DNA from: Promethearchaeota archaeon
GTDB taxonomy: Archaea; Asgardarchaeota; Lokiarchaeia; Sigyniarchaeales; SOKP01
Assembly: GCA_019058245.1 (NCBI GenBank)
Contig: JAHPZJ010000013.1
Span: forward strand, 9,166-73,165
DNA length: 64,000 nucleotides
Reading direction: 5' to 3'
Each line of letters starts with the position of its first letter. Positions within the stretch are counted from its first letter, which is position 1. The translations under genes and the position numbers were made by a program. Shown one piece after another: positions 1 through 64,000 of this stretch. Below the pieces are notes generated by a model. It saw only the letters and a list, made by a program, of their open reading frames with translations. It made no database searches and was not told where the DNA came from.

Positions 1-7
1 TATTAAA

Positions 8-511
8 TCACCATAATAAACCTATTAGTACAAATGCAATAACCATAAGTATTATATTACTGACAATTCCAATAATACCTAATACATTCCCAACTTTTAT
101 GAATTTATTCATAGGTTCCAACTCTCTGGCATGTTGATTATTGACTTTAGATGCAATTCCAAAGATTAAACCCACAATATGAAAAATACTTAGTATTATA
201 AACACTATTGGAACATATCGAGGGTAATAATAATTTGAAATGGGCTCAATTGTATAACCAGCACCAATGTTGTATAACGTATACGCTATAACTAAAGATG
301 CAACACCAAATCCTAAAGTTTTTTTTGAATAAGGCTTATTTTCTCTAATCGGCCATTGTTGGATAACTTGAACACCAGGATTTTGGAGAGTTGAAGTGGG
401 ATTAGCTATTTTACTTAGTTGATCTGAAACTTCTGCAAGCTCTTCTCCACAATTCTTACAAAATCTCTGATTTGGATTTTCAATTTTAATACCACAATTA
501 GGACAAAACAT
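8..511 (-). CDS. Zinc-ribbon (double CxxC) N-terminal, 3-TM membrane protein; paralogue of 37050-37601 and 37856-38383
   Basis: MFCPNCG...FCKNCG followed by three hydrophobic helices; start moved to ATG 511 to match the MFCPECG starts of the paralogues. Confidence 0.75.
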   Translation of the reverse strand: MFCPNCGIKIENPNQRFCKNCGEELAEVSDQLSKIANPTSTLQNPGVQVIQQWPIRENKPYSKKTLGFGVASLVIAYTLYNIGAGYTIEPISNYYYPRYVPIVFIILSIFHIVGLIFGIASKVNNQHARELEPMNKFIKVGNVLGIIGIVSNIILMVIAFVLIGLLW

Positions 512-641
512 TATTCGCCATCTATAAGAAGTTATATATAGCATTCTCAAATGCTTTAATTAAATAATGTAAAATTACATAAATAAATTCTTTGTAAAAT
601 TCTAATTTATAGGAAAAAAAATGTTAATTAAGACTAATAAG

Positions 642-1994
642 TTAAATAGTAGATAAAGCTTTTATTTCAATTTCTTGTTTTTCTAAAATCATTGGAGTTT
701 TTTCCCAGCTTATTTCTTTAGGAAGAGAAAATTGTCGTAAAAACATGTATAGATGGATATAACCGCTAATTAGGAATAAAAGCAATACACTATAATGCTT
801 ATCTCCATACTTTCTTATTGAATTAAATAAAAAGCCTACTTGAAAGAATAATAAAGCAAGATCCCAGAATAATAGATAATTCTCTCCTATTAGGAAATGA
901 AGGATTGAAAATCCAATAACAATAGGAATCCAAGTATCTATATTTCCTAAAATCATCATTGTCATATTTCGTGAGATTATTAAACTCTTACCATTTTTAT
1001 TTTCACTCTTCATTGACATTAGTTGTGGCATATCAAAAATAAATCCTGCTAACCAACGCGTTCGTTGTTTTGTTAAGATTTTCCAAGTATTAGGCACATA
1101 TTCATAAACTTTTGCTTTTGGAGAAAAATATATTTGTACTCCATCCAGATTTAAAAGTACAGAAAGATATAGATCTTCTGTCATTGAATCTTCATTAAAA
1201 CCACCATATTTCAAAAGATATTTCGTACTAACTGCGAAATTTCGTCCGAATGAGTAAGCAGAAGCACCTAATCTGTTTTTCGTTTCAAATATTAATCCTC
1301 CCCCCGATACAATAGCATAATCAAGAAGAATTCCTCTTGTTAATTTATTATCCTTCCAGTTTTTAACTAAAACTGGACCAATAACAGCATTTATTTTTGA
1401 TTTTTGAAATGGAGATATAAGATATTTTAATGTATTTTTTTGCAATATGCACCCAGAATCATAGAGAACAACAATCTCATTTTTTACATATTTTAAACCA
1501 TAATTTAGGGCAGGTGGTTTTCCTTTTTTCGGAAGATCCTCTGATAATATCTTAATATCGATTGATCTGTGCTTTTCAGCAAAAACATTACAGAATTCAG
1601 TTGTACCATCAGTTGAGCCGCTAGTAATTATAATTACCTGTATCTTTTCCTTAGGATAATCGGATTCAACGATTGAATTCAGGGTTCTTTCTAATAATAT
1701 TTTTTCATTTTTAGAAGCAATTAAGATGCTTATATCAGCATAATAAGGTGTTCTAGTTCTATAACCTTTCCCAAAAGATGCAAAGAAATGCATACCGTAA
1801 AAAATTATGAAACCAAGTAGCATAAGTAAACCAAATAATGGAAATATGTACCACCAGTAAGTTAAAGGGTCAAGAAAAAATCGATCAATTGCTCTTTTCA
1901 CTCCAGATGAAAAAATAGGTGGAGAATACATATGAAAAAGAACAAAAATTGCTACACATATAGAACCATATAAAATAAGTTTTGAAACTTTCAC
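642..1994 (-). CDS. Membrane GT2 (cellulose synthase-like) glycosyltransferase
   Basis: STDGT, KGKPPALN, TED and QRTRW (QxxRW) motifs; N- and C-terminal TM helices. Confidence 0.9.
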   Translation of the reverse strand: MKVSKLILYGSICVAIFVLFHMYSPPIFSSGVKRAIDRFFLDPLTYWWYIFPLFGLLMLLGFIIFYGMHFFASFGKGYRTRTPYYADISILIASKNEKILLERTLNSIVESDYPKEKIQVIIITSGSTDGTTEFCNVFAEKHRSIDIKILSEDLPKKGKPPALNYGLKYVKNEIVVLYDSGCILQKNTLKYLISPFQKSKINAVIGPVLVKNWKDNKLTRGILLDYAIVSGGGLIFETKNRLGASAYSFGRNFAVSTKYLLKYGGFNEDSMTEDLYLSVLLNLDGVQIYFSPKAKVYEYVPNTWKILTKQRTRWLAGFIFDMPQLMSMKSENKNGKSLIISRNMTMMILGNIDTWIPIVIGFSILHFLIGENYLLFWDLALLFFQVGFLFNSIRKYGDKHYSVLLLFLISGYIHLYMFLRQFSLPKEISWEKTPMILEKQEIEIKALSTI

Positions 1995-2008
1995 ATTATT
2001 AAACCTTT

Positions 2009-2935
2009 TTACATTTCTTTATCCATTTTTTTTAAGTTTTTCCAGATATATTTTGCAAATCCAATTACTGAATAGATCATAATGCCTAATAAACTAATTT
2101 GGTATATAAACATTGACCATGTTATTATTCCAGTATGCGAAGCAGTCCAAATTGAGGTAGCAGAGGAATTGATTAAACCAGTTATTAAAACTGCAAGACT
2201 TGAAACCCCGTAAGCTAAAAAAAATGAGGAAATTACTAATATTCTGGTTATTCTTTCTCCAACAAATGGTTTTGTTTCATGCATCCCTAATCCTTCATGT
2301 CTAGCTCTCATATATTCATAAATAAAAATTAGAATTATATTGGTCCAGATCATCCATTTAAAATCATAATTTATGAATATTGAAAGACTTGTGGGAATTA
2401 GACATACTAGCATTAAAGTATCACTAACCCGATCTATCACATTGTCTAACCAAGCACCGCTTTTCGATTTTATATCTAATAACCTTGCAATAGCACCATC
2501 AACCCCATCTATAATTCCAGTAAATATAACCAATAAGCCAATTGCAAAGAACCAGGCTCCATAAAAAGGTTGTTTCGTCAATAGATCTAATGTATGCCCT
2601 TCACCCGCCATTATTACACCATAAAAAATAAAAAATGATAATATTAAATTTATAAAGGATACTTTATTCGGAGTTAACCCCAACTTTATGAAAAATTTGG
2701 CCCCCTTATAAGTCATCGGCATATATAATAAGCCAGAAGGATCCTTTTTCATTTGTATAAATTGTTCTTCTAATTTATGTGCTTGTCCATGATCCTTTAA
2801 CCAATCTTTTATAAATTCATCACAACTCATAAATTCTTGGTTTGAATTTTTATTTGATCTGCTACTTATGAATATTATAATTAGTAAAATAATTAGTACT
2901 ATTGGAAATCCTATCTTAAAGATTAAATCTGTCAT
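2009..2935 (-). CDS. CDP-alcohol phosphatidyltransferase family protein
   Basis: TPNKVS plus DGVDGAIAR...GAWLDNVIDRVSD signature. Confidence 0.9.
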   Translation of the reverse strand: MTDLIFKIGFPIVLIILLIIIFISSRSNKNSNQEFMSCDEFIKDWLKDHGQAHKLEEQFIQMKKDPSGLLYMPMTYKGAKFFIKLGLTPNKVSFINLILSFFIFYGVIMAGEGHTLDLLTKQPFYGAWFFAIGLLVIFTGIIDGVDGAIARLLDIKSKSGAWLDNVIDRVSDTLMLVCLIPTSLSIFINYDFKWMIWTNIILIFIYEYMRARHEGLGMHETKPFVGERITRILVISSFFLAYGVSSLAVLITGLINSSATSIWTASHTGIITWSMFIYQISLLGIMIYSVIGFAKYIWKNLKKMDKEM

Positions 2936-3261
2936 TTTGGTTGAAAAGTTTTGTTAATAATTTTTTCATATAATGATTGAATCTGTATTTGTAAATAGGT
3001 TATAAGCAATATTTAAACTTATTGTAATTTAGATTTTGAGTCTTCCCTAATAAATTTAATAATATTTTTAATAGTCACATTAATATATTCTCATCAAATT
3101 CTTTTAAAATATCAAGAAACATTTAACCTTGGTGTATTATTTTTTAATATAAGGCGAGCATTTAATATTCCCAGAAATTAAAAATTGGTCCCCTCATATA
3201 ATATAAATGAATTTATTTTTCTTTTAATTAAAGAATAAATTTTACACCTAGGTAAATATAA

Positions 3262-4086
3262 ATGTCAAGTTCGAATTTAGAAATGAAATGGAATGAGTTA
3301 GGGAAAAAATTTCGATATATTGGGGGACTTTTTATCTTAATTATAATTCCGTATATAGCATTTGCGGCTCTTATAATACAATTAATAATGATTTTCTTGG
3401 TAATAAACGATTTGAATGATATTAATCGCGAATTAAAGAATCCACAACTTACTGAATTTCGTTCAAGGTATTTAACGACGAGTATAATTAAATTTGCTGG
3501 AGCATTTATCCTTCATCTAGCTTGGACTATGATGGTTGGATTAATATATTTAAGATCTTATCAAATATTTTTCCCACATCCTATATTACCCCCAGTTCTT
3601 AGATTCGTTCCTACAATAGTCTTGTTTATAATAGGATTTGTTCTTATGATTGTTGGTTCTAGTATTGAAATGGGTGCTTGGGACAATTTAAAGACCTACT
3701 TTATTCAGAATAGAGAGTTGTTTCCGAATAACAATGGAAAAGTTGCAATCGATGGTACAGAAAAATTAAAAAATGGCAATATTCTTTGGGTGCTTGGCTT
3801 TTTATTTATACCTATCATAATTGGATGGATATTCCATATAAGTGGGTATTTTAAAATATCAAAAATTGCTCAACAGGACCTTATCATTAGTAAAGAGCCG
3901 ATTAAAGTCGTAGAACCACAATATGCTTATGTTTCTGCTCCAGCTAATACATCTTCTCCTGTTTCCAAACCTATCTCTGCTCCAGTTCAAAATATTGAAG
4001 ACGATGTTAAATTTTGCCCACTTTGTGGGGCCAGAGTAAGAGAAGGAAAATATTGCGGAGAATGTGGAACGCAAGTAAGAGATTAA
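3262..4086 (+). CDS. Multi-pass membrane protein with C-terminal zinc ribbon
   Basis: Several TM segments, Pro/Ser linker, CPLCG...CGECG at the C-terminus. Confidence 0.75.
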   Translation: MSSSNLEMKWNELGKKFRYIGGLFILIIIPYIAFAALIIQLIMIFLVINDLNDINRELKNPQLTEFRSRYLTTSIIKFAGAFILHLAWTMMVGLIYLRSYQIFFPHPILPPVLRFVPTIVLFIIGFVLMIVGSSIEMGAWDNLKTYFIQNRELFPNNNGKVAIDGTEKLKNGNILWVLGFLFIPIIIGWIFHISGYFKISKIAQQDLIISKEPIKVVEPQYAYVSAPANTSSPVSKPISAPVQNIEDDVKFCPLCGARVREGKYCGECGTQVRD

Positions 4087-4265
4087 AAAAACATCTTGAA
4101 AAAAATACTTATTTTTTTTATCCTTTTTTAATAAAAATAGAAAAGAATCAAATCATTTAAGATCCTAAAAAATATTAAGAAGATCACTAATTTTTCTCAA
4201 AATTAGTTCTGTAAATACATAACTTAAAACAGCTTAATAAGATTTATATACTCCTTTTTCTCTTC

Positions 4266-5402
4266 TTATCTTGAATCTATATACGCTTCAGTTATTGCCG
4301 AACAACCCCCACATTTTACACAACCCGCCTTATTTTTCAGAGGATTTACTCCATATTCCCTCATCAATTTTCCACTTCTTTTATAAATTTCCAATAAATC
4401 TTGGTAGTTGGTGGTAGGCAAATCTATTTTGCTGGGAATTGCTCTTACAGGAGTAATATAGGGAATAACTCCAAGTGAGATTAGTTTTTCTAGATCCTTT
4501 ATGAATTTAACTTTAGATTCTCCAAATCCCGTCAAAACATAACTACTAACTTGATTTTCACCAAAAACATCAAGAGCATGTTTCCAATTCATTTCATACA
4601 ATTCATAAGAAAGACTAGATTTTCCAGGGGTAATCTCCTTTCTTAGCTTATCATTCAAAACTTCGATATGAATTCCAATCGTGTCAGCACCAGCCTCTTT
4701 TAACTTATCGATGTAATTCATGTCCTCTAAGGCTTCGATTTGTACGTGTAGAGGGAGAGCTGGGTGATCATTTTTTATGTTTTTTAATAGTTCAATATAA
4801 CGATTCGCACCTTTATCAATATTTTCATCAGTTCCACTAGTCAATGTCATATGAGAGCATCGACCTTCTTTTTTCGCTGCAGAAATTACTTCTAACATTT
4901 GTTTAGGTGTTTTTTCCTCTATTGTTGTATCATATTGCAGACTCAATTCAATACCGCAAAATTTACAAGGTTCTCCACAAGCCCAATAAACACACTTTTG
5001 ATAAATAGTACTAGCCAAACAATCAACACCATGAACTAAGGCAATTCTGTTCATATCAATTCCATCAGAAGTCTTCAACTCATAAAACTTAGGATTCTCA
5101 ACCAGAATCAAATTACCGAATAATAGCCCATTACTGGTATCATATACTTCAAATAAATTTTTATTTTTTACTTTTAATGCTAAAGTGCTCTTTTTTCTAT
5201 CATTCCAAAGAGCAGTATTTACTAAAGTCTTACCATCCTCCAATATAAAATATCTACCCCCGAGGGGACCTGCTCCACCTTTTCGACCAAAGTCAATATG
5301 AATTCCCTGCTCCTTATATTGAGTTATTAAGTTACTGTCCAAGTATAATCCTTTACACAATAATTCTGTCTTCTGTTTTAATATTGTTTTATTCTCAATC
5401 AT
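4266..5402 (-). CDS. Radical SAM protein, MSMEG_0568-like family
   Basis: RKGGAGP motif, Cx8CxxC (CVYWACGEPCKFC), C-terminal AGCVKCGGCS. Confidence 0.8.
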   Translation of the reverse strand: MIENKTILKQKTELLCKGLYLDSNLITQYKEQGIHIDFGRKGGAGPLGGRYFILEDGKTLVNTALWNDRKKSTLALKVKNKNLFEVYDTSNGLLFGNLILVENPKFYELKTSDGIDMNRIALVHGVDCLASTIYQKCVYWACGEPCKFCGIELSLQYDTTIEEKTPKQMLEVISAAKKEGRCSHMTLTSGTDENIDKGANRYIELLKNIKNDHPALPLHVQIEALEDMNYIDKLKEAGADTIGIHIEVLNDKLRKEITPGKSSLSYELYEMNWKHALDVFGENQVSSYVLTGFGESKVKFIKDLEKLISLGVIPYITPVRAIPSKIDLPTTNYQDLLEIYKRSGKLMREYGVNPLKNKAGCVKCGGCSAITEAYIDSR

Positions 5403-5760
5403 TAATTTCTCTATAATAATCGAATAATTTTTAGATTTTTATTAAGTAAGTATTTTTTAGTTATTTTCTATGAGACATAAATATAGAGCCAATTTAATTT
5501 TGTTTATTATCGTAAATAAAAATATAGAATAAAATTTTTATTAACATTTTTCCAATCACTCCCTATGTTAAAACAAGAGTTTAAACTATAAATATGTTTT
5601 AAATTACTATTTTAATGAATTTTAAGCGATTTAAAATCAGAATTATAATATTTAAAAAGTAAAATGATAATGCCATTTATATTTTTAAACAAATACTCTT
5701 AATACCTAATTTAACCTCCTATTTTAATAATTAGAATTAAAGTGAATGGTGATAAGATAA

Positions 5761-6693
5761 ATCTTTAGATGAAAATTATGTCATAAAATTAGATACATTG
5801 CTTTTATAGTCGCTCTACTGATAGGATTATCTACTTCATTAATAGGAATGCTAATTCCAGTTAAAGGACAAGAAATCATATGGCCTGAGGATCTTAATGA
5901 TATTAATCATCTTGAATATTCTGTTGAATTCGATCCGGCAGAAAGAGGATATTCCAGAACGAAATATGCTATAGAATTGAATGAAATTATCGAAGGAAAT
6001 GAAAGGAATTTAAAAGTAGATTTATATTACAATGACTTAAATTTAACATCAACAATGAAAAATTATTATTATAAAATATCTCTTAATACACGTGAAATAT
6101 TAGATACAAGTGATGATTTTTATGATAATTACTCATTAGGAACTTCTACTGAACTTTTTTTGAATCTTTCTAATATAGGAAATCCACAATCATTTCGAAT
6201 AGATGAGAATATAATCTTTGCTGAATATCTAAGAGACGATTTATCATTAGGAATAAAGAAATTAAATCTCGAGTTTAATTATGCTGGAGAAGTAATATAC
6301 AACAAGGATTTATTACAAAATATTACTACTTATCATTACAATGTAACTTATTCTTGGAATACTGCTGGAATAACCTGAGAAACACTCACACTTTGGACTT
6401 TCCGAGCAGATTATTTTTTCGATAAAAATACTGGGGTTCTAGTAGCTGAAAACCTACATGCTCATCGATGGAATTATTGGGAGGCAAAAAATTCATATTC
6501 TCATCATGATGATTACTATTTTTACCGCAAATTAGCGATGGTTAATTCTTTGGTTATATTGGAAAATTATCAGAAGATCGAGAAAGAATATGGCTTTTCA
6601 CTTCTAAATAGTATTCCTTGGTTTTTACTTTTAATAGGCGTTGGTTCTTTTGTTTTAATTACTGGAATACTGTTTAAATTAAAAAGAAAATAA
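5761..6693 (+). CDS. Candidate selenoprotein: signal peptide, extracellular domain with in-frame UGA (6376-6378) and C-terminal TM anchor with KLKRK tail; start uncertain
   Basis: Frame stays open for 104 codons after TGA 6376 and ends in a TM helix plus basic tail at TAA 6691-6693; in-frame signal-like stretch upstream of ATG 5848; SECIS-like hairpin 20 nt after the stop. Confidence 0.6.
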
Positions 6694-6698
6694 TAAAA

Positions 6699-6776
6699 AA
6701 GGAGAATAATCAATGAGTCTACTCTATAAATTTTAGATTGTAGATGAGTTAAAGGATTGCACCTTTTAAACTCCTT
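6699..6776 (+). promoter_or_regulatory. Eukaryote/Loki-type SECIS-like element
   Basis: AUGA 6713-6716; helix GUCUAC-UCUA/UAGA-(UU)-GUAGAU; loop UAAAUUU with AAA 6728-6730; GA 6746-6747; lower pairings UAAUC/GAUUG and AAGGAG/CUCCUU. Confidence 0.65.
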
Positions 6777-7147
6777 ATAAATAATCTTTCTTCCATTAAA
6801 TAAAAATATCTATTTATATTAATGAATAATTTTTTAAATCAAATTGTTGAGATCGATAAACATTGTCTTGAAAAGAGATTATAAAAAAATCATTGGAAAT
6901 AGAAAAGTTTAGGTTATATTCAAAAATATAAAATGAATGGAAACAAATAATGCAAACAGGACCATTTGAATATTAACTTCTAATTTATATATTATTATTG
7001 TTATTTGAATAATCAAAAAGACTTCCGTTATAATAAAACTTATTAGAAATAAGATATTTTAGAAAATCATAATAAAAAAATTTTCTTTGATTAAATCTAT
7101 CAATCTTTAGAAAACTTAAAAATCCTTTACCAAAAAGGTGATTAAAT

Positions 7148-7780
7148 ATCGCTCATAAGCGTCCGTGGAGATGTTATAATAAATGGTCTCGCAGACCGTT
7201 TCAATATAAGAGAAGTTCAAATCGTAGAAGAGAATATGCTCGCGGAGGCGCACAAAGCAAGATTGTAAGATACTGGGGTGGAAATAAATCAATTCCTTGG
7301 GAAGAATGGGAACTTGTAGTTGGTTTGAAAGCAAATTCCCAAATTCAAATCTCTTCAAATACTCTCGAAGCCCTTCGAATTACGGTTAATGGTGCACTTC
7401 AAAATAGACTTGGTAGGCAAAACTTTAGACTGCGAATTCGACCTAAACCATTTCAAAAATATAGAGAGAATAGAATGTTGGCATTCGCCGGGGCAGATCG
7501 TGTACAATCGGGTATGAGAAATTCATTTGGAAGATCCACAGGAGTTTGTGCTCGTATTCGAGCAGGTCAAATAATACTTGAAGTAGGTGCTCACTTAAGA
7601 AATTTGCCCTTGGTAAGAGATCGTTTGCGGATTGCTAGTATGAAAATTTCAAGTTCATGTCAAATAGTTATATTGAAATATAAAACTCCAGAACTACTAA
7701 AAAAATCAGGATTACCGTTATATGATGACAAAAAAAGAAGAGAAATTCCTCTATACGAGTTAGAATTTGCTAAAACCTAA
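7148..7780 (+). CDS. rpl10e: 50S ribosomal protein uL16 (L10e), with non-canonical ATC start
   Basis: LEALRI, RENRMLAFAGADRVQSGMRNSFG; the conserved N-terminus AHKRPWRCY lies upstream of the ORF-track start; GGTGA is 6 nt before ATC 7148, with an in-frame TGA at 7139. Confidence 0.95.
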   Translation: MAHKRPWRCYNKWSRRPFQYKRSSNRRREYARGGAQSKIVRYWGGNKSIPWEEWELVVGLKANSQIQISSNTLEALRITVNGALQNRLGRQNFRLRIRPKPFQKYRENRMLAFAGADRVQSGMRNSFGRSTGVCARIRAGQIILEVGAHLRNLPLVRDRLRIASMKISSSCQIVILKYKTPELLKKSGLPLYDDKKRREIPLYELEFAKT

Positions 7781-7869
7781 TTTATTATTATTTTTTAACT
7801 ATATTTTAAATATTATAAAATACAATTAACTTAGAAATAATTAATTTTATAACTATTTGGAAATTAATC

Positions 7870-9219
7870 TTGAGAAATCTCGAACCTTTTTTTAATCCTA
7901 AGAGTATTTTAATCGTGGGAGTTTCAAGAAAAGCTTATACTTTTAGCTATACCATTCTAAAAAATTTATTAGAGATTTTTTATCGAGGAAAATTGTACAT
8001 TTTAAATCCTAATGCAGATGAGATTTTGGGTATTAAATCTTACCATTCTTTAGATGAGATACCTGAGATTCCAGATTTGGCAGTAATAGTTTTAGGAAAA
8101 AAAATCGCAGAAATCTTTGAAAAATTAGCAAAATTTGGTATAAGAAATATAGCTATTGAAGCAGAATTAAGAGTTGAAATTGAAGACCCAGTATTAATAC
8201 AAAATCTACATAATATTAGTATAGAGTATGGTGTTTCATTTATGGGACCATCAATGTTAGGTATAATTAATTTTAATAATAATTTTACTACATCCTTAAT
8301 CCCGGTAAGGCATTATCTTATGCGAAAACATAGGAAAATAAAAGAAGGGATCAGTTTTATAGCGCAATCTGGAGGATTAGCGGGAGCTATGGGTTGGTGG
8401 GCACCATCTCAAGATTTACCTATTTCAAAAGTAATCCATTTAGGGTATGGATTTGATATTAATGATGCTGATGTTTTAGAATATTTTAAAGAGGATAAAA
8501 CCACTAAAGTAATTTCTCTTTTTTTAAGAGAAATCACAAATGACATAATTAATGCTGTAAAAGATATTTCTCCTATTAAACCCATATTATTTTTCTATGT
8601 AGGAAAAGACGAATTAAAAGAAAAAAGATTAATTGAAGCAGGTGGAATCAATGTTCTAAATTATATAGAACTATTTGATTTAGCAAAAATATTCTTGTGG
8701 TGTCCAAAACCAGAAGGACCTAACTTAGGGATAATTGGACCAAGTTCTGGAGCAATTCATTTAATTGTTAAAGAAATGAGAACTCAAGGTCTCTCACTAG
8801 CTAAAGTAAGTAAAGAACATAAAGATATTATTCTTAATAAAGTAGGAGGATCAACGTGTAGGTTAGGTAATCCAGTTGATTATTGGCCTCCTGAACGATT
8901 TGTTGGTACTAAAATTTGTGAAATCTATAACACATCTTCGAAGACTCTATTAAATGATAATGCTGTTGATGGTTTAATATTAGCCCTCGAATTTTTTATA
9001 GAAATAGAATTCGATTTTAATATCTTTGATAAAATTAAAAAGACCTTTCCAAATAAACCAATATTAACGATACTAATACAAGCAGAGCATGAGGGTGCTA
9101 AAAGAGTTATAAAATCTGCTTCAGAACTTAAAATCCCTACTTTTGAGAATGAGATAGAAAGAGCAGTTAGAGGGTATAAATTACTATATAATTGGTATTC
9201 AAAAATAAAAAAGAAATAA
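7870..9219 (+). CDS. NDP-forming acyl-CoA synthetase alpha-subunit-like CoA-binding protein lacking the phospho-His loop
   Basis: FFNPKSILIVGVS, AQSGG and NPVD motifs; the SHTG segment is absent. Confidence 0.8.
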   Translation: MRNLEPFFNPKSILIVGVSRKAYTFSYTILKNLLEIFYRGKLYILNPNADEILGIKSYHSLDEIPEIPDLAVIVLGKKIAEIFEKLAKFGIRNIAIEAELRVEIEDPVLIQNLHNISIEYGVSFMGPSMLGIINFNNNFTTSLIPVRHYLMRKHRKIKEGISFIAQSGGLAGAMGWWAPSQDLPISKVIHLGYGFDINDADVLEYFKEDKTTKVISLFLREITNDIINAVKDISPIKPILFFYVGKDELKEKRLIEAGGINVLNYIELFDLAKIFLWCPKPEGPNLGIIGPSSGAIHLIVKEMRTQGLSLAKVSKEHKDIILNKVGGSTCRLGNPVDYWPPERFVGTKICEIYNTSSKTLLNDNAVDGLILALEFFIEIEFDFNIFDKIKKTFPNKPILTILIQAEHEGAKRVIKSASELKIPTFENEIERAVRGYKLLYNWYSKIKKK

Positions 9220-9222
9220 AAA

Positions 9223-10485
9223 TTAACTTAAGAAAATATCTTTAAATTCTTCGGGTACTTCTGCATCTTCATCCATTAAAGACAATGCATATACAGTTTC
9301 TCCACATTTGCATTGTTCTCCTTCAAATAAGTAAAATTTGAATTGATCTTTCCAGTTGCATATTTGTACATTTTCAATCTTTACAATTTCACCACATATA
9401 CAATATATTGCTATTGTTTTGGAATAGTCAGGTATTATAGTTGTAAAATCATTTGAAGCCTTACTAAATTCAGATTTATTCAACATTTTATTGATATCTT
9501 CTGCTAGATTATCTTTAAGAGTAGGTACAAAATTATTAATTATCCCATTCTTTCCTTTCATTTCTGTGAGAACAACGAAATTTTTTTCTAATTTTTCTGC
9601 TTTTCTTATTTCTGGGAGTAGAGGTTCCTGAAATTGCAAAAGTTCCTGAGGTATTGGAAATGGTTCTACTCCTTCGGGATATTCGAAGGTATAAAAATAT
9701 TGCATCATACCTTTTATATTCTTTTGATTTATTAATCTTAAATGATCATAATCTCTACTATAAAGCATAAATTTAATCAATTGCAATGGCACCTTTATCT
9801 CTAAAAGTCTTGCTCTGACATTGTCTAATACTTCTCCAGTAAAATTTTTCAAAACCATTATATCTGCTCGATTTTCAGTATATATCTGATTTTTATTTTG
9901 TTCTTTAAATTCAAACCAATTCTTAACAATTCTCCCTCTGATTAATTGTGGTGCCATACAAAATACACATAATACTGGAAGCAAAAAGAAAGATATTTGT
10001 GTCCAAATGAAAGAAACAACTAGTAGTGCAATCATAGGTATAGTAAGATAAAAAGTAAGATTTCGCAAGCGTTTATCCATAGATCCCTTTACTCCTTTAC
10101 TAATGGCTATTTCTTCTGCTCTACCCTTTAATTTATGAACTGTATCTAGAATCTTTTTTGACTCGAAACTCTGCTTTAAAAGACGATCCTCCTCCCTTTT
10201 TTCACTAAAATCCTCCATAGGGGTTGTTATTTGTTTAATATACCGATTTAAAGTACTATCCTTGAAGATGAAATCTAGAGTCTCTTCTGTAAAGTAATCT
10301 AAAAAACGTACCATAAAAAGTTTCTTCTCAACATCTTGAATTTCTGTCGGACCTAAACCAAGTGCTTCTTGAATAATTTGACCTTGGGTTTTTCTTACTC
10401 TCTTCTCTGATTTTTTCTTTTCTTCTTCTTCTTGTTTATATGGACTCTCAGATTTTTTTGTTTTATCATTTTCAATGTCATTCAT
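9223..10485 (-). CDS. Hypothetical protein with 2 TM helices and a C-terminal CxC...CxC putative zinc finger
   Basis: 420-aa ORF; hydrophobic hairpin; YCICGE and QCKCGE. Confidence 0.6.
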   Translation of the reverse strand: MNDIENDKTKKSESPYKQEEEEKKKSEKRVRKTQGQIIQEALGLGPTEIQDVEKKLFMVRFLDYFTEETLDFIFKDSTLNRYIKQITTPMEDFSEKREEDRLLKQSFESKKILDTVHKLKGRAEEIAISKGVKGSMDKRLRNLTFYLTIPMIALLVVSFIWTQISFFLLPVLCVFCMAPQLIRGRIVKNWFEFKEQNKNQIYTENRADIMVLKNFTGEVLDNVRARLLEIKVPLQLIKFMLYSRDYDHLRLINQKNIKGMMQYFYTFEYPEGVEPFPIPQELLQFQEPLLPEIRKAEKLEKNFVVLTEMKGKNGIINNFVPTLKDNLAEDINKMLNKSEFSKASNDFTTIIPDYSKTIAIYCICGEIVKIENVQICNWKDQFKFYLFEGEQCKCGETVYALSLMDEDAEVPEEFKDIFLS

Positions 10486-10696
10486 AATGTTTACGAAAAT
10501 AAGTGTTTTTATTTATAACCTAGGAAATTCTTGAAAGATAATTAACTTTTGTAAAAATAATAAGTATCAAAAAATAAACTCAAAAATAATAAGATGAATA
10601 TAGTTGTCAGTTTAAAATTATCTTAATTGTGTATAAAATTGTATTTTAATAAAATTTTAAGCTGTAAAAAATAAATTAAAAAGAAAAAGTATAGTG

Positions 10697-10933
10697 TTAG
10701 GCTAAATTTACAACTTGTTTTACTTCTGGAACAAATTGTTTTATCGCTCTTTCTACACCATAAGTTAAGGTTTGTTGAGCATGCATACAACCCGCACAAT
10801 GCCCAAGTAATTTTACTTTTACGGTACCATCATCTTCTATACTAATAAGTTCTATATCGCCGCCATCCATTTGTAATTGAGGCCTAATTTTTTCAATAAC
10901 TTGTTTTATTTTTTCTTTGTCCATAACTTTCAC
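10697..10933 (-). CDS. NifU-C/Nfu family Fe-S carrier protein (start may be ATG 10924)
   Basis: IRPQLQMDGGDIEL...GHCAGC. Confidence 0.92.
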   Translation of the reverse strand: MKVMDKEKIKQVIEKIRPQLQMDGGDIELISIEDDGTVKVKLLGHCAGCMHAQQTLTYGVERAIKQFVPEVKQVVNLA

Positions 10934-11160
10934 TTAGTAATGATTTTTATATTCTTTAATACAAAAAAGGTGAATAACCTTTTAAAGGATTCTTTTTATA
11001 TTTTATTAATTTTTCTATATTTCAGTTAATTCTAACAAGGAGTTTTAGTTTAATTTCTTTTAGGAACTAAGTTAAGTTATCTAATAGAAAAAATATTATT
11101 AAATTAAGAATTTACTCAATAAATAAATTGAAAATAAAAATAATTAAAAACTGATAAGAT

Positions 11161-11538
11161 ATGGAAAGTCAAGATTTTCTGAAACAACTCAGCCGTGTCC
11201 AAGAATTAATGCAGAATGAAAAGTATAAAGAAGCAATCTCGATTATTGAAAAATTAAAGCAAATTGAATCACAGGGAGATTTTGATTACAATCTCACACA
11301 TAAATTATATCAGTTAGATTCCAATGCTCATTCCCTATTTAATCAACAAAAAATTCTTGAGCTTATCACTAACCTTTCTATAAGTAATAACTCGATAAGT
11401 TTCCAAGAACTTAATCAACTTCTTAAAGAAAGAAGTGAAATAATTCTTAGTGATGATATTATTCAAAGAGAAGTTGAATTATTAATACTACGAAATCTAA
11501 TCTCCTATAAAGTTGAAGGAAATAAACTCGTATTTTAG
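11161..11538 (+). CDS. Hypothetical protein: helical repeat plus winged helix (PCI-like)
   Basis: ISFQELNQLL...EVELLILRNLISYKVEGNKL resembles a PCI winged helix. Confidence 0.5.
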   Translation: MESQDFLKQLSRVQELMQNEKYKEAISIIEKLKQIESQGDFDYNLTHKLYQLDSNAHSLFNQQKILELITNLSISNNSISFQELNQLLKERSEIILSDDIIQREVELLILRNLISYKVEGNKLVF

Positions 11539-11654
11539 ATATCCACTAAGATAATTTTTTTGACCTGAGTGAAGTCTTTTTTTTGATTAGAAAAAAAACA
11601 TGGTTTTTTTAAAGTTATTTTAAAATTAACAATTAAAAGGATGTTGAGATTAGA

Positions 11655-12248
11655 GTGATAGTAGACTATTTGGCAAAGACTTTAAGTATTAAAATTGTCT
11701 ATTTTGGACCGGCAATGTCAGGAAAAACCACATCTATAAAATCTCTGTTTTCTCAATTTGGAAAAGAAGAGGAACTGTGTAGTATTGAAAGTACTGTCGA
11801 GAGAACCTTATTTTTTGATTATGGCACTGTTACGTTTAAAAATCAAGAATGGAAACTAAAAATACATATTTATACTACAACAGGTCAAGATTTTTATTTT
11901 GTTACACGACCTATTACTTTAAGAGCTGTAGATGGTGTAATCTTTGTTATAGATTCTAATGAGGAAGTTTATGAAAGAAATCTAATATCTTGGAATGAAT
12001 TAATTTCATATTTCGAGGAATCAATTGATAGTCTTCCGATAATTATTACATTTAATAAACAAGATTTAGAATATAAGTTCAATCCTGTAGATTTCCTTAA
12101 AGAAATAAGATACCAAAAATTTATGAATATTGGTACAAGATATACAAGTGCCTTAAAGGGAGAGGGAATATTAGAGAGTTTTGAGGATATTTTAAGGCAA
12201 ATTTTAAAAAAATACTATAACCATAAAATAGTTACAGCTATAAACTGA
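11655..12248 (+). CDS. MglA-like small GTPase
   Basis: KIVYFGPAMSGKTT, RTLFFD, TTGQ, NKQD, SAL. Confidence 0.9.
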   Translation: MIVDYLAKTLSIKIVYFGPAMSGKTTSIKSLFSQFGKEEELCSIESTVERTLFFDYGTVTFKNQEWKLKIHIYTTTGQDFYFVTRPITLRAVDGVIFVIDSNEEVYERNLISWNELISYFEESIDSLPIIITFNKQDLEYKFNPVDFLKEIRYQKFMNIGTRYTSALKGEGILESFEDILRQILKKYYNHKIVTAIN

Positions 12249-12250
12249 AT

Positions 12251-13471
12251 TTAAAAAAAGCTTGTTTCTGTAACTGGAGATTGTATTCTAATCCGTTGTT
12301 GACTATTATCTTCAAAAATTGATATAAGTGCGGTAATATTTTGTTTTGACTCATATATAATTTCTTTCTCTTCTCCACTTTTCCATGTATTAAAACCAAT
12401 CAAGCTTGAAGCAGTTTCAAACAGACCTTCTTGAAGTCCTGAGATTACAATCGTGACTCCATGTAGATCTTCTTTTGAGATATTTTTTATCTTTAAGATA
12501 TATTTATCGATGTCAGAATCAATAGACAATACCTTATAGGTTTTTTGGAATTTTGAAATACCATCAAATAAGGATGATGCTCCGGCAGTTCCCTCTGAAA
12601 ATAAATCGATGTCAGTTTTTTCTGTTGATAATGGACCAGATGAGATAGTTATAGGAACTTCAAGTTTGATAGGTTCCAATCCATATTCTGGTTTTTTCTT
12701 TCCAATTACCAATAAGCTCCACTTTGTATATGCACCATATCTAAAACCAAATTGCTCTTTTTCAGATGGTGACCATAAATAATTGTGGCTTGGTTCAGCT
12801 ACTTCAGGAACTTTTAAAAGTAAAAATTCTTTGTCAAAATTCTGTGTTTTTGCATCTCCTGCAATTGCCGGAGGAAGTTCCTCAACTTTACTACAATTAT
12901 CCCCATAAGCCTCACAATAACAAACCAAGTTTGAATTTTGGAGTAATCTAATTTCGATTTGTTTGAGTTCTTCTGAAGAATAGCCAACTTTAATAGTTTC
13001 TCCTGGTTTATAAACATCTTTAGTAAGTAGAATATTAAGTCCAGATATTGAAAATGAGATAGGTTTTGGTATTTTTGCTTGAAGTCCAGAGTTTCTGGCT
13101 TTTATCTCAATATTATGAGTCTTATTAATAACTAAATCTTCCTCTGGATTGATTGGATTTGGTTGCCTTAAAATTAATTTTAAAAAATACTTGAGATTTC
13201 GATTTTTTATAGTAGGAACGATGTTACTCTTAATTAAAAGTGATTTTTCACGTATATATTTTCCAGCTTCAAAAGTACCCTTGCTAAAGATCTCTTCTTT
13301 AGAAACTTGAAGTTCCTTGGCACAAGGCGGATTGGTAATTAATCTAATCCCACTCCAAAGAATATCTATCTTTTCTTCAAATTTAAAATTGACCCGTATA
13401 TTCAGTTTATCTCCTATAAATACACTTCCTTTATTTAAATCTGTTAGTTCTAAGTTGACCAATCCAAACAA
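12251..13471 (-). CDS. Arrestin/Vps26-like fold protein (putative)
   Basis: Two beta-sandwich-like modules starting GSVFIGDKLNIRV and KDVYKPGETIKV; YFLKLIL and LEVPITI end strands. Confidence 0.5.
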   Translation of the reverse strand: MFGLVNLELTDLNKGSVFIGDKLNIRVNFKFEEKIDILWSGIRLITNPPCAKELQVSKEEIFSKGTFEAGKYIREKSLLIKSNIVPTIKNRNLKYFLKLILRQPNPINPEEDLVINKTHNIEIKARNSGLQAKIPKPISFSISGLNILLTKDVYKPGETIKVGYSSEELKQIEIRLLQNSNLVCYCEAYGDNCSKVEELPPAIAGDAKTQNFDKEFLLLKVPEVAEPSHNYLWSPSEKEQFGFRYGAYTKWSLLVIGKKKPEYGLEPIKLEVPITISSGPLSTEKTDIDLFSEGTAGASSLFDGISKFQKTYKVLSIDSDIDKYILKIKNISKEDLHGVTIVISGLQEGLFETASSLIGFNTWKSGEEKEIIYESKQNITALISIFEDNSQQRIRIQSPVTETSFF

Positions 13472-13692
13472 ACATCAAGATATTATTCTATTAATTTTAT
13501 AAAAAGATTGAATTTTATAAAAACTTTTTATTATTAAATAAGAAGTATGGAAATTACTATTTTCTCTATTAATAGAATAAAGTTTGTTCAAGAATGTCAA
13601 TATTTTTAGCAGTAGTAAAATTCTAAATCGTAAATAATTTGAATCAATTTTAATTACCTCATCTAAGATCAATTATAATATAAAATTATGCA

Positions 13693-14409
13693 ATGAGAGA
13701 TAAACGGAACAGTAATATCAAAGCTATATTATTTGATCTCGATGGAACATTATTAGATGTTGAATTAGATAAATTTATTTCTCAATATTTTGAACTGTTG
13801 GCTCAGAGTATAGCTCATATAATTCCTCCTAAGAAATTTATTTCTAAAATTATTAAGGCGTCAAAGGCAATAGAAGAAAGTAATGGGAAACATCTTAATG
13901 ATGACATATATTCTAAAGTATGTTTTCCTTTAGAGGGATATTCACGAAAAGAAATTCAACCATTTCTTGATAAATTTTACGAAAATGATTTTTCAAAACT
14001 ACGTAAATGGACTAAAAGAAAACCAGAAGCTAGAGACGTAGTTCAAACTGTCTTTGACAAAGGGTATGATGTTGTAATTGCAACAACACCTCTTCTTCCA
14101 GCAACTGCTATAGAACAACGTTTAGAATGGGCAGGAGTAGCAGATTTTCCTTATCGTTTAATAACTACAATCGAAAATAGCCATGCTACCAAATCATTAA
14201 CCCATTTACTTTATTATGATCAAATTTTAGATAAAATTGGATATCCCCCAGAAGCCTGTTTAATGGTTGGTGATGAGGATAAGGACATGATTGCCAAACG
14301 GTTAGGGGTAAAAACTTTTTTAATAACAGGAAGAAATAAAGAATTAAGTCCAAATATACCAGAACCTACTTATAAGGGTTCATTATATGAATTAAAATCT
14401 TTAATTTAA
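13693..14409 (+). CDS. HAD-superfamily hydrolase
   Basis: ILFDLDGTLLD; MVGDEDKD. Confidence 0.9.
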   Translation: MRDKRNSNIKAILFDLDGTLLDVELDKFISQYFELLAQSIAHIIPPKKFISKIIKASKAIEESNGKHLNDDIYSKVCFPLEGYSRKEIQPFLDKFYENDFSKLRKWTKRKPEARDVVQTVFDKGYDVVIATTPLLPATAIEQRLEWAGVADFPYRLITTIENSHATKSLTHLLYYDQILDKIGYPPEACLMVGDEDKDMIAKRLGVKTFLITGRNKELSPNIPEPTYKGSLYELKSLI

Positions 14410-14724
14410 TGTGTGTTTATCATTTTCATTTTTCAAAGTATAAGTAGGGTAATTCACCTTATATAGTAGTAGAGGAAGCCCTTTTACTTTTATCCTGCTA
14501 AGATATTCTATGTATAAATAAAAATCTTTATTTTTATCAATAGAGGAGTGTATTGATATATTTTATTGACTAAGGCATCTTTTACACTATATTCTTCATT
14601 TTTCTATATATCATAAAAGTTAAGATTAAATACAAAATCTATTATAATCTTTATCAAGAAAAAATCAATTCTTTTGTAAGTATAATCCATTTTTACATAT
14701 AATACATTATTATGGTGACCTTAT

Positions 14725-15573
14725 TTGAATGCTATTGTTTATTTTAGCCTGATAATAATGCTTTTTGTACGTTCAATTGGATTGGGAACCTCTGTTAACT
14801 TTTATTATGATTTAAGGAATAAGAATTATTTATATTTGATTGTTGCATGGATATTTGCAATTATAGGCAATATTTTACCTCTAATATTAGAATTTATTTT
14901 AAATAGCTTTCTTTTAGAACTCATTTTAGTATTGAATGCTCTTTTAATCTCACTTAGCTTGATCTTAATAATGATCGGTATATTTTCCTTCTTTCTTGCA
15001 ATAAAACCTTTATATATCATTTTAAGTTGTGTAGCTATTATATTTAATTTGATATTAATATTTATTTTTTTAGATTATAATATTTCAATATCATTTTCAG
15101 TCATAATCATGAATTCAGTAATTTTAATTGCTTTTATTGTTCCTTTATTCAAATTTAAAAAATTTAAGAAAATTGTCGACAAGAGTATAAGATGGTATTA
15201 TGTAGGTTTTATAACTCTTTTTTGTTTTCTGCCAATTTCATTCTATATTATGATTCAAGGCTATGGTTATGGACTTTATTTTGTAAATGATATTTTGTTT
15301 ATTATTTTGAATTATATTATTGGTATTGTTAATTATTTTCTTCTAATTGTTCTTCTTATTCACTTAGAATACACTATATCGACTAATAACCAGAATCAAT
15401 TGAAAGATAAATTTTCTCATAACCTGGGAAATATTATGCAAGTAATTTATAGCTCTGCCGATCTTTTTAAAAACATTTCAGGAACAGAGAATTTAGATGA
15501 GGAAAATCTGGACTTAATAGAAAGGAAATGCAGAGAAGCCTCTAAGTTAATAAATGAAATAAGAAGACTCTAG
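14725..15573 (+). CDS. Multi-TM sensor with a HisKA-like H-box helix but no ATPase domain
   Basis: About 7 TM helices, then FSHNLGNIMQVIYSSADL; the ORF ends right after the helical hairpin; GGTGA is 6 nt before the TTG start. Confidence 0.65.
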   Translation: MNAIVYFSLIIMLFVRSIGLGTSVNFYYDLRNKNYLYLIVAWIFAIIGNILPLILEFILNSFLLELILVLNALLISLSLILIMIGIFSFFLAIKPLYIILSCVAIIFNLILIFIFLDYNISISFSVIIMNSVILIAFIVPLFKFKKFKKIVDKSIRWYYVGFITLFCFLPISFYIMIQGYGYGLYFVNDILFIILNYIIGIVNYFLLIVLLIHLEYTISTNNQNQLKDKFSHNLGNIMQVIYSSADLFKNISGTENLDEENLDLIERKCREASKLINEIRRL

Positions 15574-15602
15574 AAATTGAGCATAATGTAAAAATATGAG
15601 GG

Positions 15603-15989
15603 ATTACATTCGCTAAGATCTTAATTGTTGACGATGATATAGATATTGTTAATCTTTTTGAACGCTTCTTAAAAATGGAAGGACATGAAATAGTCGGTAA
15701 AGCTTTAAATGGTGAACAAGCATTAGAACTTTATAAAAGTATTAATAATGCTCCAGACATTATTCTAATGGATCATAGAATGCCTTCTAAAGATGGTTTA
15801 GAAACAACAAAAGAAATTCTCTATATCAATCCACATTCTAAGATCATTTTTATAAGTGCTGATGATGGTGTCAGAGAAAACGCCTTAAAAGTAGGTGCAG
15901 TTGATTTTTTACAAAAACCTATAGACTTTAAAACCTTATTTAAGAGAATAGAAAATATATCTAAGAATCATACATGGGAAACCATATGA
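15603..15989 (+). CDS. Stand-alone response regulator receiver (CheY-like); true start is upstream of the ORF-track ATG
   Basis: In-frame AKILIVDDD upstream of ATG 15675; PDIILMDHRMP, FISA, FLQKP; only ATT 15603 is available after TGA 15597. Confidence 0.85.
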   Translation: MTFAKILIVDDDIDIVNLFERFLKMEGHEIVGKALNGEQALELYKSINNAPDIILMDHRMPSKDGLETTKEILYINPHSKIIFISADDGVRENALKVGAVDFLQKPIDFKTLFKRIENISKNHTWETI

Positions 15990-16132
15990 AATAATAATTC
16001 ATTTTAAGAGTCATCTGATCTCTATAACTTAAATATACTGATTTTTTTGAAGATGATTATAAAGTTAGAATTATGATTTACAATCATAAGATATTAATTT
16101 TTTTAAACAACCTATCGATTTCTATAGTAAAT

Positions 16133-16717
16133 TTAGAATTTCATCTTTTTTATCTCAGTATATCTAAAGCAATCTATTATATGATCATTTACCATTCCAA
16201 TTGCTTGCATAAAAGCATAGCAAATTGCAGGACCTACAAATTTAAATCCTCTTTTCTTTAAATCTTTACTCATTTGCTCCGAGATTTCATTTTTGGAAGG
16301 CAATTCTGAAAGATCTTTAAATTTATTGTCAATTCTTTCATGATTAACAAATTTCCAAATATAATTATCAAAAGATCCAAATGTTTTTTGAACATTTAGG
16401 AACACTTTAGCATTAGAAATAAATGCCTCAATTTTGCGCCTATTTCTAATTATCCCTTCATCATTCATTAGATTTTCGACCTTTTCCTCAGAATATTTTG
16501 CAATTTTATGATAATCAAAATTATCAAGAGCTTTTCTGAAATTCTCTCGCTTTTGTAGAATTGTACTCCAACTTAAACCAGCCTGAGCACCTTCTAAAAT
16601 TAAAAACTCAAAAATAAGATGATCATCATGAATCGGAGTACCCCATTCTTTATCATGATATTCTCTCATCTGTGGATCATGATTCGCCCATGCACACCTT
16701 TTTAAAGTTCTAACCAT
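16133..16717 (-). CDS. tag: DNA-3-methyladenine glycosylase I
   Basis: RCAW...YHDKEWG, LEGAQAGLSW, IIRNRRKI, GMVNDHIIDC. Confidence 0.95.
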   Translation of the reverse strand: MVRTLKRCAWANHDPQMREYHDKEWGTPIHDDHLIFEFLILEGAQAGLSWSTILQKRENFRKALDNFDYHKIAKYSEEKVENLMNDEGIIRNRRKIEAFISNAKVFLNVQKTFGSFDNYIWKFVNHERIDNKFKDLSELPSKNEISEQMSKDLKKRGFKFVGPAICYAFMQAIGMVNDHIIDCFRYTEIKKMKF

Positions 16718-16797
16718 GTTTCTTTAATGTAAAATATTTTTTACTTAGAAATCTGAATAATTCTATATGATGAATTTAAAATTTAAAGAAAAAAAAT

Positions 16798-17685
16798 TTA
16801 GTTGTATGGTTTTGCGGCATTTTCCGTAATTGCATTTATAACCTTTGACCATATTTTCACAGGTAAACTATGACCCATTCCTTCAATAAGAAGTAATTTT
16901 GCTCCTGGTATAGCTTCTGCAGTATCTTTTCCACCCTCTACAGGTACTAAAGGATCAATTTCTCCATGAATTATAAGAGTAGGAGCGGATATTGTTTTCA
17001 ATGCTTCTTTTCGATTACCACTACCCCATATAGCCGCTAATTGACGTGAAAAGCCTTCTCGATAGTATGAACGATCATAATCAGCAATAGCTAATTTTCG
17101 TGCCCTTTCTTCGTCAAAAGGTAGTCCTGATCCATGAATAACTCGTCGATTTTTCACCGTTGCTTCAATAATTGCTTCACGACCCTGAGGTGGAGGGGTT
17201 AATAATACTTGCATTGCCTCTGGTTTTGGAGGGGGTAAATTAGGATTACCAGTACTACTCATAATAGAAGTAAGAGATAAAACTCGAGAAGGGTGTTTAT
17301 ATGCAATAACTTGAGCAATCATTCCTCCCATAGATGCTCCACATATATGAGCTTTATCTATATTAAGTGCTGTTAAAAGTCCAACTGCATCATCTGCCAT
17401 ATCTTCTACTGTATATGGTACTGATATTGGTTCTCCTTTTTCTCTTTGCACGAAAAGTTTTTGTAGATTAGGTACTCCGGCTTCTTCAATTTTAGTGGAT
17501 AATCCAACATCTCGATTATCAAATCGGATTACAAAAAAGTCTTGTTCTACGAGTTTTTTGCAGAATTCTTCATCCCACCTAATCATTTGACTTCCTAATC
17601 CCATAATCAACAATAAAGGTTTTGATGAGGGATCTCCAAAAGTATCGTATTCAAGTTCGATATTATTTACTTTTGTCTTAGGCAT
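16798..17685 (-). CDS. Alpha/beta hydrolase (esterase/lipase family)
   Basis: RFDNRDVGLS, GASMGG, HGEIDPLVP, GMGH. Confidence 0.9.
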   Translation of the reverse strand: MPKTKVNNIELEYDTFGDPSSKPLLLIMGLGSQMIRWDEEFCKKLVEQDFFVIRFDNRDVGLSTKIEEAGVPNLQKLFVQREKGEPISVPYTVEDMADDAVGLLTALNIDKAHICGASMGGMIAQVIAYKHPSRVLSLTSIMSSTGNPNLPPPKPEAMQVLLTPPPQGREAIIEATVKNRRVIHGSGLPFDEERARKLAIADYDRSYYREGFSRQLAAIWGSGNRKEALKTISAPTLIIHGEIDPLVPVEGGKDTAEAIPGAKLLLIEGMGHSLPVKIWSKVINAITENAAKPYN

Positions 17686-17954
17686 ATTTTTACCTCAGAT
17701 TATACTCTTTTTTTTTTTATTTGAGATTTTTATGAATCTCCAAATTTACAAAAGCTAATAAAAATATCGTAAAAAAATTCAAAAATTAGAATAAATGCGA
17801 GATATATAGTGTCTGTGTCGGATTATTCTATTTATCTCATATGTTAAATTAAACATCTATTTCTACTTAGTGTTAAGATATCTTAAAAATGGAACTCAAA
17901 AGTTATCTTTATTTTAAAAAAATAGAAAGAGTAAAAAAAGTATTAATTAATGTT

Positions 17955-18863
17955 TTAATCTGTATGTGCTGAAATAATTAGATCAGCAAATAGTTTCATA
18001 TCATTAAGGAGCATGTTTAATTTATCTTGAGATTCTCTGCTTAATTCAGCTTGCTTCATTATGAGTACAGATATTATGTACTTAAAGATATGTAATTCAA
18101 TTTCCTTACCATCTTCATCTCGTCCTGAAAATCGTGCAGAGTCAGCCATAAAAATGTTTTCCCTTACAGTATTACATGCATTAATAAAATCTCGTAAGTC
18201 ACCGCGTAATGTTAAACCACTACTAACTCCTTGGACATTATGAACTATAACATTCCCTGATATATCCGCGATAATAACTTTTGCTTTAATTTCATCAAGT
18301 TGTTTTTCTGCTTTTTCTACATGTTTCTTCAATTCAGCATATTCTGAAATCAAAACATCTCTAAATACTTTTGCTAATTTGTCTTCTTCATAAATACTGG
18401 TGAGCATATAGTCGAAATCATAATCTTTAAAAATATCTAAGAAGATTTCTTTTGCGTTCTTCACGTTTGTATCAAGGAGCTCTTTCTGATAATCCTCGGT
18501 GTCATATTTATGTAAGAACAAGAAAATCTTCGGTTTTTCATTATTTTTTCGATATAAATCTAATAAATTTATGAAATAATCTTTTGCTTCTTGAAATGTA
18601 TTAGGGTCATGTAAATCGACGATAGGGATAAGAATATCTGTTCCTCGAAAAACTTCAGGTTTATCCATATATTCTTTCCTGAATTCCTCTTGTCCACCGA
18701 AATCAAAAATTCCGACTTGTAAGCCTAAAAAAGGATGTCTTCTCGTTTCATAAAGAATTGTGGGTGCTAAACCTTTAGTGTCTTCTGGTTTTTTAGCTGC
18801 AAAAGCAACAGAATAAACTGATGTCTTTCCACAGCCCGAAAGTCCTACTAATGAAATTTTCGT
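17955..18863 (-). CDS. Rag/Gtr-like small GTPase with C-terminal roadblock/longin-like domain; ACG start
   Basis: Upstream in-frame extension restores the P-loop GLSGCGKTS, switch I PT and DFGGQ; HKYD, TSIY; C-terminal VIIADISGNVIVH. Confidence 0.8.
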   Translation of the reverse strand, partial: TKISLVGLSGCGKTSVYSVAFAAKKPEDTKGLAPTILYETRRHPFLGLQVGIFDFGGQEEFRKEYMDKPEVFRGTDILIPIVDLHDPNTFQEAKDYFINLLDLYRKNNEKPKIFLFLHKYDTEDYQKELLDTNVKNAKEIFLDIFKDYDFDYMLTSIYEEDKLAKVFRDVLISEYAELKKHVEKAEKQLDEIKAKVIIADISGNVIVHNVQGVSSGLTLRGDLRDFINACNTVRENIFMADSARFSGRDEDGKEIELHIFKYIISVLIMKQAELSRESQDKLNMLLNDMKLFADLIISAHTD

Positions 18864-18945
18864 ACAATTTCACCTTTTTACTTTTTAATGCTTTTTATAA
18901 TATATTATATCATTTAACTTTTTTAATAAAATTTGAGTTAGATTT

Positions 18946-20436
18946 TTATTCTTTTGGTGCTATTTTGAGTGTTCTGGAAAATATTTTTCCAAATGATTCA
19001 GTTGAAGCCTCGACCAAAATATTAGCTTTGATGGGTTCACCAACTGGTATATCCAATGGATAACCAATCTCAATTGTTTCAAATGGAAATAGTTCTCTTA
19101 TAGTAGTAATCCATGGGCTTTTTTCAAAAAGTTCTTCAATTGTTACAATTCTAATTTTCAAATCCTCTAAGACATACCCAATAGTATTTGTTAATGAAAT
19201 ATTTAGTAATTTGTCCTTTTCATTTAAGTCTTTCGAAACACTTAGGAATTTTCTTGCTCCTAAAGTTGGAGTAACGCCTGGTTGTTCTACTTCTGGTTTT
19301 GTTTCGATTCTAGGTTCTTCAGTTTCCTCAGAATCTCTTACTATAAACACTTTCCTCTTTTGAATTGTATATTGAGACACCTTTTTCAGTTTTGCTAAAA
19401 ACAAAACAGCATTCAAGTTGATAGTATTAAAAGGCTCAATTTTTAGATAATCCTTTTCAGCAGCATCTTCTATTATTTCTGCGCCTATCCCAGTTCTAGC
19501 AAATACTGTATTTTTATTTGCTCCAGAACCTACACTGCCTACCGAAATATCGGCATTCTCAGCAGTAAGATCGGTACAAAAATTACAACTTGAGGACTTA
19601 AATTTATCTAATTGTCTAATAGTATATGATTTAAACGGTTCTCCCTGCGGATCATAATATAAATGAAATTTTCCTTTATTTATATCCATTTTTTGAACTT
19701 TTGATAAGTCTATCCCTTCTTTCTCAAAGAATGGATAGATTGCTTCAGGAGCAAATGAATCCATACAAAATAATCCAATTTTAAGTACATGACATCGCAT
19801 AAAATATTTCAACATCCCAGTTGGGCTATCAAACATTTTTGATACAGCATCAATATTGCATGGTGTCCCAACAAATGCAATTGATCTAAAATCTTGTCTG
19901 ACGGCATCCATAAGTGCCTCAACAGTTTGAGAGTGACTATAAATAGAGCCTGAAGATTTAATTGCATCGTCTTTACTTGTAATAATTTGAGCTACTGGAC
20001 GCCAAGGGTTATTTGGATCTTTCATTGTTACAACCGCAGCGTCAATTAGATGTTCATCGAATAAATAGCATAGAATACTTGTTACTGTTCCACCATCCTG
20101 TCCTCCAATTACTTCTGGAATGTTTGTATTTGCAACATATCCTGTTTTAAAATCTCCCATTAATTGGTAAGGATCGGTAATTGTCCGTGGGCACTGATTA
20201 TAACAAATACCACAACCAGTACATTTACCAATTAATTTTGGTTGTCCTGCAAGATCATCCCATTCTAGTACTGGACATACTGCTGCACATGTACCACACT
20301 GAGTACATATACCAGTTCGTACGATTTCCTTCATCAACATCCCAAAACTGTCTTTCTTCCCCTCTAACTTCTTTTGTATATATTCAAAAGAGTACTCATA
20401 TGGAGTTTCAGTTTGATCAGTTTTTTCTTCGGTCAT
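18946..20436 (-). CDS. Coenzyme F420 hydrogenase/dehydrogenase beta-subunit (FrhB/FdhB-like) with N-terminal 2x[4Fe-4S] and a C-terminal extension
   Basis: CTQCGTCAAVC, CTGCGICYNQC, QDGGTVT, VGTPC, IGLFCM, CNFCTD..ADISVGS. Confidence 0.88.
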   Translation of the reverse strand: MTEEKTDQTETPYEYSFEYIQKKLEGKKDSFGMLMKEIVRTGICTQCGTCAAVCPVLEWDDLAGQPKLIGKCTGCGICYNQCPRTITDPYQLMGDFKTGYVANTNIPEVIGGQDGGTVTSILCYLFDEHLIDAAVVTMKDPNNPWRPVAQIITSKDDAIKSSGSIYSHSQTVEALMDAVRQDFRSIAFVGTPCNIDAVSKMFDSPTGMLKYFMRCHVLKIGLFCMDSFAPEAIYPFFEKEGIDLSKVQKMDINKGKFHLYYDPQGEPFKSYTIRQLDKFKSSSCNFCTDLTAENADISVGSVGSGANKNTVFARTGIGAEIIEDAAEKDYLKIEPFNTINLNAVLFLAKLKKVSQYTIQKRKVFIVRDSEETEEPRIETKPEVEQPGVTPTLGARKFLSVSKDLNEKDKLLNISLTNTIGYVLEDLKIRIVTIEELFEKSPWITTIRELFPFETIEIGYPLDIPVGEPIKANILVEASTESFGKIFSRTLKIAPKE

Positions 20437-20794
20437 AATTATGTTTTCAAATCCTAAATTGATTATTAAATATTTGATACTTCAATTTAATAAACTAGGT
20501 ATTGTAAAAAAATATTATTAAATTATAAGACAAAAAATGATAATTTTTTGAAAAAAAAAGTAAAAAAATTGTGACTGATTATAACTTAAAGTAATTTATT
20601 TTCGATTTTTTGTTGAAATTATGATAAAAAAAAGTAAAAATTTTATATTCAAAAAGTTTGGTCAAAAAAGTATTTTTTCAAATTCTGCGATTTTGAGTGA
20701 TAATTTTCCTATTAAAACTATAATCTTTTTTTCGTTTATTCGACTCTCTTTTTTAATGTCTAATTTTTTAAATTTTGTATAAAAGAATAATATA

Positions 20795-22393
20795 CTAAGA
20801 TACTTCTATTTCAAGCTTTTCCTCAATTTTTTTAATAGCATTTGAAGCGTATATTCGTACAACTCTGTGAAAATCATTTACTTTTGTCAATAAGGCACTA
20901 AGCACGGATTCTCCACCAAAATTCTCTAATAATTTAATTAAACTAAGTTTTATCTTGTAATTCTCAGAATCTTGTATTTTTAAATAATCAGCAAGAATTA
21001 CTAAATTTTTATTTAATATTCTTGATATCTCTTGCTTGTTATCTCTAACTTTATACCAATTATTTTGATATATATTATAGATCGCATCAACCGCAACTTT
21101 TTTTATAAGCCAATAAGCGGTATTATCCTTTATGATCCGCAATAAACCTTCTAATGGTTCAATACTACCAATTTTTCCTAGAGCAATAATTACATTTTTT
21201 CTCACTTCTAAATTTTTTAAATCTAATAACTCGTATAAAGATTTAACAAACTCTTTTTCACCCAATTCACCTAAAATAAATGCTACGCTCTCTTTAATGG
21301 CATTATTATCTTTATTTAGGGAAATATATAAGTATTCATAGGAAACATTGGGGTTGTATTGATATATTCTCTTTATTGCATCTACAATATATAACTTCAT
21401 ATCTAAATCGGTATATTCAAAACTTACATCCTCAATATCTAAAATATCTAAAAGCTCAGGAACAGCGGATAAGTCTCCAATCTCAGCTAAGGCTTCAATT
21501 GCTGCGATGGCTACTTCATTATACATATTATCTAAATTAGAAATTAATAAATCCACAGCACTTTTGAGTTTTAATTTCCCACATAATATACTAGCATTTT
21601 TCCTAACAATAAAATCATCAATCAATAGTAATTTTATGATATCATCTTTAAGTTCACTTTTTAATAATGTAAAAATAGTAAGAATAGCTTCCATTAAAGT
21701 GGAATCTTCTTCTTTTAAAATATGTGTTGTTGTTTTTAATATCTCATTCTTGTTATTTATTAAATTAGAATAAATTAAAGGATATTTTGTTTTAATAAAA
21801 CTAGTATCTTCAAAAGAAACATTGAATCTTGAGATTTCATATCCAATAAGTCTTATCATTTCCGCTTTATGAGAATTTGAATATTTTTTTTCCTTTAATG
21901 ATTCTAATAAAAGATTTATTAACTTTTCAGGTTTTAAACTTAATAATTCAATAGATACACACTCTTTAATGGAATTAACTTTGTTATCTAATTCCTTTAT
22001 AAATAATCTTATTTCTGGGTCATTAAAACATATCTTTCTTATTGCTTTTAAAGCAGATAATTTAACTTTATTATTCACGGGTTCTTGTTCTAATATCCAT
22101 TTCAATAGTTTTAATGCCTTCTGATGCTTTATTCTACCTAAAGCTTTAGCAGCTTCACATTTTATTTCAGTCTTATCATCAGAGATTATCAAATTTTCAA
22201 AAATTTCAAAATAATCATCTTTTAATGTCTTTGAATCAAATATTATCAATCCTAAATATTTTATTGCATCTTTTCTCTTTGTATTATCTTTCTCTTTATC
22301 TATAATATCAGTTAGCATTTTCGCTGAGTTTTCTATTCCAAATTCTTTACTTTTCTGATAGATTTCACGAGGATGGATCTGTGTTTTCATCAT
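20795..22393 (-). CDS. HEAT/PBS-lyase repeat protein
   Basis: Repeated AAKALGRI / AIEALAEIG / VIIALGKIG units. Confidence 0.85.
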   Translation of the reverse strand: MMKTQIHPREIYQKSKEFGIENSAKMLTDIIDKEKDNTKRKDAIKYLGLIIFDSKTLKDDYFEIFENLIISDDKTEIKCEAAKALGRIKHQKALKLLKWILEQEPVNNKVKLSALKAIRKICFNDPEIRLFIKELDNKVNSIKECVSIELLSLKPEKLINLLLESLKEKKYSNSHKAEMIRLIGYEISRFNVSFEDTSFIKTKYPLIYSNLINNKNEILKTTTHILKEEDSTLMEAILTIFTLLKSELKDDIIKLLLIDDFIVRKNASILCGKLKLKSAVDLLISNLDNMYNEVAIAAIEALAEIGDLSAVPELLDILDIEDVSFEYTDLDMKLYIVDAIKRIYQYNPNVSYEYLYISLNKDNNAIKESVAFILGELGEKEFVKSLYELLDLKNLEVRKNVIIALGKIGSIEPLEGLLRIIKDNTAYWLIKKVAVDAIYNIYQNNWYKVRDNKQEISRILNKNLVILADYLKIQDSENYKIKLSLIKLLENFGGESVLSALLTKVNDFHRVVRIYASNAIKKIEEKLEIEVS

Positions 22394-22890
22394 TTGCCTT
22401 GTTGTTGCCTCAGTTATTATTTAAAAAGTTACTAAAGAATCTATTTAATTATCAAAGTAGATCACCAATTATAAAAATGTTTCCCAAATCAGGCAAAATG
22501 TTAGATAAGGTTCAACTGGATCAGTAAAAAAGATCCATTTCAATAATTCCTCAAAAAAGATTTTATGATGAGATACACTTTTTTTCTAATTTTTTATCAA
22601 TATAAAAATTTAAATAGGATTTTAAGCCAAATTATCATCAGAGAAATCAAAAAAATTTAAAAAAATGTCAAAAAAAAACCCAATATTTAATTTTGTTTAT
22701 GTTTTTATTAACTGTTTCATTGGTAAGAATTCAAAATGTAAAATCACATAAACCAAGTGGTATGGATTAATTTTATAGTAATAGGGAATTGAGAGTAACA
22801 ATTCATCATGAAGTTTCTGATCCAAATTCTATATTTATTTAATAATAGTGAATTTATTCTTTATTAAAACAAAAAAATATAAAATTCACA

Positions 22891-23616
22891 ATGTCAATTC
22901 GTCAATCAATAAATAGGATAAGAGAGAAATTTTACAATGTAGTTACAAATTTCAAGTTTGTGAAAATTTGTTCTATGATAGTTTTGGTAGGTTACATTGG
23001 ATTACTCATAATTGGAGTCATTGTAGCTGCTTTATTAGATCCAGATGGTTATACTATATGGAATAATTGGATTTCTGATTTAGGGTCAATAAATGACACT
23101 CCTGCTCCCTTTTTATATGATATTGCATGCATATTAGCAGGTTCTATGACAATCCCCTTAACATTTTATATGGAAAGATTTCTTGCTCCCCTTCCTAAGA
23201 AAAATCAGTTATATCAACAGGATTTATCTCGATTACGTTTTAGGTTAAGTAGTTATGCTTTTTTTTTTGGTATTATTGGAAATTTAGGCTATATAGGTGT
23301 AGGAATTTTCAGTGCTGATCGTGATTTTGAAGTTCTTTCTGTTTTAGGGCAAGGACCTCATGGTATTATGTCATACCTCGCTTTTGGAGGATTTACTTTT
23401 GGAGCATTCTTTATGGGTTGGTTAATAGTACTATACGACACAAAAATTCCTAAGATTCTGGGGATCTATGGGATAATTGGTCCATTGACTGTTGCTATAA
23501 TAAATCTAATAGAGAGTACTCCATTCTTAGAATGGGTATTGCTTTTCTCTATTTTAGCCTGGATAATCCCCCTTTCAATAATTCTGATTACAAAAGAAGA
23601 ATTTAAGCCTAATTAA
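22891..23616 (+). CDS. DUF998-like membrane protein
   Basis: YTIWNNWISDLGS, GVGIF, H..MSYLAF; about 6 TM helices. Confidence 0.75.
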   Translation: MSIRQSINRIREKFYNVVTNFKFVKICSMIVLVGYIGLLIIGVIVAALLDPDGYTIWNNWISDLGSINDTPAPFLYDIACILAGSMTIPLTFYMERFLAPLPKKNQLYQQDLSRLRFRLSSYAFFFGIIGNLGYIGVGIFSADRDFEVLSVLGQGPHGIMSYLAFGGFTFGAFFMGWLIVLYDTKIPKILGIYGIIGPLTVAIINLIESTPFLEWVLLFSILAWIIPLSIILITKEEFKPN

Positions 23617-23701
23617 AATATACATTGAAGAGTAAAAATATCTTTTTATTAATCTCTTTTTTTTAATATAATTATTTAACTTGATTGAAATTGAATCCAA
23701 C

Positions 23702-23803
23702 ATGTCAAATATCTGCACTAATTGTGGTGAATCTCTTCAAAAAGAAGCTAAATATTGTATTGAATGTGGTAAACCTGTAAATATAGATTCTAAAAAAAAA
23801 TAG
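23702..23803 (+). CDS. 33-aa stand-alone zinc-ribbon microprotein
   Basis: MSNICTNCGESLQKEAKYCIECGKPVNIDSKKK; below the ORF-track length cutoff. Confidence 0.65.
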   Translation: MSNICTNCGESLQKEAKYCIECGKPVNIDSKKK

Positions 23804-23932
23804 TAGATTCTTGAAATTGTTATCTTATGTTTAATTTAATTGGAAGAGAAAGTCTAAAAATAAACAATAATTACTTTCTTTGGTGTATCTATAACTAATT
23901 CTTAAAAATTTTAATATTTACTGGTCCTTCAT

Positions 23933-24544
23933 ATGAGCTCATCAAATAATAAAGAGACTACTAAAATATCCTTAGAAATTGATAATATTGCTAATAACAT
24001 CATAAAATCAATGAAAAAAGGGTATATTAATACATTAATATTATTAGCATTAGGAAAAGAACCCTCTCATGGATATAATTTAATGCAGAAAATTAAAGAA
24101 GAAAGTTATGGAGCATGGAACCCAACCGCTTCTTCATTATATCCTCATCTATCATCCTTGACAGATGATGAATTAATTACATTTACTATTGAAATGGATG
24201 GAAAAAGAGAGAGGAAAGTATATAAAATTACTGAGAAAGGCAAGAAAACTCTTAAAATATTACTTAAAAAGCAACGATCCATGATTAATTCTCTCCATTC
24301 TATGGTAATTTTCAACCTTGAAGAATCAAATTATTCTATTATTGATGATTTTCAAGGATTTTTCGATTCAGATTGGCTTGATGACATGACTTCTGATAGT
24401 AAAAAAAAAAAGGATAAATTTGCTATACTCTCAAGAAGAAAACAAGTTTTATCATTTTTAATAGACAAATTAGAAAATCTTGCTAATGACATTAATAAAG
24501 AAATTGTTTCCTTAAAAGGTAAAAGAACCCTATCATGGTTATAA
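23933..24544 (+). CDS. PadR family transcriptional regulator (copy 1)
   Basis: PSHGYNLM...SLYPHL...RKVYKITEKG. Confidence 0.92.
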   Translation: MSSSNNKETTKISLEIDNIANNIIKSMKKGYINTLILLALGKEPSHGYNLMQKIKEESYGAWNPTASSLYPHLSSLTDDELITFTIEMDGKRERKVYKITEKGKKTLKILLKKQRSMINSLHSMVIFNLEESNYSIIDDFQGFFDSDWLDDMTSDSKKKKDKFAILSRRKQVLSFLIDKLENLANDINKEIVSLKGKRTLSWL

Positions 24545-24665
24545 TTTAATGTATACAATTAGAGAAGAAAGTTATGGAGTATGGAAGCTAACTGTTTTTT
24601 CTCTCTCTCTACATTTAATATTCTTAACAGATAACGAACTAATCAAATTTATCGTTAAAATGAAT
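24522..24665 (+). pseudogene. Degenerate internal fragment of a third PadR copy
   Basis: Translates as KEPYHGYNLMYTIREESYGVWKLTVFSLSLHLIFLTDNELIKFIVKMN, colinear with both PadR genes; N- and C-terminal parts missing. Confidence 0.8.
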
Positions 24666-24787
24666 ATTATAATAATATTATAATAATTGTTAATTTATTT
24701 GACAAAAAAATTATAAATCTTTAATATATATTTCGATATATCTATAACTGATTTTAATTCTTTTTAATCTTAACAGGAGAATTTTAA

Positions 24788-25387
24788 ATGAGTCTAGAAA
24801 ATAACAAAGGAGATCCAAAACAATCTTTAGAAATTGATAAGATTGCTGATGCTATTGAGCTTTCAATGAAGAAAGGACATATAAGTACTTTAATTTTATT
24901 AGCATTAGAAAAAGGGCCCTCTCATGGTTATAGTTTAATGCAAACAATTAAGGAAGATACCTATGGAGTATGGAATCCAACTGCCTCTTCATTATACCCC
25001 CATCTATCATCATTAACAGATAAAGAGTTGATTGAATTTAAGAGCGAAATGGATGGAAAAAGAGAACGAAAAGTATATGAGATTACAGAGAAAGGCAGGG
25101 AAACTCTGAAAATGCTTCTTGAAAGGCAACAAAACATGAGGAAATCACTCCTTTCTATGATAATGTCTACTATTGGATTAACAAATTTTAGCCTTCCTGA
25201 TGATTTTGAGGAATTTTTTGATTCCGATTTGATTGATGATGCAAGCTTAATTGATAAAACAAATGAAGAAAAACTCAAAATTCTTTCAAAAAGAAAAATT
25301 ATTATATCAAAAGTAGTTAGCAAATTAGAAAACTTAATGAATGAGCTTGACCAAAGAATAGACTCCTTAAAAATAAGTAAAAAATAA
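24788..25387 (+). CDS. PadR family transcriptional regulator (copy 2)
   Basis: Close paralogue of 23933-24544. Confidence 0.92.
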   Translation: MSLENNKGDPKQSLEIDKIADAIELSMKKGHISTLILLALEKGPSHGYSLMQTIKEDTYGVWNPTASSLYPHLSSLTDKELIEFKSEMDGKRERKVYEITEKGRETLKMLLERQQNMRKSLLSMIMSTIGLTNFSLPDDFEEFFDSDLIDDASLIDKTNEEKLKILSKRKIIISKVVSKLENLMNELDQRIDSLKISKK

Positions 25388-25613
25388 AATATTCTGATTC
25401 TATTTTTTGATTCAATTACTCTCGAGAGCTTAAATAAATCGACTAATTGATATAAATATTGAAACGCGATAAATTTAACTTCGATATATTTAAATATCTG
25501 AAAATTTTTTATTATTCATTATTCAGATATATCAGATAAAGACATATCAAAATCTAGAATATTTTTTTTTTGCATAATAAATAATAAATTTAAAATCTCC
25601 TTAAAAAGAAAGG

Positions 25614-26618
25614 TTGAATGTGTTGAAAATTTTATTAACAGGAGCATTTGGTAATGTTGGATTAAGTACTTTAAAAGAGATGCTTAAGAGAAATTATGAT
25701 ATTAGAGTTTTTGATATTAAAACTAGTAAAAATAAGCGAATCGCTTGGAAGTATAAAAAAAAAGTAGAAATTATTTGGGGAGATATTAGAAAAGAAAAAG
25801 ATGTTCGAAAGGCTGTTGAAGATATTGATGTTGTAATCCATATTGCTGCGATTATTCCACCCTTGGCCGATAAAAAGCCTAAATTAGCAGAAGCAGTAAA
25901 TGTTGGAGGAACTAAAAATATTATTACAGCAATGGAAAGCCAGTTAAAAAAGCAAAGGCTTATTTTTACATCTTCGGTGGCTGTTTATGGAGATCGTCTT
26001 GAAAATCCATTAATAACACCTGAAGATCCATTAAATCCAAATCATGATGATGAATATGCTAAGCAAAAAATCGAATGCGAAGAATTAATTAGAAATTCGA
26101 ATTTAGAGTGGGTGATATTTAGATTAACATATATCGTATCATTGAATAAACTACAAATGGATCCTTTAATGTTTGAAATGCCTCTTGATACTTGTATTGA
26201 AATTTGTGATACTAAAGATGTTGGTCTTGCCCTTACTAATGCTGTGGAAAACAAAGATATTTGGGGAAATATTTTACATATTGCTGGAGGAGAACGATGC
26301 CGAATTTCATATCGAGAATATCTTAAAGAAATGTTGGGAATCTTTGGTATCGGTTTTGAAGAATTACCTGAAGAAGCTTTCAGACGGGAAAGGGGATTTC
26401 ATTGTGGGTTTATGACAACCAAAAAAAGTCAAGAACTTTTGAATTATCAAAAACACACTCTTGATGATTACTTCAGTGCTGTAAGAAAAAAAGTAGCTAT
26501 TATACGATTTTTTAACATAGTGTTTAAACCAATTATGCAAAAATACTTACTTAATAAATCTCATTATTATAAGGATTATCTAAACAATTATTATCTTGAA
26601 ATTAAAAATAAAAATTAA
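25614..26618 (+). CDS. NAD-dependent epimerase/dehydratase (extended SDR)
   Basis: TGAFGNVG, HIAA, SSVAVYG, YAKQK. Confidence 0.9.
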   Translation: MNVLKILLTGAFGNVGLSTLKEMLKRNYDIRVFDIKTSKNKRIAWKYKKKVEIIWGDIRKEKDVRKAVEDIDVVIHIAAIIPPLADKKPKLAEAVNVGGTKNIITAMESQLKKQRLIFTSSVAVYGDRLENPLITPEDPLNPNHDDEYAKQKIECEELIRNSNLEWVIFRLTYIVSLNKLQMDPLMFEMPLDTCIEICDTKDVGLALTNAVENKDIWGNILHIAGGERCRISYREYLKEMLGIFGIGFEELPEEAFRRERGFHCGFMTTKKSQELLNYQKHTLDDYFSAVRKKVAIIRFFNIVFKPIMQKYLLNKSHYYKDYLNNYYLEIKNKN

Positions 26619-26987
26619 TGATATAAGCATTCTTTCAACTTTTTTACTTCTCTTCTTTTTTTATTAGAAAAATAAAATTGTTAAAATTGTAATTTCTTTT
26701 TTTGATCAAAAAACCTATACTAATTTTATATTTAAAAAATTAATTCGTCATTGATTATTGATTCAGTTAAAATAAATTAGTTTTAGTGACCATTTCATAT
26801 ATATTTACTTATCTTGATAATCAATAATATTAAAAGTATTGGAAACGTAAATAAAATTAACAGAAAACTTTTAAGTTTGATCATTATAAAAAGATCAATA
26901 TAAGAAATTAAAAATTTTCCAAGAAAGTTCTTAGAAATTTATTATTATACAATTATGTAAAATCTAGAGGTGGATGTGTAAAAATAG

Positions 26988-28931
26988 ATGAGTAATACTG
27001 AAAATCATCGGATTGGATACTATGCTTGTCAATGAGGTGTAAATATTAGAACGAAAGTAGATTGTGATGAATTAACCGAGTATGTGAAGAGTCTTGGAGA
27101 GGAAATTATAATATCAAAGAAAAGTCCATTTCTTTGAACTGATAATGCTCAAAATGAAATTATAGAAGATATTAAGGAAAAGAATTTAAATAGAATTGTA
27201 GCATCAGCTTGAACTCCACGCACCCATGAAGTAATATATAGAGGTACTATTGCAAAAACCAATTTAAATCCTTATTATTTTCAAATGGTAAATGTACGTG
27301 AACAATGTTCTTGGTGCACTGACAGTAAAGAAGAAGCAACAGAAAAGGCAAAAATTTTAGTAAAAAGCGGGATAGAAAGAGTTAAACGATTAGAATCTGT
27401 TCCAATAAAGACAGTTCCGGTTACAAAAGCTACTTTGGTTATCGGTGCTGGAATTGCTGGTATGAATGCCGCATTAGATCTTGCGAATCAAGGAATTAAG
27501 GTATATTTAGTTGATCAAAAAACTACAATAGGAGGGAGAATGTCGCAATTAGACAGAACTTTTCCGACTGATGACTGTGCAATATGAATTTGTGGACCTA
27601 AAATGTTAGAAGTTAATCGAAATGAAAATATTGAACTAATAACTTATAGTGAAGTAAAGAAAGTAGAGGGATACGTTGGAAACTATAAAGTAACTATTGA
27701 AAAGAAACCACGCTATACAACTGATGAATGTAATGGATGCGGAGCATGTGCCGAGGTCTGTCCAGTTTATATATCAAATTATTTCGATGAGCATCTGGGA
27801 GTGCGTAAAGCAATTGATATTCCATTTGGTCAAGCAGTACCATTTCTCTATGATATCAATAGAGACGCTTGTATTGAGTGTTTTTCATGTGTAGATGCCT
27901 GTGAATTAGATGCAATCGATTTTAGTCAAATTGCTAAAGAAATTAATGTCGAGGTTGGTACAATTATCATAGCAACTGGGTGGGATATATATGAACCCTT
28001 TGGAGAGTATGGATATGGAGAATTTGAAAATGTTATCACTCAAGTTCAATTAGAACGAATTCTCGCTCCAAATGGACCACTTGAAGGTAATGTCCATCGA
28101 ATTTCAGATAATAAAGAACCTAAAAATATAGTATTTATACAATGTGTAGGAAGTCGAGAAACTGAACGAACATATTGTAGTGGCGTGTGTTGCATGCTTG
28201 CTCTAAAAAATGGGCGATTATTACTTGAAGAATTTCCCGATGCAATCATAACAATTTGTTATATTGACATAAGAACTCCCGAAAAGGGTTTTGAAGAATA
28301 TTATGAGCGAGCTAAAGAAGCAGGAATTAGAATGATTCGTGGAAAAGTAGGTGAAATCTCCGAAGACCTGGAAACAAAAAATGTGAAAGTTCGAGTGTAT
28401 TCAACACTTACGGATAAGATTGTAAAAATTGATGCTGATTTAGTTGTTTTATCTTCAGCTGCACTCCCTTCAAAAGGTACTCAGCAAATAGTAGAAGTTT
28501 TAAATCTTGATACCAACGCCTATGGGTTCCTTACAGAATCCCATTTTGGATTATTACCACAAGAAACAAAATCAAAAGGTATTTTTATAGCAGGTTTTGC
28601 TCAAGGACCGAAAAATATTTCATATTCTGTATCTCAAGCCAGAGCTGCTGCTAGCAAAGTAGCTGAGTTAACCGCACCAGGTCAAATCGATATAGAACTT
28701 ATTACTGCTGAGGTTAATCCTGAATTTTGTATTTCATGTAGACGATGCGAAAAGGAATGCCCTAAAAGTGCAATTAAGATTGAAAAGGGGATTGGAGCAT
28801 TTATTGATGAAATAAATTGTGACGGATGCGGAATTTGTGCGTCATGTTGTCCTACTCAAGCTATTGACATCAGATATTATCGTGATTATCAAATATTTGC
28901 CGAAATTGATGGAATTTTAGGAGGCGATTAA
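26988..28931 (+). CDS. hdrA: Heterodisulfide reductase subunit A, selenoprotein with four Sec (647 aa)
   Basis: Single frame from ATG 26988 with TGA at 27033, 27135, 27210 and 27585 (CQU, FLU, SAUTPRTHE, DCAIU). These match CHC, YTC, ASCTPRTHE and DCAIC in the Cys paralogue at 33422. Confidence 0.93.
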
Positions 28932-28937
28932 TCAAAC

Positions 28938-29399
28938 ATGGATTATAAATATAATATAATTGTTTTTGCTTGTTTAAAGTGAGGATATAGCGCAGCTGAT
29001 TTAGCTGGGACTTCACGATTGAAATATACTCCAGCAGTAAAAATTATCAAAGTTAAATGTACTGGTAGGGTTGACGTAAAGCACATTCTTTACAGTATTA
29101 GAGCTGGTGCGGATGGTGTTATGATTGTAGGTTGACAACCTAATGAATGTCAATTTAAAAACGGAAACTTCACAGCCCAAAAACACGTAGACTTAGCCAA
29201 TAGAATCTTAGAATCTAGAGGTTTTAGTAATCAGAGAATAAATATGTATTGGTTAAGTGGGGGAGATGCTGGAAAATTTGTTAAATCAGTTGAAAATGCT
29301 TATGAAAGAGTAAGAAAAGTCGGACCCAGTCCATTAAACTTAGTACAAGAAGAACAAAAAGTGAAAGTAAAACAAGTTATAACTACTCCTGCAGAATGA
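28938..29399 (+). CDS. mvhD: MvhD/VhuD [2Fe-2S] subunit, selenoprotein with two Sec (153 aa); missed by the ORF track
   Basis: FACLKUGYSAADLAG (TGA 28980), KCTGRV, VGUQPNECQF (TGA 29133); compare CNWCSY and GCHIGDCHY in the Cys copies. Confidence 0.93.
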
Positions 29400-29452
29400 T
29401 TCTTGTAAGTAAATTGTAGTTATAAGAAGACGAACCCTGCGAGGGAAGGAGT
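29385..29452 (+). promoter_or_regulatory. Eukaryote/Loki-type SECIS element
   Basis: ACUCCU-GCAG-A-AUGA(29396-29399)-UUCUUGUAA, loop GUAAAUUGUAG, UUAUAAGAA-GA(29429-29430)-CGAACC-CUGC...AGGAGU. Confidence 0.88.
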
Positions 29453-29515
29453 TTTTAAAAATAGTATTCAATTTTAAATAAAACTTTTTAATATGTAATC
29501 CAAAAGGCTGTAAAT

Positions 29516-31011
29516 ATGGTTCAAATTTCAAAAAATCAAAATTTTAATGGAATTTCTTCCAAAAATTTAATGGATGCCACCTATAAGGCAATTGAAAACT
29601 TCCAAATTCGAGCTTTTTTTGAAGCAAAAGATGAAATTCTAAAAGCAGGTAAGATCAACGAAACTGAATTTTATGATATTCTTGATGCAATGATTGATAG
29701 TGAAACAGAGCGTAGATTAGTATGTGAAAGATTGCTTGGTGAAAAGCCATTATTTCTGGAAGAAATTACAAGAGTGGTACAAGATTTTCCACCAGAAAAT
29801 GTAATTCGCGATATTATTTATCTGAAAGAACAAGGTTATATTGAGGAAATTGTTGAAACAAAGACTAAAAAAGTTATTAAAAAAATAAAGGGAGAAGAAA
29901 AAGAAGTTGAAGAAACAGAATTTTTTTACAGATATCACGTTAGAGCCATACCTGATGATTTTATTGAATATTTTCTTGAACCTGTTTCAGTTGTATTTGA
30001 TTCCAAAGTATGCTGTCAATGCGGTTGGTGTTCTTCAATTTGTCCTGTAAATGCTATTACAGTGACAGCAGATACTTTAGAAATCGATGATGAAATTTGT
30101 ATGAAATGTGGATTATGCTATTCAGTGTGCCCAAGATCATTTTCTATTGAACAAGCAGGCAAAAATATAAAGAAACTTGATAAATCTTTGAATTTTTCTG
30201 AAAAAATTAATGGTTATGTTAATACTTATTCAGCCACTACTACTAAGGATGAAATTAAAAAAGTACGACAAGATGGAGGGATTGTCACTTCTATACTTGA
30301 ATATTTACTTAAAAAAAAAAAGTTGATGCTATTATAGCAGTGAAACATTCAGAAGAACTATGGAAACCAGAACCTGTTATAATAGAAGATCTAAAAGATT
30401 TATATAAAACAAGTGGTACTAAATATGCCAATGCCTCAACTTTGAAGATTATAGATAAAACAAAAAAATATGAAAATGTTGCAGTCGTAGGGGTTCCTTG
30501 TATGATGAACGCTTTAGAGAAGGGTACTTGGTTTCCAAGTGGACAGATTCCTTTCAAAAATATAAAATATAGAATAGGCCTTTTTTGTATGGAGTCTTTT
30601 CCTTATCAAGGTGTCCTCAACTTAATTAGTGAACAATTTAAAACAGATTTTAAAAAAGTTACAAAAATGGACATAAGTGGTGGTAAATTCATTATTTACT
30701 TAGATTCGGGCGAAGATTTAAAGGTACCCTTGAATGATGTCAAATCTTATGCACGTCATAACTGTCATTATTGCGAGGATTTAACTGCTGATTATGCAGA
30801 TATCTCTATAGGATCAATTGGGTCACCCAGTGGCTGGTCTACAGTGATTACGAGAAATAAAAAAGGTGAGAAAATCTATCAAGAAGCAATAATGGCAGGA
30901 TTAATAGAATCTAAAAGTTTAAAGGATGTTAAACCTGGGCAACCCTTATTGGAAAGGATTGCTGGTATCAAAAGAAAAAATTGTAAACCTATCAACTTGA
31001 AAAAGGAGTAA
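29516..31011 (+). CDS. FrhB-like F420-binding oxidoreductase with N-terminal extension and 2x[4Fe-4S]; split by a -1 frameshift in an A11 run (30311-30321)
   Basis: QDGGIVTSILEYLL in the first frame continues as VDAIIAVKH...VGVPC...IGLFCM in the -1 frame. Confidence 0.85.
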
Positions 31012-31027
31012 AATAGAAATTATTGAT

Positions 31028-32140
31028 ATGAGTATAAAAACTTTTCAAGATTTAATTAAAGAAGTTCATGAAAAAGGGATTTGTCAAGAATGTGGAGGAT
31101 GTACTTCCTTCTGTTCAGCAGCATTTGAAAATGTAATAGGATTTAAAAAACCTAATTCTCCTCCAGAGTATATAAATAAGGATGCATGCCTTGAGTGTGG
31201 TATATGCTATTATTTATGTCCCCAGACAAATATTTTAGATGATGAACTTAATAAGACTTACCATTTCACTGATTATTCATCAATGCCATATGGATTTGCT
31301 GAAGATGTCTATTCTTGTCAGACTACAGATGAGGAATTTCTAAAGTACGGGACAGATGGAGGAGTAGTTAATACACTTTTAAATTACTTACTAGAAAAAA
31401 GAATAATTGATGGGGCAATTGTGTCTAAAGCAGAGGGTCCTTTTTCAAGAAAATCAATGTTTGCTGAGACTAGAAACGATCTAATTAAATCTTCAGGAAT
31501 TATATTAAATATATCTCCACACGTTGATGAAGTACAAAGATTTAGTACATATACACGTTCAATTCCTCAATTAAGTCATTATAAATTTAAAAAGCTAGCA
31601 ATTGTGGGGACACCTTGCCAAATTTATACTATTAGATGTATGCAAAATTTGGGTGTTACTCCTTCAGAACATATTGAAATTTGTTTAGGCTTATTCTGTT
31701 ATCATAATTTTTTATTTGAAAAATCTCAAATTGAGAAATTTGAAAAAGAGTTTAAAATAAAATTTAAGGATATAAAAAAAATTAATATTAAAGAAGATTT
31801 AATTCTAAAGATTCAAGGTAGCAACTCAAAAGAAAAGATTATCCACATTCCTTTTAATAAATTAATCAATTATATCCGTCCTGCATGTAAATCTTGTACT
31901 GATTTTACTAATATTTATTCGGATATTTCTTTTGGAGGACTAGGATCACCAGACAAATATACTACTGTAATTCCACGAACCGAAAAAGGTATTGAATTAT
32001 TCCAGAATGCATTAGATAAAAATGTAATTAAAAATTTAAGACTTGATAAAAATTCAAAAGAAACTATGCAGAATCTAATCTCTAAGTTTTCAGAATTAAA
32101 AATAGAACGTAGAAAAGAATTTATGAAGAACCTAAAATAA
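31028..32140 (+). CDS. FrhB/FdhB-like F420-binding subunit
   Basis: CQECGGCTSFC, CLECGICYYLC, TDGGVV, VGTPC, LGLFC, CKSCTD. Confidence 0.88.
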   Translation: MSIKTFQDLIKEVHEKGICQECGGCTSFCSAAFENVIGFKKPNSPPEYINKDACLECGICYYLCPQTNILDDELNKTYHFTDYSSMPYGFAEDVYSCQTTDEEFLKYGTDGGVVNTLLNYLLEKRIIDGAIVSKAEGPFSRKSMFAETRNDLIKSSGIILNISPHVDEVQRFSTYTRSIPQLSHYKFKKLAIVGTPCQIYTIRCMQNLGVTPSEHIEICLGLFCYHNFLFEKSQIEKFEKEFKIKFKDIKKINIKEDLILKIQGSNSKEKIIHIPFNKLINYIRPACKSCTDFTNIYSDISFGGLGSPDKYTTVIPRTEKGIELFQNALDKNVIKNLRLDKNSKETMQNLISKFSELKIERRKEFMKNLK

Positions 32141-32144
32141 GGAA

Positions 32145-33422
32145 GTGAATCCTATAACAGAGATAAAAGAATCTAAAGATATAAAACAAAAAGAAAATGA
32201 AAGAGATTTATATTTAAGAAAAATATTTGATCCAGATTTAACAAATTTATTAAAGAAATGCTATCAATGTGCCCGTTGTTCAGGTGTATGCCAAATTAGT
32301 AAAGTACAAAAATTTACACCTAGTAGAATTATTCAAATGATATTAGAAGGCTTTGAAGATGAGATAATTAATAGTCGAGTCTTATGGGATTGTTTAATGT
32401 GCAATAGTTGTCTGCAACATTGTCCTAAAGATATTAATTTTGCTGACATTGTCAGAATTGCGAGATATAAGATGAAACTAAAAGATATTCAAAATCCTAA
32501 TCGCTCTATTGCTCATAAAGGTATCTATTCTTTAATGTCTGAAATGATGGCTCAAGAGAATTTAACAGTTGAGAGACCTCTAGATTGGATTCCAAATGGA
32601 TGTAATACTTCAGATAAAGGAAATATATTATATTATGTAGGATGCCTCCCTTTTTTTAATTATGAATTTCAAGATTCTCTATCAATAGCAAAAAGCACTC
32701 TGAAGATTATTTGTCAATTGGAAAAAGAGCCTATAGTAGTTCTTAAAGATGAGGTATGTTGTGGACATGATTTATATTGGGGTCAAGCAAAATTCGAAAG
32801 TTTTATTGAATTAGCTAAGAAAAATGTAAACCGATTTGAAAATGCAGGAATCACAAAAATTATTACTGCCTGTGCTGAATGTTATAGAACCTTTAAAATT
32901 GATTATCCAAAGCTATTTGAGGATTTCGATGTGAAATTTGAAGTTAACCATATTATTGAGTATATCTATGATAAATGGAAGCAAGGTAGAGTTCAATTTG
33001 ATAATCCAAATGAATCTAATGATATTATTCCCTTTACTTATCATGATCCTTGTAGATTAAGTAGATTCTTACCTAAACATAATAAAATAAATGAGAAAGT
33101 CCGAGAAATTTTTAGATATTTGAAGAAAATAGGATTTAATTTTAAAGAAATGGAGCATAATAAGGAAAATTCTTATTGTTGTGGAGTTAATTCTTGGATG
33201 AATTGTAATGAAAAATCTAAAGCTTTACGGTATAAACGTCTTTTAGAAGCTAAAGCTGTTGGAACAAAAATGATTACTTCATGTCCAAAATGTCGAATGC
33301 ACTTGACATGTCTAAGAAATGATTATGATGATTTTTCTTCTATTGATATTTTGGACTTTTCGGAGTTTTTGGTTGATATTATAAAAGTAATAGAACCTAA
33401 TCAAAGTATTGAGGAGAAATAA
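32145..33422 (+). CDS. HdrD/GlpC-like Fe-S oxidoreductase (2x[4Fe-4S] plus two CCG domains)
   Basis: CYQCARCSGVC, CLMCNSCLQHC, two CCG motifs, YHDPC, SCPKC. Confidence 0.88.
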   Translation: MNPITEIKESKDIKQKENERDLYLRKIFDPDLTNLLKKCYQCARCSGVCQISKVQKFTPSRIIQMILEGFEDEIINSRVLWDCLMCNSCLQHCPKDINFADIVRIARYKMKLKDIQNPNRSIAHKGIYSLMSEMMAQENLTVERPLDWIPNGCNTSDKGNILYYVGCLPFFNYEFQDSLSIAKSTLKIICQLEKEPIVVLKDEVCCGHDLYWGQAKFESFIELAKKNVNRFENAGITKIITACAECYRTFKIDYPKLFEDFDVKFEVNHIIEYIYDKWKQGRVQFDNPNESNDIIPFTYHDPCRLSRFLPKHNKINEKVREIFRYLKKIGFNFKEMEHNKENSYCCGVNSWMNCNEKSKALRYKRLLEAKAVGTKMITSCPKCRMHLTCLRNDYDDFSSIDILDFSEFLVDIIKVIEPNQSIEEK

Positions 33423-36400
33423 TGGCGAAAGTCGGAGCTGTCCTTGTTATTGGTGGAGGAATTGCTGGCATTCAGGCTTCAATAGACCTAGCGGATTCAG
33501 GCTATAAAGTATACCTTGCTGAATCTACAACCAGTATTGGGGGAGTTATGTCTCAATTAGATAAAACTTTTCCAACTAATGACTGTGCAATATGTATTCT
33601 TGCCCCTAAATTAGTACAAACTGGGCGACATGAAAATATCGAAATTCTAATCAATTCATCAATTGAAAAAATCGAAGGTGCTCCAGGTCATTTTAAAGTA
33701 GATTTAACTCAAAGAACACTTCGTTTGGACCAAGAAAAATGTACAGGGTGCGGTTTATGTGCTCAACAATGTCCCATAGAAGCTATTGATCTCTTTAATG
33801 AGAAACTTTCTAATATTGCAGCAATTTCTGTAAAATTTCCTCAAGCAGTTCCGCTAGTTTTCTCAATTAATAAAGATAAATGTATAGGATGTGGTATTTG
33901 CAAAGGAATATGTAAAGCAAAAGCGATAGATTATGATCTTCAAGATAAATTAATAACTCTAGATGTGGGAGCTGTAGTACTCGCAATTGGATTTGACGAA
34001 TATGATCCTACTCCTTTGACTGAATTAGGTTACGGTAAACATTTAAATGTGATTACTAGTATTGAATTTGAACGTATCCTAAGTGCCAGTGGGCCACATT
34101 CCGGTTTAATACTTCGCCCTTCTGATGGAACTATCCCTAAAAAAATTGCCTTTCTACATTGTGTTGGCTCAAGAGATAGAAAACATAGAAAAGATTATTG
34201 TTCTTCTGTATGTTGTATGTATACTACCAAAGAAGCAGTAATAGCAAAAGAACATATGAATATTATTGAACCAACAATTTTTACGATGGATATCAGAGCA
34301 TACGGTAAAGATTTTGACAAATATATTGACCGAGCAAAGGATGAGTATGGTGTAAGATATATTAGACGTAGAATTTCTTCCATTAAAGAGATTCCTGACT
34401 CTAAAGATTTAATAGTTTGTTATGAAACAAAAAACGGTAAAATAATTAAAGAAATTTTTAATTTAGTCGTGCTCTCTGTAGGGATGGAACCTAATCAAAA
34501 AGCAAATGAATTAGCACAAAAATTAGATATACAGTTAAATGAATATGGATTTTGTAAAACTTGTACTTTTAGCCCAGTAGAAACGTCAAGATCGGGAATT
34601 TATGTGTGCGGATCTTTCGCAACTCCTAAAGATATTCCAGAAACTGTGATTGAAGCTAGTGCTGCTGCTGGGTGCGTCAATATTCTTTTATCAGAAGCAA
34701 GAAATAAATTGGTTACTAAAAAAGAACTACCAGAAGAGTTAGATGTAAGTGATCAACCACCACGTATAGGTGTATTTATATGTCATTGTGGTATAAATAT
34801 TGGTGGGGTTGTCGATGTTCCTAATGTAGTTGAATATGTTAAAACCTTACCCAATGTTGTCTATGCTGAACATAATTTATATACATGTTCAGCAGATACC
34901 CAAACCAATATCAAAGAAAAAATTAAAAAAAATAATCTTAATAGAGTCATCGTTGCATCATGCACTCCAAGAACACATGAACCGTTATTTCAAGCAACAA
35001 TCCGGGAGGTTGGTTTAAATAAGTATCTTTTTGAAATGGTTAATATTCGAGATCAATGTTCATGGGTCCATATGCATGAACCTGAAAAAGCAACAGCAAA
35101 ATCAAAAGACCTATTACGTATGTCAGTAGCAAAGGCTAGTCAATTAATCCCATTACAAGAACAGGAAATCTCTGTAATAAATAAAGGTTTAGTAATTGGA
35201 GGAGGTGTTTCAGGAATGACAGCAGCATTAAATCTCGCCTCTCAAGGTTATGAAATCTTTTTAGTTGAAAAGGAAGATTCTTTGGGGGGAATTGCTAAAA
35301 ATATATATAGAACCCTTGAAAATGATGACGTTCAAGAATATCTTAAAATCCTAATCAAAAATATAGAAAGTAATCAACTTATTCATGTATTTAAGAATGC
35401 TCAAATTAATGGAATTTCAGGATATATTGGTAATTTTTCTACAAACATAAGCTATGGAAATAATGGTAAAATTATCGATCTTGAACATGGAATAATAATT
35501 GTGGCAACTGGAGCAAAAGAATATCAACCTAAGGAATATCATTTCGGAAAAGATCAAAGAATTATAACCCAAACTCAATTTGAAAAAGATCTTTTTACTT
35601 CAGATAAAATAAAAGGATTGAAATCAATAGTTATGATTCAATGCGTTGGATCTAGAAATGATGATTTCCCATATTGTAGTCGAGTTTGCTGTTCAGAAGC
35701 TATAAAGAACGCTTTAAAAGCGAAAGAAATTAATCCTAACATAGAAATTATCATTCTATATCGCGATATCAGAACATATGGTTTTAAAGAAAAATATTAT
35801 AACTTTGCTCGAGATAAAAAGGTTATTTTCATTAGATATGAGGAAGTTGAACCTCCAGAATTAAAAATTAAAAATAAAGAATTAAAAATTATAGTAACTA
35901 ATCCAGATTTGGGAAAGCTTGAAATAAATCCGGATTTAATTGTATTAAGTACAGGTCTCGTAGCACCTATAAAAGAAAATGAAGAATTAGCAAAAATGTT
36001 AAAAGTTCCACTTAATGAGGATAAATTTTTTTTGGAAGCTCATGTTAAATTGAGACCAATTGATTTTGCAACAGATGGTATATACTTATGTGGATGTGCA
36101 CATTCACCAAAAGATATCCGAGAATCAATTGCACAATCCAATGGAGCTGCTGCTCAGGCAGTCAAAATTCTAAGTTCTGAAAAGCTTGTAACATCTGGGC
36201 TTGTAGCTGTCGTGATAGAAGAAAATTGTATTGGTTGTGGAAGTTGTGTTGAAGTCTGTCAATTTAATGCGATAGAATTAATAGAGAAAGAAAGAGCGTT
36301 CGAAGATTTTACAATGCCTATAATGAAATCTTATGTTAATCCTGCGCTTTGTAAGGGATGTGGTACTTGTGGTGCTCAATGTCCTAATTCGACAATAGTA

Positions 36401-36463
36401 ATAAAACATTTTGGTTTTGAGCAAATTCATGCTATGATTTCTGCACTTTTAATTCAAAGTTAA
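33422..36463 (+). CDS. hdrA: Large HdrA-like flavoprotein with two FAD modules (Cys type)
   Basis: Two GGGxxG motifs, LDKTFPTNDC, RIGVFICHCG, ASCTPRTHE, ferredoxin motifs. Confidence 0.88.
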   Translation: MAKVGAVLVIGGGIAGIQASIDLADSGYKVYLAESTTSIGGVMSQLDKTFPTNDCAICILAPKLVQTGRHENIEILINSSIEKIEGAPGHFKVDLTQRTLRLDQEKCTGCGLCAQQCPIEAIDLFNEKLSNIAAISVKFPQAVPLVFSINKDKCIGCGICKGICKAKAIDYDLQDKLITLDVGAVVLAIGFDEYDPTPLTELGYGKHLNVITSIEFERILSASGPHSGLILRPSDGTIPKKIAFLHCVGSRDRKHRKDYCSSVCCMYTTKEAVIAKEHMNIIEPTIFTMDIRAYGKDFDKYIDRAKDEYGVRYIRRRISSIKEIPDSKDLIVCYETKNGKIIKEIFNLVVLSVGMEPNQKANELAQKLDIQLNEYGFCKTCTFSPVETSRSGIYVCGSFATPKDIPETVIEASAAAGCVNILLSEARNKLVTKKELPEELDVSDQPPRIGVFICHCGINIGGVVDVPNVVEYVKTLPNVVYAEHNLYTCSADTQTNIKEKIKKNNLNRVIVASCTPRTHEPLFQATIREVGLNKYLFEMVNIRDQCSWVHMHEPEKATAKSKDLLRMSVAKASQLIPLQEQEISVINKGLVIGGGVSGMTAALNLASQGYEIFLVEKEDSLGGIAKNIYRTLENDDVQEYLKILIKNIESNQLIHVFKNAQINGISGYIGNFSTNISYGNNGKIIDLEHGIIIVATGAKEYQPKEYHFGKDQRIITQTQFEKDLFTSDKIKGLKSIVMIQCVGSRNDDFPYCSRVCCSEAIKNALKAKEINPNIEIIILYRDIRTYGFKEKYYNFARDKKVIFIRYEEVEPPELKIKNKELKIIVTNPDLGKLEINPDLIVLSTGLVAPIKENEELAKMLKVPLNEDKFFLEAHVKLRPIDFATDGIYLCGCAHSPKDIRESIAQSNGAAAQAVKILSSEKLVTSGLVAVVIEENCIGCGSCVEVCQFNAIELIEKERAFEDFTMPIMKSYVNPALCKGCGTCGAQCPNSTIVIKHFGFEQIHAMISALLIQS

Positions 36464-36481
36464 ATTATATGGTGTTAATAT

Positions 36482-36913
36482 ATGTCTAAGTCAAAAAAAA
36501 AAGTAGATAAAAAGAATTTTCATCCTAATATTTTATGTTTTTGTTGTAACTGGTGCAGCTATGCCGGAGCTGATTTAGCTGGTGTATCTCGTTTTCAATA
36601 TCCTTCCACAATTAGAATTTTAAGGGTAATGTGCTCAGGTAGAGTAGATCCTGCTTTCATTTTGGAAGCTTTTAAAGATGGCATTGATGGAGTCATTGTA
36701 ACAGGATGTCACATAGGAGATTGTCATTATTTGAAAGGAAATGAATTTGCGAGGGATAGATTTGAACGCTTTAAAGAGGTGCTAAAAATATTTAATCTTG
36801 ATAAAAGATTTAAACTTGAATGGGTAAGTGCTTCTGAAGGGAAACGATTCGCTGAAGTTATAACAGAATTTACTAATAAAATAAAGAATTTAGGACCATT
36901 GCAAGCTTTATAA
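36482..36913 (+). CDS. mvhD: MvhD [2Fe-2S] subunit (Cys type)
   Basis: [37 protein letters not shown]. Confidence 0.95.
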   Translation: MSKSKKKVDKKNFHPNILCFCCNWCSYAGADLAGVSRFQYPSTIRILRVMCSGRVDPAFILEAFKDGIDGVIVTGCHIGDCHYLKGNEFARDRFERFKEVLKIFNLDKRFKLEWVSASEGKRFAEVITEFTNKIKNLGPLQAL

Positions 36914-37049
36914 AATTATTTAATTTTATTCATTTTTATTTATATGTATGGAAAGATAAATTCAGTGTCTAATTTCAATGAAAATTTAATGAATAATAAC
37001 GAATTTGTTCAGTAGATTTTACAGTGTCTTGAAAATTCTTTTTTTTATA

Positions 37050-37601
37050 TTAATAATATTCTGGTATCGGCCGAAGTAGGGTTATTGGAACAATAATACT
37101 AAAAATCAATCCTATTGTATTTATAATAATTCCAAAGATTCCGATTATACTTCCAGCTTTTTCCATATCATTATAAGGCTCGAGTTTTACTGCTTTTGAG
37201 TCACTCATTCTAGAATAAATACCCAAGATTAATCCTCCCGCACGCAAAAATAAAATAACAAAAAATGCAACTAAACGCAATCTAAGATTATAATAAGAAT
37301 CAATATACATATACATGTAAGGAAAACCAAAATTAATACCCATATAAAATGTTGCTATTCCTATACTAATAGAAACTAAGGCGAACCAAAAACTCATATA
37401 AGAATATTTTCCCGGAACCCCCTTTTGTAAAGTAGTTTGTGGTTTAACAGGAACATAATATATTTGAGGTGATGGTTCATTTCGAAATCTCTCACTTTTG
37501 GACTCAGACGTTTTAGAAGCAGTTACAATTTCAGCTCCACAATTATGACAGAATTTTTGATTTGGCGCAATTAAATCTTTACCACATTCAGGACAAAACA
37601 T
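37050..37601 (-). CDS. Zinc-ribbon 3-TM membrane protein (tandem copy)
   Basis: MFCPECG...FCHNCG plus TM helices. Confidence 0.8.
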   Translation of the reverse strand: MFCPECGKDLIAPNQKFCHNCGAEIVTASKTSESKSERFRNEPSPQIYYVPVKPQTTLQKGVPGKYSYMSFWFALVSISIGIATFYMGINFGFPYMYMYIDSYYNLRLRLVAFFVILFLRAGGLILGIYSRMSDSKAVKLEPYNDMEKAGSIIGIFGIIINTIGLIFSIIVPITLLRPIPEYY

Positions 37602-37855
37602 AAAATGTTACCTAATTTAATCTACTATTTTATAATTCACTATGGATTACTTAATAATATTTCTTAGCATACCTTTTAAACTTTCTCCATTATTGATAGA
37701 CTATTTGGAAAATCTCACTAGTTTTAAATTGATATCATTAAAGCATTTTATGCTGATTGAAAAAGATAATTTCTAATCTGATTTTTTTACAATTTCCTTT
37801 AAAAAAAAATAAATTTGTTCATTAGAATTCAACAAAAAATTAATTTTACTACCCT

Positions 37856-38383
37856 TTAATAATAATATTCTGATAATGGTAGATGTAGGGAGATTAGAAC
37901 AATAGTTGAAATAACAATTCCAATTGCATTTATAACAATGGCAATGACACTAGAAACACTTCCAGATTTTTCAAGATCATTATGAGGCTCGAGTTTTAAA
38001 GCTTTAAAGCTACTAATTTTAGAATAAATACCTAAGATTAATCCTACCACACGTAATAACAAGATAATAGAATTTAAAACTATAGACCCTCTAATATTAT
38101 AATATACATTAAAAAAGTATCTAAAAAAATACGTTCCTACTCCTATTACGAAAGAAACAAATGCAAACCAAAAGCATATATAAGAATATTTCCCAGGGGG
38201 ACCCTTTTGTAAAGTAGTTTGTGGTTTAACAGGAACATAACATATTTGAGGTGATGGTTCATTTTGAAATCTCTCACTTTTGGACTCAGATATTTTAGAA
38301 GCAGCTATAACTTCAGTTCCACAATTATGACAGAATTTTTGATTTGGCGCAATTAAATCTATACCACATTCAGGACAAAACAT
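37856..38383 (-). CDS. Zinc-ribbon 3-TM membrane protein (tandem copy)
   Basis: Near-identical N-terminus to 37050-37601. Confidence 0.8.
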   Translation of the reverse strand: MFCPECGIDLIAPNQKFCHNCGTEVIAASKISESKSERFQNEPSPQICYVPVKPQTTLQKGPPGKYSYICFWFAFVSFVIGVGTYFFRYFFNVYYNIRGSIVLNSIILLLRVVGLILGIYSKISSFKALKLEPHNDLEKSGSVSSVIAIVINAIGIVISTIVLISLHLPLSEYYY

Positions 38384-39019
38384 AAAATGTTACCTAATTT
38401 AATCTACTATTTTATAATTCACTATGGATTTGTTAATAATATTTCTTGGCATACCTTTTAAACTTTCTCCATTATTGATAAACCATTTGGAAAATAACAC
38501 TAGTTTGATTTGAAATAATAAGAAATGATTTTATAAGAAAAAATAATGATAAAAATATTTTTTTTTGGATGTATAGTTTTTTCATTATCTATAAAAATTA
38601 CTTTTTTCTTGATCAATTTCATAATTCTTAAAGGAATTTCTGTAGGGAATGGATCATGGAATCTTGTCTTATTATCATAAAGAGTCAAAATGAAGGTAAT
38701 CAGCAATATAGGAAAGAAAAAACGCCGATATCAGGCATAATCAGAGAGAAACTTATCGATCATGATCTCGAAGTAAGGAAATTTTGACCTAAACAGACAA
38801 AATGTTCGTAAAGGTACAGAAATGGAGGATGATCTGATTGAATAGGAATAGTCTGACTCGAAAAAAGCTTGGGATTGATCATCTTCAAAGCAAAAAGTGT
38901 AGGATTCTGATCATTTTTTATAAAAATATTTATATAATTACATTTCTTTTATTCTTATTCAACGAAAGAAAAATGTGGAAAACTAACATTTATCAAAAAA
39001 AAATAAAAAGTGTTAAATA

Positions 39020-42000
39020 ATGGAAGGATCAGTCTTAGTTATTGGTGGTGGGATAGCAGGGATACAATGTTCATTAGATTTAACTGAATTAGGGTTTAAA
39101 GTTTATTTAGTAGAAAAAACACCTTCGATTGGAGGTAGAATGGCTCAGCTTGATAAAACTTTTCCTACAAATGATTGTAGTTTATGTATTCTTGCTCCTA
39201 AAATGGTAGAAGTATTTAGAAATCCAAATATTGAATTAATGACTTATCATGAAGTTCAAAAAGTCTCAGGAAAATCAGGAAATTTCGCAGTTACCATTAT
39301 AAAAAAACCTCGATATATTGATGAGACAAAATGTAAAGGTTGTGGTGACTGTGCTGGTAGATGTCCGAAAATTGAAGCTCCTAATATTTTTGATATGAAT
39401 TTAGGTAAAAGAAAGTCTATTTATATTCCTTTTCCTCAAGCAGTTCCTCCAGTTTATTTAATAGATCCCGAATTATGCTTAAAACTTACTAAAGGTGTAT
39501 GTGGGGTTTGTGAGAAAGTATGTAAGGCAGAAGCAATAGATTATGATCAACAACCACAAGAAATAAAATTGAAAGTTGGTGCTGTCGTTGTTGCTACAGG
39601 TTATGACATGTTAGGAGCAGACTTAACCTCAAGATGGGGTTATAATTATAAAAATGTTGTAACAGCTCTAGAATATGAACGAATGCTATCTGCTTCTGGA
39701 CCTTTTGGAGGTCATTTATTACGTCCAAGTGATGAGAAGGAACCAAATGTAATTGCGTTTATACAATGTGCCGGTTCGAGAGATATACGGGAGGGAATTC
39801 CATATTGTTCTTCTGTTTGTTGCATGTATACTGCTAAAGAAGCTATTATTACTAAAGAGCACTCTGAAAATTCAAAGTGTTTTGTTTTTAGACACGATGT
39901 TAGAGCCTATGGTAAAAACTTTTATGAATTTACTCAGAGAGCTCAAGAAGAATATGGAGTAAAATATTTCCAAACTAAAATTAGTAGAATATTAGAAGAT
40001 CCAGAGACAAATGATTTAGTAATTCATTATGAAGATCTAAAAAGGGGTAAATTTAAGGATTTTAAAGCAAATTTAGTAGTATTAGCTACACCTTTAGTTC
40101 CTTCAGCAGGTACTAAGGAATTAGCAAAAATTTTAGGTATCGAATTGGATGATTATAATTTCTTTAAAGAAAAATCATATTATACTAAATCTTTATCCTC
40201 TAAGGAAGGTATTTTTCTAGCTGGATTTTGTCAAGGTCCAATGGATATACCAGAAACAGTTGCTGATGCTAGTGGGGTAGCGGCACAAGTAGCAACTTTA
40301 CTTAATTCCTACAAATTTACAGAAACAAAAGAAAAGATTATCGAGATACCAGAAAAAATTGTCAAAGAAACGGATACACCTAGAATTGGAGTTCTTATTT
40401 GTCATTGTGGTATTAATATTGGAAAGTATATTGATATTCCTCAAGTTATAGAACATATAAAATTATTACCTAATGTAATTTTTTGCGAAGATAACTTATA
40501 CTCTTGTAGTTCAGATTCCCAAAAACGAATCAAAGAAGTGATAAGCGAATATAATTTAAATAGATTTATTGTAGCATCTTGTACTCCAAGAACGCATGAA
40601 TCTTTATTCCAAGAGACATGTCAAGAAGCGGGTTTAAATAAATATTTATTTGATATGGTGAATATCCGTGATCAATGTTCATGGGTACATATGACGGAAA
40701 AAGAGCTTGCCACGGAAAAAGCAATTGATTTAATAAGAATGGGAATTGCTAAATCAAGATTATTAAAATCACAAGTAGAAAAAAAATTGAAAATAACTCA
40801 AACTGCATTGGTAATCGGTGGGGGAATATCTGGGATGACTGCCGCTTTAAATATTGCACATCAAGGCTTTACTGTTTATCTTATAGAAAAAGAGAAGTAC
40901 TTGGGTGGAAATTTAAGATACTTAAATATGCTATATCCTACTCAAGAGGATGCTTCAGTCTTATTAAATGAGACCATAGTTAAGGTTGAAAAGAATAAAA
41001 GCATTCAACTCTTTTTAAATTCCAAATTAGATGATATTAACGGATATCTTGGTAATTATAATGTTTATATTATCGATTCAGATAATCAGATCCATGAGTT
41101 AAAAATTGGTACAATTATTGTTGCTACTGGTGGACAAGAATTAAAACCTAATGAATTTTTTAACTATACATATACAAACCACAATGTAATTACACAACTA
41201 CAACTAGAGCAGAGACTAAAGGATGAAGATCAATCATGGTTACGTAAACTAAATCATATTACTACTCTATTATGTGTAAATGCTAGGCAAGAAGAGGGGA
41301 TAACTTATTGTTCAAACATATGTTGTGAAAGTGCTATAAAGAATATTAATCTGTTAAAAGAATTAAAGCAAGACCTAAAATTAATAGTTCTCTATAGGGA
41401 TCTTCAGATGGCAAAGAAAGAATTTGAAAGATATTATCGCGAACGAAGAAAAGATGCTATTTTTTTGAGATATGATTTAGATAATCCCCCTTCAATTAAA
41501 GAGATAAATGGTGGAACAAGTAAATTTGAAATTGAAGTTTTTGACACCAATTTGCAAGATAACCTCAAATTTAATACAGATTTAATAGTACTTTCGACCC
41601 CTATGGTTCCAGCAGACAATTTAGATGAGCTAGCTAAGATGCTCAAGGTACCCCTAGATAAAAATGGTTTTTTTCTCGAGGCTCACGTCAAATTAAGACC
41701 ATTAGATTTTGCGACTGACGGAATCTTCTTGTGTGGGTGTGCCCATTGGCCAAAAAATATACAAGATTCAATATCACAAGCAAATGGCGCAGCAGGAAGA
41801 GCGTGTAGATTTTTAAGTGCTGAAGAAATAACCACATCTGGATTAGTAGCAGAAGTAGATCAAGAAAGGTGTATAGGATGTGGAACATGTGAAGAAGCAT
41901 GCTCGTATAACGCAATAGAAATCACAGAAATCATAAAAGAATTCGAAGAGGTAAGTTTACCTGTAAAAAAATTTTCTGTAAATGCTGGTTTATGTAAAGG

Positions 42001-42100
42001 ATGTGGAACTTGTGCGGTGAATTGTCCCTCTGGAGCCATTTCTATTAAACATTATGATTTTGAACAAATTAGTGCTATGATTAAGACATTGGCAATGTAA
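39020..42100 (+). CDS. hdrA: Large HdrA-like flavoprotein with two FAD modules (Cys type)
   Basis: Same architecture as 33422-36463. Confidence 0.88.
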   Translation: MEGSVLVIGGGIAGIQCSLDLTELGFKVYLVEKTPSIGGRMAQLDKTFPTNDCSLCILAPKMVEVFRNPNIELMTYHEVQKVSGKSGNFAVTIIKKPRYIDETKCKGCGDCAGRCPKIEAPNIFDMNLGKRKSIYIPFPQAVPPVYLIDPELCLKLTKGVCGVCEKVCKAEAIDYDQQPQEIKLKVGAVVVATGYDMLGADLTSRWGYNYKNVVTALEYERMLSASGPFGGHLLRPSDEKEPNVIAFIQCAGSRDIREGIPYCSSVCCMYTAKEAIITKEHSENSKCFVFRHDVRAYGKNFYEFTQRAQEEYGVKYFQTKISRILEDPETNDLVIHYEDLKRGKFKDFKANLVVLATPLVPSAGTKELAKILGIELDDYNFFKEKSYYTKSLSSKEGIFLAGFCQGPMDIPETVADASGVAAQVATLLNSYKFTETKEKIIEIPEKIVKETDTPRIGVLICHCGINIGKYIDIPQVIEHIKLLPNVIFCEDNLYSCSSDSQKRIKEVISEYNLNRFIVASCTPRTHESLFQETCQEAGLNKYLFDMVNIRDQCSWVHMTEKELATEKAIDLIRMGIAKSRLLKSQVEKKLKITQTALVIGGGISGMTAALNIAHQGFTVYLIEKEKYLGGNLRYLNMLYPTQEDASVLLNETIVKVEKNKSIQLFLNSKLDDINGYLGNYNVYIIDSDNQIHELKIGTIIVATGGQELKPNEFFNYTYTNHNVITQLQLEQRLKDEDQSWLRKLNHITTLLCVNARQEEGITYCSNICCESAIKNINLLKELKQDLKLIVLYRDLQMAKKEFERYYRERRKDAIFLRYDLDNPPSIKEINGGTSKFEIEVFDTNLQDNLKFNTDLIVLSTPMVPADNLDELAKMLKVPLDKNGFFLEAHVKLRPLDFATDGIFLCGCAHWPKNIQDSISQANGAAGRACRFLSAEEITTSGLVAEVDQERCIGCGTCEEACSYNAIEITEIIKEFEEVSLPVKKFSVNAGLCKGCGTCAVNCPSGAISIKHYDFEQISAMIKTLAM

Positions 42101-42251
42101 TTTTGAATTAATAGTAATCAATGATTATCATAATCTTAATTTCTTATTTGACATTTGAGTTATGAAATCTAATCAGAAAAAATAAATTATTTCCTTTTTT
42201 TTCCTATTCATCATTAGTTCAAATTAATTAAAGTTCCATTAATCAAAAAAA

Positions 42252-43532
42252 GTGAATATTATTACTGAAACTTCAAAAGTAGATGATTCGAAAGAACTTA
42301 AAGATAATATCGAACCTTTTTTAGAAAAAATTTATGAACCTGATATAAGAAAATTATTATTAAGATGTTATCAGTGTGTTCGTTGTAGTGGTGTTTGTCA
42401 GCTTAGTAAGGTTCAGACATTTGAACCAAGTAGAATAATTCAAATGATATTAGAGGGTTTTGAAAATAAGATCATTGAAAGTGGTGTTTTGTGGGATTGT
42501 TTAACATGTAACGCTTGTCTACAGAACTGTCCTGAGGGAATAAATTTTGCAGACATAGTGAGAATGGCAAAATACAAAATGCGAGAATCTTATAATCAAA
42601 ATCCAGAGGATATTATTGCTCATAAGGGTGTATATACTACAATATCAGAAATAATGAGTGAATCTCATATAAATCCAGATAGATCTATGGAATGGGTTCC
42701 TAAGGACTGTGAGATTTCAAGACAAGGAAATATTATGTATTATGTAGGATGCTTACCATATTTTAATTTTGAGTTTGAAAATTCAGATTCTATAGCGCAA
42801 AGCACATTAAAAATATTATATCAGATTGAAAAAGAACCAATAGTAGTTCTTCAAGATGAAATATGCTGTGGACATGATCTATATTGGGGTCAAGGTAAAC
42901 TTAAAGAATTTATTAATTTAGCAAGGAGAAATATAAAAAAAATCGAAGAAACTGGAGTTAAAACAATCATAACTGCCTGTGCTGAATGTTATAGAACATT
43001 AAAAGTTGATTATCCAAAGATTTTTGAAGATTTTGATAAAAAATTTGCTATAAAACATTTAATTGAGTATATTTATGAAAATTGGAAAGCTAATAAAATT
43101 GAATTTAAGAATCCCTCTCAAAAGGAAGAGCCTATCCCATTTACTTATCATGATCCATGTCGACTAAGTCGTTTTTTACCTAAAGATAGTAGTATAATAG
43201 ATAATGTCCGTGAAATTTTCTCTCATTTAAAAAATCTAGGATATAAGTTCAATGAAATGCTACATAATAAAACTGATGCTTTATGTTGTGGTGTGAGTTC
43301 TTGGATGAATTGTAATGATCGTTCAAAAGCTTTACGATACAAAAGGCTATTAGAAGCTAAAGATGCCGGAGATATTATGGTCACATCATGTCCCAAATGC
43401 AAAATGCATTTATCATGTTTACAAAAAGATTATGAGGATATATCCTCTATCGAAATTGTAGATTTTTCTGAATTTTTAGTCAATTTAATATCTATTGTTG
43501 ATTCTACTCAAGAAAAGGAGGTAGAGCAATAA
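42252..43532 (+). CDS. HdrD/GlpC-like Fe-S oxidoreductase
   Basis: Paralogue of 32145-33422. Confidence 0.88.
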   Translation: MNIITETSKVDDSKELKDNIEPFLEKIYEPDIRKLLLRCYQCVRCSGVCQLSKVQTFEPSRIIQMILEGFENKIIESGVLWDCLTCNACLQNCPEGINFADIVRMAKYKMRESYNQNPEDIIAHKGVYTTISEIMSESHINPDRSMEWVPKDCEISRQGNIMYYVGCLPYFNFEFENSDSIAQSTLKILYQIEKEPIVVLQDEICCGHDLYWGQGKLKEFINLARRNIKKIEETGVKTIITACAECYRTLKVDYPKIFEDFDKKFAIKHLIEYIYENWKANKIEFKNPSQKEEPIPFTYHDPCRLSRFLPKDSSIIDNVREIFSHLKNLGYKFNEMLHNKTDALCCGVSSWMNCNDRSKALRYKRLLEAKDAGDIMVTSCPKCKMHLSCLQKDYEDISSIEIVDFSEFLVNLISIVDSTQEKEVEQ

Positions 43533-46500
43533 TGGAAGGAGCAGTGTTAGTAATTGGAGGAGGTATAGCAGGTATCCAAATTTCTCTAGATCTTACAGAA
43601 TTAGGATTTAAAGTGTATTTAGTAGAAAAATCACCTTCCATCGGAGGGAGAATGGCTCAATTAGATAAAACTTTTCCAACATTAGATTGTTCATTATGTA
43701 TCTTAGCCCCAAAAATGGTTGAAGTATTTCGGAATCCAAATGTTGAATTGATGACGTATCATGAGGTATTAAACATTGATGGTGAACCAGGTGATTTTAC
43801 AGCAAAAATTTTAAAGAAACCAAGATATATTGATGAATCTAAATGTAAAGGATGTGGAGAATGTGCCAATAAATGTCCTAAAATCTTAGCTCCAAATCTT
43901 TTTGAAATGAATATTGGGAAAAGAAAGTCAGTATATATTCCTTTTCCTCAAGCGGTACCCCCTATCTACTTAATTGATTCCGAAATGTGTTTGTATTTAA
44001 AAAAGGGGGTATGTCAAGTGTGTAAAAAAGTATGTCCTGCTGATGCAATAGATTTTGAACAAAAAGCTGAAGAATTCGAAATTAAAGTTGGAGCAGTTGT
44101 AGTTGCTACCGGTTTTGAAATGCCTGCTGATAAGTTATCTTCAAGATGGGGTTATAGATTCGAAAATGTTGTAAGTGCTCTTGAATATGAAAGGATATTA
44201 TGTGCATCTGGACCATTTGGAGGTCATGTTACTCGATTAAGTGATGAAAAGGAACCTGAAGTAATTGCATTTATTCAATGTGCGGGTTCTAGAGATCTTC
44301 ATGAAAATGTACCTTTTTGTTCCAGCGTTTGTTGCACTTATACAGCAAAACAAGCAATAATAACACAAGAACATTCAGAGAATTCAGAATGTTATGTTTT
44401 TCGACATGATATTCGAGCTTATGGTAAAAATTTCTATGAATTCACACAAAGAGCTCAGAATGAATATGGAGTAAAATACTTTCAATCAAAAATAAGTAAA
44501 ATTGAAGAAGATTCAGAGACAAAAGATCTAATTATACATTATGAAGATTTAAAGTCTGGAGAATTTAAAGATTTCCGAGCAAATTTAGTTGTTTTAGCAT
44601 CGCCCTTAGTTCCATCTAAAGGTGTTCAAGAATTATCGAATTCTCTAGGTATTGAACTAGATAAGTATAATTTCTTTCAAGAAAAATCATATTTTGACAA
44701 ATTAAAATCCTCTAGGAATGGAGTTTATTTATGTGGATTTTGTCAAGGACCAATGGACATTCCAGAAACAGTTGCTGATGCTAGTGGAGTAGCAGCTCAA
44801 ATTGCTGATTTATTAAGTTCTGTTAAATATACACAAATGAAAGAAAAAACAGTAGATGTGCCTGAAAAAGAAGTAAAAATCACAGATGAACCAAGAATTG
44901 GAGTAATGGTCTGTCATTGCGGAATCAATATTGCAAATTATGTAGATGTGCCAAAAGTTGTAGAATATATCAAGGAATTACCAAATGTTGTGGTATGCGA
45001 ATCCAATTTATATTCATGTTCTTCTGACTCTCAAATTAGGATTAAAGAATTAATTGCTGAACACAATTTAAATCGTTTTATCGTAGCCTCATGCACGCCT
45101 AGAACTCATGAATCTTTATTTCAAGAAACATGTCAGGAAGCAGGATTAAATAAATATCTGTTTGAGCTTGTTAATATTAGAGATCAGTGCTCATGGGTTC
45201 ATATGACAGAAAAAGACGCAGCAACAGAAAAAGCTATTGATTTAATTAGAATGCATGTAGCTAAATCAAAATTATTAAAACCCCAGAGAGAAGATAAAAT
45301 AGATATTACCCATACAGCATTAGTCATTGGTGGTGGTGTTTCCGGTATGACTGCAGCACTTAATATCGCAAATCAAGGATTTAAAACTTTTCTTGTAGAA
45401 AAAGAAGATGAATTAGGTGGAAACCTAAAATTCCTAAACGTTTTATATCCCGTTCATAAAAATGCTTTAGAACTTTTAAATGAATTAAAAGAGAAAATAA
45501 ATAAGAACAACAACATTCAAGTTTATCTAAATGCTGGATTAAGCAATATTAAGGGATATGTTGGCAATTATGACGTAGTTATAACTGATTCAAATAATGA
45601 AATCCATGATGTAAAAATTGGAACAATAATAGTTGCTACTGGAGGTAAGGAACTTAAACCAACAGGATTGTTTGGATACAATGATAAGAGTAAGAATGTT
45701 ATGACTCAATTAGAGTTAGAGCAAAAATTAAAAAATAAAGATACAAAATGGTTAGAGGGAATAAACCGAGTAACCATAATTCTATGTGTAAACGCAAGAC
45801 AAAAGGAAGGTATTACTTACTGTTCTAACATATGTTGTGCAACGGCTTTAAAAAATGTTAGAATCTTAAAAGAATTGAAACCCGAATTAGAAATTGTTGT
45901 AATATATAGAGATTTACAAATGGCTAAGAAAGAATTCGAAGAATATTATCGTGAAAGAAGAAAAGATGCTATATTTTTAAGATACGATTTAGAAAATTTG
46001 CCAGAAGTAAAGTTGAAAAAAGGTACTTCTGAAAAATATCAGATAAAAGTATATGATACTAATTTAAAAGATAATATCGAATTTGAATCAGATTTAGTAA
46101 TACTTTCAACACCTATGGTTCCAGCAGAAAATTTAAAAGAATTAGCTATGATGTTGAAAGTTCCATTAGATAAGAATGGGTTCTTCTTGGAAGCACATGT
46201 TAAATTGCGACCATTGGATTTTGCTACTGACGGAATTTTCCTATGTGGATGTGCTCAATGGCCAAAAAATATTCAAGATTCAATTTCTCAAGCTAATGGT
46301 GCTGCTGGGAGAGCAAGTAGATTTCTCAGTGCAGATAAAATAACTACCTCTGGATTAGTTGCAGAAGTTTCAGAAGAAAAATGCATTGGATGTGGAGAAT
46401 GCGAGGATGTTTGTCCTTATAAAGCAATAACCCTCATAGAAATTGAAAAAGAATTTGAGGATATTACCATTAAAGTCAAAAAATCTAATATCAATGCTGC

Positions 46501-46639
46501 TGTATGTAAAGGATGTGGAACATGTGCTGCAACATGTAAGGTTGGTGCTATAATGGTTAAACATTATGATTTTGATCAAATTTCCACAATGATTGATTCA
46601 TATTTATTAGAAAAGGAGGAAATTAAAAACGGTCTATAG
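43532..46639 (+). CDS. hdrA: Large HdrA-like flavoprotein with two FAD modules (Cys type)
   Basis: Close paralogue of 39020-42100. Confidence 0.88.
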   Translation: MEGAVLVIGGGIAGIQISLDLTELGFKVYLVEKSPSIGGRMAQLDKTFPTLDCSLCILAPKMVEVFRNPNVELMTYHEVLNIDGEPGDFTAKILKKPRYIDESKCKGCGECANKCPKILAPNLFEMNIGKRKSVYIPFPQAVPPIYLIDSEMCLYLKKGVCQVCKKVCPADAIDFEQKAEEFEIKVGAVVVATGFEMPADKLSSRWGYRFENVVSALEYERILCASGPFGGHVTRLSDEKEPEVIAFIQCAGSRDLHENVPFCSSVCCTYTAKQAIITQEHSENSECYVFRHDIRAYGKNFYEFTQRAQNEYGVKYFQSKISKIEEDSETKDLIIHYEDLKSGEFKDFRANLVVLASPLVPSKGVQELSNSLGIELDKYNFFQEKSYFDKLKSSRNGVYLCGFCQGPMDIPETVADASGVAAQIADLLSSVKYTQMKEKTVDVPEKEVKITDEPRIGVMVCHCGINIANYVDVPKVVEYIKELPNVVVCESNLYSCSSDSQIRIKELIAEHNLNRFIVASCTPRTHESLFQETCQEAGLNKYLFELVNIRDQCSWVHMTEKDAATEKAIDLIRMHVAKSKLLKPQREDKIDITHTALVIGGGVSGMTAALNIANQGFKTFLVEKEDELGGNLKFLNVLYPVHKNALELLNELKEKINKNNNIQVYLNAGLSNIKGYVGNYDVVITDSNNEIHDVKIGTIIVATGGKELKPTGLFGYNDKSKNVMTQLELEQKLKNKDTKWLEGINRVTIILCVNARQKEGITYCSNICCATALKNVRILKELKPELEIVVIYRDLQMAKKEFEEYYRERRKDAIFLRYDLENLPEVKLKKGTSEKYQIKVYDTNLKDNIEFESDLVILSTPMVPAENLKELAMMLKVPLDKNGFFLEAHVKLRPLDFATDGIFLCGCAQWPKNIQDSISQANGAAGRASRFLSADKITTSGLVAEVSEEKCIGCGECEDVCPYKAITLIEIEKEFEDITIKVKKSNINAAVCKGCGTCAATCKVGAIMVKHYDFDQISTMIDSYLLEKEEIKNGL

Positions 46640-46648
46640 GTGATATTC

Positions 46649-47083
46649 ATGTCAAAATCTAAAAATCAAACAAAAAGCAAAGGATTTGAGCCAAATATTT
46701 TGGTTTTTTGCTGCAATTGGTGTAGTTATGCCGGAGCTGATTTAGCAGGTGTTTCAAGATTTCAATATCCTCCAAATATAAGAATTATACGAGTAATGTG
46801 CTCTGGAAGAGTTGATCCCTCCTTCGTCTTAAAAGCATTAAAAAATGGTGCTGATGGTGTTCTTATAAGTGGATGTCATATAGGTGATTGCCATTATATT
46901 ACTGGGAATGAATATACTCGAGAGAGATTTGAACGTTTACATAATATTTTAATCAAACAACTGGGAATAGATCCAAAACGAGTACGATTAGAATGGGTAA
47001 GCGCCTCTGAAGGAAAGAGATTTGCTGAGGTAATTACAGAATTTACAAATCAAATAAAAGAATTGGGTCCCTTCAAAAGATAA
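46649..47083 (+). CDS. mvhD: MvhD [2Fe-2S] subunit (Cys type)
   Basis: [23 protein letters not shown]; GGTGA 5 nt before ATG 46649. Confidence 0.95.
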
Positions 47084-47233
47084 AATCTTTAAATTATCAT
47101 TTAAAAACCTGCTTTTTATCCTGAATTCTTAATGTTTCTTAAAAAATTCATTTAACTAAAATTGATATAATTAATCAAAATCAGTAATTTTCGCATTAAA
47201 ATTTATAAATAATAAATAGACTAGGATAATATT

Positions 47234-47575
47234 ATGGTTATGCAAGAAATTGAAGAAGAACCAGAAAAAAGAATCAAAAAATGGTTAGAACAACTTCAAA
47301 CATTTCGAAATCCAACTCCTATACTTGAAAAAAAAGTACCAGAAGAATCCAAAATTGAAGCTCAAATAAGAGAAGCCGCCTATTATTTATCATTAAAAAA
47401 AACCTCTTATAAGGATTTGTGTTGGGCTTTAGCAGAAAGAATTCAAATAAAGAATTTTCGTAGTCCAAAAGTAGAAGATATTAGAAAAACAGCAGAAGAA
47501 ATCTCCAACTCATCAAAAACTTATGATGAATTGTGTTGGTTAATTGCTGAATTCGACATTTCAAACAAAAAATGA
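47234..47575 (+). CDS. Hypothetical protein with an internal duplicated helical motif (DUF2934-like)
   Basis: IREAAYYLS..SYKDLCWALAE / IRKTAEEIS..TYDELCWLIAE. Confidence 0.6.
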   Translation: MVMQEIEEEPEKRIKKWLEQLQTFRNPTPILEKKVPEESKIEAQIREAAYYLSLKKTSYKDLCWALAERIQIKNFRSPKVEDIRKTAEEISNSSKTYDELCWLIAEFDISNKK

Positions 47576-47623
47576 TAGCTTAAGATAATTTTTTGATTAA
47601 TAGTGTTAGGAATTTTATCCAAT

Positions 47624-47881
47624 TCAGATTAAGCTTTCAAAAATACTTACCCGTTTATCATAATTATCTTTTGATTTTCTAATAAAATTCATTTCAAGGA
47701 GTTTTTTTAAAGCGTAAGCGATCGTTCGTTTTGGTAATAGAGTTTTTTTAATAATATCTTTTTCTTTTAAAGGACCTCTTTGTTTTAATATATATAAAAC
47801 AAATTTACTTGAAGGAGATAGAGTGATAAGGTTCATCTTCTCTTTATAGTCATTGACAGAATAAAAATTTTCAATAATCAT
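47624..47881 (-). CDS. Small MarR-type winged-helix protein
   Basis: LSPSSKFVLYIL...LPKRTIAYALKKL...DKR. Confidence 0.75.
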   Translation of the reverse strand: MIIENFYSVNDYKEKMNLITLSPSSKFVLYILKQRGPLKEKDIIKKTLLPKRTIAYALKKLLEMNFIRKSKDNYDKRVSIFESLI

Positions 47882-48086
47882 ATATTTCTTCCTTTTAAAA
47901 AAATTAAAAAGTTTGTTGATATCTTCAATTTATATTAAACTCTTTTCTTATATAAGATTAATGGAATTCTATTTATTTAATCAATTGAACTAATGTTGGT
48001 TTCATTTTAAAACAAGATCAACATTTTTAGTTTCAAATTCTAACTATTTTAAAACAAATAATATATCTCTGCTAAAAAGAATAACA

Positions 48087-48650
48087 TTAAAAATTCCCAC
48101 AACCATCACATTTACCATCTAAAAATGCTTCACAATCCCTGCAGACATTTTTACATTTAATTTCTTGACTTTTACTACTGAATAGATTTATGGGAAGATA
48201 TTCTGGACACTTTAAACTTGATACAAATAGAATTTCAGAATGTAATAATCCTTTCTTATTAGTTGGTCCACAATAATTAATATATCTATGTAAAACTTCA
48301 ATACTTTGTCCAATTATTCCTATGATTAAGTTAAATCTTCCAGTAATTTGAGCTAACATAAAAACTCTAGGGCATTCTGAATATGCATCGATTATTTTTT
48401 TAACTTCATCAAAATTTTTCATTTCAAGAAGTATAAAGCAAGTTTTATAGTTTAGGGCACTGAGATTGATGTTACCTTGAACTCTAAGTATTTTTGAATC
48501 CTCTAATTTTTTAATTCTTTTTCTCACTCCAGTATGACTCATGATATCTTGATCTGATTTGAACACTTTTTCCCCTATAGAGATTAAACTTTCACGTCCT
48601 TTTTTATATAAAGCATTAATAACTTGTTTATCTATATTATCTAATTCCAT
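48087..48650 (-). CDS. Lrp/AsnC family regulator with a Cys-rich C-terminal tail
   Basis: MELDNIDKQVINAL, VRKRIKKLE, TGRFNL; tail CKNVCRDCEAFLDGKCDGC. Confidence 0.85.
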   Translation of the reverse strand: MELDNIDKQVINALYKKGRESLISIGEKVFKSDQDIMSHTGVRKRIKKLEDSKILRVQGNINLSALNYKTCFILLEMKNFDEVKKIIDAYSECPRVFMLAQITGRFNLIIGIIGQSIEVLHRYINYCGPTNKKGLLHSEILFVSSLKCPEYLPINLFSSKSQEIKCKNVCRDCEAFLDGKCDGCGNF

Positions 48651-48727
48651 AATTAATATGCAAGAATACTTAACATAAAAAGATACAATTATAGAATTAT
48701 AAGCAATGATATACAATTCTAAATGTT

Positions 48728-49669
48728 TTAGTAGTGAACAGGTTCGGGATGCACTTTATTTACAAATTTAGAGTCAAATATCTCTCCAACTTTAAGTTTT
48801 CGGGAAATATACTTTAAGTTATAAAGCGTTTTTACAAATCTCATTGTTGATTTAACATAACCTTCTGATAGAGCTATACAGTATTTAGGGGATATCCTTA
48901 AAACAGATTCAGCGTATTTTTTATTAATGATTCCAAATGTTTTAACTATTTTTTCAGCTGCTAATGATGGATCATTTCTAAGTAAATATGAAGCACTTTT
49001 ATGATGATACAAAAATTTTAATAAAATTGTAGAATCATTTTTAAAAATATAATCACGAATAAATAATCCATAGCTAGGATTATTTGACCATAATTCTTTT
49101 GCTTTAATAATTAATTGAGATTTTAATATTGTTGACACAAAAATTGCTAGGGCTGGAGTTCCAACTCCTGCTTCTAAAATACCATCTCTCATATCTTTTG
49201 CTATAAATTCTGCCTGTTCATAATTCTTAACTTTAATATCATCTAATAAATTGAATTTTTCTAAATAATACATTAATATAACATCATGAATAGATCCCTT
49301 ACTCGGAACCCCTATTGTTTTTCCTTTAAACTGGGAAATCGTTTTTTTTAAATTATCATCCAATTGCTCTTTTGTTTTGTATTCCTTCTTTGCAACCATA
49401 ATCGTTCCTTCAACATGACCTCCCGCTATACATTTGATATTAACACCTCGATCTATACCGATAATTGCAGGTGGTAATCCCATATAACCTATATCAAGTT
49501 TTTCTTCTCTAAATGCTTTAACCATAGCGGGACCAGTCCCGAACAGAATCCAGTTTACATGAATTTTTAAATCTTTTGTTAATTCTTCAGAATCCATTAA
49601 TACGTAATTTGTATGATAAAGAGTTGAAAGATGTCCAATATTTAATTTTGTTTTATTGATATTAATCAC
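48728..49669 (-). CDS. SsuA/TauA/NMT1-like substrate-binding-fold protein with no signal peptide
   Basis: GTGPAMVKAF..LDIGYMGLPPAI; KGKTIGVPSKGSIHDV. Confidence 0.75.
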   Translation of the reverse strand: MININKTKLNIGHLSTLYHTNYVLMDSEELTKDLKIHVNWILFGTGPAMVKAFREEKLDIGYMGLPPAIIGIDRGVNIKCIAGGHVEGTIMVAKKEYKTKEQLDDNLKKTISQFKGKTIGVPSKGSIHDVILMYYLEKFNLLDDIKVKNYEQAEFIAKDMRDGILEAGVGTPALAIFVSTILKSQLIIKAKELWSNNPSYGLFIRDYIFKNDSTILLKFLYHHKSASYLLRNDPSLAAEKIVKTFGIINKKYAESVLRISPKYCIALSEGYVKSTMRFVKTLYNLKYISRKLKVGEIFDSKFVNKVHPEPVHY

Positions 49670-49791
49670 TTAGCTAGGTCTATGATATATGCAATAATTG
49701 CTATAATTTTTAAATTTTATAATCCAAATAGATAAATGCAATATTTTTTTAGAATTTAATAATATTCAATTGAATTTGGATTTTAATTTTA

Positions 49792-50091
49792 ATGGGTTAT
49801 AATGTGATAAATATAAAAACCTCATTCTTTTCTTTATTAGAGGATATTATCGGTAAACAAGAAATTTCATTAACATTTGAAAACGAGTTAACAATTAGAG
49901 ATATTCTAGTGAAATTAAATTCACTAATTGGAAGAAAATTTGAAGAAAATCTATTTAACACCAGAGGAGCGCTAAATAAATACATTATTATTGGAATTAA
50001 TGGAAAGGATATTCGTAAACTCGAAGGATTGGATACCATGATTAAAGATGGTGATGAAATCTCTTTTTTACCTGCTATTGCTGGAGGGTAG
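49792..50091 (+). CDS. MoaD/ThiS/SAMP ubiquitin-like sulfur carrier
   Basis: NGKDIRKLEGLDT...DEISFLPAIAGG C-terminus. Confidence 0.92.
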   Translation: MGYNVINIKTSFFSLLEDIIGKQEISLTFENELTIRDILVKLNSLIGRKFEENLFNTRGALNKYIIIGINGKDIRKLEGLDTMIKDGDEISFLPAIAGG

Positions 50092-50191
50092 TTATAATTG
50101 TTTTTTAAAAATAGATGAAAAAATTGCACTTAATTTTTTATTTTAGTTTATCATTTTCCCTCTAATAGAACTTATGAAGATATAATACAAA

Positions 50192-51031
50192 ATGGAAGAT
50201 TCTTTAAACTGTTTAAGTTGTGGTAAAACTCTAGGATACAAAGAGAGAAATCATTATAACTATTGTGCTGAGTGTATGTTAAATTTAGAGTTTCGATTAG
50301 AATTGTTGGATCGTGAAGAGATAGATCAAAATTTACAGAAAATTTTAAATTTTTTTATATCTGATGTAAGTGCAGCATTTAATAAGGATCCAGCGGCTCA
50401 ATCTTTATTAGAAGTTTTGACAAGTTATCCAGGAATTAAAGCAATTTTATTACATCGTATTGCTCATTTTTTCTGGAAATTAATGATGCCTTTTGTACCA
50501 AGGTATATATCTGAGATTGCTAGGGAGCTAACCGGTATTGAAATTCATCCTGGTGCTGAAATTGGAAGAGATTTTTTTATAGATCATGGAGGTGGAGTCG
50601 TTATTGGAGAGACAGCAAAAATAGGAGATAATGTAACCATTTATCAGGGAGTTGTTCTAGGAGGAACAATGATGAATCCGATTAAAAGACATCCAACACT
50701 AGGTAACAATATCGTTGTTGGTACTGGGGCGAAAATATTAGGACCAATAACAATTGGAAATAATGTGAAAATAGGCGCGAACTCTGTGGTCGTTAAGGAT
50801 ATTCCTCCAAATTCAGTAGTAGTGGGAGTTCCTGGAAGGATAATCTCTCGAGATGGGGGAAAAATAAAAAAAATTGACCTCTCTCATGGTGATTTACCCG
50901 ATCCATTAACAATAACTATTTCTTCTATAAATCAAAGAATCGAATTCCTTGAAAAAAGGTTTAAAATTGAACCCGAAAGGAAAGAAAGTAATTTTGAGAT
51001 TTATTTTGGTTTAGATGGAGGGGGTATTTAG
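50192..51031 (+). CDS. cysE: Serine O-acetyltransferase with an N-terminal CxxC..CxxC extension
   Basis: DPAA, TGIEIHPGA, FIDHG.GVVIGET, RHPTLG. Confidence 0.93.
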   Translation: MEDSLNCLSCGKTLGYKERNHYNYCAECMLNLEFRLELLDREEIDQNLQKILNFFISDVSAAFNKDPAAQSLLEVLTSYPGIKAILLHRIAHFFWKLMMPFVPRYISEIARELTGIEIHPGAEIGRDFFIDHGGGVVIGETAKIGDNVTIYQGVVLGGTMMNPIKRHPTLGNNIVVGTGAKILGPITIGNNVKIGANSVVVKDIPPNSVVVGVPGRIISRDGGKIKKIDLSHGDLPDPLTITISSINQRIEFLEKRFKIEPERKESNFEIYFGLDGGGI

Positions 51032-51109
51032 ATAATTGAAAATCTATAAAGGAGGTTAAAAAATTTTGGAAAGGATATATAATAAAATTAATGATAGAGG
51101 GAGGTTCTT

Positions 51110-52336
51110 ATTAAAAAAGTGTATTTAGACTATGCGGCTTCTACACCGATGGATCCAGAAGTAGTAAACGAGATGATGTTTCATTTAAAAGGTACATTTG
51201 GAAATGCTTCTAGCTTACATTCTTATGGACAAACCGCACATCAAATTCTAGAGCAGTCCAGGGAAAATGTAGCTTTATTTTTGAATGCAAAACCGAATGA
51301 AATCTATTTCACGTCTTCTGGAACAGAATCAGATAATTTAGCAATAAAAGGAGTTGTATTCAAACAAAAAAGAACAGGTGGCCATATAATAACTTCAAAA
51401 ATTGAACATCATGCAGTTTTTCATACATGTCAATATTTAGAAAAATTAGGATTCGATGTAACTTATTTAGATGTAGATAAATATGGGGTCGTTGATTTGA
51501 ATGAATTAGAAGATGCAATAACAGATGAAACAATGTTAATCTCAATTATGTTCGCTAACAATGAAATTGGGACAATAGAACCTATTAAGGAAATTGGAAA
51601 AATTGCAAAAAACCATGATATTATTTTTCACACAGACGCAGTTCAAGCATTTGGAAAATTACCTATTTTTGTTGGAGAGATGAACATTGACTTGCTTTCT
51701 GCCAGTGCTCATAAGGTATATGGACCTAAGGGAGTGGGATTGCTTTATATAAGAGAGAAAGGTGAAAAATTGGGAAGTAAAAAGTATGTTGAACCAATAC
51801 TCCATGGGGGGGGTCATGAACGGGGTTTAAGGTCAAGTACAGAAAATATCCCGGGAATTGCAGGATTTTCAAAAGCCGTGGAATTATGTAGACAAAATAT
51901 GTCTAAAGAAGCAAAAAAATTGACTGGATTTAGAGATCATATTATTAAGGAAATTACTGAAAACATTGAGGATGTTTATTTAAACGGACATCCAACTCAA
52001 AGACTCCCTAATAATGTTAATTTGGGTTTTAGATACATTGAAGGTGAATCGATAGTATTAAGTTTAAATGAAGAAGGAATCGCTGTCTCAACAGGATCAG
52101 CATGTTCTTCAAAATCTTTACAACCTTCACATGTTTTATTATCAATAGGCCAAAAACCTGAAGAAGCCCATGGTTCATTGAGAATCACAACAGGAAGATT
52201 TACTACTGAAGATGATATTGAATATTTCTTAGAAAAAATCCCCCCAGTAATTACTCGTCTTAGGGAAATGTCACCTCTAAAAAAAGGAAGAAACTATATG
52301 TTCAATAAGAAGAATCTGAAACCTCAATTTCATTAA
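51110..52336 (+). CDS. iscS: Cysteine desulfurase IscS/NifS (start ATT 51110 or GTG 51119)
   Basis: YLDYAAST, SAHKVYGPKG, STGSACSS. Confidence 0.95.
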   Translation: MKKVYLDYAASTPMDPEVVNEMMFHLKGTFGNASSLHSYGQTAHQILEQSRENVALFLNAKPNEIYFTSSGTESDNLAIKGVVFKQKRTGGHIITSKIEHHAVFHTCQYLEKLGFDVTYLDVDKYGVVDLNELEDAITDETMLISIMFANNEIGTIEPIKEIGKIAKNHDIIFHTDAVQAFGKLPIFVGEMNIDLLSASAHKVYGPKGVGLLYIREKGEKLGSKKYVEPILHGGGHERGLRSSTENIPGIAGFSKAVELCRQNMSKEAKKLTGFRDHIIKEITENIEDVYLNGHPTQRLPNNVNLGFRYIEGESIVLSLNEEGIAVSTGSACSSKSLQPSHVLLSIGQKPEEAHGSLRITTGRFTTEDDIEYFLEKIPPVITRLREMSPLKKGRNYMFNKKNLKPQFH

Positions 52337-52375
52337 ATCAAAAGTAATAAATTATTATTTGAAAAAGGTAATAAT

Positions 52376-52744
52376 ATGTACTCTGAAAAAGTATTGGAAC
52401 ATTTTAACAACCCTAAAAATATGGGTGAAATGGAGGATGCTGATGCGGTGGGAATTGTTGGAAATCCAGTATGTGGGGATTTAATGCATATATATATTAA
52501 AGTAAAAAAAAATAAGATAGAAGATATATCTTTCCAAACATTTGGATGTGCTGCTGCAATTGCAACATCGTCTATGATAACAGAACTAGCAAAAGGAAAA
52601 AAAATAGAGGATGCAATGAATATAACTAGAAAAGATGTAGCAGATGCATTAGATGGTTTACCTCCTATTAAAATGCATTGTTCAAATCTTGCAGCAGAGG
52701 GACTTCACGAAGCAATTAGGATATATAAATCACATCAGAAATAA
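52376..52744 (+). CDS. iscU: Fe-S scaffold IscU/NifU-N
   Basis: GNPVCGD, TFGCAAAIA, LPPIKMHCS. Confidence 0.95.
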   Translation: MYSEKVLEHFNNPKNMGEMEDADAVGIVGNPVCGDLMHIYIKVKKNKIEDISFQTFGCAAAIATSSMITELAKGKKIEDAMNITRKDVADALDGLPPIKMHCSNLAAEGLHEAIRIYKSHQK

Positions 52745-52830
52745 TAATTTAATAATTATTTGAAATTGATTTCATTGTTGTAGTAAAATCCATATCTTAC
52801 TTATACACAAATTGCGGAAATTGGTGATTT

Positions 52831-53244
52831 TTAAATTTGAAAAAATAGGCGATTATGAATTTTATTTTCTTCGTTTATGAGATCTTCTAAAGTAGTATAA
52901 AACAATTCACTAAATTTATCTTCAATACCTTTCCAATAATCTCTTAAAACTTCAGAGGTCCCAAAACGATCGAATGTTGATATTTTACCTTCTAAACCTA
53001 TTAATAGATCGAGTACTGTTATGGAATCTGCAGAACGTTTTAGTTGATAGCCACCTTTTATACCTCTTACACTATCCACCAAGTCTGCATTTTTTAGCTT
53101 AATTAATAAATGCTCTAAGTAATTCTGGGGTATATTTTGCGATATTGCTATATTTTCAATTTTAATTGGGCCTTTAGTATAATTTTTAGCTAACTCAAAT
53201 AGTGCAGCAAGGCCATATTTTATTTTTTCAGAAAATAACTTCAT
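52831..53244 (-). CDS. Rrf2 family regulator, CymR-like (no Cys ligands)
   Basis: YGLAALFELA, YLEHLL..L..ADLVDSVRGIKGGYQL. Confidence 0.9.
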   Translation of the reverse strand: MKLFSEKIKYGLAALFELAKNYTKGPIKIENIAISQNIPQNYLEHLLIKLKNADLVDSVRGIKGGYQLKRSADSITVLDLLIGLEGKISTFDRFGTSEVLRDYWKGIEDKFSELFYTTLEDLINEENKIHNRLFFQI

Positions 53245-53288
53245 TTAAAAATATGAATTTAGTTTTTTTAGAGATTCGATTAATAAAT

Positions 53289-53330
53289 AAAAGTAAGATT
53301 TAAAATAAAAAAGTAAGATTTATAAATCTT
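53289..53330. promoter_or_regulatory. Divergent rrf2/cysK control region: direct repeat plus palindrome
   Basis: AAAAGTAAGATTTA at 53289 and 53309; perfect palindrome AAGATTTATAAATCTT at 53315-53330. Confidence 0.55.
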
Positions 53331-53390
53331 GTCTTCTTGACTAGACATTAAAAGATTTGAATACAATTTTTAAAAATAAATGATGAATTT

Positions 53391-54320
53391 ATGGAAAAAA
53401 CGTATAATAATATCATAGAAACAATTGGAAATACTCCATTAGTAAAATTGAATAGAATCACGGAAGATATAAAGCCAAATATTTATGCAAAGGTTGAAGC
53501 GTTTAATCCAGGTGCTAGTGTTAAAGACAGAATATGTATGGCAATGATCGAAGTAGCAGAAAACGCTGGAATAATTAATAATCAAACAACAATAGTTGAA
53601 CCCACATCCGGGAATACTGGTATTGGTTTAGCTTTAGTATGTGCGGTAAAAGGATATAGATTGATACTTACAATGCCAGAGAGTATGTCCGTTGAAAGAC
53701 GGAAAATTCTAAAAGCGTATGGGGCTGAGTTAGTTTTAACACCTGCCTCAGGAGGGATGAAAGGTGCGATTAGTAAGGCTGAGGAACTCGCCAAAGATAA
53801 TGATAAGGTATTTATACCTCAACAATTTAAAAATTTAGCAAATCCTGAAATACATCGAACAACAACAGCTGAGGAAATTATCAGAGATCTTGATGGTAAA
53901 ATAGATGTATTTGTCTCAGGGATTGGAACTGGTGGAACAATTACTGGAGTCGGAGAAGTCTTAAGACAAAAAGTTGGAGACCATGTAAAAATTTATGCAG
54001 TAGAGCCTAAAGACTCACCAGTATTATCTGGAGGTAATCCGGGACCTCATAAAATTCAAGGGATTGGAGCGGGATTTATACCGGATGTGCTTAATACTAA
54101 AATATACGACAAAATTATTCAAGTTGAATATGAGAACGCTGTGGAGACGTCAAGAAACTTAGCTAAACTGGAAGGGATATTTGTAGGGGTTTCTGCTGGT
54201 GCCGCAGTATGGGCTACTATCAATGTAGCATCAAAAGATTTTAAAGAAGGGCAAAATATTGTCGTAATTTTACCAGATACAGGGGAAAGATATCTTACAA
54301 CCAATTTATTTGAAGCTTAA
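53391..54320 (+). CDS. cysK: Cysteine synthase A (O-acetylserine sulfhydrylase)
   Basis: SVKDR, EPTSGNTG, GIGTGGT, HKIQGIGAG, PDTGERYL. Confidence 0.96.
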   Translation: MEKTYNNIIETIGNTPLVKLNRITEDIKPNIYAKVEAFNPGASVKDRICMAMIEVAENAGIINNQTTIVEPTSGNTGIGLALVCAVKGYRLILTMPESMSVERRKILKAYGAELVLTPASGGMKGAISKAEELAKDNDKVFIPQQFKNLANPEIHRTTTAEEIIRDLDGKIDVFVSGIGTGGTITGVGEVLRQKVGDHVKIYAVEPKDSPVLSGGNPGPHKIQGIGAGFIPDVLNTKIYDKIIQVEYENAVETSRNLAKLEGIFVGVSAGAAVWATINVASKDFKEGQNIVVILPDTGERYLTTNLFEA

Positions 54321-54412
54321 ACCTTTCTTTTTTATTTTTGAAATAAAATACTAGACAATAATAATTCAGATTAATTTCATTTGTACAATAAATCTTATAC
54401 TAAGATTAAAAG

Positions 54413-55540
54413 GTGATAAATGAGCTGTTTGAGTATATTTTGAATAAAATACCTGAATTAAAGTATTTTAAATATGATAAGATTTTTAAGCTCGAATCGG
54501 GAAAAACATTACCTAAATTTCAATTAGCTTATGAAACCTATGGACAATTAAATTCAACTAAATCAAACGCGATATTAATTTTTCATGCGTTGTCTGGTAG
54601 TTCACATGTTTTCAAAGATAATAGCGAAATTGGTGGTTGGTGGGATGAGATGGTTGGACCAAATAAACCATTTGATACAAATGAATATTTTATAATTTGT
54701 GCTAATATTTTAGGTAGTTGTTATGGTTCTACTGGACCAAATTCCCTCAATCCATTAAATGGAAAAATTTATGGGCTAGATTTTCCTATCATAACAATTC
54801 ATGATATTGTAAAAGCAATAAAAATGTTAATAGACCATTTAGGTGTTCAAAAATTGTTGACAGTAACAGGAAGTAGTATGGGTGGTATGCAAGTTTTGGA
54901 TTGGGTTATTAATTTTTCAGGAATAACCTTATCTGCAATTCCAATGGCTACTGCAGCTTATGCAACTACCTTTAATATTGCATTTAATGAAGTACAACGA
55001 CAAGCAATTTATTCAGATTCTTTTTGGAATAATGGAAATTATTATTCAGGATTTGCACCAAATAAAGGATTAAGACTAGCGAGAGAAATAGGTCATATTA
55101 CTTATTTAAGTGAAGATATTATGAGAGAAAAATTCGGTCGTTCTTTACAAAATAATCCAAAATTACTTTTTCAATTTACTGAAGAATTTGAAGTCGAAAG
55201 TTATTTGCAGTATAAGGGGACAACTTTCACTAAACGTTTTGATGCAAATTCTTATTTGTATATTACAAAAGCAATTGATTATTTCGACATTCGCCAAAAT
55301 GGAAACCTAATTCCGACATTCTCCCACCTGGAGAATAACAAATTCTTGGTAATCTCTTTTTCTTCTGATTGGTTATATCCCACAAGTAAATTGAAGGAAA
55401 TAGTTTTTGCCTTAAAATCAAATTCTTTAGACGTTAGTTTTGTAGAGATTGATGTTAATTATGGGCATGATTCATTTTTAATAGATTGTAAAGATTTACG
55501 AGAAGTAGTTTCAAATTTTTTAACAAATATAGAGGTTTGA
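54413..55540 (+). CDS. metX: Homoserine O-acetyltransferase
   Basis: HALSG, GWW, GSSMGG, RFDANSY, YGHDSFL. Confidence 0.93.
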   Translation: MINELFEYILNKIPELKYFKYDKIFKLESGKTLPKFQLAYETYGQLNSTKSNAILIFHALSGSSHVFKDNSEIGGWWDEMVGPNKPFDTNEYFIICANILGSCYGSTGPNSLNPLNGKIYGLDFPIITIHDIVKAIKMLIDHLGVQKLLTVTGSSMGGMQVLDWVINFSGITLSAIPMATAAYATTFNIAFNEVQRQAIYSDSFWNNGNYYSGFAPNKGLRLAREIGHITYLSEDIMREKFGRSLQNNPKLLFQFTEEFEVESYLQYKGTTFTKRFDANSYLYITKAIDYFDIRQNGNLIPTFSHLENNKFLVISFSSDWLYPTSKLKEIVFALKSNSLDVSFVEIDVNYGHDSFLIDCKDLREVVSNFLTNIEV

Positions 55541-55553
55541 ATTAATTTAAATT

Positions 55554-56147
55554 ATGTTAAAAAGAAAAGATCTACAAATAATATGTGAATATGTTACTGA
55601 TTCAAGTAGAGTATTGGATTTAGGTTGCGGAGATGGGCAATTACTTCATGAATTGGTTAAAGAAAAAAAAGTTAAGGGATTAGGAATTGAAATTTCTATT
55701 GATTGTATCAAAAATTGCCTGAAAAAAGGACTCTCCGTGATACAAGAAGATTTAAATGAGGGTTTAAAGGATTTTAAAGATAACTCATTTGATTACATCA
55801 TCTTAAGTCAAACTTTAGAATATATATCATCACCTGATAATCTTATAAAAGAAATGTTAAGAGTCGGAAAACGTTCTTATATTAGTTTTGAAAATTTAGC
55901 TTATTGGAGAAATCGCTTATCTTTTCTCTTTAAAGGCAGAATAAAAAGTTCTAAAAATGGAGGGTCAATTATAAATGGGAAAAAGCAACAACTCTTAACA
56001 GTAAAATCATTCCAAGAACTCTGTAAGAAGAAGGGATTTATAATTTCCTCAAGGATATACCTTCCTAAAAGACAATTCAATCTTACTAAAATTTTTCCAA
56101 ATCTTTTCAGCAGAACAGCAATTTTTATTTTAAAATGCAAATCATAA
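55554..56147 (+). CDS. metW: Methionine biosynthesis protein MetW
   Basis: RVLDLGCGDG, SVIQEDLNEGL, ILSQTL; directly follows metX. Confidence 0.88.
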   Translation: MLKRKDLQIICEYVTDSSRVLDLGCGDGQLLHELVKEKKVKGLGIEISIDCIKNCLKKGLSVIQEDLNEGLKDFKDNSFDYIILSQTLEYISSPDNLIKEMLRVGKRSYISFENLAYWRNRLSFLFKGRIKSSKNGGSIINGKKQQLLTVKSFQELCKKKGFIISSRIYLPKRQFNLTKIFPNLFSRTAIFILKCKS

Positions 56148-56169
56148 CAAAAAAAATTTAATCATTAGT

Positions 56170-57342
56170 ATGAATGTAAATTGGAATAAAATAAGAAAGG
56201 AACAGTTTCCTGCCCTTGAAAATTCAATATATCTGAAAGCAGCCGGAGGGTCTCCAATGAGTAAAGTAGGATATGACGCTTCTTTAAAGTACCTAACTGA
56301 ATTACATATAGTTGGAGATTTATTTTGGGATCAATATTTTGATGATGCTGAACTTACAAGGCAGTTAATTGCGAACTATATTAATTGTAAACCTCATGAA
56401 ATTGCTTTTCTTATGAATACATCTTCTGGAATGAATGTAATTGCTCATATACTTGAAAGAGGAAGAATATTATATCCCGAGGGTGAATTTCCCACATCAA
56501 TACTGATTTTTAAAAAATTAGGGTTTAAATGTGATAAGTATCCTTTGGAATCTGATAATTCATATCCCTTAGATAAAATTTCTAATTATGTAAAGGAAGA
56601 TACCAAATATATTATCCATAGTCATGTTCAATATCTAACTGGTTTTAAACAAAATTTAGGTGGATTAGGGAATTTTTGTAAAAAAAATAAATATATAAGT
56701 ATAATAAATGCTACCCAATCATTTGGCGCTTTTCCTATTGATACAACCCAAGAGAAGATTGATATTTTAGTGGCATCTGGGTTGAAATGGGCCTGCAGCG
56801 GATATGGGTTGGGAATTCTATATCTCAATGATAGACTTATTCCTAAGGAAGGATTATCTTTTTCAAGTTGGCTAAGTGTCAAAGATTCATTTTCAATGGA
56901 TAATGATAATCTTAATTTCATTAATCAAACAAAAGCCATGGACGGCTTAGGAGGTACTCCAAATTTTGCTTCAATTATTGCTTTAAAAGCAAACCTTCTA
57001 TTAATAAAGGAGATTGGAAATGGTAATATTAGAGAAGGCATTAAACGAATACGAAAAAGAATAATTAATCTCACTCAGAGTTTCATAGAGCAACTTAAGG
57101 AGACTAATTTAAAAATTATCACTCCTTTAGATATAGAATATCGCTCAGGTATAATTACAATTGAGAGTGAAAATGCTAAGTCAATATTTTCGGACCTTTC
57201 AGCAAAAAATATCCAAATTTCACTTAGGAACTATCCTAAAACAAAAAATAAGACTCTTCTAAGGTTTGCTTTCAACTATTATAATAATGAAGATGATATT
57301 GAAGAAACAATTTCAATCTTAAAATCAAACCAAAAAAGATAA
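56170..57342 (+). CDS. Class V aminotransferase-fold PLP enzyme (cysteine lyase/desulfurase-like)
   Basis: NTSSG, ATQSFG, SGLKW, YYNNEDDI; no obvious desulfurase catalytic-Cys loop. Confidence 0.8.
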   Translation: MNVNWNKIRKEQFPALENSIYLKAAGGSPMSKVGYDASLKYLTELHIVGDLFWDQYFDDAELTRQLIANYINCKPHEIAFLMNTSSGMNVIAHILERGRILYPEGEFPTSILIFKKLGFKCDKYPLESDNSYPLDKISNYVKEDTKYIIHSHVQYLTGFKQNLGGLGNFCKKNKYISIINATQSFGAFPIDTTQEKIDILVASGLKWACSGYGLGILYLNDRLIPKEGLSFSSWLSVKDSFSMDNDNLNFINQTKAMDGLGGTPNFASIIALKANLLLIKEIGNGNIREGIKRIRKRIINLTQSFIEQLKETNLKIITPLDIEYRSGIITIESENAKSIFSDLSAKNIQISLRNYPKTKNKTLLRFAFNYYNNEDDIEETISILKSNQKR

Positions 57343-57349
57343 AAAAGAA

Positions 57350-58993
57350 ATGCAATTACCAGAATTAAAATACCTTAAAATTATCGGGGGTTTTCATGGG
57401 ATTTCTGCAGTATTTCCTAAACTACAAGATGTCATTGATTATGAAGAAGGAAACATATATGTTAATCAAGCTTATCCCCGCTTTGTTAGTCATCCAACCG
57501 TAAAAATTCTTGAATTAAAATATAAAAAAAAAACTAAGTCGCTTGAATCGATTAGTTGCCATAGTTTTGAGAGTGCAATATTTTTAGTATTTGACTATTT
57601 CTATGAAAAAGGCTGTAAAATCTATATTGATGAGGAATTAACTAAGATTCTTTCTATTTATTTCAAAGAAAAATTTCCTGATATTATTGTTGAAGTTGAG
57701 CCAAATGAAGCGGAAGTACTTTTTATCAGTAAATTAGAAGATTTCAACGAAAACAAAATAGTTATAGGGATATTTAACGAGAAAGACCTTTCAGAAATAA
57801 TAGATTCAATAAAATTCAACATTATAATTATTAATGAAAAAACATTTGATATTGGAATTATATTAATTTTTAATTCTAGATACGTAATACTAGAAACCCT
57901 GAGAAGACATTGTGGTTTCAATGTAAGTTCTCGTAAATTTTTAAAAGTTTACATCAATAAGCAAAAAGAAGCGAAACTTGAATATAAACTTAAATCTACC
58001 ATTTCCAAACTCGAACACTTGAAATCAAATCATTGTTATTTGTATTCTTCAGGGATGGCTGCTGTATTTTCGTCCATTTTTTCACTAATGTCAGTAGAAC
58101 GACCAAAAATTATTATATTAGGATCTTTATACGTTGATACTTTCCGAATTTTAGAAAAATGGCCAAAAAAATTTGGACTTAAAAAACCTATATTTATCAG
58201 GGCTGATATTGATAATAATTTGCAAAAATGTATTGATGATGAAGTAACTGCTGTTATTATCGAGTTTCCTAGTAATCCCTTAATTCAGCTTGTAGATATT
58301 AGTAAAATAGTAAGAATTGCACACTCTCATGGATCAAAGGTGTTAGTGGATAATACAATTGCTACTCCTTATAATTTCAATCCACTTGATTATGATGTGG
58401 ACATCGTTGTTCATAGTACGACCAAATTTCTAAGTGGAAAAAATAATCATATTGGAGGTGCTATTTTAACTAATAATGAAAAGATTGGTGAAAACATTAA
58501 AGGACTTAATAATTTGCTTCAATTAAAGATGCACATCAATGATATAAAAACACTTAGCCGAAATATAAAAACTTTTGAAGAAAGAATGGCAAAAATAAAT
58601 AGAAATGCTGAAATCGTTGCCAATTTCCTAAATAACCATGAATTTATTGAAAAAGTGTACTATCCTAGTCTTAAAAATAGTCCGAATCGTAAACTTAAGG
58701 AAAAATATCTGAGAGCTGGTGGAGGATTATTAAGTTTTGTATTAAAAGATTCTTCAGCAGAAAATGCAATGAAATTTTATGATAATCTTCTACCTCCGAT
58801 TTTAAAAGGACCAAGTTTAGGATCCGAGAAAACCTTATTATCCCCATACGTTATGATGGCACATTATAATGACGCAAAACAAGAATTAGAACGCTTAGGT
58901 TTTGATTTTTATTTAATGAGACTTTCTGTTGGAATAGAAAAAATTAACTTAATTCTAAAAAGCCTTGAAAATGGATTAAGTCAATTAAAATAA
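57350..58993 (+). CDS. Cystathionine gamma-synthase-like PLP enzyme with an N-terminal extension
   Basis: SSGMAA, EFPSNP, VDNT, HSTTKFLSG, KGPSLG, RLSVG. Confidence 0.85.
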   Translation: MQLPELKYLKIIGGFHGISAVFPKLQDVIDYEEGNIYVNQAYPRFVSHPTVKILELKYKKKTKSLESISCHSFESAIFLVFDYFYEKGCKIYIDEELTKILSIYFKEKFPDIIVEVEPNEAEVLFISKLEDFNENKIVIGIFNEKDLSEIIDSIKFNIIIINEKTFDIGIILIFNSRYVILETLRRHCGFNVSSRKFLKVYINKQKEAKLEYKLKSTISKLEHLKSNHCYLYSSGMAAVFSSIFSLMSVERPKIIILGSLYVDTFRILEKWPKKFGLKKPIFIRADIDNNLQKCIDDEVTAVIIEFPSNPLIQLVDISKIVRIAHSHGSKVLVDNTIATPYNFNPLDYDVDIVVHSTTKFLSGKNNHIGGAILTNNEKIGENIKGLNNLLQLKMHINDIKTLSRNIKTFEERMAKINRNAEIVANFLNNHEFIEKVYYPSLKNSPNRKLKEKYLRAGGGLLSFVLKDSSAENAMKFYDNLLPPILKGPSLGSEKTLLSPYVMMAHYNDAKQELERLGFDFYLMRLSVGIEKINLILKSLENGLSQLK

Positions 58994-59020
58994 TAAAAAC
59001 ACAAATAAAAGCTCAATAAA

Positions 59021-59710
59021 TTGAGAGAAATTGCTGAACAAATAGAAGGAAGACTTTTAGAAAAAGGAATTATTGTAAAAGTAGAATTTAGAGATGATGA
59101 AAACCTCAAGAGTACATATTTAATTTCAACTCCTAGTGCCTTTAAAAAGAAGTATCTCTTTATAATTGTTCCAGGATACCCTGAAATCGCGGGGGTTTGG
59201 TCATTTACTTTATTAAGTCAAGATAAACTAACTGAGTCAAGCATGGAATCATATTTTATAGAATTTGATAGAGAAAATTGGGGATTGGTTGCTTTAAATC
59301 CTCATTATATTAATGGTGATTTAGAAGGTATTAATTATTTTAACCAATTAGCCTATATAACTCAAAATCTAAAACCTAAGACCAAGTTTGGATTTATTGG
59401 GTTCTCTATGGGAGGTAGAATTATCTATGATTATCTTAATAAAAATAAAAAAATATTGGAGAATTTAATTGGTATTGTTCAAATAGATCCTGTAATTCAA
59501 AGTCTAAATTATGATAGTAACTTTATGCGTTCTTTAGTAGATAGAACAATCTTGTTCGCTTCGAGTACTGATAAATATCAATTTGGATTGAAGGCTTCAA
59601 TTCTACTTAATATCCCAAATATTCCTATAGAGGGAATACATGGCATTCTTCCTAGCAAATGTCTAGGGAAAATAATTGATTACTTTAAAAATCAGGTTAA
59701 AAAAGAGTAA
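59021..59710 (+). CDS. Alpha/beta-hydrolase-fold protein, Arb2/FAM172-like (putative)
   Basis: LFIIVPG...AGVWS...WGLVALNPH, GFSMGG, IVQID. Confidence 0.55.
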   Translation: MREIAEQIEGRLLEKGIIVKVEFRDDENLKSTYLISTPSAFKKKYLFIIVPGYPEIAGVWSFTLLSQDKLTESSMESYFIEFDRENWGLVALNPHYINGDLEGINYFNQLAYITQNLKPKTKFGFIGFSMGGRIIYDYLNKNKKILENLIGIVQIDPVIQSLNYDSNFMRSLVDRTILFASSTDKYQFGLKASILLNIPNIPIEGIHGILPSKCLGKIIDYFKNQVKKE

Positions 59711-59823
59711 GGATTAAGTTCAGTATTAATCCTCAATATTGATTAAATCCAAGAGAAATTAACGGTCATTTCAGTTAAGAGATCGACTAAATCTACATAT
59801 TCAAGCTGAATTATCTTCCAATG

Positions 59824-59844
59824 AAGAAAAGTAGGTCTTTTCTT
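59824..59844. terminator. Inverted repeat between convergent genes
   Basis: AAGAAAAG-TAGGT-CTTTTCTT. Confidence 0.3.
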
Positions 59845-59903
59845 TTAGGGGAAGAATGATAATTAGAATAAAAATTGTGATTTTTCTAAAAACTGAAGGA
59901 TTT

Positions 59904-60920
59904 TCATAAAATATGCTGTTCTATTTTTTCTTTCTTTATTTTATCAACATCGATGAAATTTTTTAATGCATGTATCTTTGTACCATAAACAATTCTTCCA
60001 TTAATATCATTGTTATCTGAATATCTTAAAGTTAGTTCCGCGGCAAACTTCATTACTTCATTATCTCTTTTTCCTTGAATAATAGTAATTGGACCTGTCA
60101 CATTTTCAGCTTGCATTATTAAATCATTAGTATATTTCAATTGAAGTAATAACTTATTTTCTAACTCATTTCTTCCTACTATAATTTTTGATTGATTATA
60201 CCTAAAATGGCGTCCATATTTTAGAATATTCACATCCTTCATGTTAAGATTCTCATGATATTTAATACAATCTTTCATTCGATTCGAAAATCCCTTATCA
60301 GTTAATAAACATCCACCACATGCATAATATGAATTTAATAATCCATATTTCTGAGCAATTTCGAGTTGAATCTTTCTGCTTCGTCCATTGATACCAAATA
60401 ATTTAGATCTATCAATATATCCTTGTTTTTCAAGAATAGTAGGTTCCAATAATAAAGCAGATAAGGGTCTTAGTAATTTTCCTTTTAGCCCTGCTTCACG
60501 TTCAATGATCTTTAAAGCTCGTTTATTTTGAGATTTAGGTCTTTGATTTAAAACTTCTCCTGTAAAAATAAAATCAGCCTTGATTTTTTCTGCAAATTTC
60601 TTGGCTTTTTTTAAAATGTATATTCTGCAATCGATACATGGATTTAAATTTCTCCCATAACCGAATATTGGACTACGGATTATTTTTAGGTAATCTTCTT
60701 TCTTATATTGGTAATATGTTGTAATTCCCAATTTTTCATAATATAAATTTAAACCACATTCTGAATTTTTTAAGGCTTTATCACAATTACAAAATGGCGA
60801 TTTAAAATTGAGTCCCACAATTTCAATATCTTGTAATTTTAGCATTAAAGTAGCAATTAAACTGTCCAATCCTCCCGAAATTAATCCAAGTCCTAAGAGG
60901 CTATTGTTAGTATATCTCAT
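59904..60920 (-). CDS. ThiI/MnmA-like PP-loop tRNA sulfurtransferase with a DUF814-like C-terminus
   Basis: SGGLDS, NPCIDCR, TGEVLNQRPKSQ, GGCLLTD, GRHFR, IVGRN. Confidence 0.85.
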   Translation of the reverse strand: MRYTNNSLLGLGLISGGLDSLIATLMLKLQDIEIVGLNFKSPFCNCDKALKNSECGLNLYYEKLGITTYYQYKKEDYLKIIRSPIFGYGRNLNPCIDCRIYILKKAKKFAEKIKADFIFTGEVLNQRPKSQNKRALKIIEREAGLKGKLLRPLSALLLEPTILEKQGYIDRSKLFGINGRSRKIQLEIAQKYGLLNSYYACGGCLLTDKGFSNRMKDCIKYHENLNMKDVNILKYGRHFRYNQSKIIVGRNELENKLLLQLKYTNDLIMQAENVTGPITIIQGKRDNEVMKFAAELTLRYSDNNDINGRIVYGTKIHALKNFIDVDKIKKEKIEQHIL

Positions 60921-60939
60921 TTGAATTTAATATTGAAAT

Positions 60940-61173
60940 TTAAAGCTTTTTTAGTTTCAAAAACCATATGCCTTCTTCTGGGTCAATTTCCTTTTTTTCC
61001 ATTAACTCTGCGAGGTTTTGACGGTTACAATTTTCAGGTATATTTTTTGCCGCAGGAGGAAAATCTAAAATAACTTCTAAAATATCACCTTGATCCAATT
61101 CTTCAAGAGATAATTTAGTATAGACGAATGTCATAGGGCATACTTTTCCTTTAATATCCAGGTTTTTTAACAT
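60940..61173 (-). CDS. tusA: TusA/SirA sulfur carrier
   Basis: LDIKGKVCPMTFV...GDILEVILD. Confidence 0.88.
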   Translation of the reverse strand: MLKNLDIKGKVCPMTFVYTKLSLEELDQGDILEVILDFPPAAKNIPENCNRQNLAELMEKKEIDPEEGIWFLKLKKL

Positions 61174-61202
61174 AATTCTCAAATCTTTTTTTGAACTTTT
61201 TA

Positions 61203-62015
61203 CTAACATATATCTTCTATCCTATAGTTATAGGTTCCAACTAAATCGACTGCATTTTCTCCACATGCAATACAATTATCATCTCTATGAATATCTATAA
61301 AATTAAATGTATTTCGTAAGAGATCTACATATAATATCTTATTTGTGATTAAATCACCTACATTCAGAATGTATTTGATTGCTTCATTTGCTTCTATACA
61401 ACCTAGGATCCCTGGAATTAATCCAATGACTCCTGCTTCTGAACATGACATCCCCGTGCCCATATCAGAGACATCGCCAAAAATGCATCTATAACAAGCA
61501 GTTTTTTTCTCTGGAACCGTTGTCATAATCTGTCCATGGAATCTTAATACTCCTGCTATTGTAAATGGGATCTGTAAATAGATACATGTATCATTAACTA
61601 ACATCTTGGTAGGAAAGTTGTCAGAACCTTCTATCACAAAATCTGATCCTTTAATAAATTTTTTAGCATTTAGAGGGGTAATCTTATCGGAAATAACCTC
61701 AATGCTGCAATCTGGATTTAAAAGATTCAGCTTTTCAATAGCACTCTCTGTTTTTTTTCGATTAATATCTTTTGTGAAATGGAGAATCTGTCTATGCAAA
61801 TTTGAAGGTTCGACTATATCATAATCAATCACTTTTAAATGACCAATTCCTGCGGCAACTAAATAATATGCGACAGGTGATCCAAGTGCTCCTAATCCAA
61901 TTAAAGAAACTTTTGAATTCAATAATTTTTTTTGTCCAATTCCTCCAATTTCCTTAAGGACAATTTGACGTGAATATCTATTGATCTGTTCTTCTGTTAA
62001 ATTCATCTTCTTCAA
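61203..62015 (-). CDS. ThiF/MoeB/UbaA E1-like adenylyltransferase
   Basis: RYSRQ, GLGALG, SNLHRQ, CYRC, SCSEAGVIG, CIAC. Confidence 0.92.
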   Translation of the reverse strand: MKKMNLTEEQINRYSRQIVLKEIGGIGQKKLLNSKVSLIGLGALGSPVAYYLVAAGIGHLKVIDYDIVEPSNLHRQILHFTKDINRKKTESAIEKLNLLNPDCSIEVISDKITPLNAKKFIKGSDFVIEGSDNFPTKMLVNDTCIYLQIPFTIAGVLRFHGQIMTTVPEKKTACYRCIFGDVSDMGTGMSCSEAGVIGLIPGILGCIEANEAIKYILNVGDLITNKILYVDLLRNTFNFIDIHRDDNCIACGENAVDLVGTYNYRIEDIC

Positions 62016-62293
62016 TTCTAAGTGTAAAACTTAAGATATTAAAATTTTATATTTATATAAAATAAAATGCAAAAATTGCATTAACCTATTTATACGATAC
62101 TGAATGATTAATTCGAAAGGAACTAAATTTAATCATAATTGGATTTCGCCCTATAATGAATCATTATAGTTTTTTTATCTATCCCCTAATTTCTTAAAAA
62201 AAATTGATTTAATTTTTCCTTTTGTTCTTTTTTTTAATTTTATTAAGTAATCTTTAATTAATATTTAAATAAACTAAAAGATGTAAAGAATCT

Positions 62294-63274
62294 ATGAAAG
62301 CAGCAGTTATTGAAGACATTAATAAAATTATATATAAGAAAAATTATCCTAAACCTATTCCTGGTCCAGACGAGGCATTAGTTAAAGTACATTATTGTGG
62401 AATTTGTGGGAGTGATATAACTAATTTTAAATATAAATTATACAAAATGCCTCTAATAGGGGGACATGAAATTACTGGGGAAATTAAAGAAATTGGTGAG
62501 AATGTTTTTGAGGCAAGTGTAGGAGATAAAGTTCTTTGTGTTAATGTATCGCTTGATTTTACTCAAGATGAATTGAGTGGTTTAGGAATATTTCAAGATG
62601 GAGGATTTGCTGAGTATGTGAAAGTACCTAAAAACTCAATATTTCCCCTTCCTAAAAATATTTCTACTAAAGATGCTGCATTGATTGAAACATTTGCGTT
62701 AATAATGCGAGCGTTTAAATTATCAAGAATTGAAAAGAATGAAAATATTCTTATTATTGGAGGAGGAAATGTTGGATTAGCAACTTTAAAATCAGTATTA
62801 ATTGAAAAAGATCCCAATTACGTTATTGTGGTTGAACCTCAAGAATTTTTACGCAAAAAAGCAATTGAAATAGGTGCAACAAAAGCAGTTGATACAAGCA
62901 GAGCCAAAATAAAAAAAATAACAAAAAATCTGGGAATACCAACATTTATTTTTGATTGTGTTGGAAATGAAGAAACACTTTCCAATGCGGTTTACTTTAT
63001 TAAAAAAGGAGGGACTATTTTATTAGAAGGTATACATAAAGGAACTATAACATTTCCTATATTCATGTTAAATTCCAAAGAGGTAACTTTGAAAGGAAGT
63101 TTAGGTCATGATCGAGATGACATTCTAGCGGCAATCGATTTATTTGCTGAGGGAATAGTTGATGCTAATGAATTTATTTCTAAAGTGATTCGTTTAGAAG
63201 ATATGCAGAAAACCTTCGAAAGATTTTTAGAGCCATCAGGAAGGGATTTTATAAAAATTTTAGTAAAAATTTAA
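62294..63274 (+). CDS. Zinc-dependent medium-chain dehydrogenase lacking the structural-Zn loop
   Basis: CGICGSD, GHE, GGFAEY, GGGNVG. Confidence 0.88.
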   Translation: MKAAVIEDINKIIYKKNYPKPIPGPDEALVKVHYCGICGSDITNFKYKLYKMPLIGGHEITGEIKEIGENVFEASVGDKVLCVNVSLDFTQDELSGLGIFQDGGFAEYVKVPKNSIFPLPKNISTKDAALIETFALIMRAFKLSRIEKNENILIIGGGNVGLATLKSVLIEKDPNYVIVVEPQEFLRKKAIEIGATKAVDTSRAKIKKITKNLGIPTFIFDCVGNEETLSNAVYFIKKGGTILLEGIHKGTITFPIFMLNSKEVTLKGSLGHDRDDILAAIDLFAEGIVDANEFISKVIRLEDMQKTFERFLEPSGRDFIKILVKI

Positions 63275-63553
63275 TTTTTCATTATAATATTTATTTCTTT
63301 TAGAAAAGATACAATTTCATTTAGATTAAATTTAACGGAAAGCAAAATAATAAAAACTCTACAATCATACAAGTGATCTAATTTTTTAGACAATTTTCTC
63401 TTTATTTTTAACTAATTTCATATTTTATTGAAAGAATTTTCTCGAAATAATTGTTTTTTAAGAGAGAAAACAAAAAAACTTAAATACAATATTAAGTAAG
63501 ATAAATGCAATATCAATATTTGCTATTTTGAATTTTTATAAAGAGAGAGGGTT

Positions 63554-64000
63554 ATGCACGAAGAAATCGAACAAGAAGATGAAGAGCTAGAAAAATGGGA
63601 AAAAAAGGAATAGTTTGTTTATACAGAAAAACCAAAGCCATATAATAAAAAAGGTTATAGAAAGTTCGCATCCGCATATGGTACTCTAATTTTAAAAGCC
63701 GAAAGTCTTTTAATTGGAGATTTTGCTTTAAAATATTTAAATATTCTTAACATCGAAAGATTTAGAAAAAGACCACGTATTATAATACATAGTAAAGAAG
63801 GAATGACTTACTGGCTTTTAGGGTATCCTCCAAAATTTAATGATGTAGATCAAGTAATTTCATTACTTAGGGAGAAGTTAAAAGAATATGACAAAATAAA
63901 AATTGAAAATGCAAAGAAATTCATTATTGATCTTCCAAATTTATACAGAGAAATTAATCTGGATGATTTGGTTTTACGAACAGGTTTAAAAAAGGCTGAT
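63554..64000 (+). CDS. Partial hypothetical ORF interrupted by an in-frame TAG at 63611-63613; runs off the end of the window
   Basis: GAGGG then ATG 63554; 19 codons, TAG, then 129 open codons to the edge. Confidence 0.45.

Follow-up and report, generated by a model that had tools for sequence, protein, structure and literature searches.

How could six in-frame UGA codons, spread over two adjacent genes, all be decoded as selenocysteine (Sec) when only one SECIS element accompanies them and lies behind the second gene? This question is raised by a heterodisulfide reductase locus within the window, that is, the whole 64,000-nucleotide stretch of archaeal DNA that was analyzed, in which hdrA is followed on the same strand by mvhD (also known as vhuD). 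The original prediction was that a single 3' SECIS serves six UGAs in the two genes across a gap of only 6 nt, and translation with TGA read as Sec (U) bears this out, with four UGAs in hdrA, two in mvhD and a spacer at 28932-28937. The coordinates of all features are given in Table 1.

Table 1. Features of the hdrA-mvhD locus, numbered from the first nucleotide of the window
Feature	Position	Strand	Remarks
Conserved upstream block	26940-26973	+	TATA-like TTATTATACAATTATGT, then SD-like GAGGTGG (26967-26973); alignment of 18 orthologous upstream regions
hdrA (heterodisulfide reductase subunit A)	26988-28931	+	647 codons, TAA stop; translated with TGA=U
hdrA codons 7-11	27006-27020	+	CAT CGG ATT GGA TAC; core of constraint, 13-27 nt 5' of first UGA
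hdrA Sec codons	27033-35 (U16), 27135-37 (U50), 27210-12 (U75), 27585-87 (U200)	+	in-frame TGA
SECIS-like motif in hdrA	28332-28366	+	ATGA-8 bp with 1 mismatch-13 nt-GA; encodes M-I-R-G-K-V-G-E-I-S-E-D
Cistron junction	28920-28940	+	GGAGG, TAA stop (28929-31), spacer TCAAAC, mvhD ATG
mvhD/vhuD (FlpD family)	28938-29399	+	153 codons; translated with TGA=U
mvhD Sec codons	28980-82 (U15), 29133-35 (U66)	+	in-frame TGA
mvhD TGA stop	29397-29399	+	inside SECIS AUGA core
Loki-type SECIS	29385-29452	+	folded as three-way junction
SECIS helix I	29385-90 with 29447-52	+	
SECIS AUGA core	29396-29399	+	contains mvhD stop
SECIS helix II	29400-08 with 29420-28	+	9 bp, TTCTTGTAA / TTATAAGAA, 0 mismatches
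SECIS apical loop	29409-19	+	11 nt, GUAAAUUGUAG
SECIS GA	29429-30	+	
SECIS side hairpin	29435-45	+	CCCU-GCG-AGGG
Fer4 + FrhB/FdhB-like gene	29516-31011	+	context only; without TGA codon

Pfam assigns HdrA-type Fer4/FAD domains to the first gene product and FlpD/MvhD to the second. The in-frame UGAs of both genes lie at conserved Cys positions: all six align with Cys residues of the Cys-type paralogs encoded in the same genome, and 9sfi, the top PDB match listed among solved HdrA structures, carries Cys at positions 16, 50 and 75 and an X at position 200. In 39 of 56 full-length orthologous pairs the same six UGAs are present, with five in 12 pairs and seven in three. The 647-codon frame of hdrA is kept in 56 species at 74-97% identity, with occasional TGA/TGT exchange at codon 50.

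The two genes are closely packed. hdrA lies directly upstream of mvhD, with a spacer of about 4-6 nt in those orthologs in which the mvhD start is clearly placed, and the GGAGG that constitutes the mvhD Shine-Dalgarno sequence sits within the last hdrA codons, both in the window and in orthologs. The hdrA stop codon is TAA or TAG throughout (17/17 same-genus orthologs, 24/24 family pairs and 59/59 pairs of the two other Sec-type hdrA-mvhD orthogroups), and TGA makes up 14% of the stops of long ORFs genome-wide; such avoidance in all orthogroups is sensible only if UGAs on the hdrA mRNA are prone to recoding. The conserved block upstream of hdrA probably holds the operon's promoter and 5' leader, and a T5 run (29452-56) follows right after the SECIS. 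Together with the short spacer and the Shine-Dalgarno sequence within hdrA, this run hints indirectly at one mRNA that would carry both genes and the SECIS. Further sense-strand T5 runs occur inside the operon at 27881, 28582 and 28963, where such runs could in principle terminate archaeal transcription. A short upstream ORF (ATG-TGT-AAA-AAT-AGA-TGA) overlapping the hdrA start was dropped, as it is not conserved. The downstream Fer4 and FrhB/FdhB-like gene is frameshifted at an A11 run (30311-30322) in this assembly and forms a single ORF in 17/17 orthologs.

The element behind mvhD carries the sequence features of the lokiSECIS and of type I eSECIS-like structures: a core of ATGA-9 bp-11 nt-9 bp-GA (29396-29430) with a stem free of mismatches, adenines in the apical loop and a final loop G. 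It overlaps the mvhD stop codon, and its hairpin has a predicted energy of -5.7 kcal/mol, within the published limit of below -5. The loop has its AAA at positions 3-5, not 1-5, and ends in AG; most orthologs have AAAAA. Across 24 aligned elements the AUGA and GA flanks are invariant or nearly so. The three helices covary, with 92.8% of cells paired, 17/19 pairs changed on both sides and 0/500 shuffles scoring as high. The core lies 1811-2363 nt downstream of the four UGAs of hdrA and 263-416 nt downstream of the two of mvhD.

We searched the whole window, with filters off, using a covariance model of the Loki SECIS core (R1), and also used an extended model (R2). R1 gave one significant match (55.6 bits, E 1e-8), all others having E >= 0.85; R2 likewise gave one match, and the published type I eSECIS criteria yielded one match versus 0.06 in shuffled sequences. 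These scans located the sole SECIS 3' of mvhD, at the predicted 2363 nt from the first UGA, and found no separate element inside or 5' of hdrA; such an element would have spoken against sharing. Over complete related loci, R1 found exactly one match per locus in 63/63, always 3' of mvhD, with no internal match at E <= 1 across 369 kb of sequence. A strict pattern, applied to the two other Sec-type hdrA-mvhD orthogroups, found a single SECIS in 53/59 loci and no internal match in any. Both models are specific to the type I form. As their training set came from this SECIS family, a SECIS of very different shape would be missed, a gap that is partly covered by the scan for synonymous constraint described below.

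Searches for other element types were also carried out. No Rfam SECIS family reached the gathering score in the window, nor E <= 10 in 26400-29700, so that the element, which appears to work like a eukaryotic SECIS, is yet not filed as an Rfam SECIS member. The methanogen GAA_A pattern had no match in the window when the GC clamp was included, and eight without the clamp versus 8.15 expected by chance. A Methanococcus-type GAA_A element was rejected on the absence of a GC-clamped bulge and basal stem: the side hairpin reads GAA-CCCU-GCG-AGGG-A without a basal stem, and its GAA is UAA in most orthologs. Near the hdrA end, a GUGA...AA hairpin (28882-28914) has a perfect 7-bp stem, but its GUGA needs a CGT Arg codon, found in 11/57 orthologs, and the generic scan behind it returned 14 matches versus 9.8 +/- 3.5 in shuffles. 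In the downstream FrhB-like gene, a pattern of the form ATGA-10 bp-13 nt-AA recurs (about 29673-29744); it was set aside as coding conservation that mimics a SECIS.

An unbiased scan for synonymous constraint over 57 hdrA and 60 mvhD orthologs gave no sign of a hidden element, either in the hdrA body or close to UGA 50, 75 or 200. Local recoding signals at single UGAs were rejected, since synonymous sites are free around these three codons and around both mvhD UGAs. The strongest constraint of the operon covers hdrA codons 1-16 (z down to -5.5). We discarded its reading as a recoding aid for UGA16, because the two other Sec-type orthogroups lack the constraint while also having a UGA at this position. 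The region of codons 7-11 has no consistent local fold, and in a scan for long-range duplexes with the 5' constrained region no partner stood out; a site that recurs near CDS nt 831 falls inside the range seen for other windows and shows no constraint of its own.

Could hdrA nevertheless be served by an element of its own? A hairpin at 28332-28366 might act on its four UGAs and leave the 3' element to mvhD only. Over 10 + 6 nt its flanks are identical to those of the true SECIS core (AGAAUGAUUC...GAAGAC), at the same 23-nt spacing, its AUGA...GA recurs in 14/18 same-genus orthologs, and in two of the orthologs (L035 and L037) the hairpin falls below the published -5 kcal/mol limit, with -3.9 in a third (L038). 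In the window, however, the hairpin fails this energy limit, and with R1 it scores 12.9 bits (E 2.5), rank 5 among the noise matches. It also has no G at the end of the loop, no helix I and no side hairpin. Four of the 17 same-genus orthologs carry Leu for Met and no AUGA at this site but keep all four UGAs, while more distant orthologs have either lost the AUGA or kept only 1-5 of the 8 pairs (range across orthologs, 1-8 of 8). The motif is likewise missing from the genome's two other Sec-type hdrA genes, which share the UGA at the early codon, and its synonymous sites vary freely (z -0.3). A noise-level score, absence from orthologs that keep the UGAs and the lack of synonymous constraint mark the motif as a by-product of the coding sequence, and we consider an auxiliary SECIS at this position highly improbable.

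Nor do we favor a decoding of the hdrA UGAs without any SECIS in cis, whether by a trans-acting SECIS RNA or by default competition of Sec-tRNA at UGA, in which case the mvhD element would not be mechanistically shared. Action in trans would be compatible with the sequence. Decoding of this kind sits poorly, however, with the 14% of long ORFs that end in TGA as an ordinary stop and with the fact that hdrA never ends in TGA in any orthogroup. Moreover, all other selenoprotein genes seen in the genome keep their own SECIS directly 3'; this holds even for two small selenoprotein genes lying only ~240 nt apart, which suggests that an element in cis is needed and that hdrA-mvhD is exceptional in sharing one. 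Decoding without a cis element is therefore unlikely, if somewhat less so than an internal one. Separate transcription or early termination within hdrA, which would leave this lineage with an hdrA that is truncated or without function as a selenoprotein gene, could appeal to oligo-T termination in archaea at the T5 runs mentioned above, but the run at 28963 is not conserved and the 6-nt spacer has no room for an intergenic promoter. The conservation of the full hdrA frame, and TGAs that are fixed at Cys-ligand positions apart from the exchange at codon 50, are hard to reconcile with such a gene, and we give this account very little credence.

We judge with good confidence that the best explanation is one 3' Loki-type SECIS shared by hdrA and mvhD, as originally predicted; it agrees with every sequence-level test that was run. 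According to this model, hdrA and mvhD would form a tightly coupled two-gene unit on one mRNA that ends just 3' of the SECIS. The latter would fold as a eukaryote-like K-turn (AUGA, 9-bp stem, 11-nt A-containing loop, GA) within a three-way junction and recruit, directly or via an adaptor, a Sec-specific elongation factor with Sec-tRNA(Sec). This factor might then be delivered to ribosomes paused at any UGA of the mRNA, at any distance and in either cistron, as for eukaryotic 3'-UTR SECIS elements. The hdrA stop cannot be recoded since it is UAA, and the mvhD stop lies in the AUGA core and would be reachable only by melting the SECIS, so that termination should win there. SepSecS and an EFSec-like GTPase, the latter at C14:77365-78255, are encoded in the genome. 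Counting against the model, neither ARAGORN nor Rfam RF01852 detected a tRNA-Sec in the assembly, which is 76% complete, and a lokiarchaeal SECIS was non-functional in Methanococcus maripaludis (PMC11881835).

The shared-SECIS arrangement is already known. In terms almost word for word those used here, Mariotti et al. (2016, PMC4989117) describe for Lokiarchaeota a single lokiSECIS common to HdrA-VhuD on a 'polycistronic mRNA', with "up to six UGA codons" spread across some 2 kb, and the arrangement was later extended across Asgard archaea with a type I eSECIS-like structure (Huang et al. 2024, PMC11227280). Our locus resembles these tandems in gene pair, order, strand and very short spacer, in a multi-Sec HdrA whose Sec residues occupy conserved Cys positions, the canonical one near 200 among them, in the two Sec of VhuD, in the sole AUGA / 9-bp stem / 11-nt loop / GA element 3' of vhuD, in the UAA/UAG stop of hdrA, in the number and range of UGAs and in a SECIS that may overlap coding sequence. 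It differs from the usual lokiSECIS in an apical loop that begins GUAAA and not AAAAA. The vhuD stop is here the UGA of the AUGA core, an overlap that PMC4989117 describes for VhuU.1. Some relatives have seven UGAs, versus the published up to six, and helix I and the side hairpin of the three-way junction are absent from the main texts of PMC4989117 and PMC11227280, insofar as these were available.

With eukaryotic 3'-UTR SECIS elements, including those of SELENOP, the element shares an AUGA...GA K-turn-type core, an A-rich loop, its 3' position, a presumed kilobase-range action and more than one UGA per mRNA; its upper stem is shorter, and the Rfam SECIS models do not match it. The likeness to SELENOP drawn in the original prediction is a loose one, because the SELENOP mRNA carries one reading frame and a pair of SECIS elements (PMC4989117), whereas here the UGAs are in two ORFs of a putatively bicistronic mRNA. 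The vhuD element of Methanococcales and Methanopyrus has in common with ours the hdrA-vhuD synteny, two Sec in VhuD, the 3' location and a main stem preceded by AUGA and followed by GAC. Unlike the SECIS of these methanogens, our element has no GAA_A bulge with GC clamps and basal stem, and their HdrA has a single Sec versus four here.

We know of no SBP2 homologue here. In all Loki-family elements examined, the side hairpin and the closing helix are conserved and covary, giving a three-way junction that would set the SECIS apart from the simple hairpin of the published models. We tentatively raise the possibility, doubtful as it is, that the third arm docks the factor replacing SBP2 and so lets up to seven UGAs be recoded across a cistron boundary and a distance of more than 2.3 kb.

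The idea of a shared element is therefore not new, and the point that it represents an extreme case was made in 2016 and is still a matter of bioinformatics only. The window provides a clean, well-conserved instance of it, together with negative controls. If true, the recoding of six or seven UGAs in two ORFs by one 3' element would be the most extreme among the known cases of Sec insertion at long range and at multiple sites.

The six in-frame UGAs in the adjacent genes hdrA and mvhD (vhuD), with one SECIS after mvhD, were confirmed in the window (contig C13, 9166-73165), which belongs to an assembly of 3.09 Mb with 29% GC and 76% completeness; its nearest relatives are MAGs labelled Promethearchaeota/Promethearchaeia, such as Loki_b32. 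From the coordinates of both frames, the two genes are 6 nt apart, as originally predicted. Pfam searches returned the Fer4 and FAD-binding domains that make up the HdrA set, along with a FlpD (MvhD) domain, and the top PDB matches for the hdrA product were HdrA subunits (E 1e-198). Many Cys-type paralogs in the same genome carry Cys at all six TGA positions, and a solved HdrA aligned to the hdrA product has Cys at 16, 50 and 75 and X at 200. Two more Sec-type hdrA-mvhD pairs, with 2 + 2 TGAs each, are located on contigs C28 and C17.

Features of the hdrA-mvhD operon and its 3' element
Feature	Position	Remarks
hdrA	26988-28931 (+)	647 codons with TGA=Sec; TGAs at codons 16, 50, 75 and 200; TAA stop
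mvhD/vhuD	28938-29399 (+)	TGAs at codons 15 and 66; final TGA 29397-99
Fer4 + FrhB/FdhB-like gene, 3' of mvhD	29516-31011	frameshift at A11 homopolymer, 30311-30322
SECIS closing helix (helix I)	29385-90 with 29447-52	5' strand within mvhD codons; RNAalifold
Small side hairpin	29435-45	RNAalifold
Constrained region	hdrA codons 1-16	z to -5.5, strongest in operon
Constrained region	hdrA codons 629-646, just 5' of mvhD start	z to -3.5; codon bias and SD account for part of it
Constrained region	mvhD codons 134-150	z to -3.2; includes SECIS helix I strand

Three more hdrA-like/mvhD clusters, all Cys-type, lie at 33400-47100, with their HdrA domains split and reordered (pieces matching residues 148-560, 4-240 and 320-644, in that order). 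In two orthologous loci, L094 and L098 (=L037), HdrA has a 13-residue insertion with a TAG or TAA stop near residue 102, which may be a sequencing error or mark a broken copy. Since the Fer4 + FrhB/FdhB-like gene is a single uninterrupted frame in 17/17 orthologs, its frameshift probably reflects a recent mutation or a mistake in the assembly.

A strict pattern search placed the SECIS core at 29396-29430, with the sequence ATGA / TTCTTGTAA / GTAAATTGTAG / TTATAAGAA / GA and zero stem mismatches. Its shape is identical to that of the published lokiSECIS (PMC4989117): AUGA and GA flank a 9-bp stem whose 11-nt loop has AG as its last two nucleotides. The mvhD stop sits within the AUGA, a T5 run directly follows the element, and the SECIS is kept in 17 same-genus orthologs. 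The AUGA lies 2363 nt 3' of the first UGA (27033), the figure reported earlier.

The original prediction had found no SECIS between or before the two genes, and all searches, as well as the related loci, bear this out. In the covariance-model scan that had been proposed as a check, a model of the core built from 24 elements and run unfiltered over the entire window in both orientations gave a single match (55.6 bits, E 1e-8), all remaining matches having E >= 0.85; an extended model of the three-way junction likewise matched once in the window. Applied to 26388-29800, the Huang et al. 2024 rules for type I elements, among them the -5 kcal/mol limit, gave 1 match vs 0.06 in shuffles. When a GC clamp was required, the archaeal GAA_A pattern had 0 matches; dropping the clamp left a number of matches at chance level. 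A scan indifferent to shape, which asked only for [AG]UGA, a closing stem of 7 bp and [GA]A around any interior, gave 14 matches vs 9.8 +/- 3.5 expected, and no Rfam SECIS family matched. A set of 67 additional loci (369 kb) taken from public genomes contained 63 complete ones, and 63/63 of these had exactly one core-model match, always at the mvhD 3' end; no other match reached E <= 1. With the strict pattern, 26 of 30 and 27 of 29 loci in the two remaining Sec-type orthogroups had one element 3' of mvhD, and 0 elements were inside hdrA.

A separate SECIS inside hdrA would undermine sharing, and one look-alike exists at 28332-28366 (ATGA-TTCGTGGA-(13 nt)-TCTCCGAA-GA, coding for R-M-I-R-G-K-V-G-E-I-S-E-D), which has AGAAUGAUUC...GAAGAC in common with the true SECIS. 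It does not act like a functional RNA. The core model ranked it fifth within the noise, at 12.9 bits (E 2.5); 4/17 same-genus orthologs lost the AUGA, because Leu replaces Met, with all four UGAs kept; and other genera often lack the AUGA or retain just 1-5/8 pairs. Third codon positions needed for pairing vary freely, over 57 orthologs synonymous diversity there is ordinary (z -0.3), and the motif is absent from paralogous Sec-type hdrA genes. The look-alike passed the published energy rule in loci L035 and L037 and narrowly missed it in L038, so that this rule alone is permissive.

One 3' SECIS shared by both cistrons is thus supported as the best model. In family members whose mvhD start can be placed clearly, the spacer measures ~4-6 nt; the mvhD GGAGG lies within the last hdrA codons, and a conserved TATA-like block and an SD-like GAGGTGG precede hdrA. 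An inverted repeat, TTGATC-N11-GATCAA (26876-26899, ~100 nt 5' of hdrA), seemingly present in about half of the same-genus orthologs in an alignment read by eye, may be a regulator binding site. The hdrA stop is TAA or TAG in all pairs (17/17 same-genus, 24/24 family, 59/59 in the other two orthogroups), TGA being the stop of 14% of long ORFs in the genome; this bias is consistent with the model, though not a strong statistic because the loci are related. Elsewhere in the genome, two small selenoprotein genes ~240 nt apart each have their own SECIS, so sharing seems to be peculiar to hdrA and mvhD as a coupled pair. The genome encodes SepSecS (370 bits) and an EFSec-like GTPase, and searches of the incomplete (76%) assembly detected no tRNA-Sec. 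Three orthologous operons carry seven UGAs and one SECIS, with an extra hdrA TGA at ferredoxin-type Cys614 (locus L106) or Cys301 (L107, L131), one UGA beyond the 'up to six' of Mariotti et al. 2016 (PMC4989117).

Selenoprotein loci besides hdrA-mvhD were also noted. At C27:41630-42430 (L050 130-930), adjacent small membrane-protein genes (83 + 71 aa) have one UGA (contexts xxSUGx / xxAUGx) and their own lokiSECIS each. Two paralogous genes at C10:57900-60500 (L048) encode a UU (Sec-Sec) dipeptide (...DSGCUUEK..., ...VHADUUADV...), again with a lokiSECIS each.

Across 57 hdrA and 60 mvhD orthologs, synonymous-site diversity per window of 10 codons revealed constraint in only three regions (see table), with no signal around UGA 50, 75, 200 or either mvhD UGA. 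In the 5' island, which ends just 5' of the first UGA, hdrA codons 7-11 (CAT CGG ATT GGA TAC, 27006-27020) are nearly invariant in the 57 orthologs, and rare codons are kept (CGG in 47/54 Arg codons, TAC in 46/47 Tyr codons). No such constraint is seen in the two other Sec-type hdrA orthogroups, whose early UGA is at the same codon; recoding of the first UGA therefore does not generally require the island.

RNAalifold on 21 elements, unaided, folded the SECIS into a three-way junction of closing helix, SECIS stem and side hairpin, the latter a conserved CC...GG, at times GG...CC, placed after GA-C (29385-29452 and loci L031-L083). When 41 elements (eight genera) were realigned to a model of the junction, 92.8% of cells were paired (slid controls 45-56%), figures tilted towards the structure by the fitting itself. 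Two-sided changes occurred at 17/19 pairs, values matched by 0/500 shuffles, and covariation was present in all three helices across the eight genera. The independent RNAalifold prediction, together with the wholly different helix I sequences of paralogous elements, argues that the fold is real.

A comparison with published Loki hdrA-vhuD loci, also proposed earlier, yielded the same arrangement: Mariotti et al. 2016 (PMC4989117) reported the sole lokiSECIS 3' of VhuD. Experimental proof is contained neither in that study nor in Huang et al. 2024 (PMC11227280) or a 2026 review, and a Loki SECIS did not function in M. maripaludis (PMC11881835). The main text of the 2016 paper does not use "lower stem", "hairpin" or "three-way" in this sense, neither it nor the main text of the 2024 paper mentions a three-way fold of the Loki SECIS, and a literature search returned no paper combining SECIS, Asgard and three-way junction. 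The arrangement is hence already known rather than new, and the finding, matching published accounts, is a correct rediscovery; the seven-UGA operons and the 5' constraint island go slightly beyond these accounts, as does the three-way junction with respect to the main-text descriptions.
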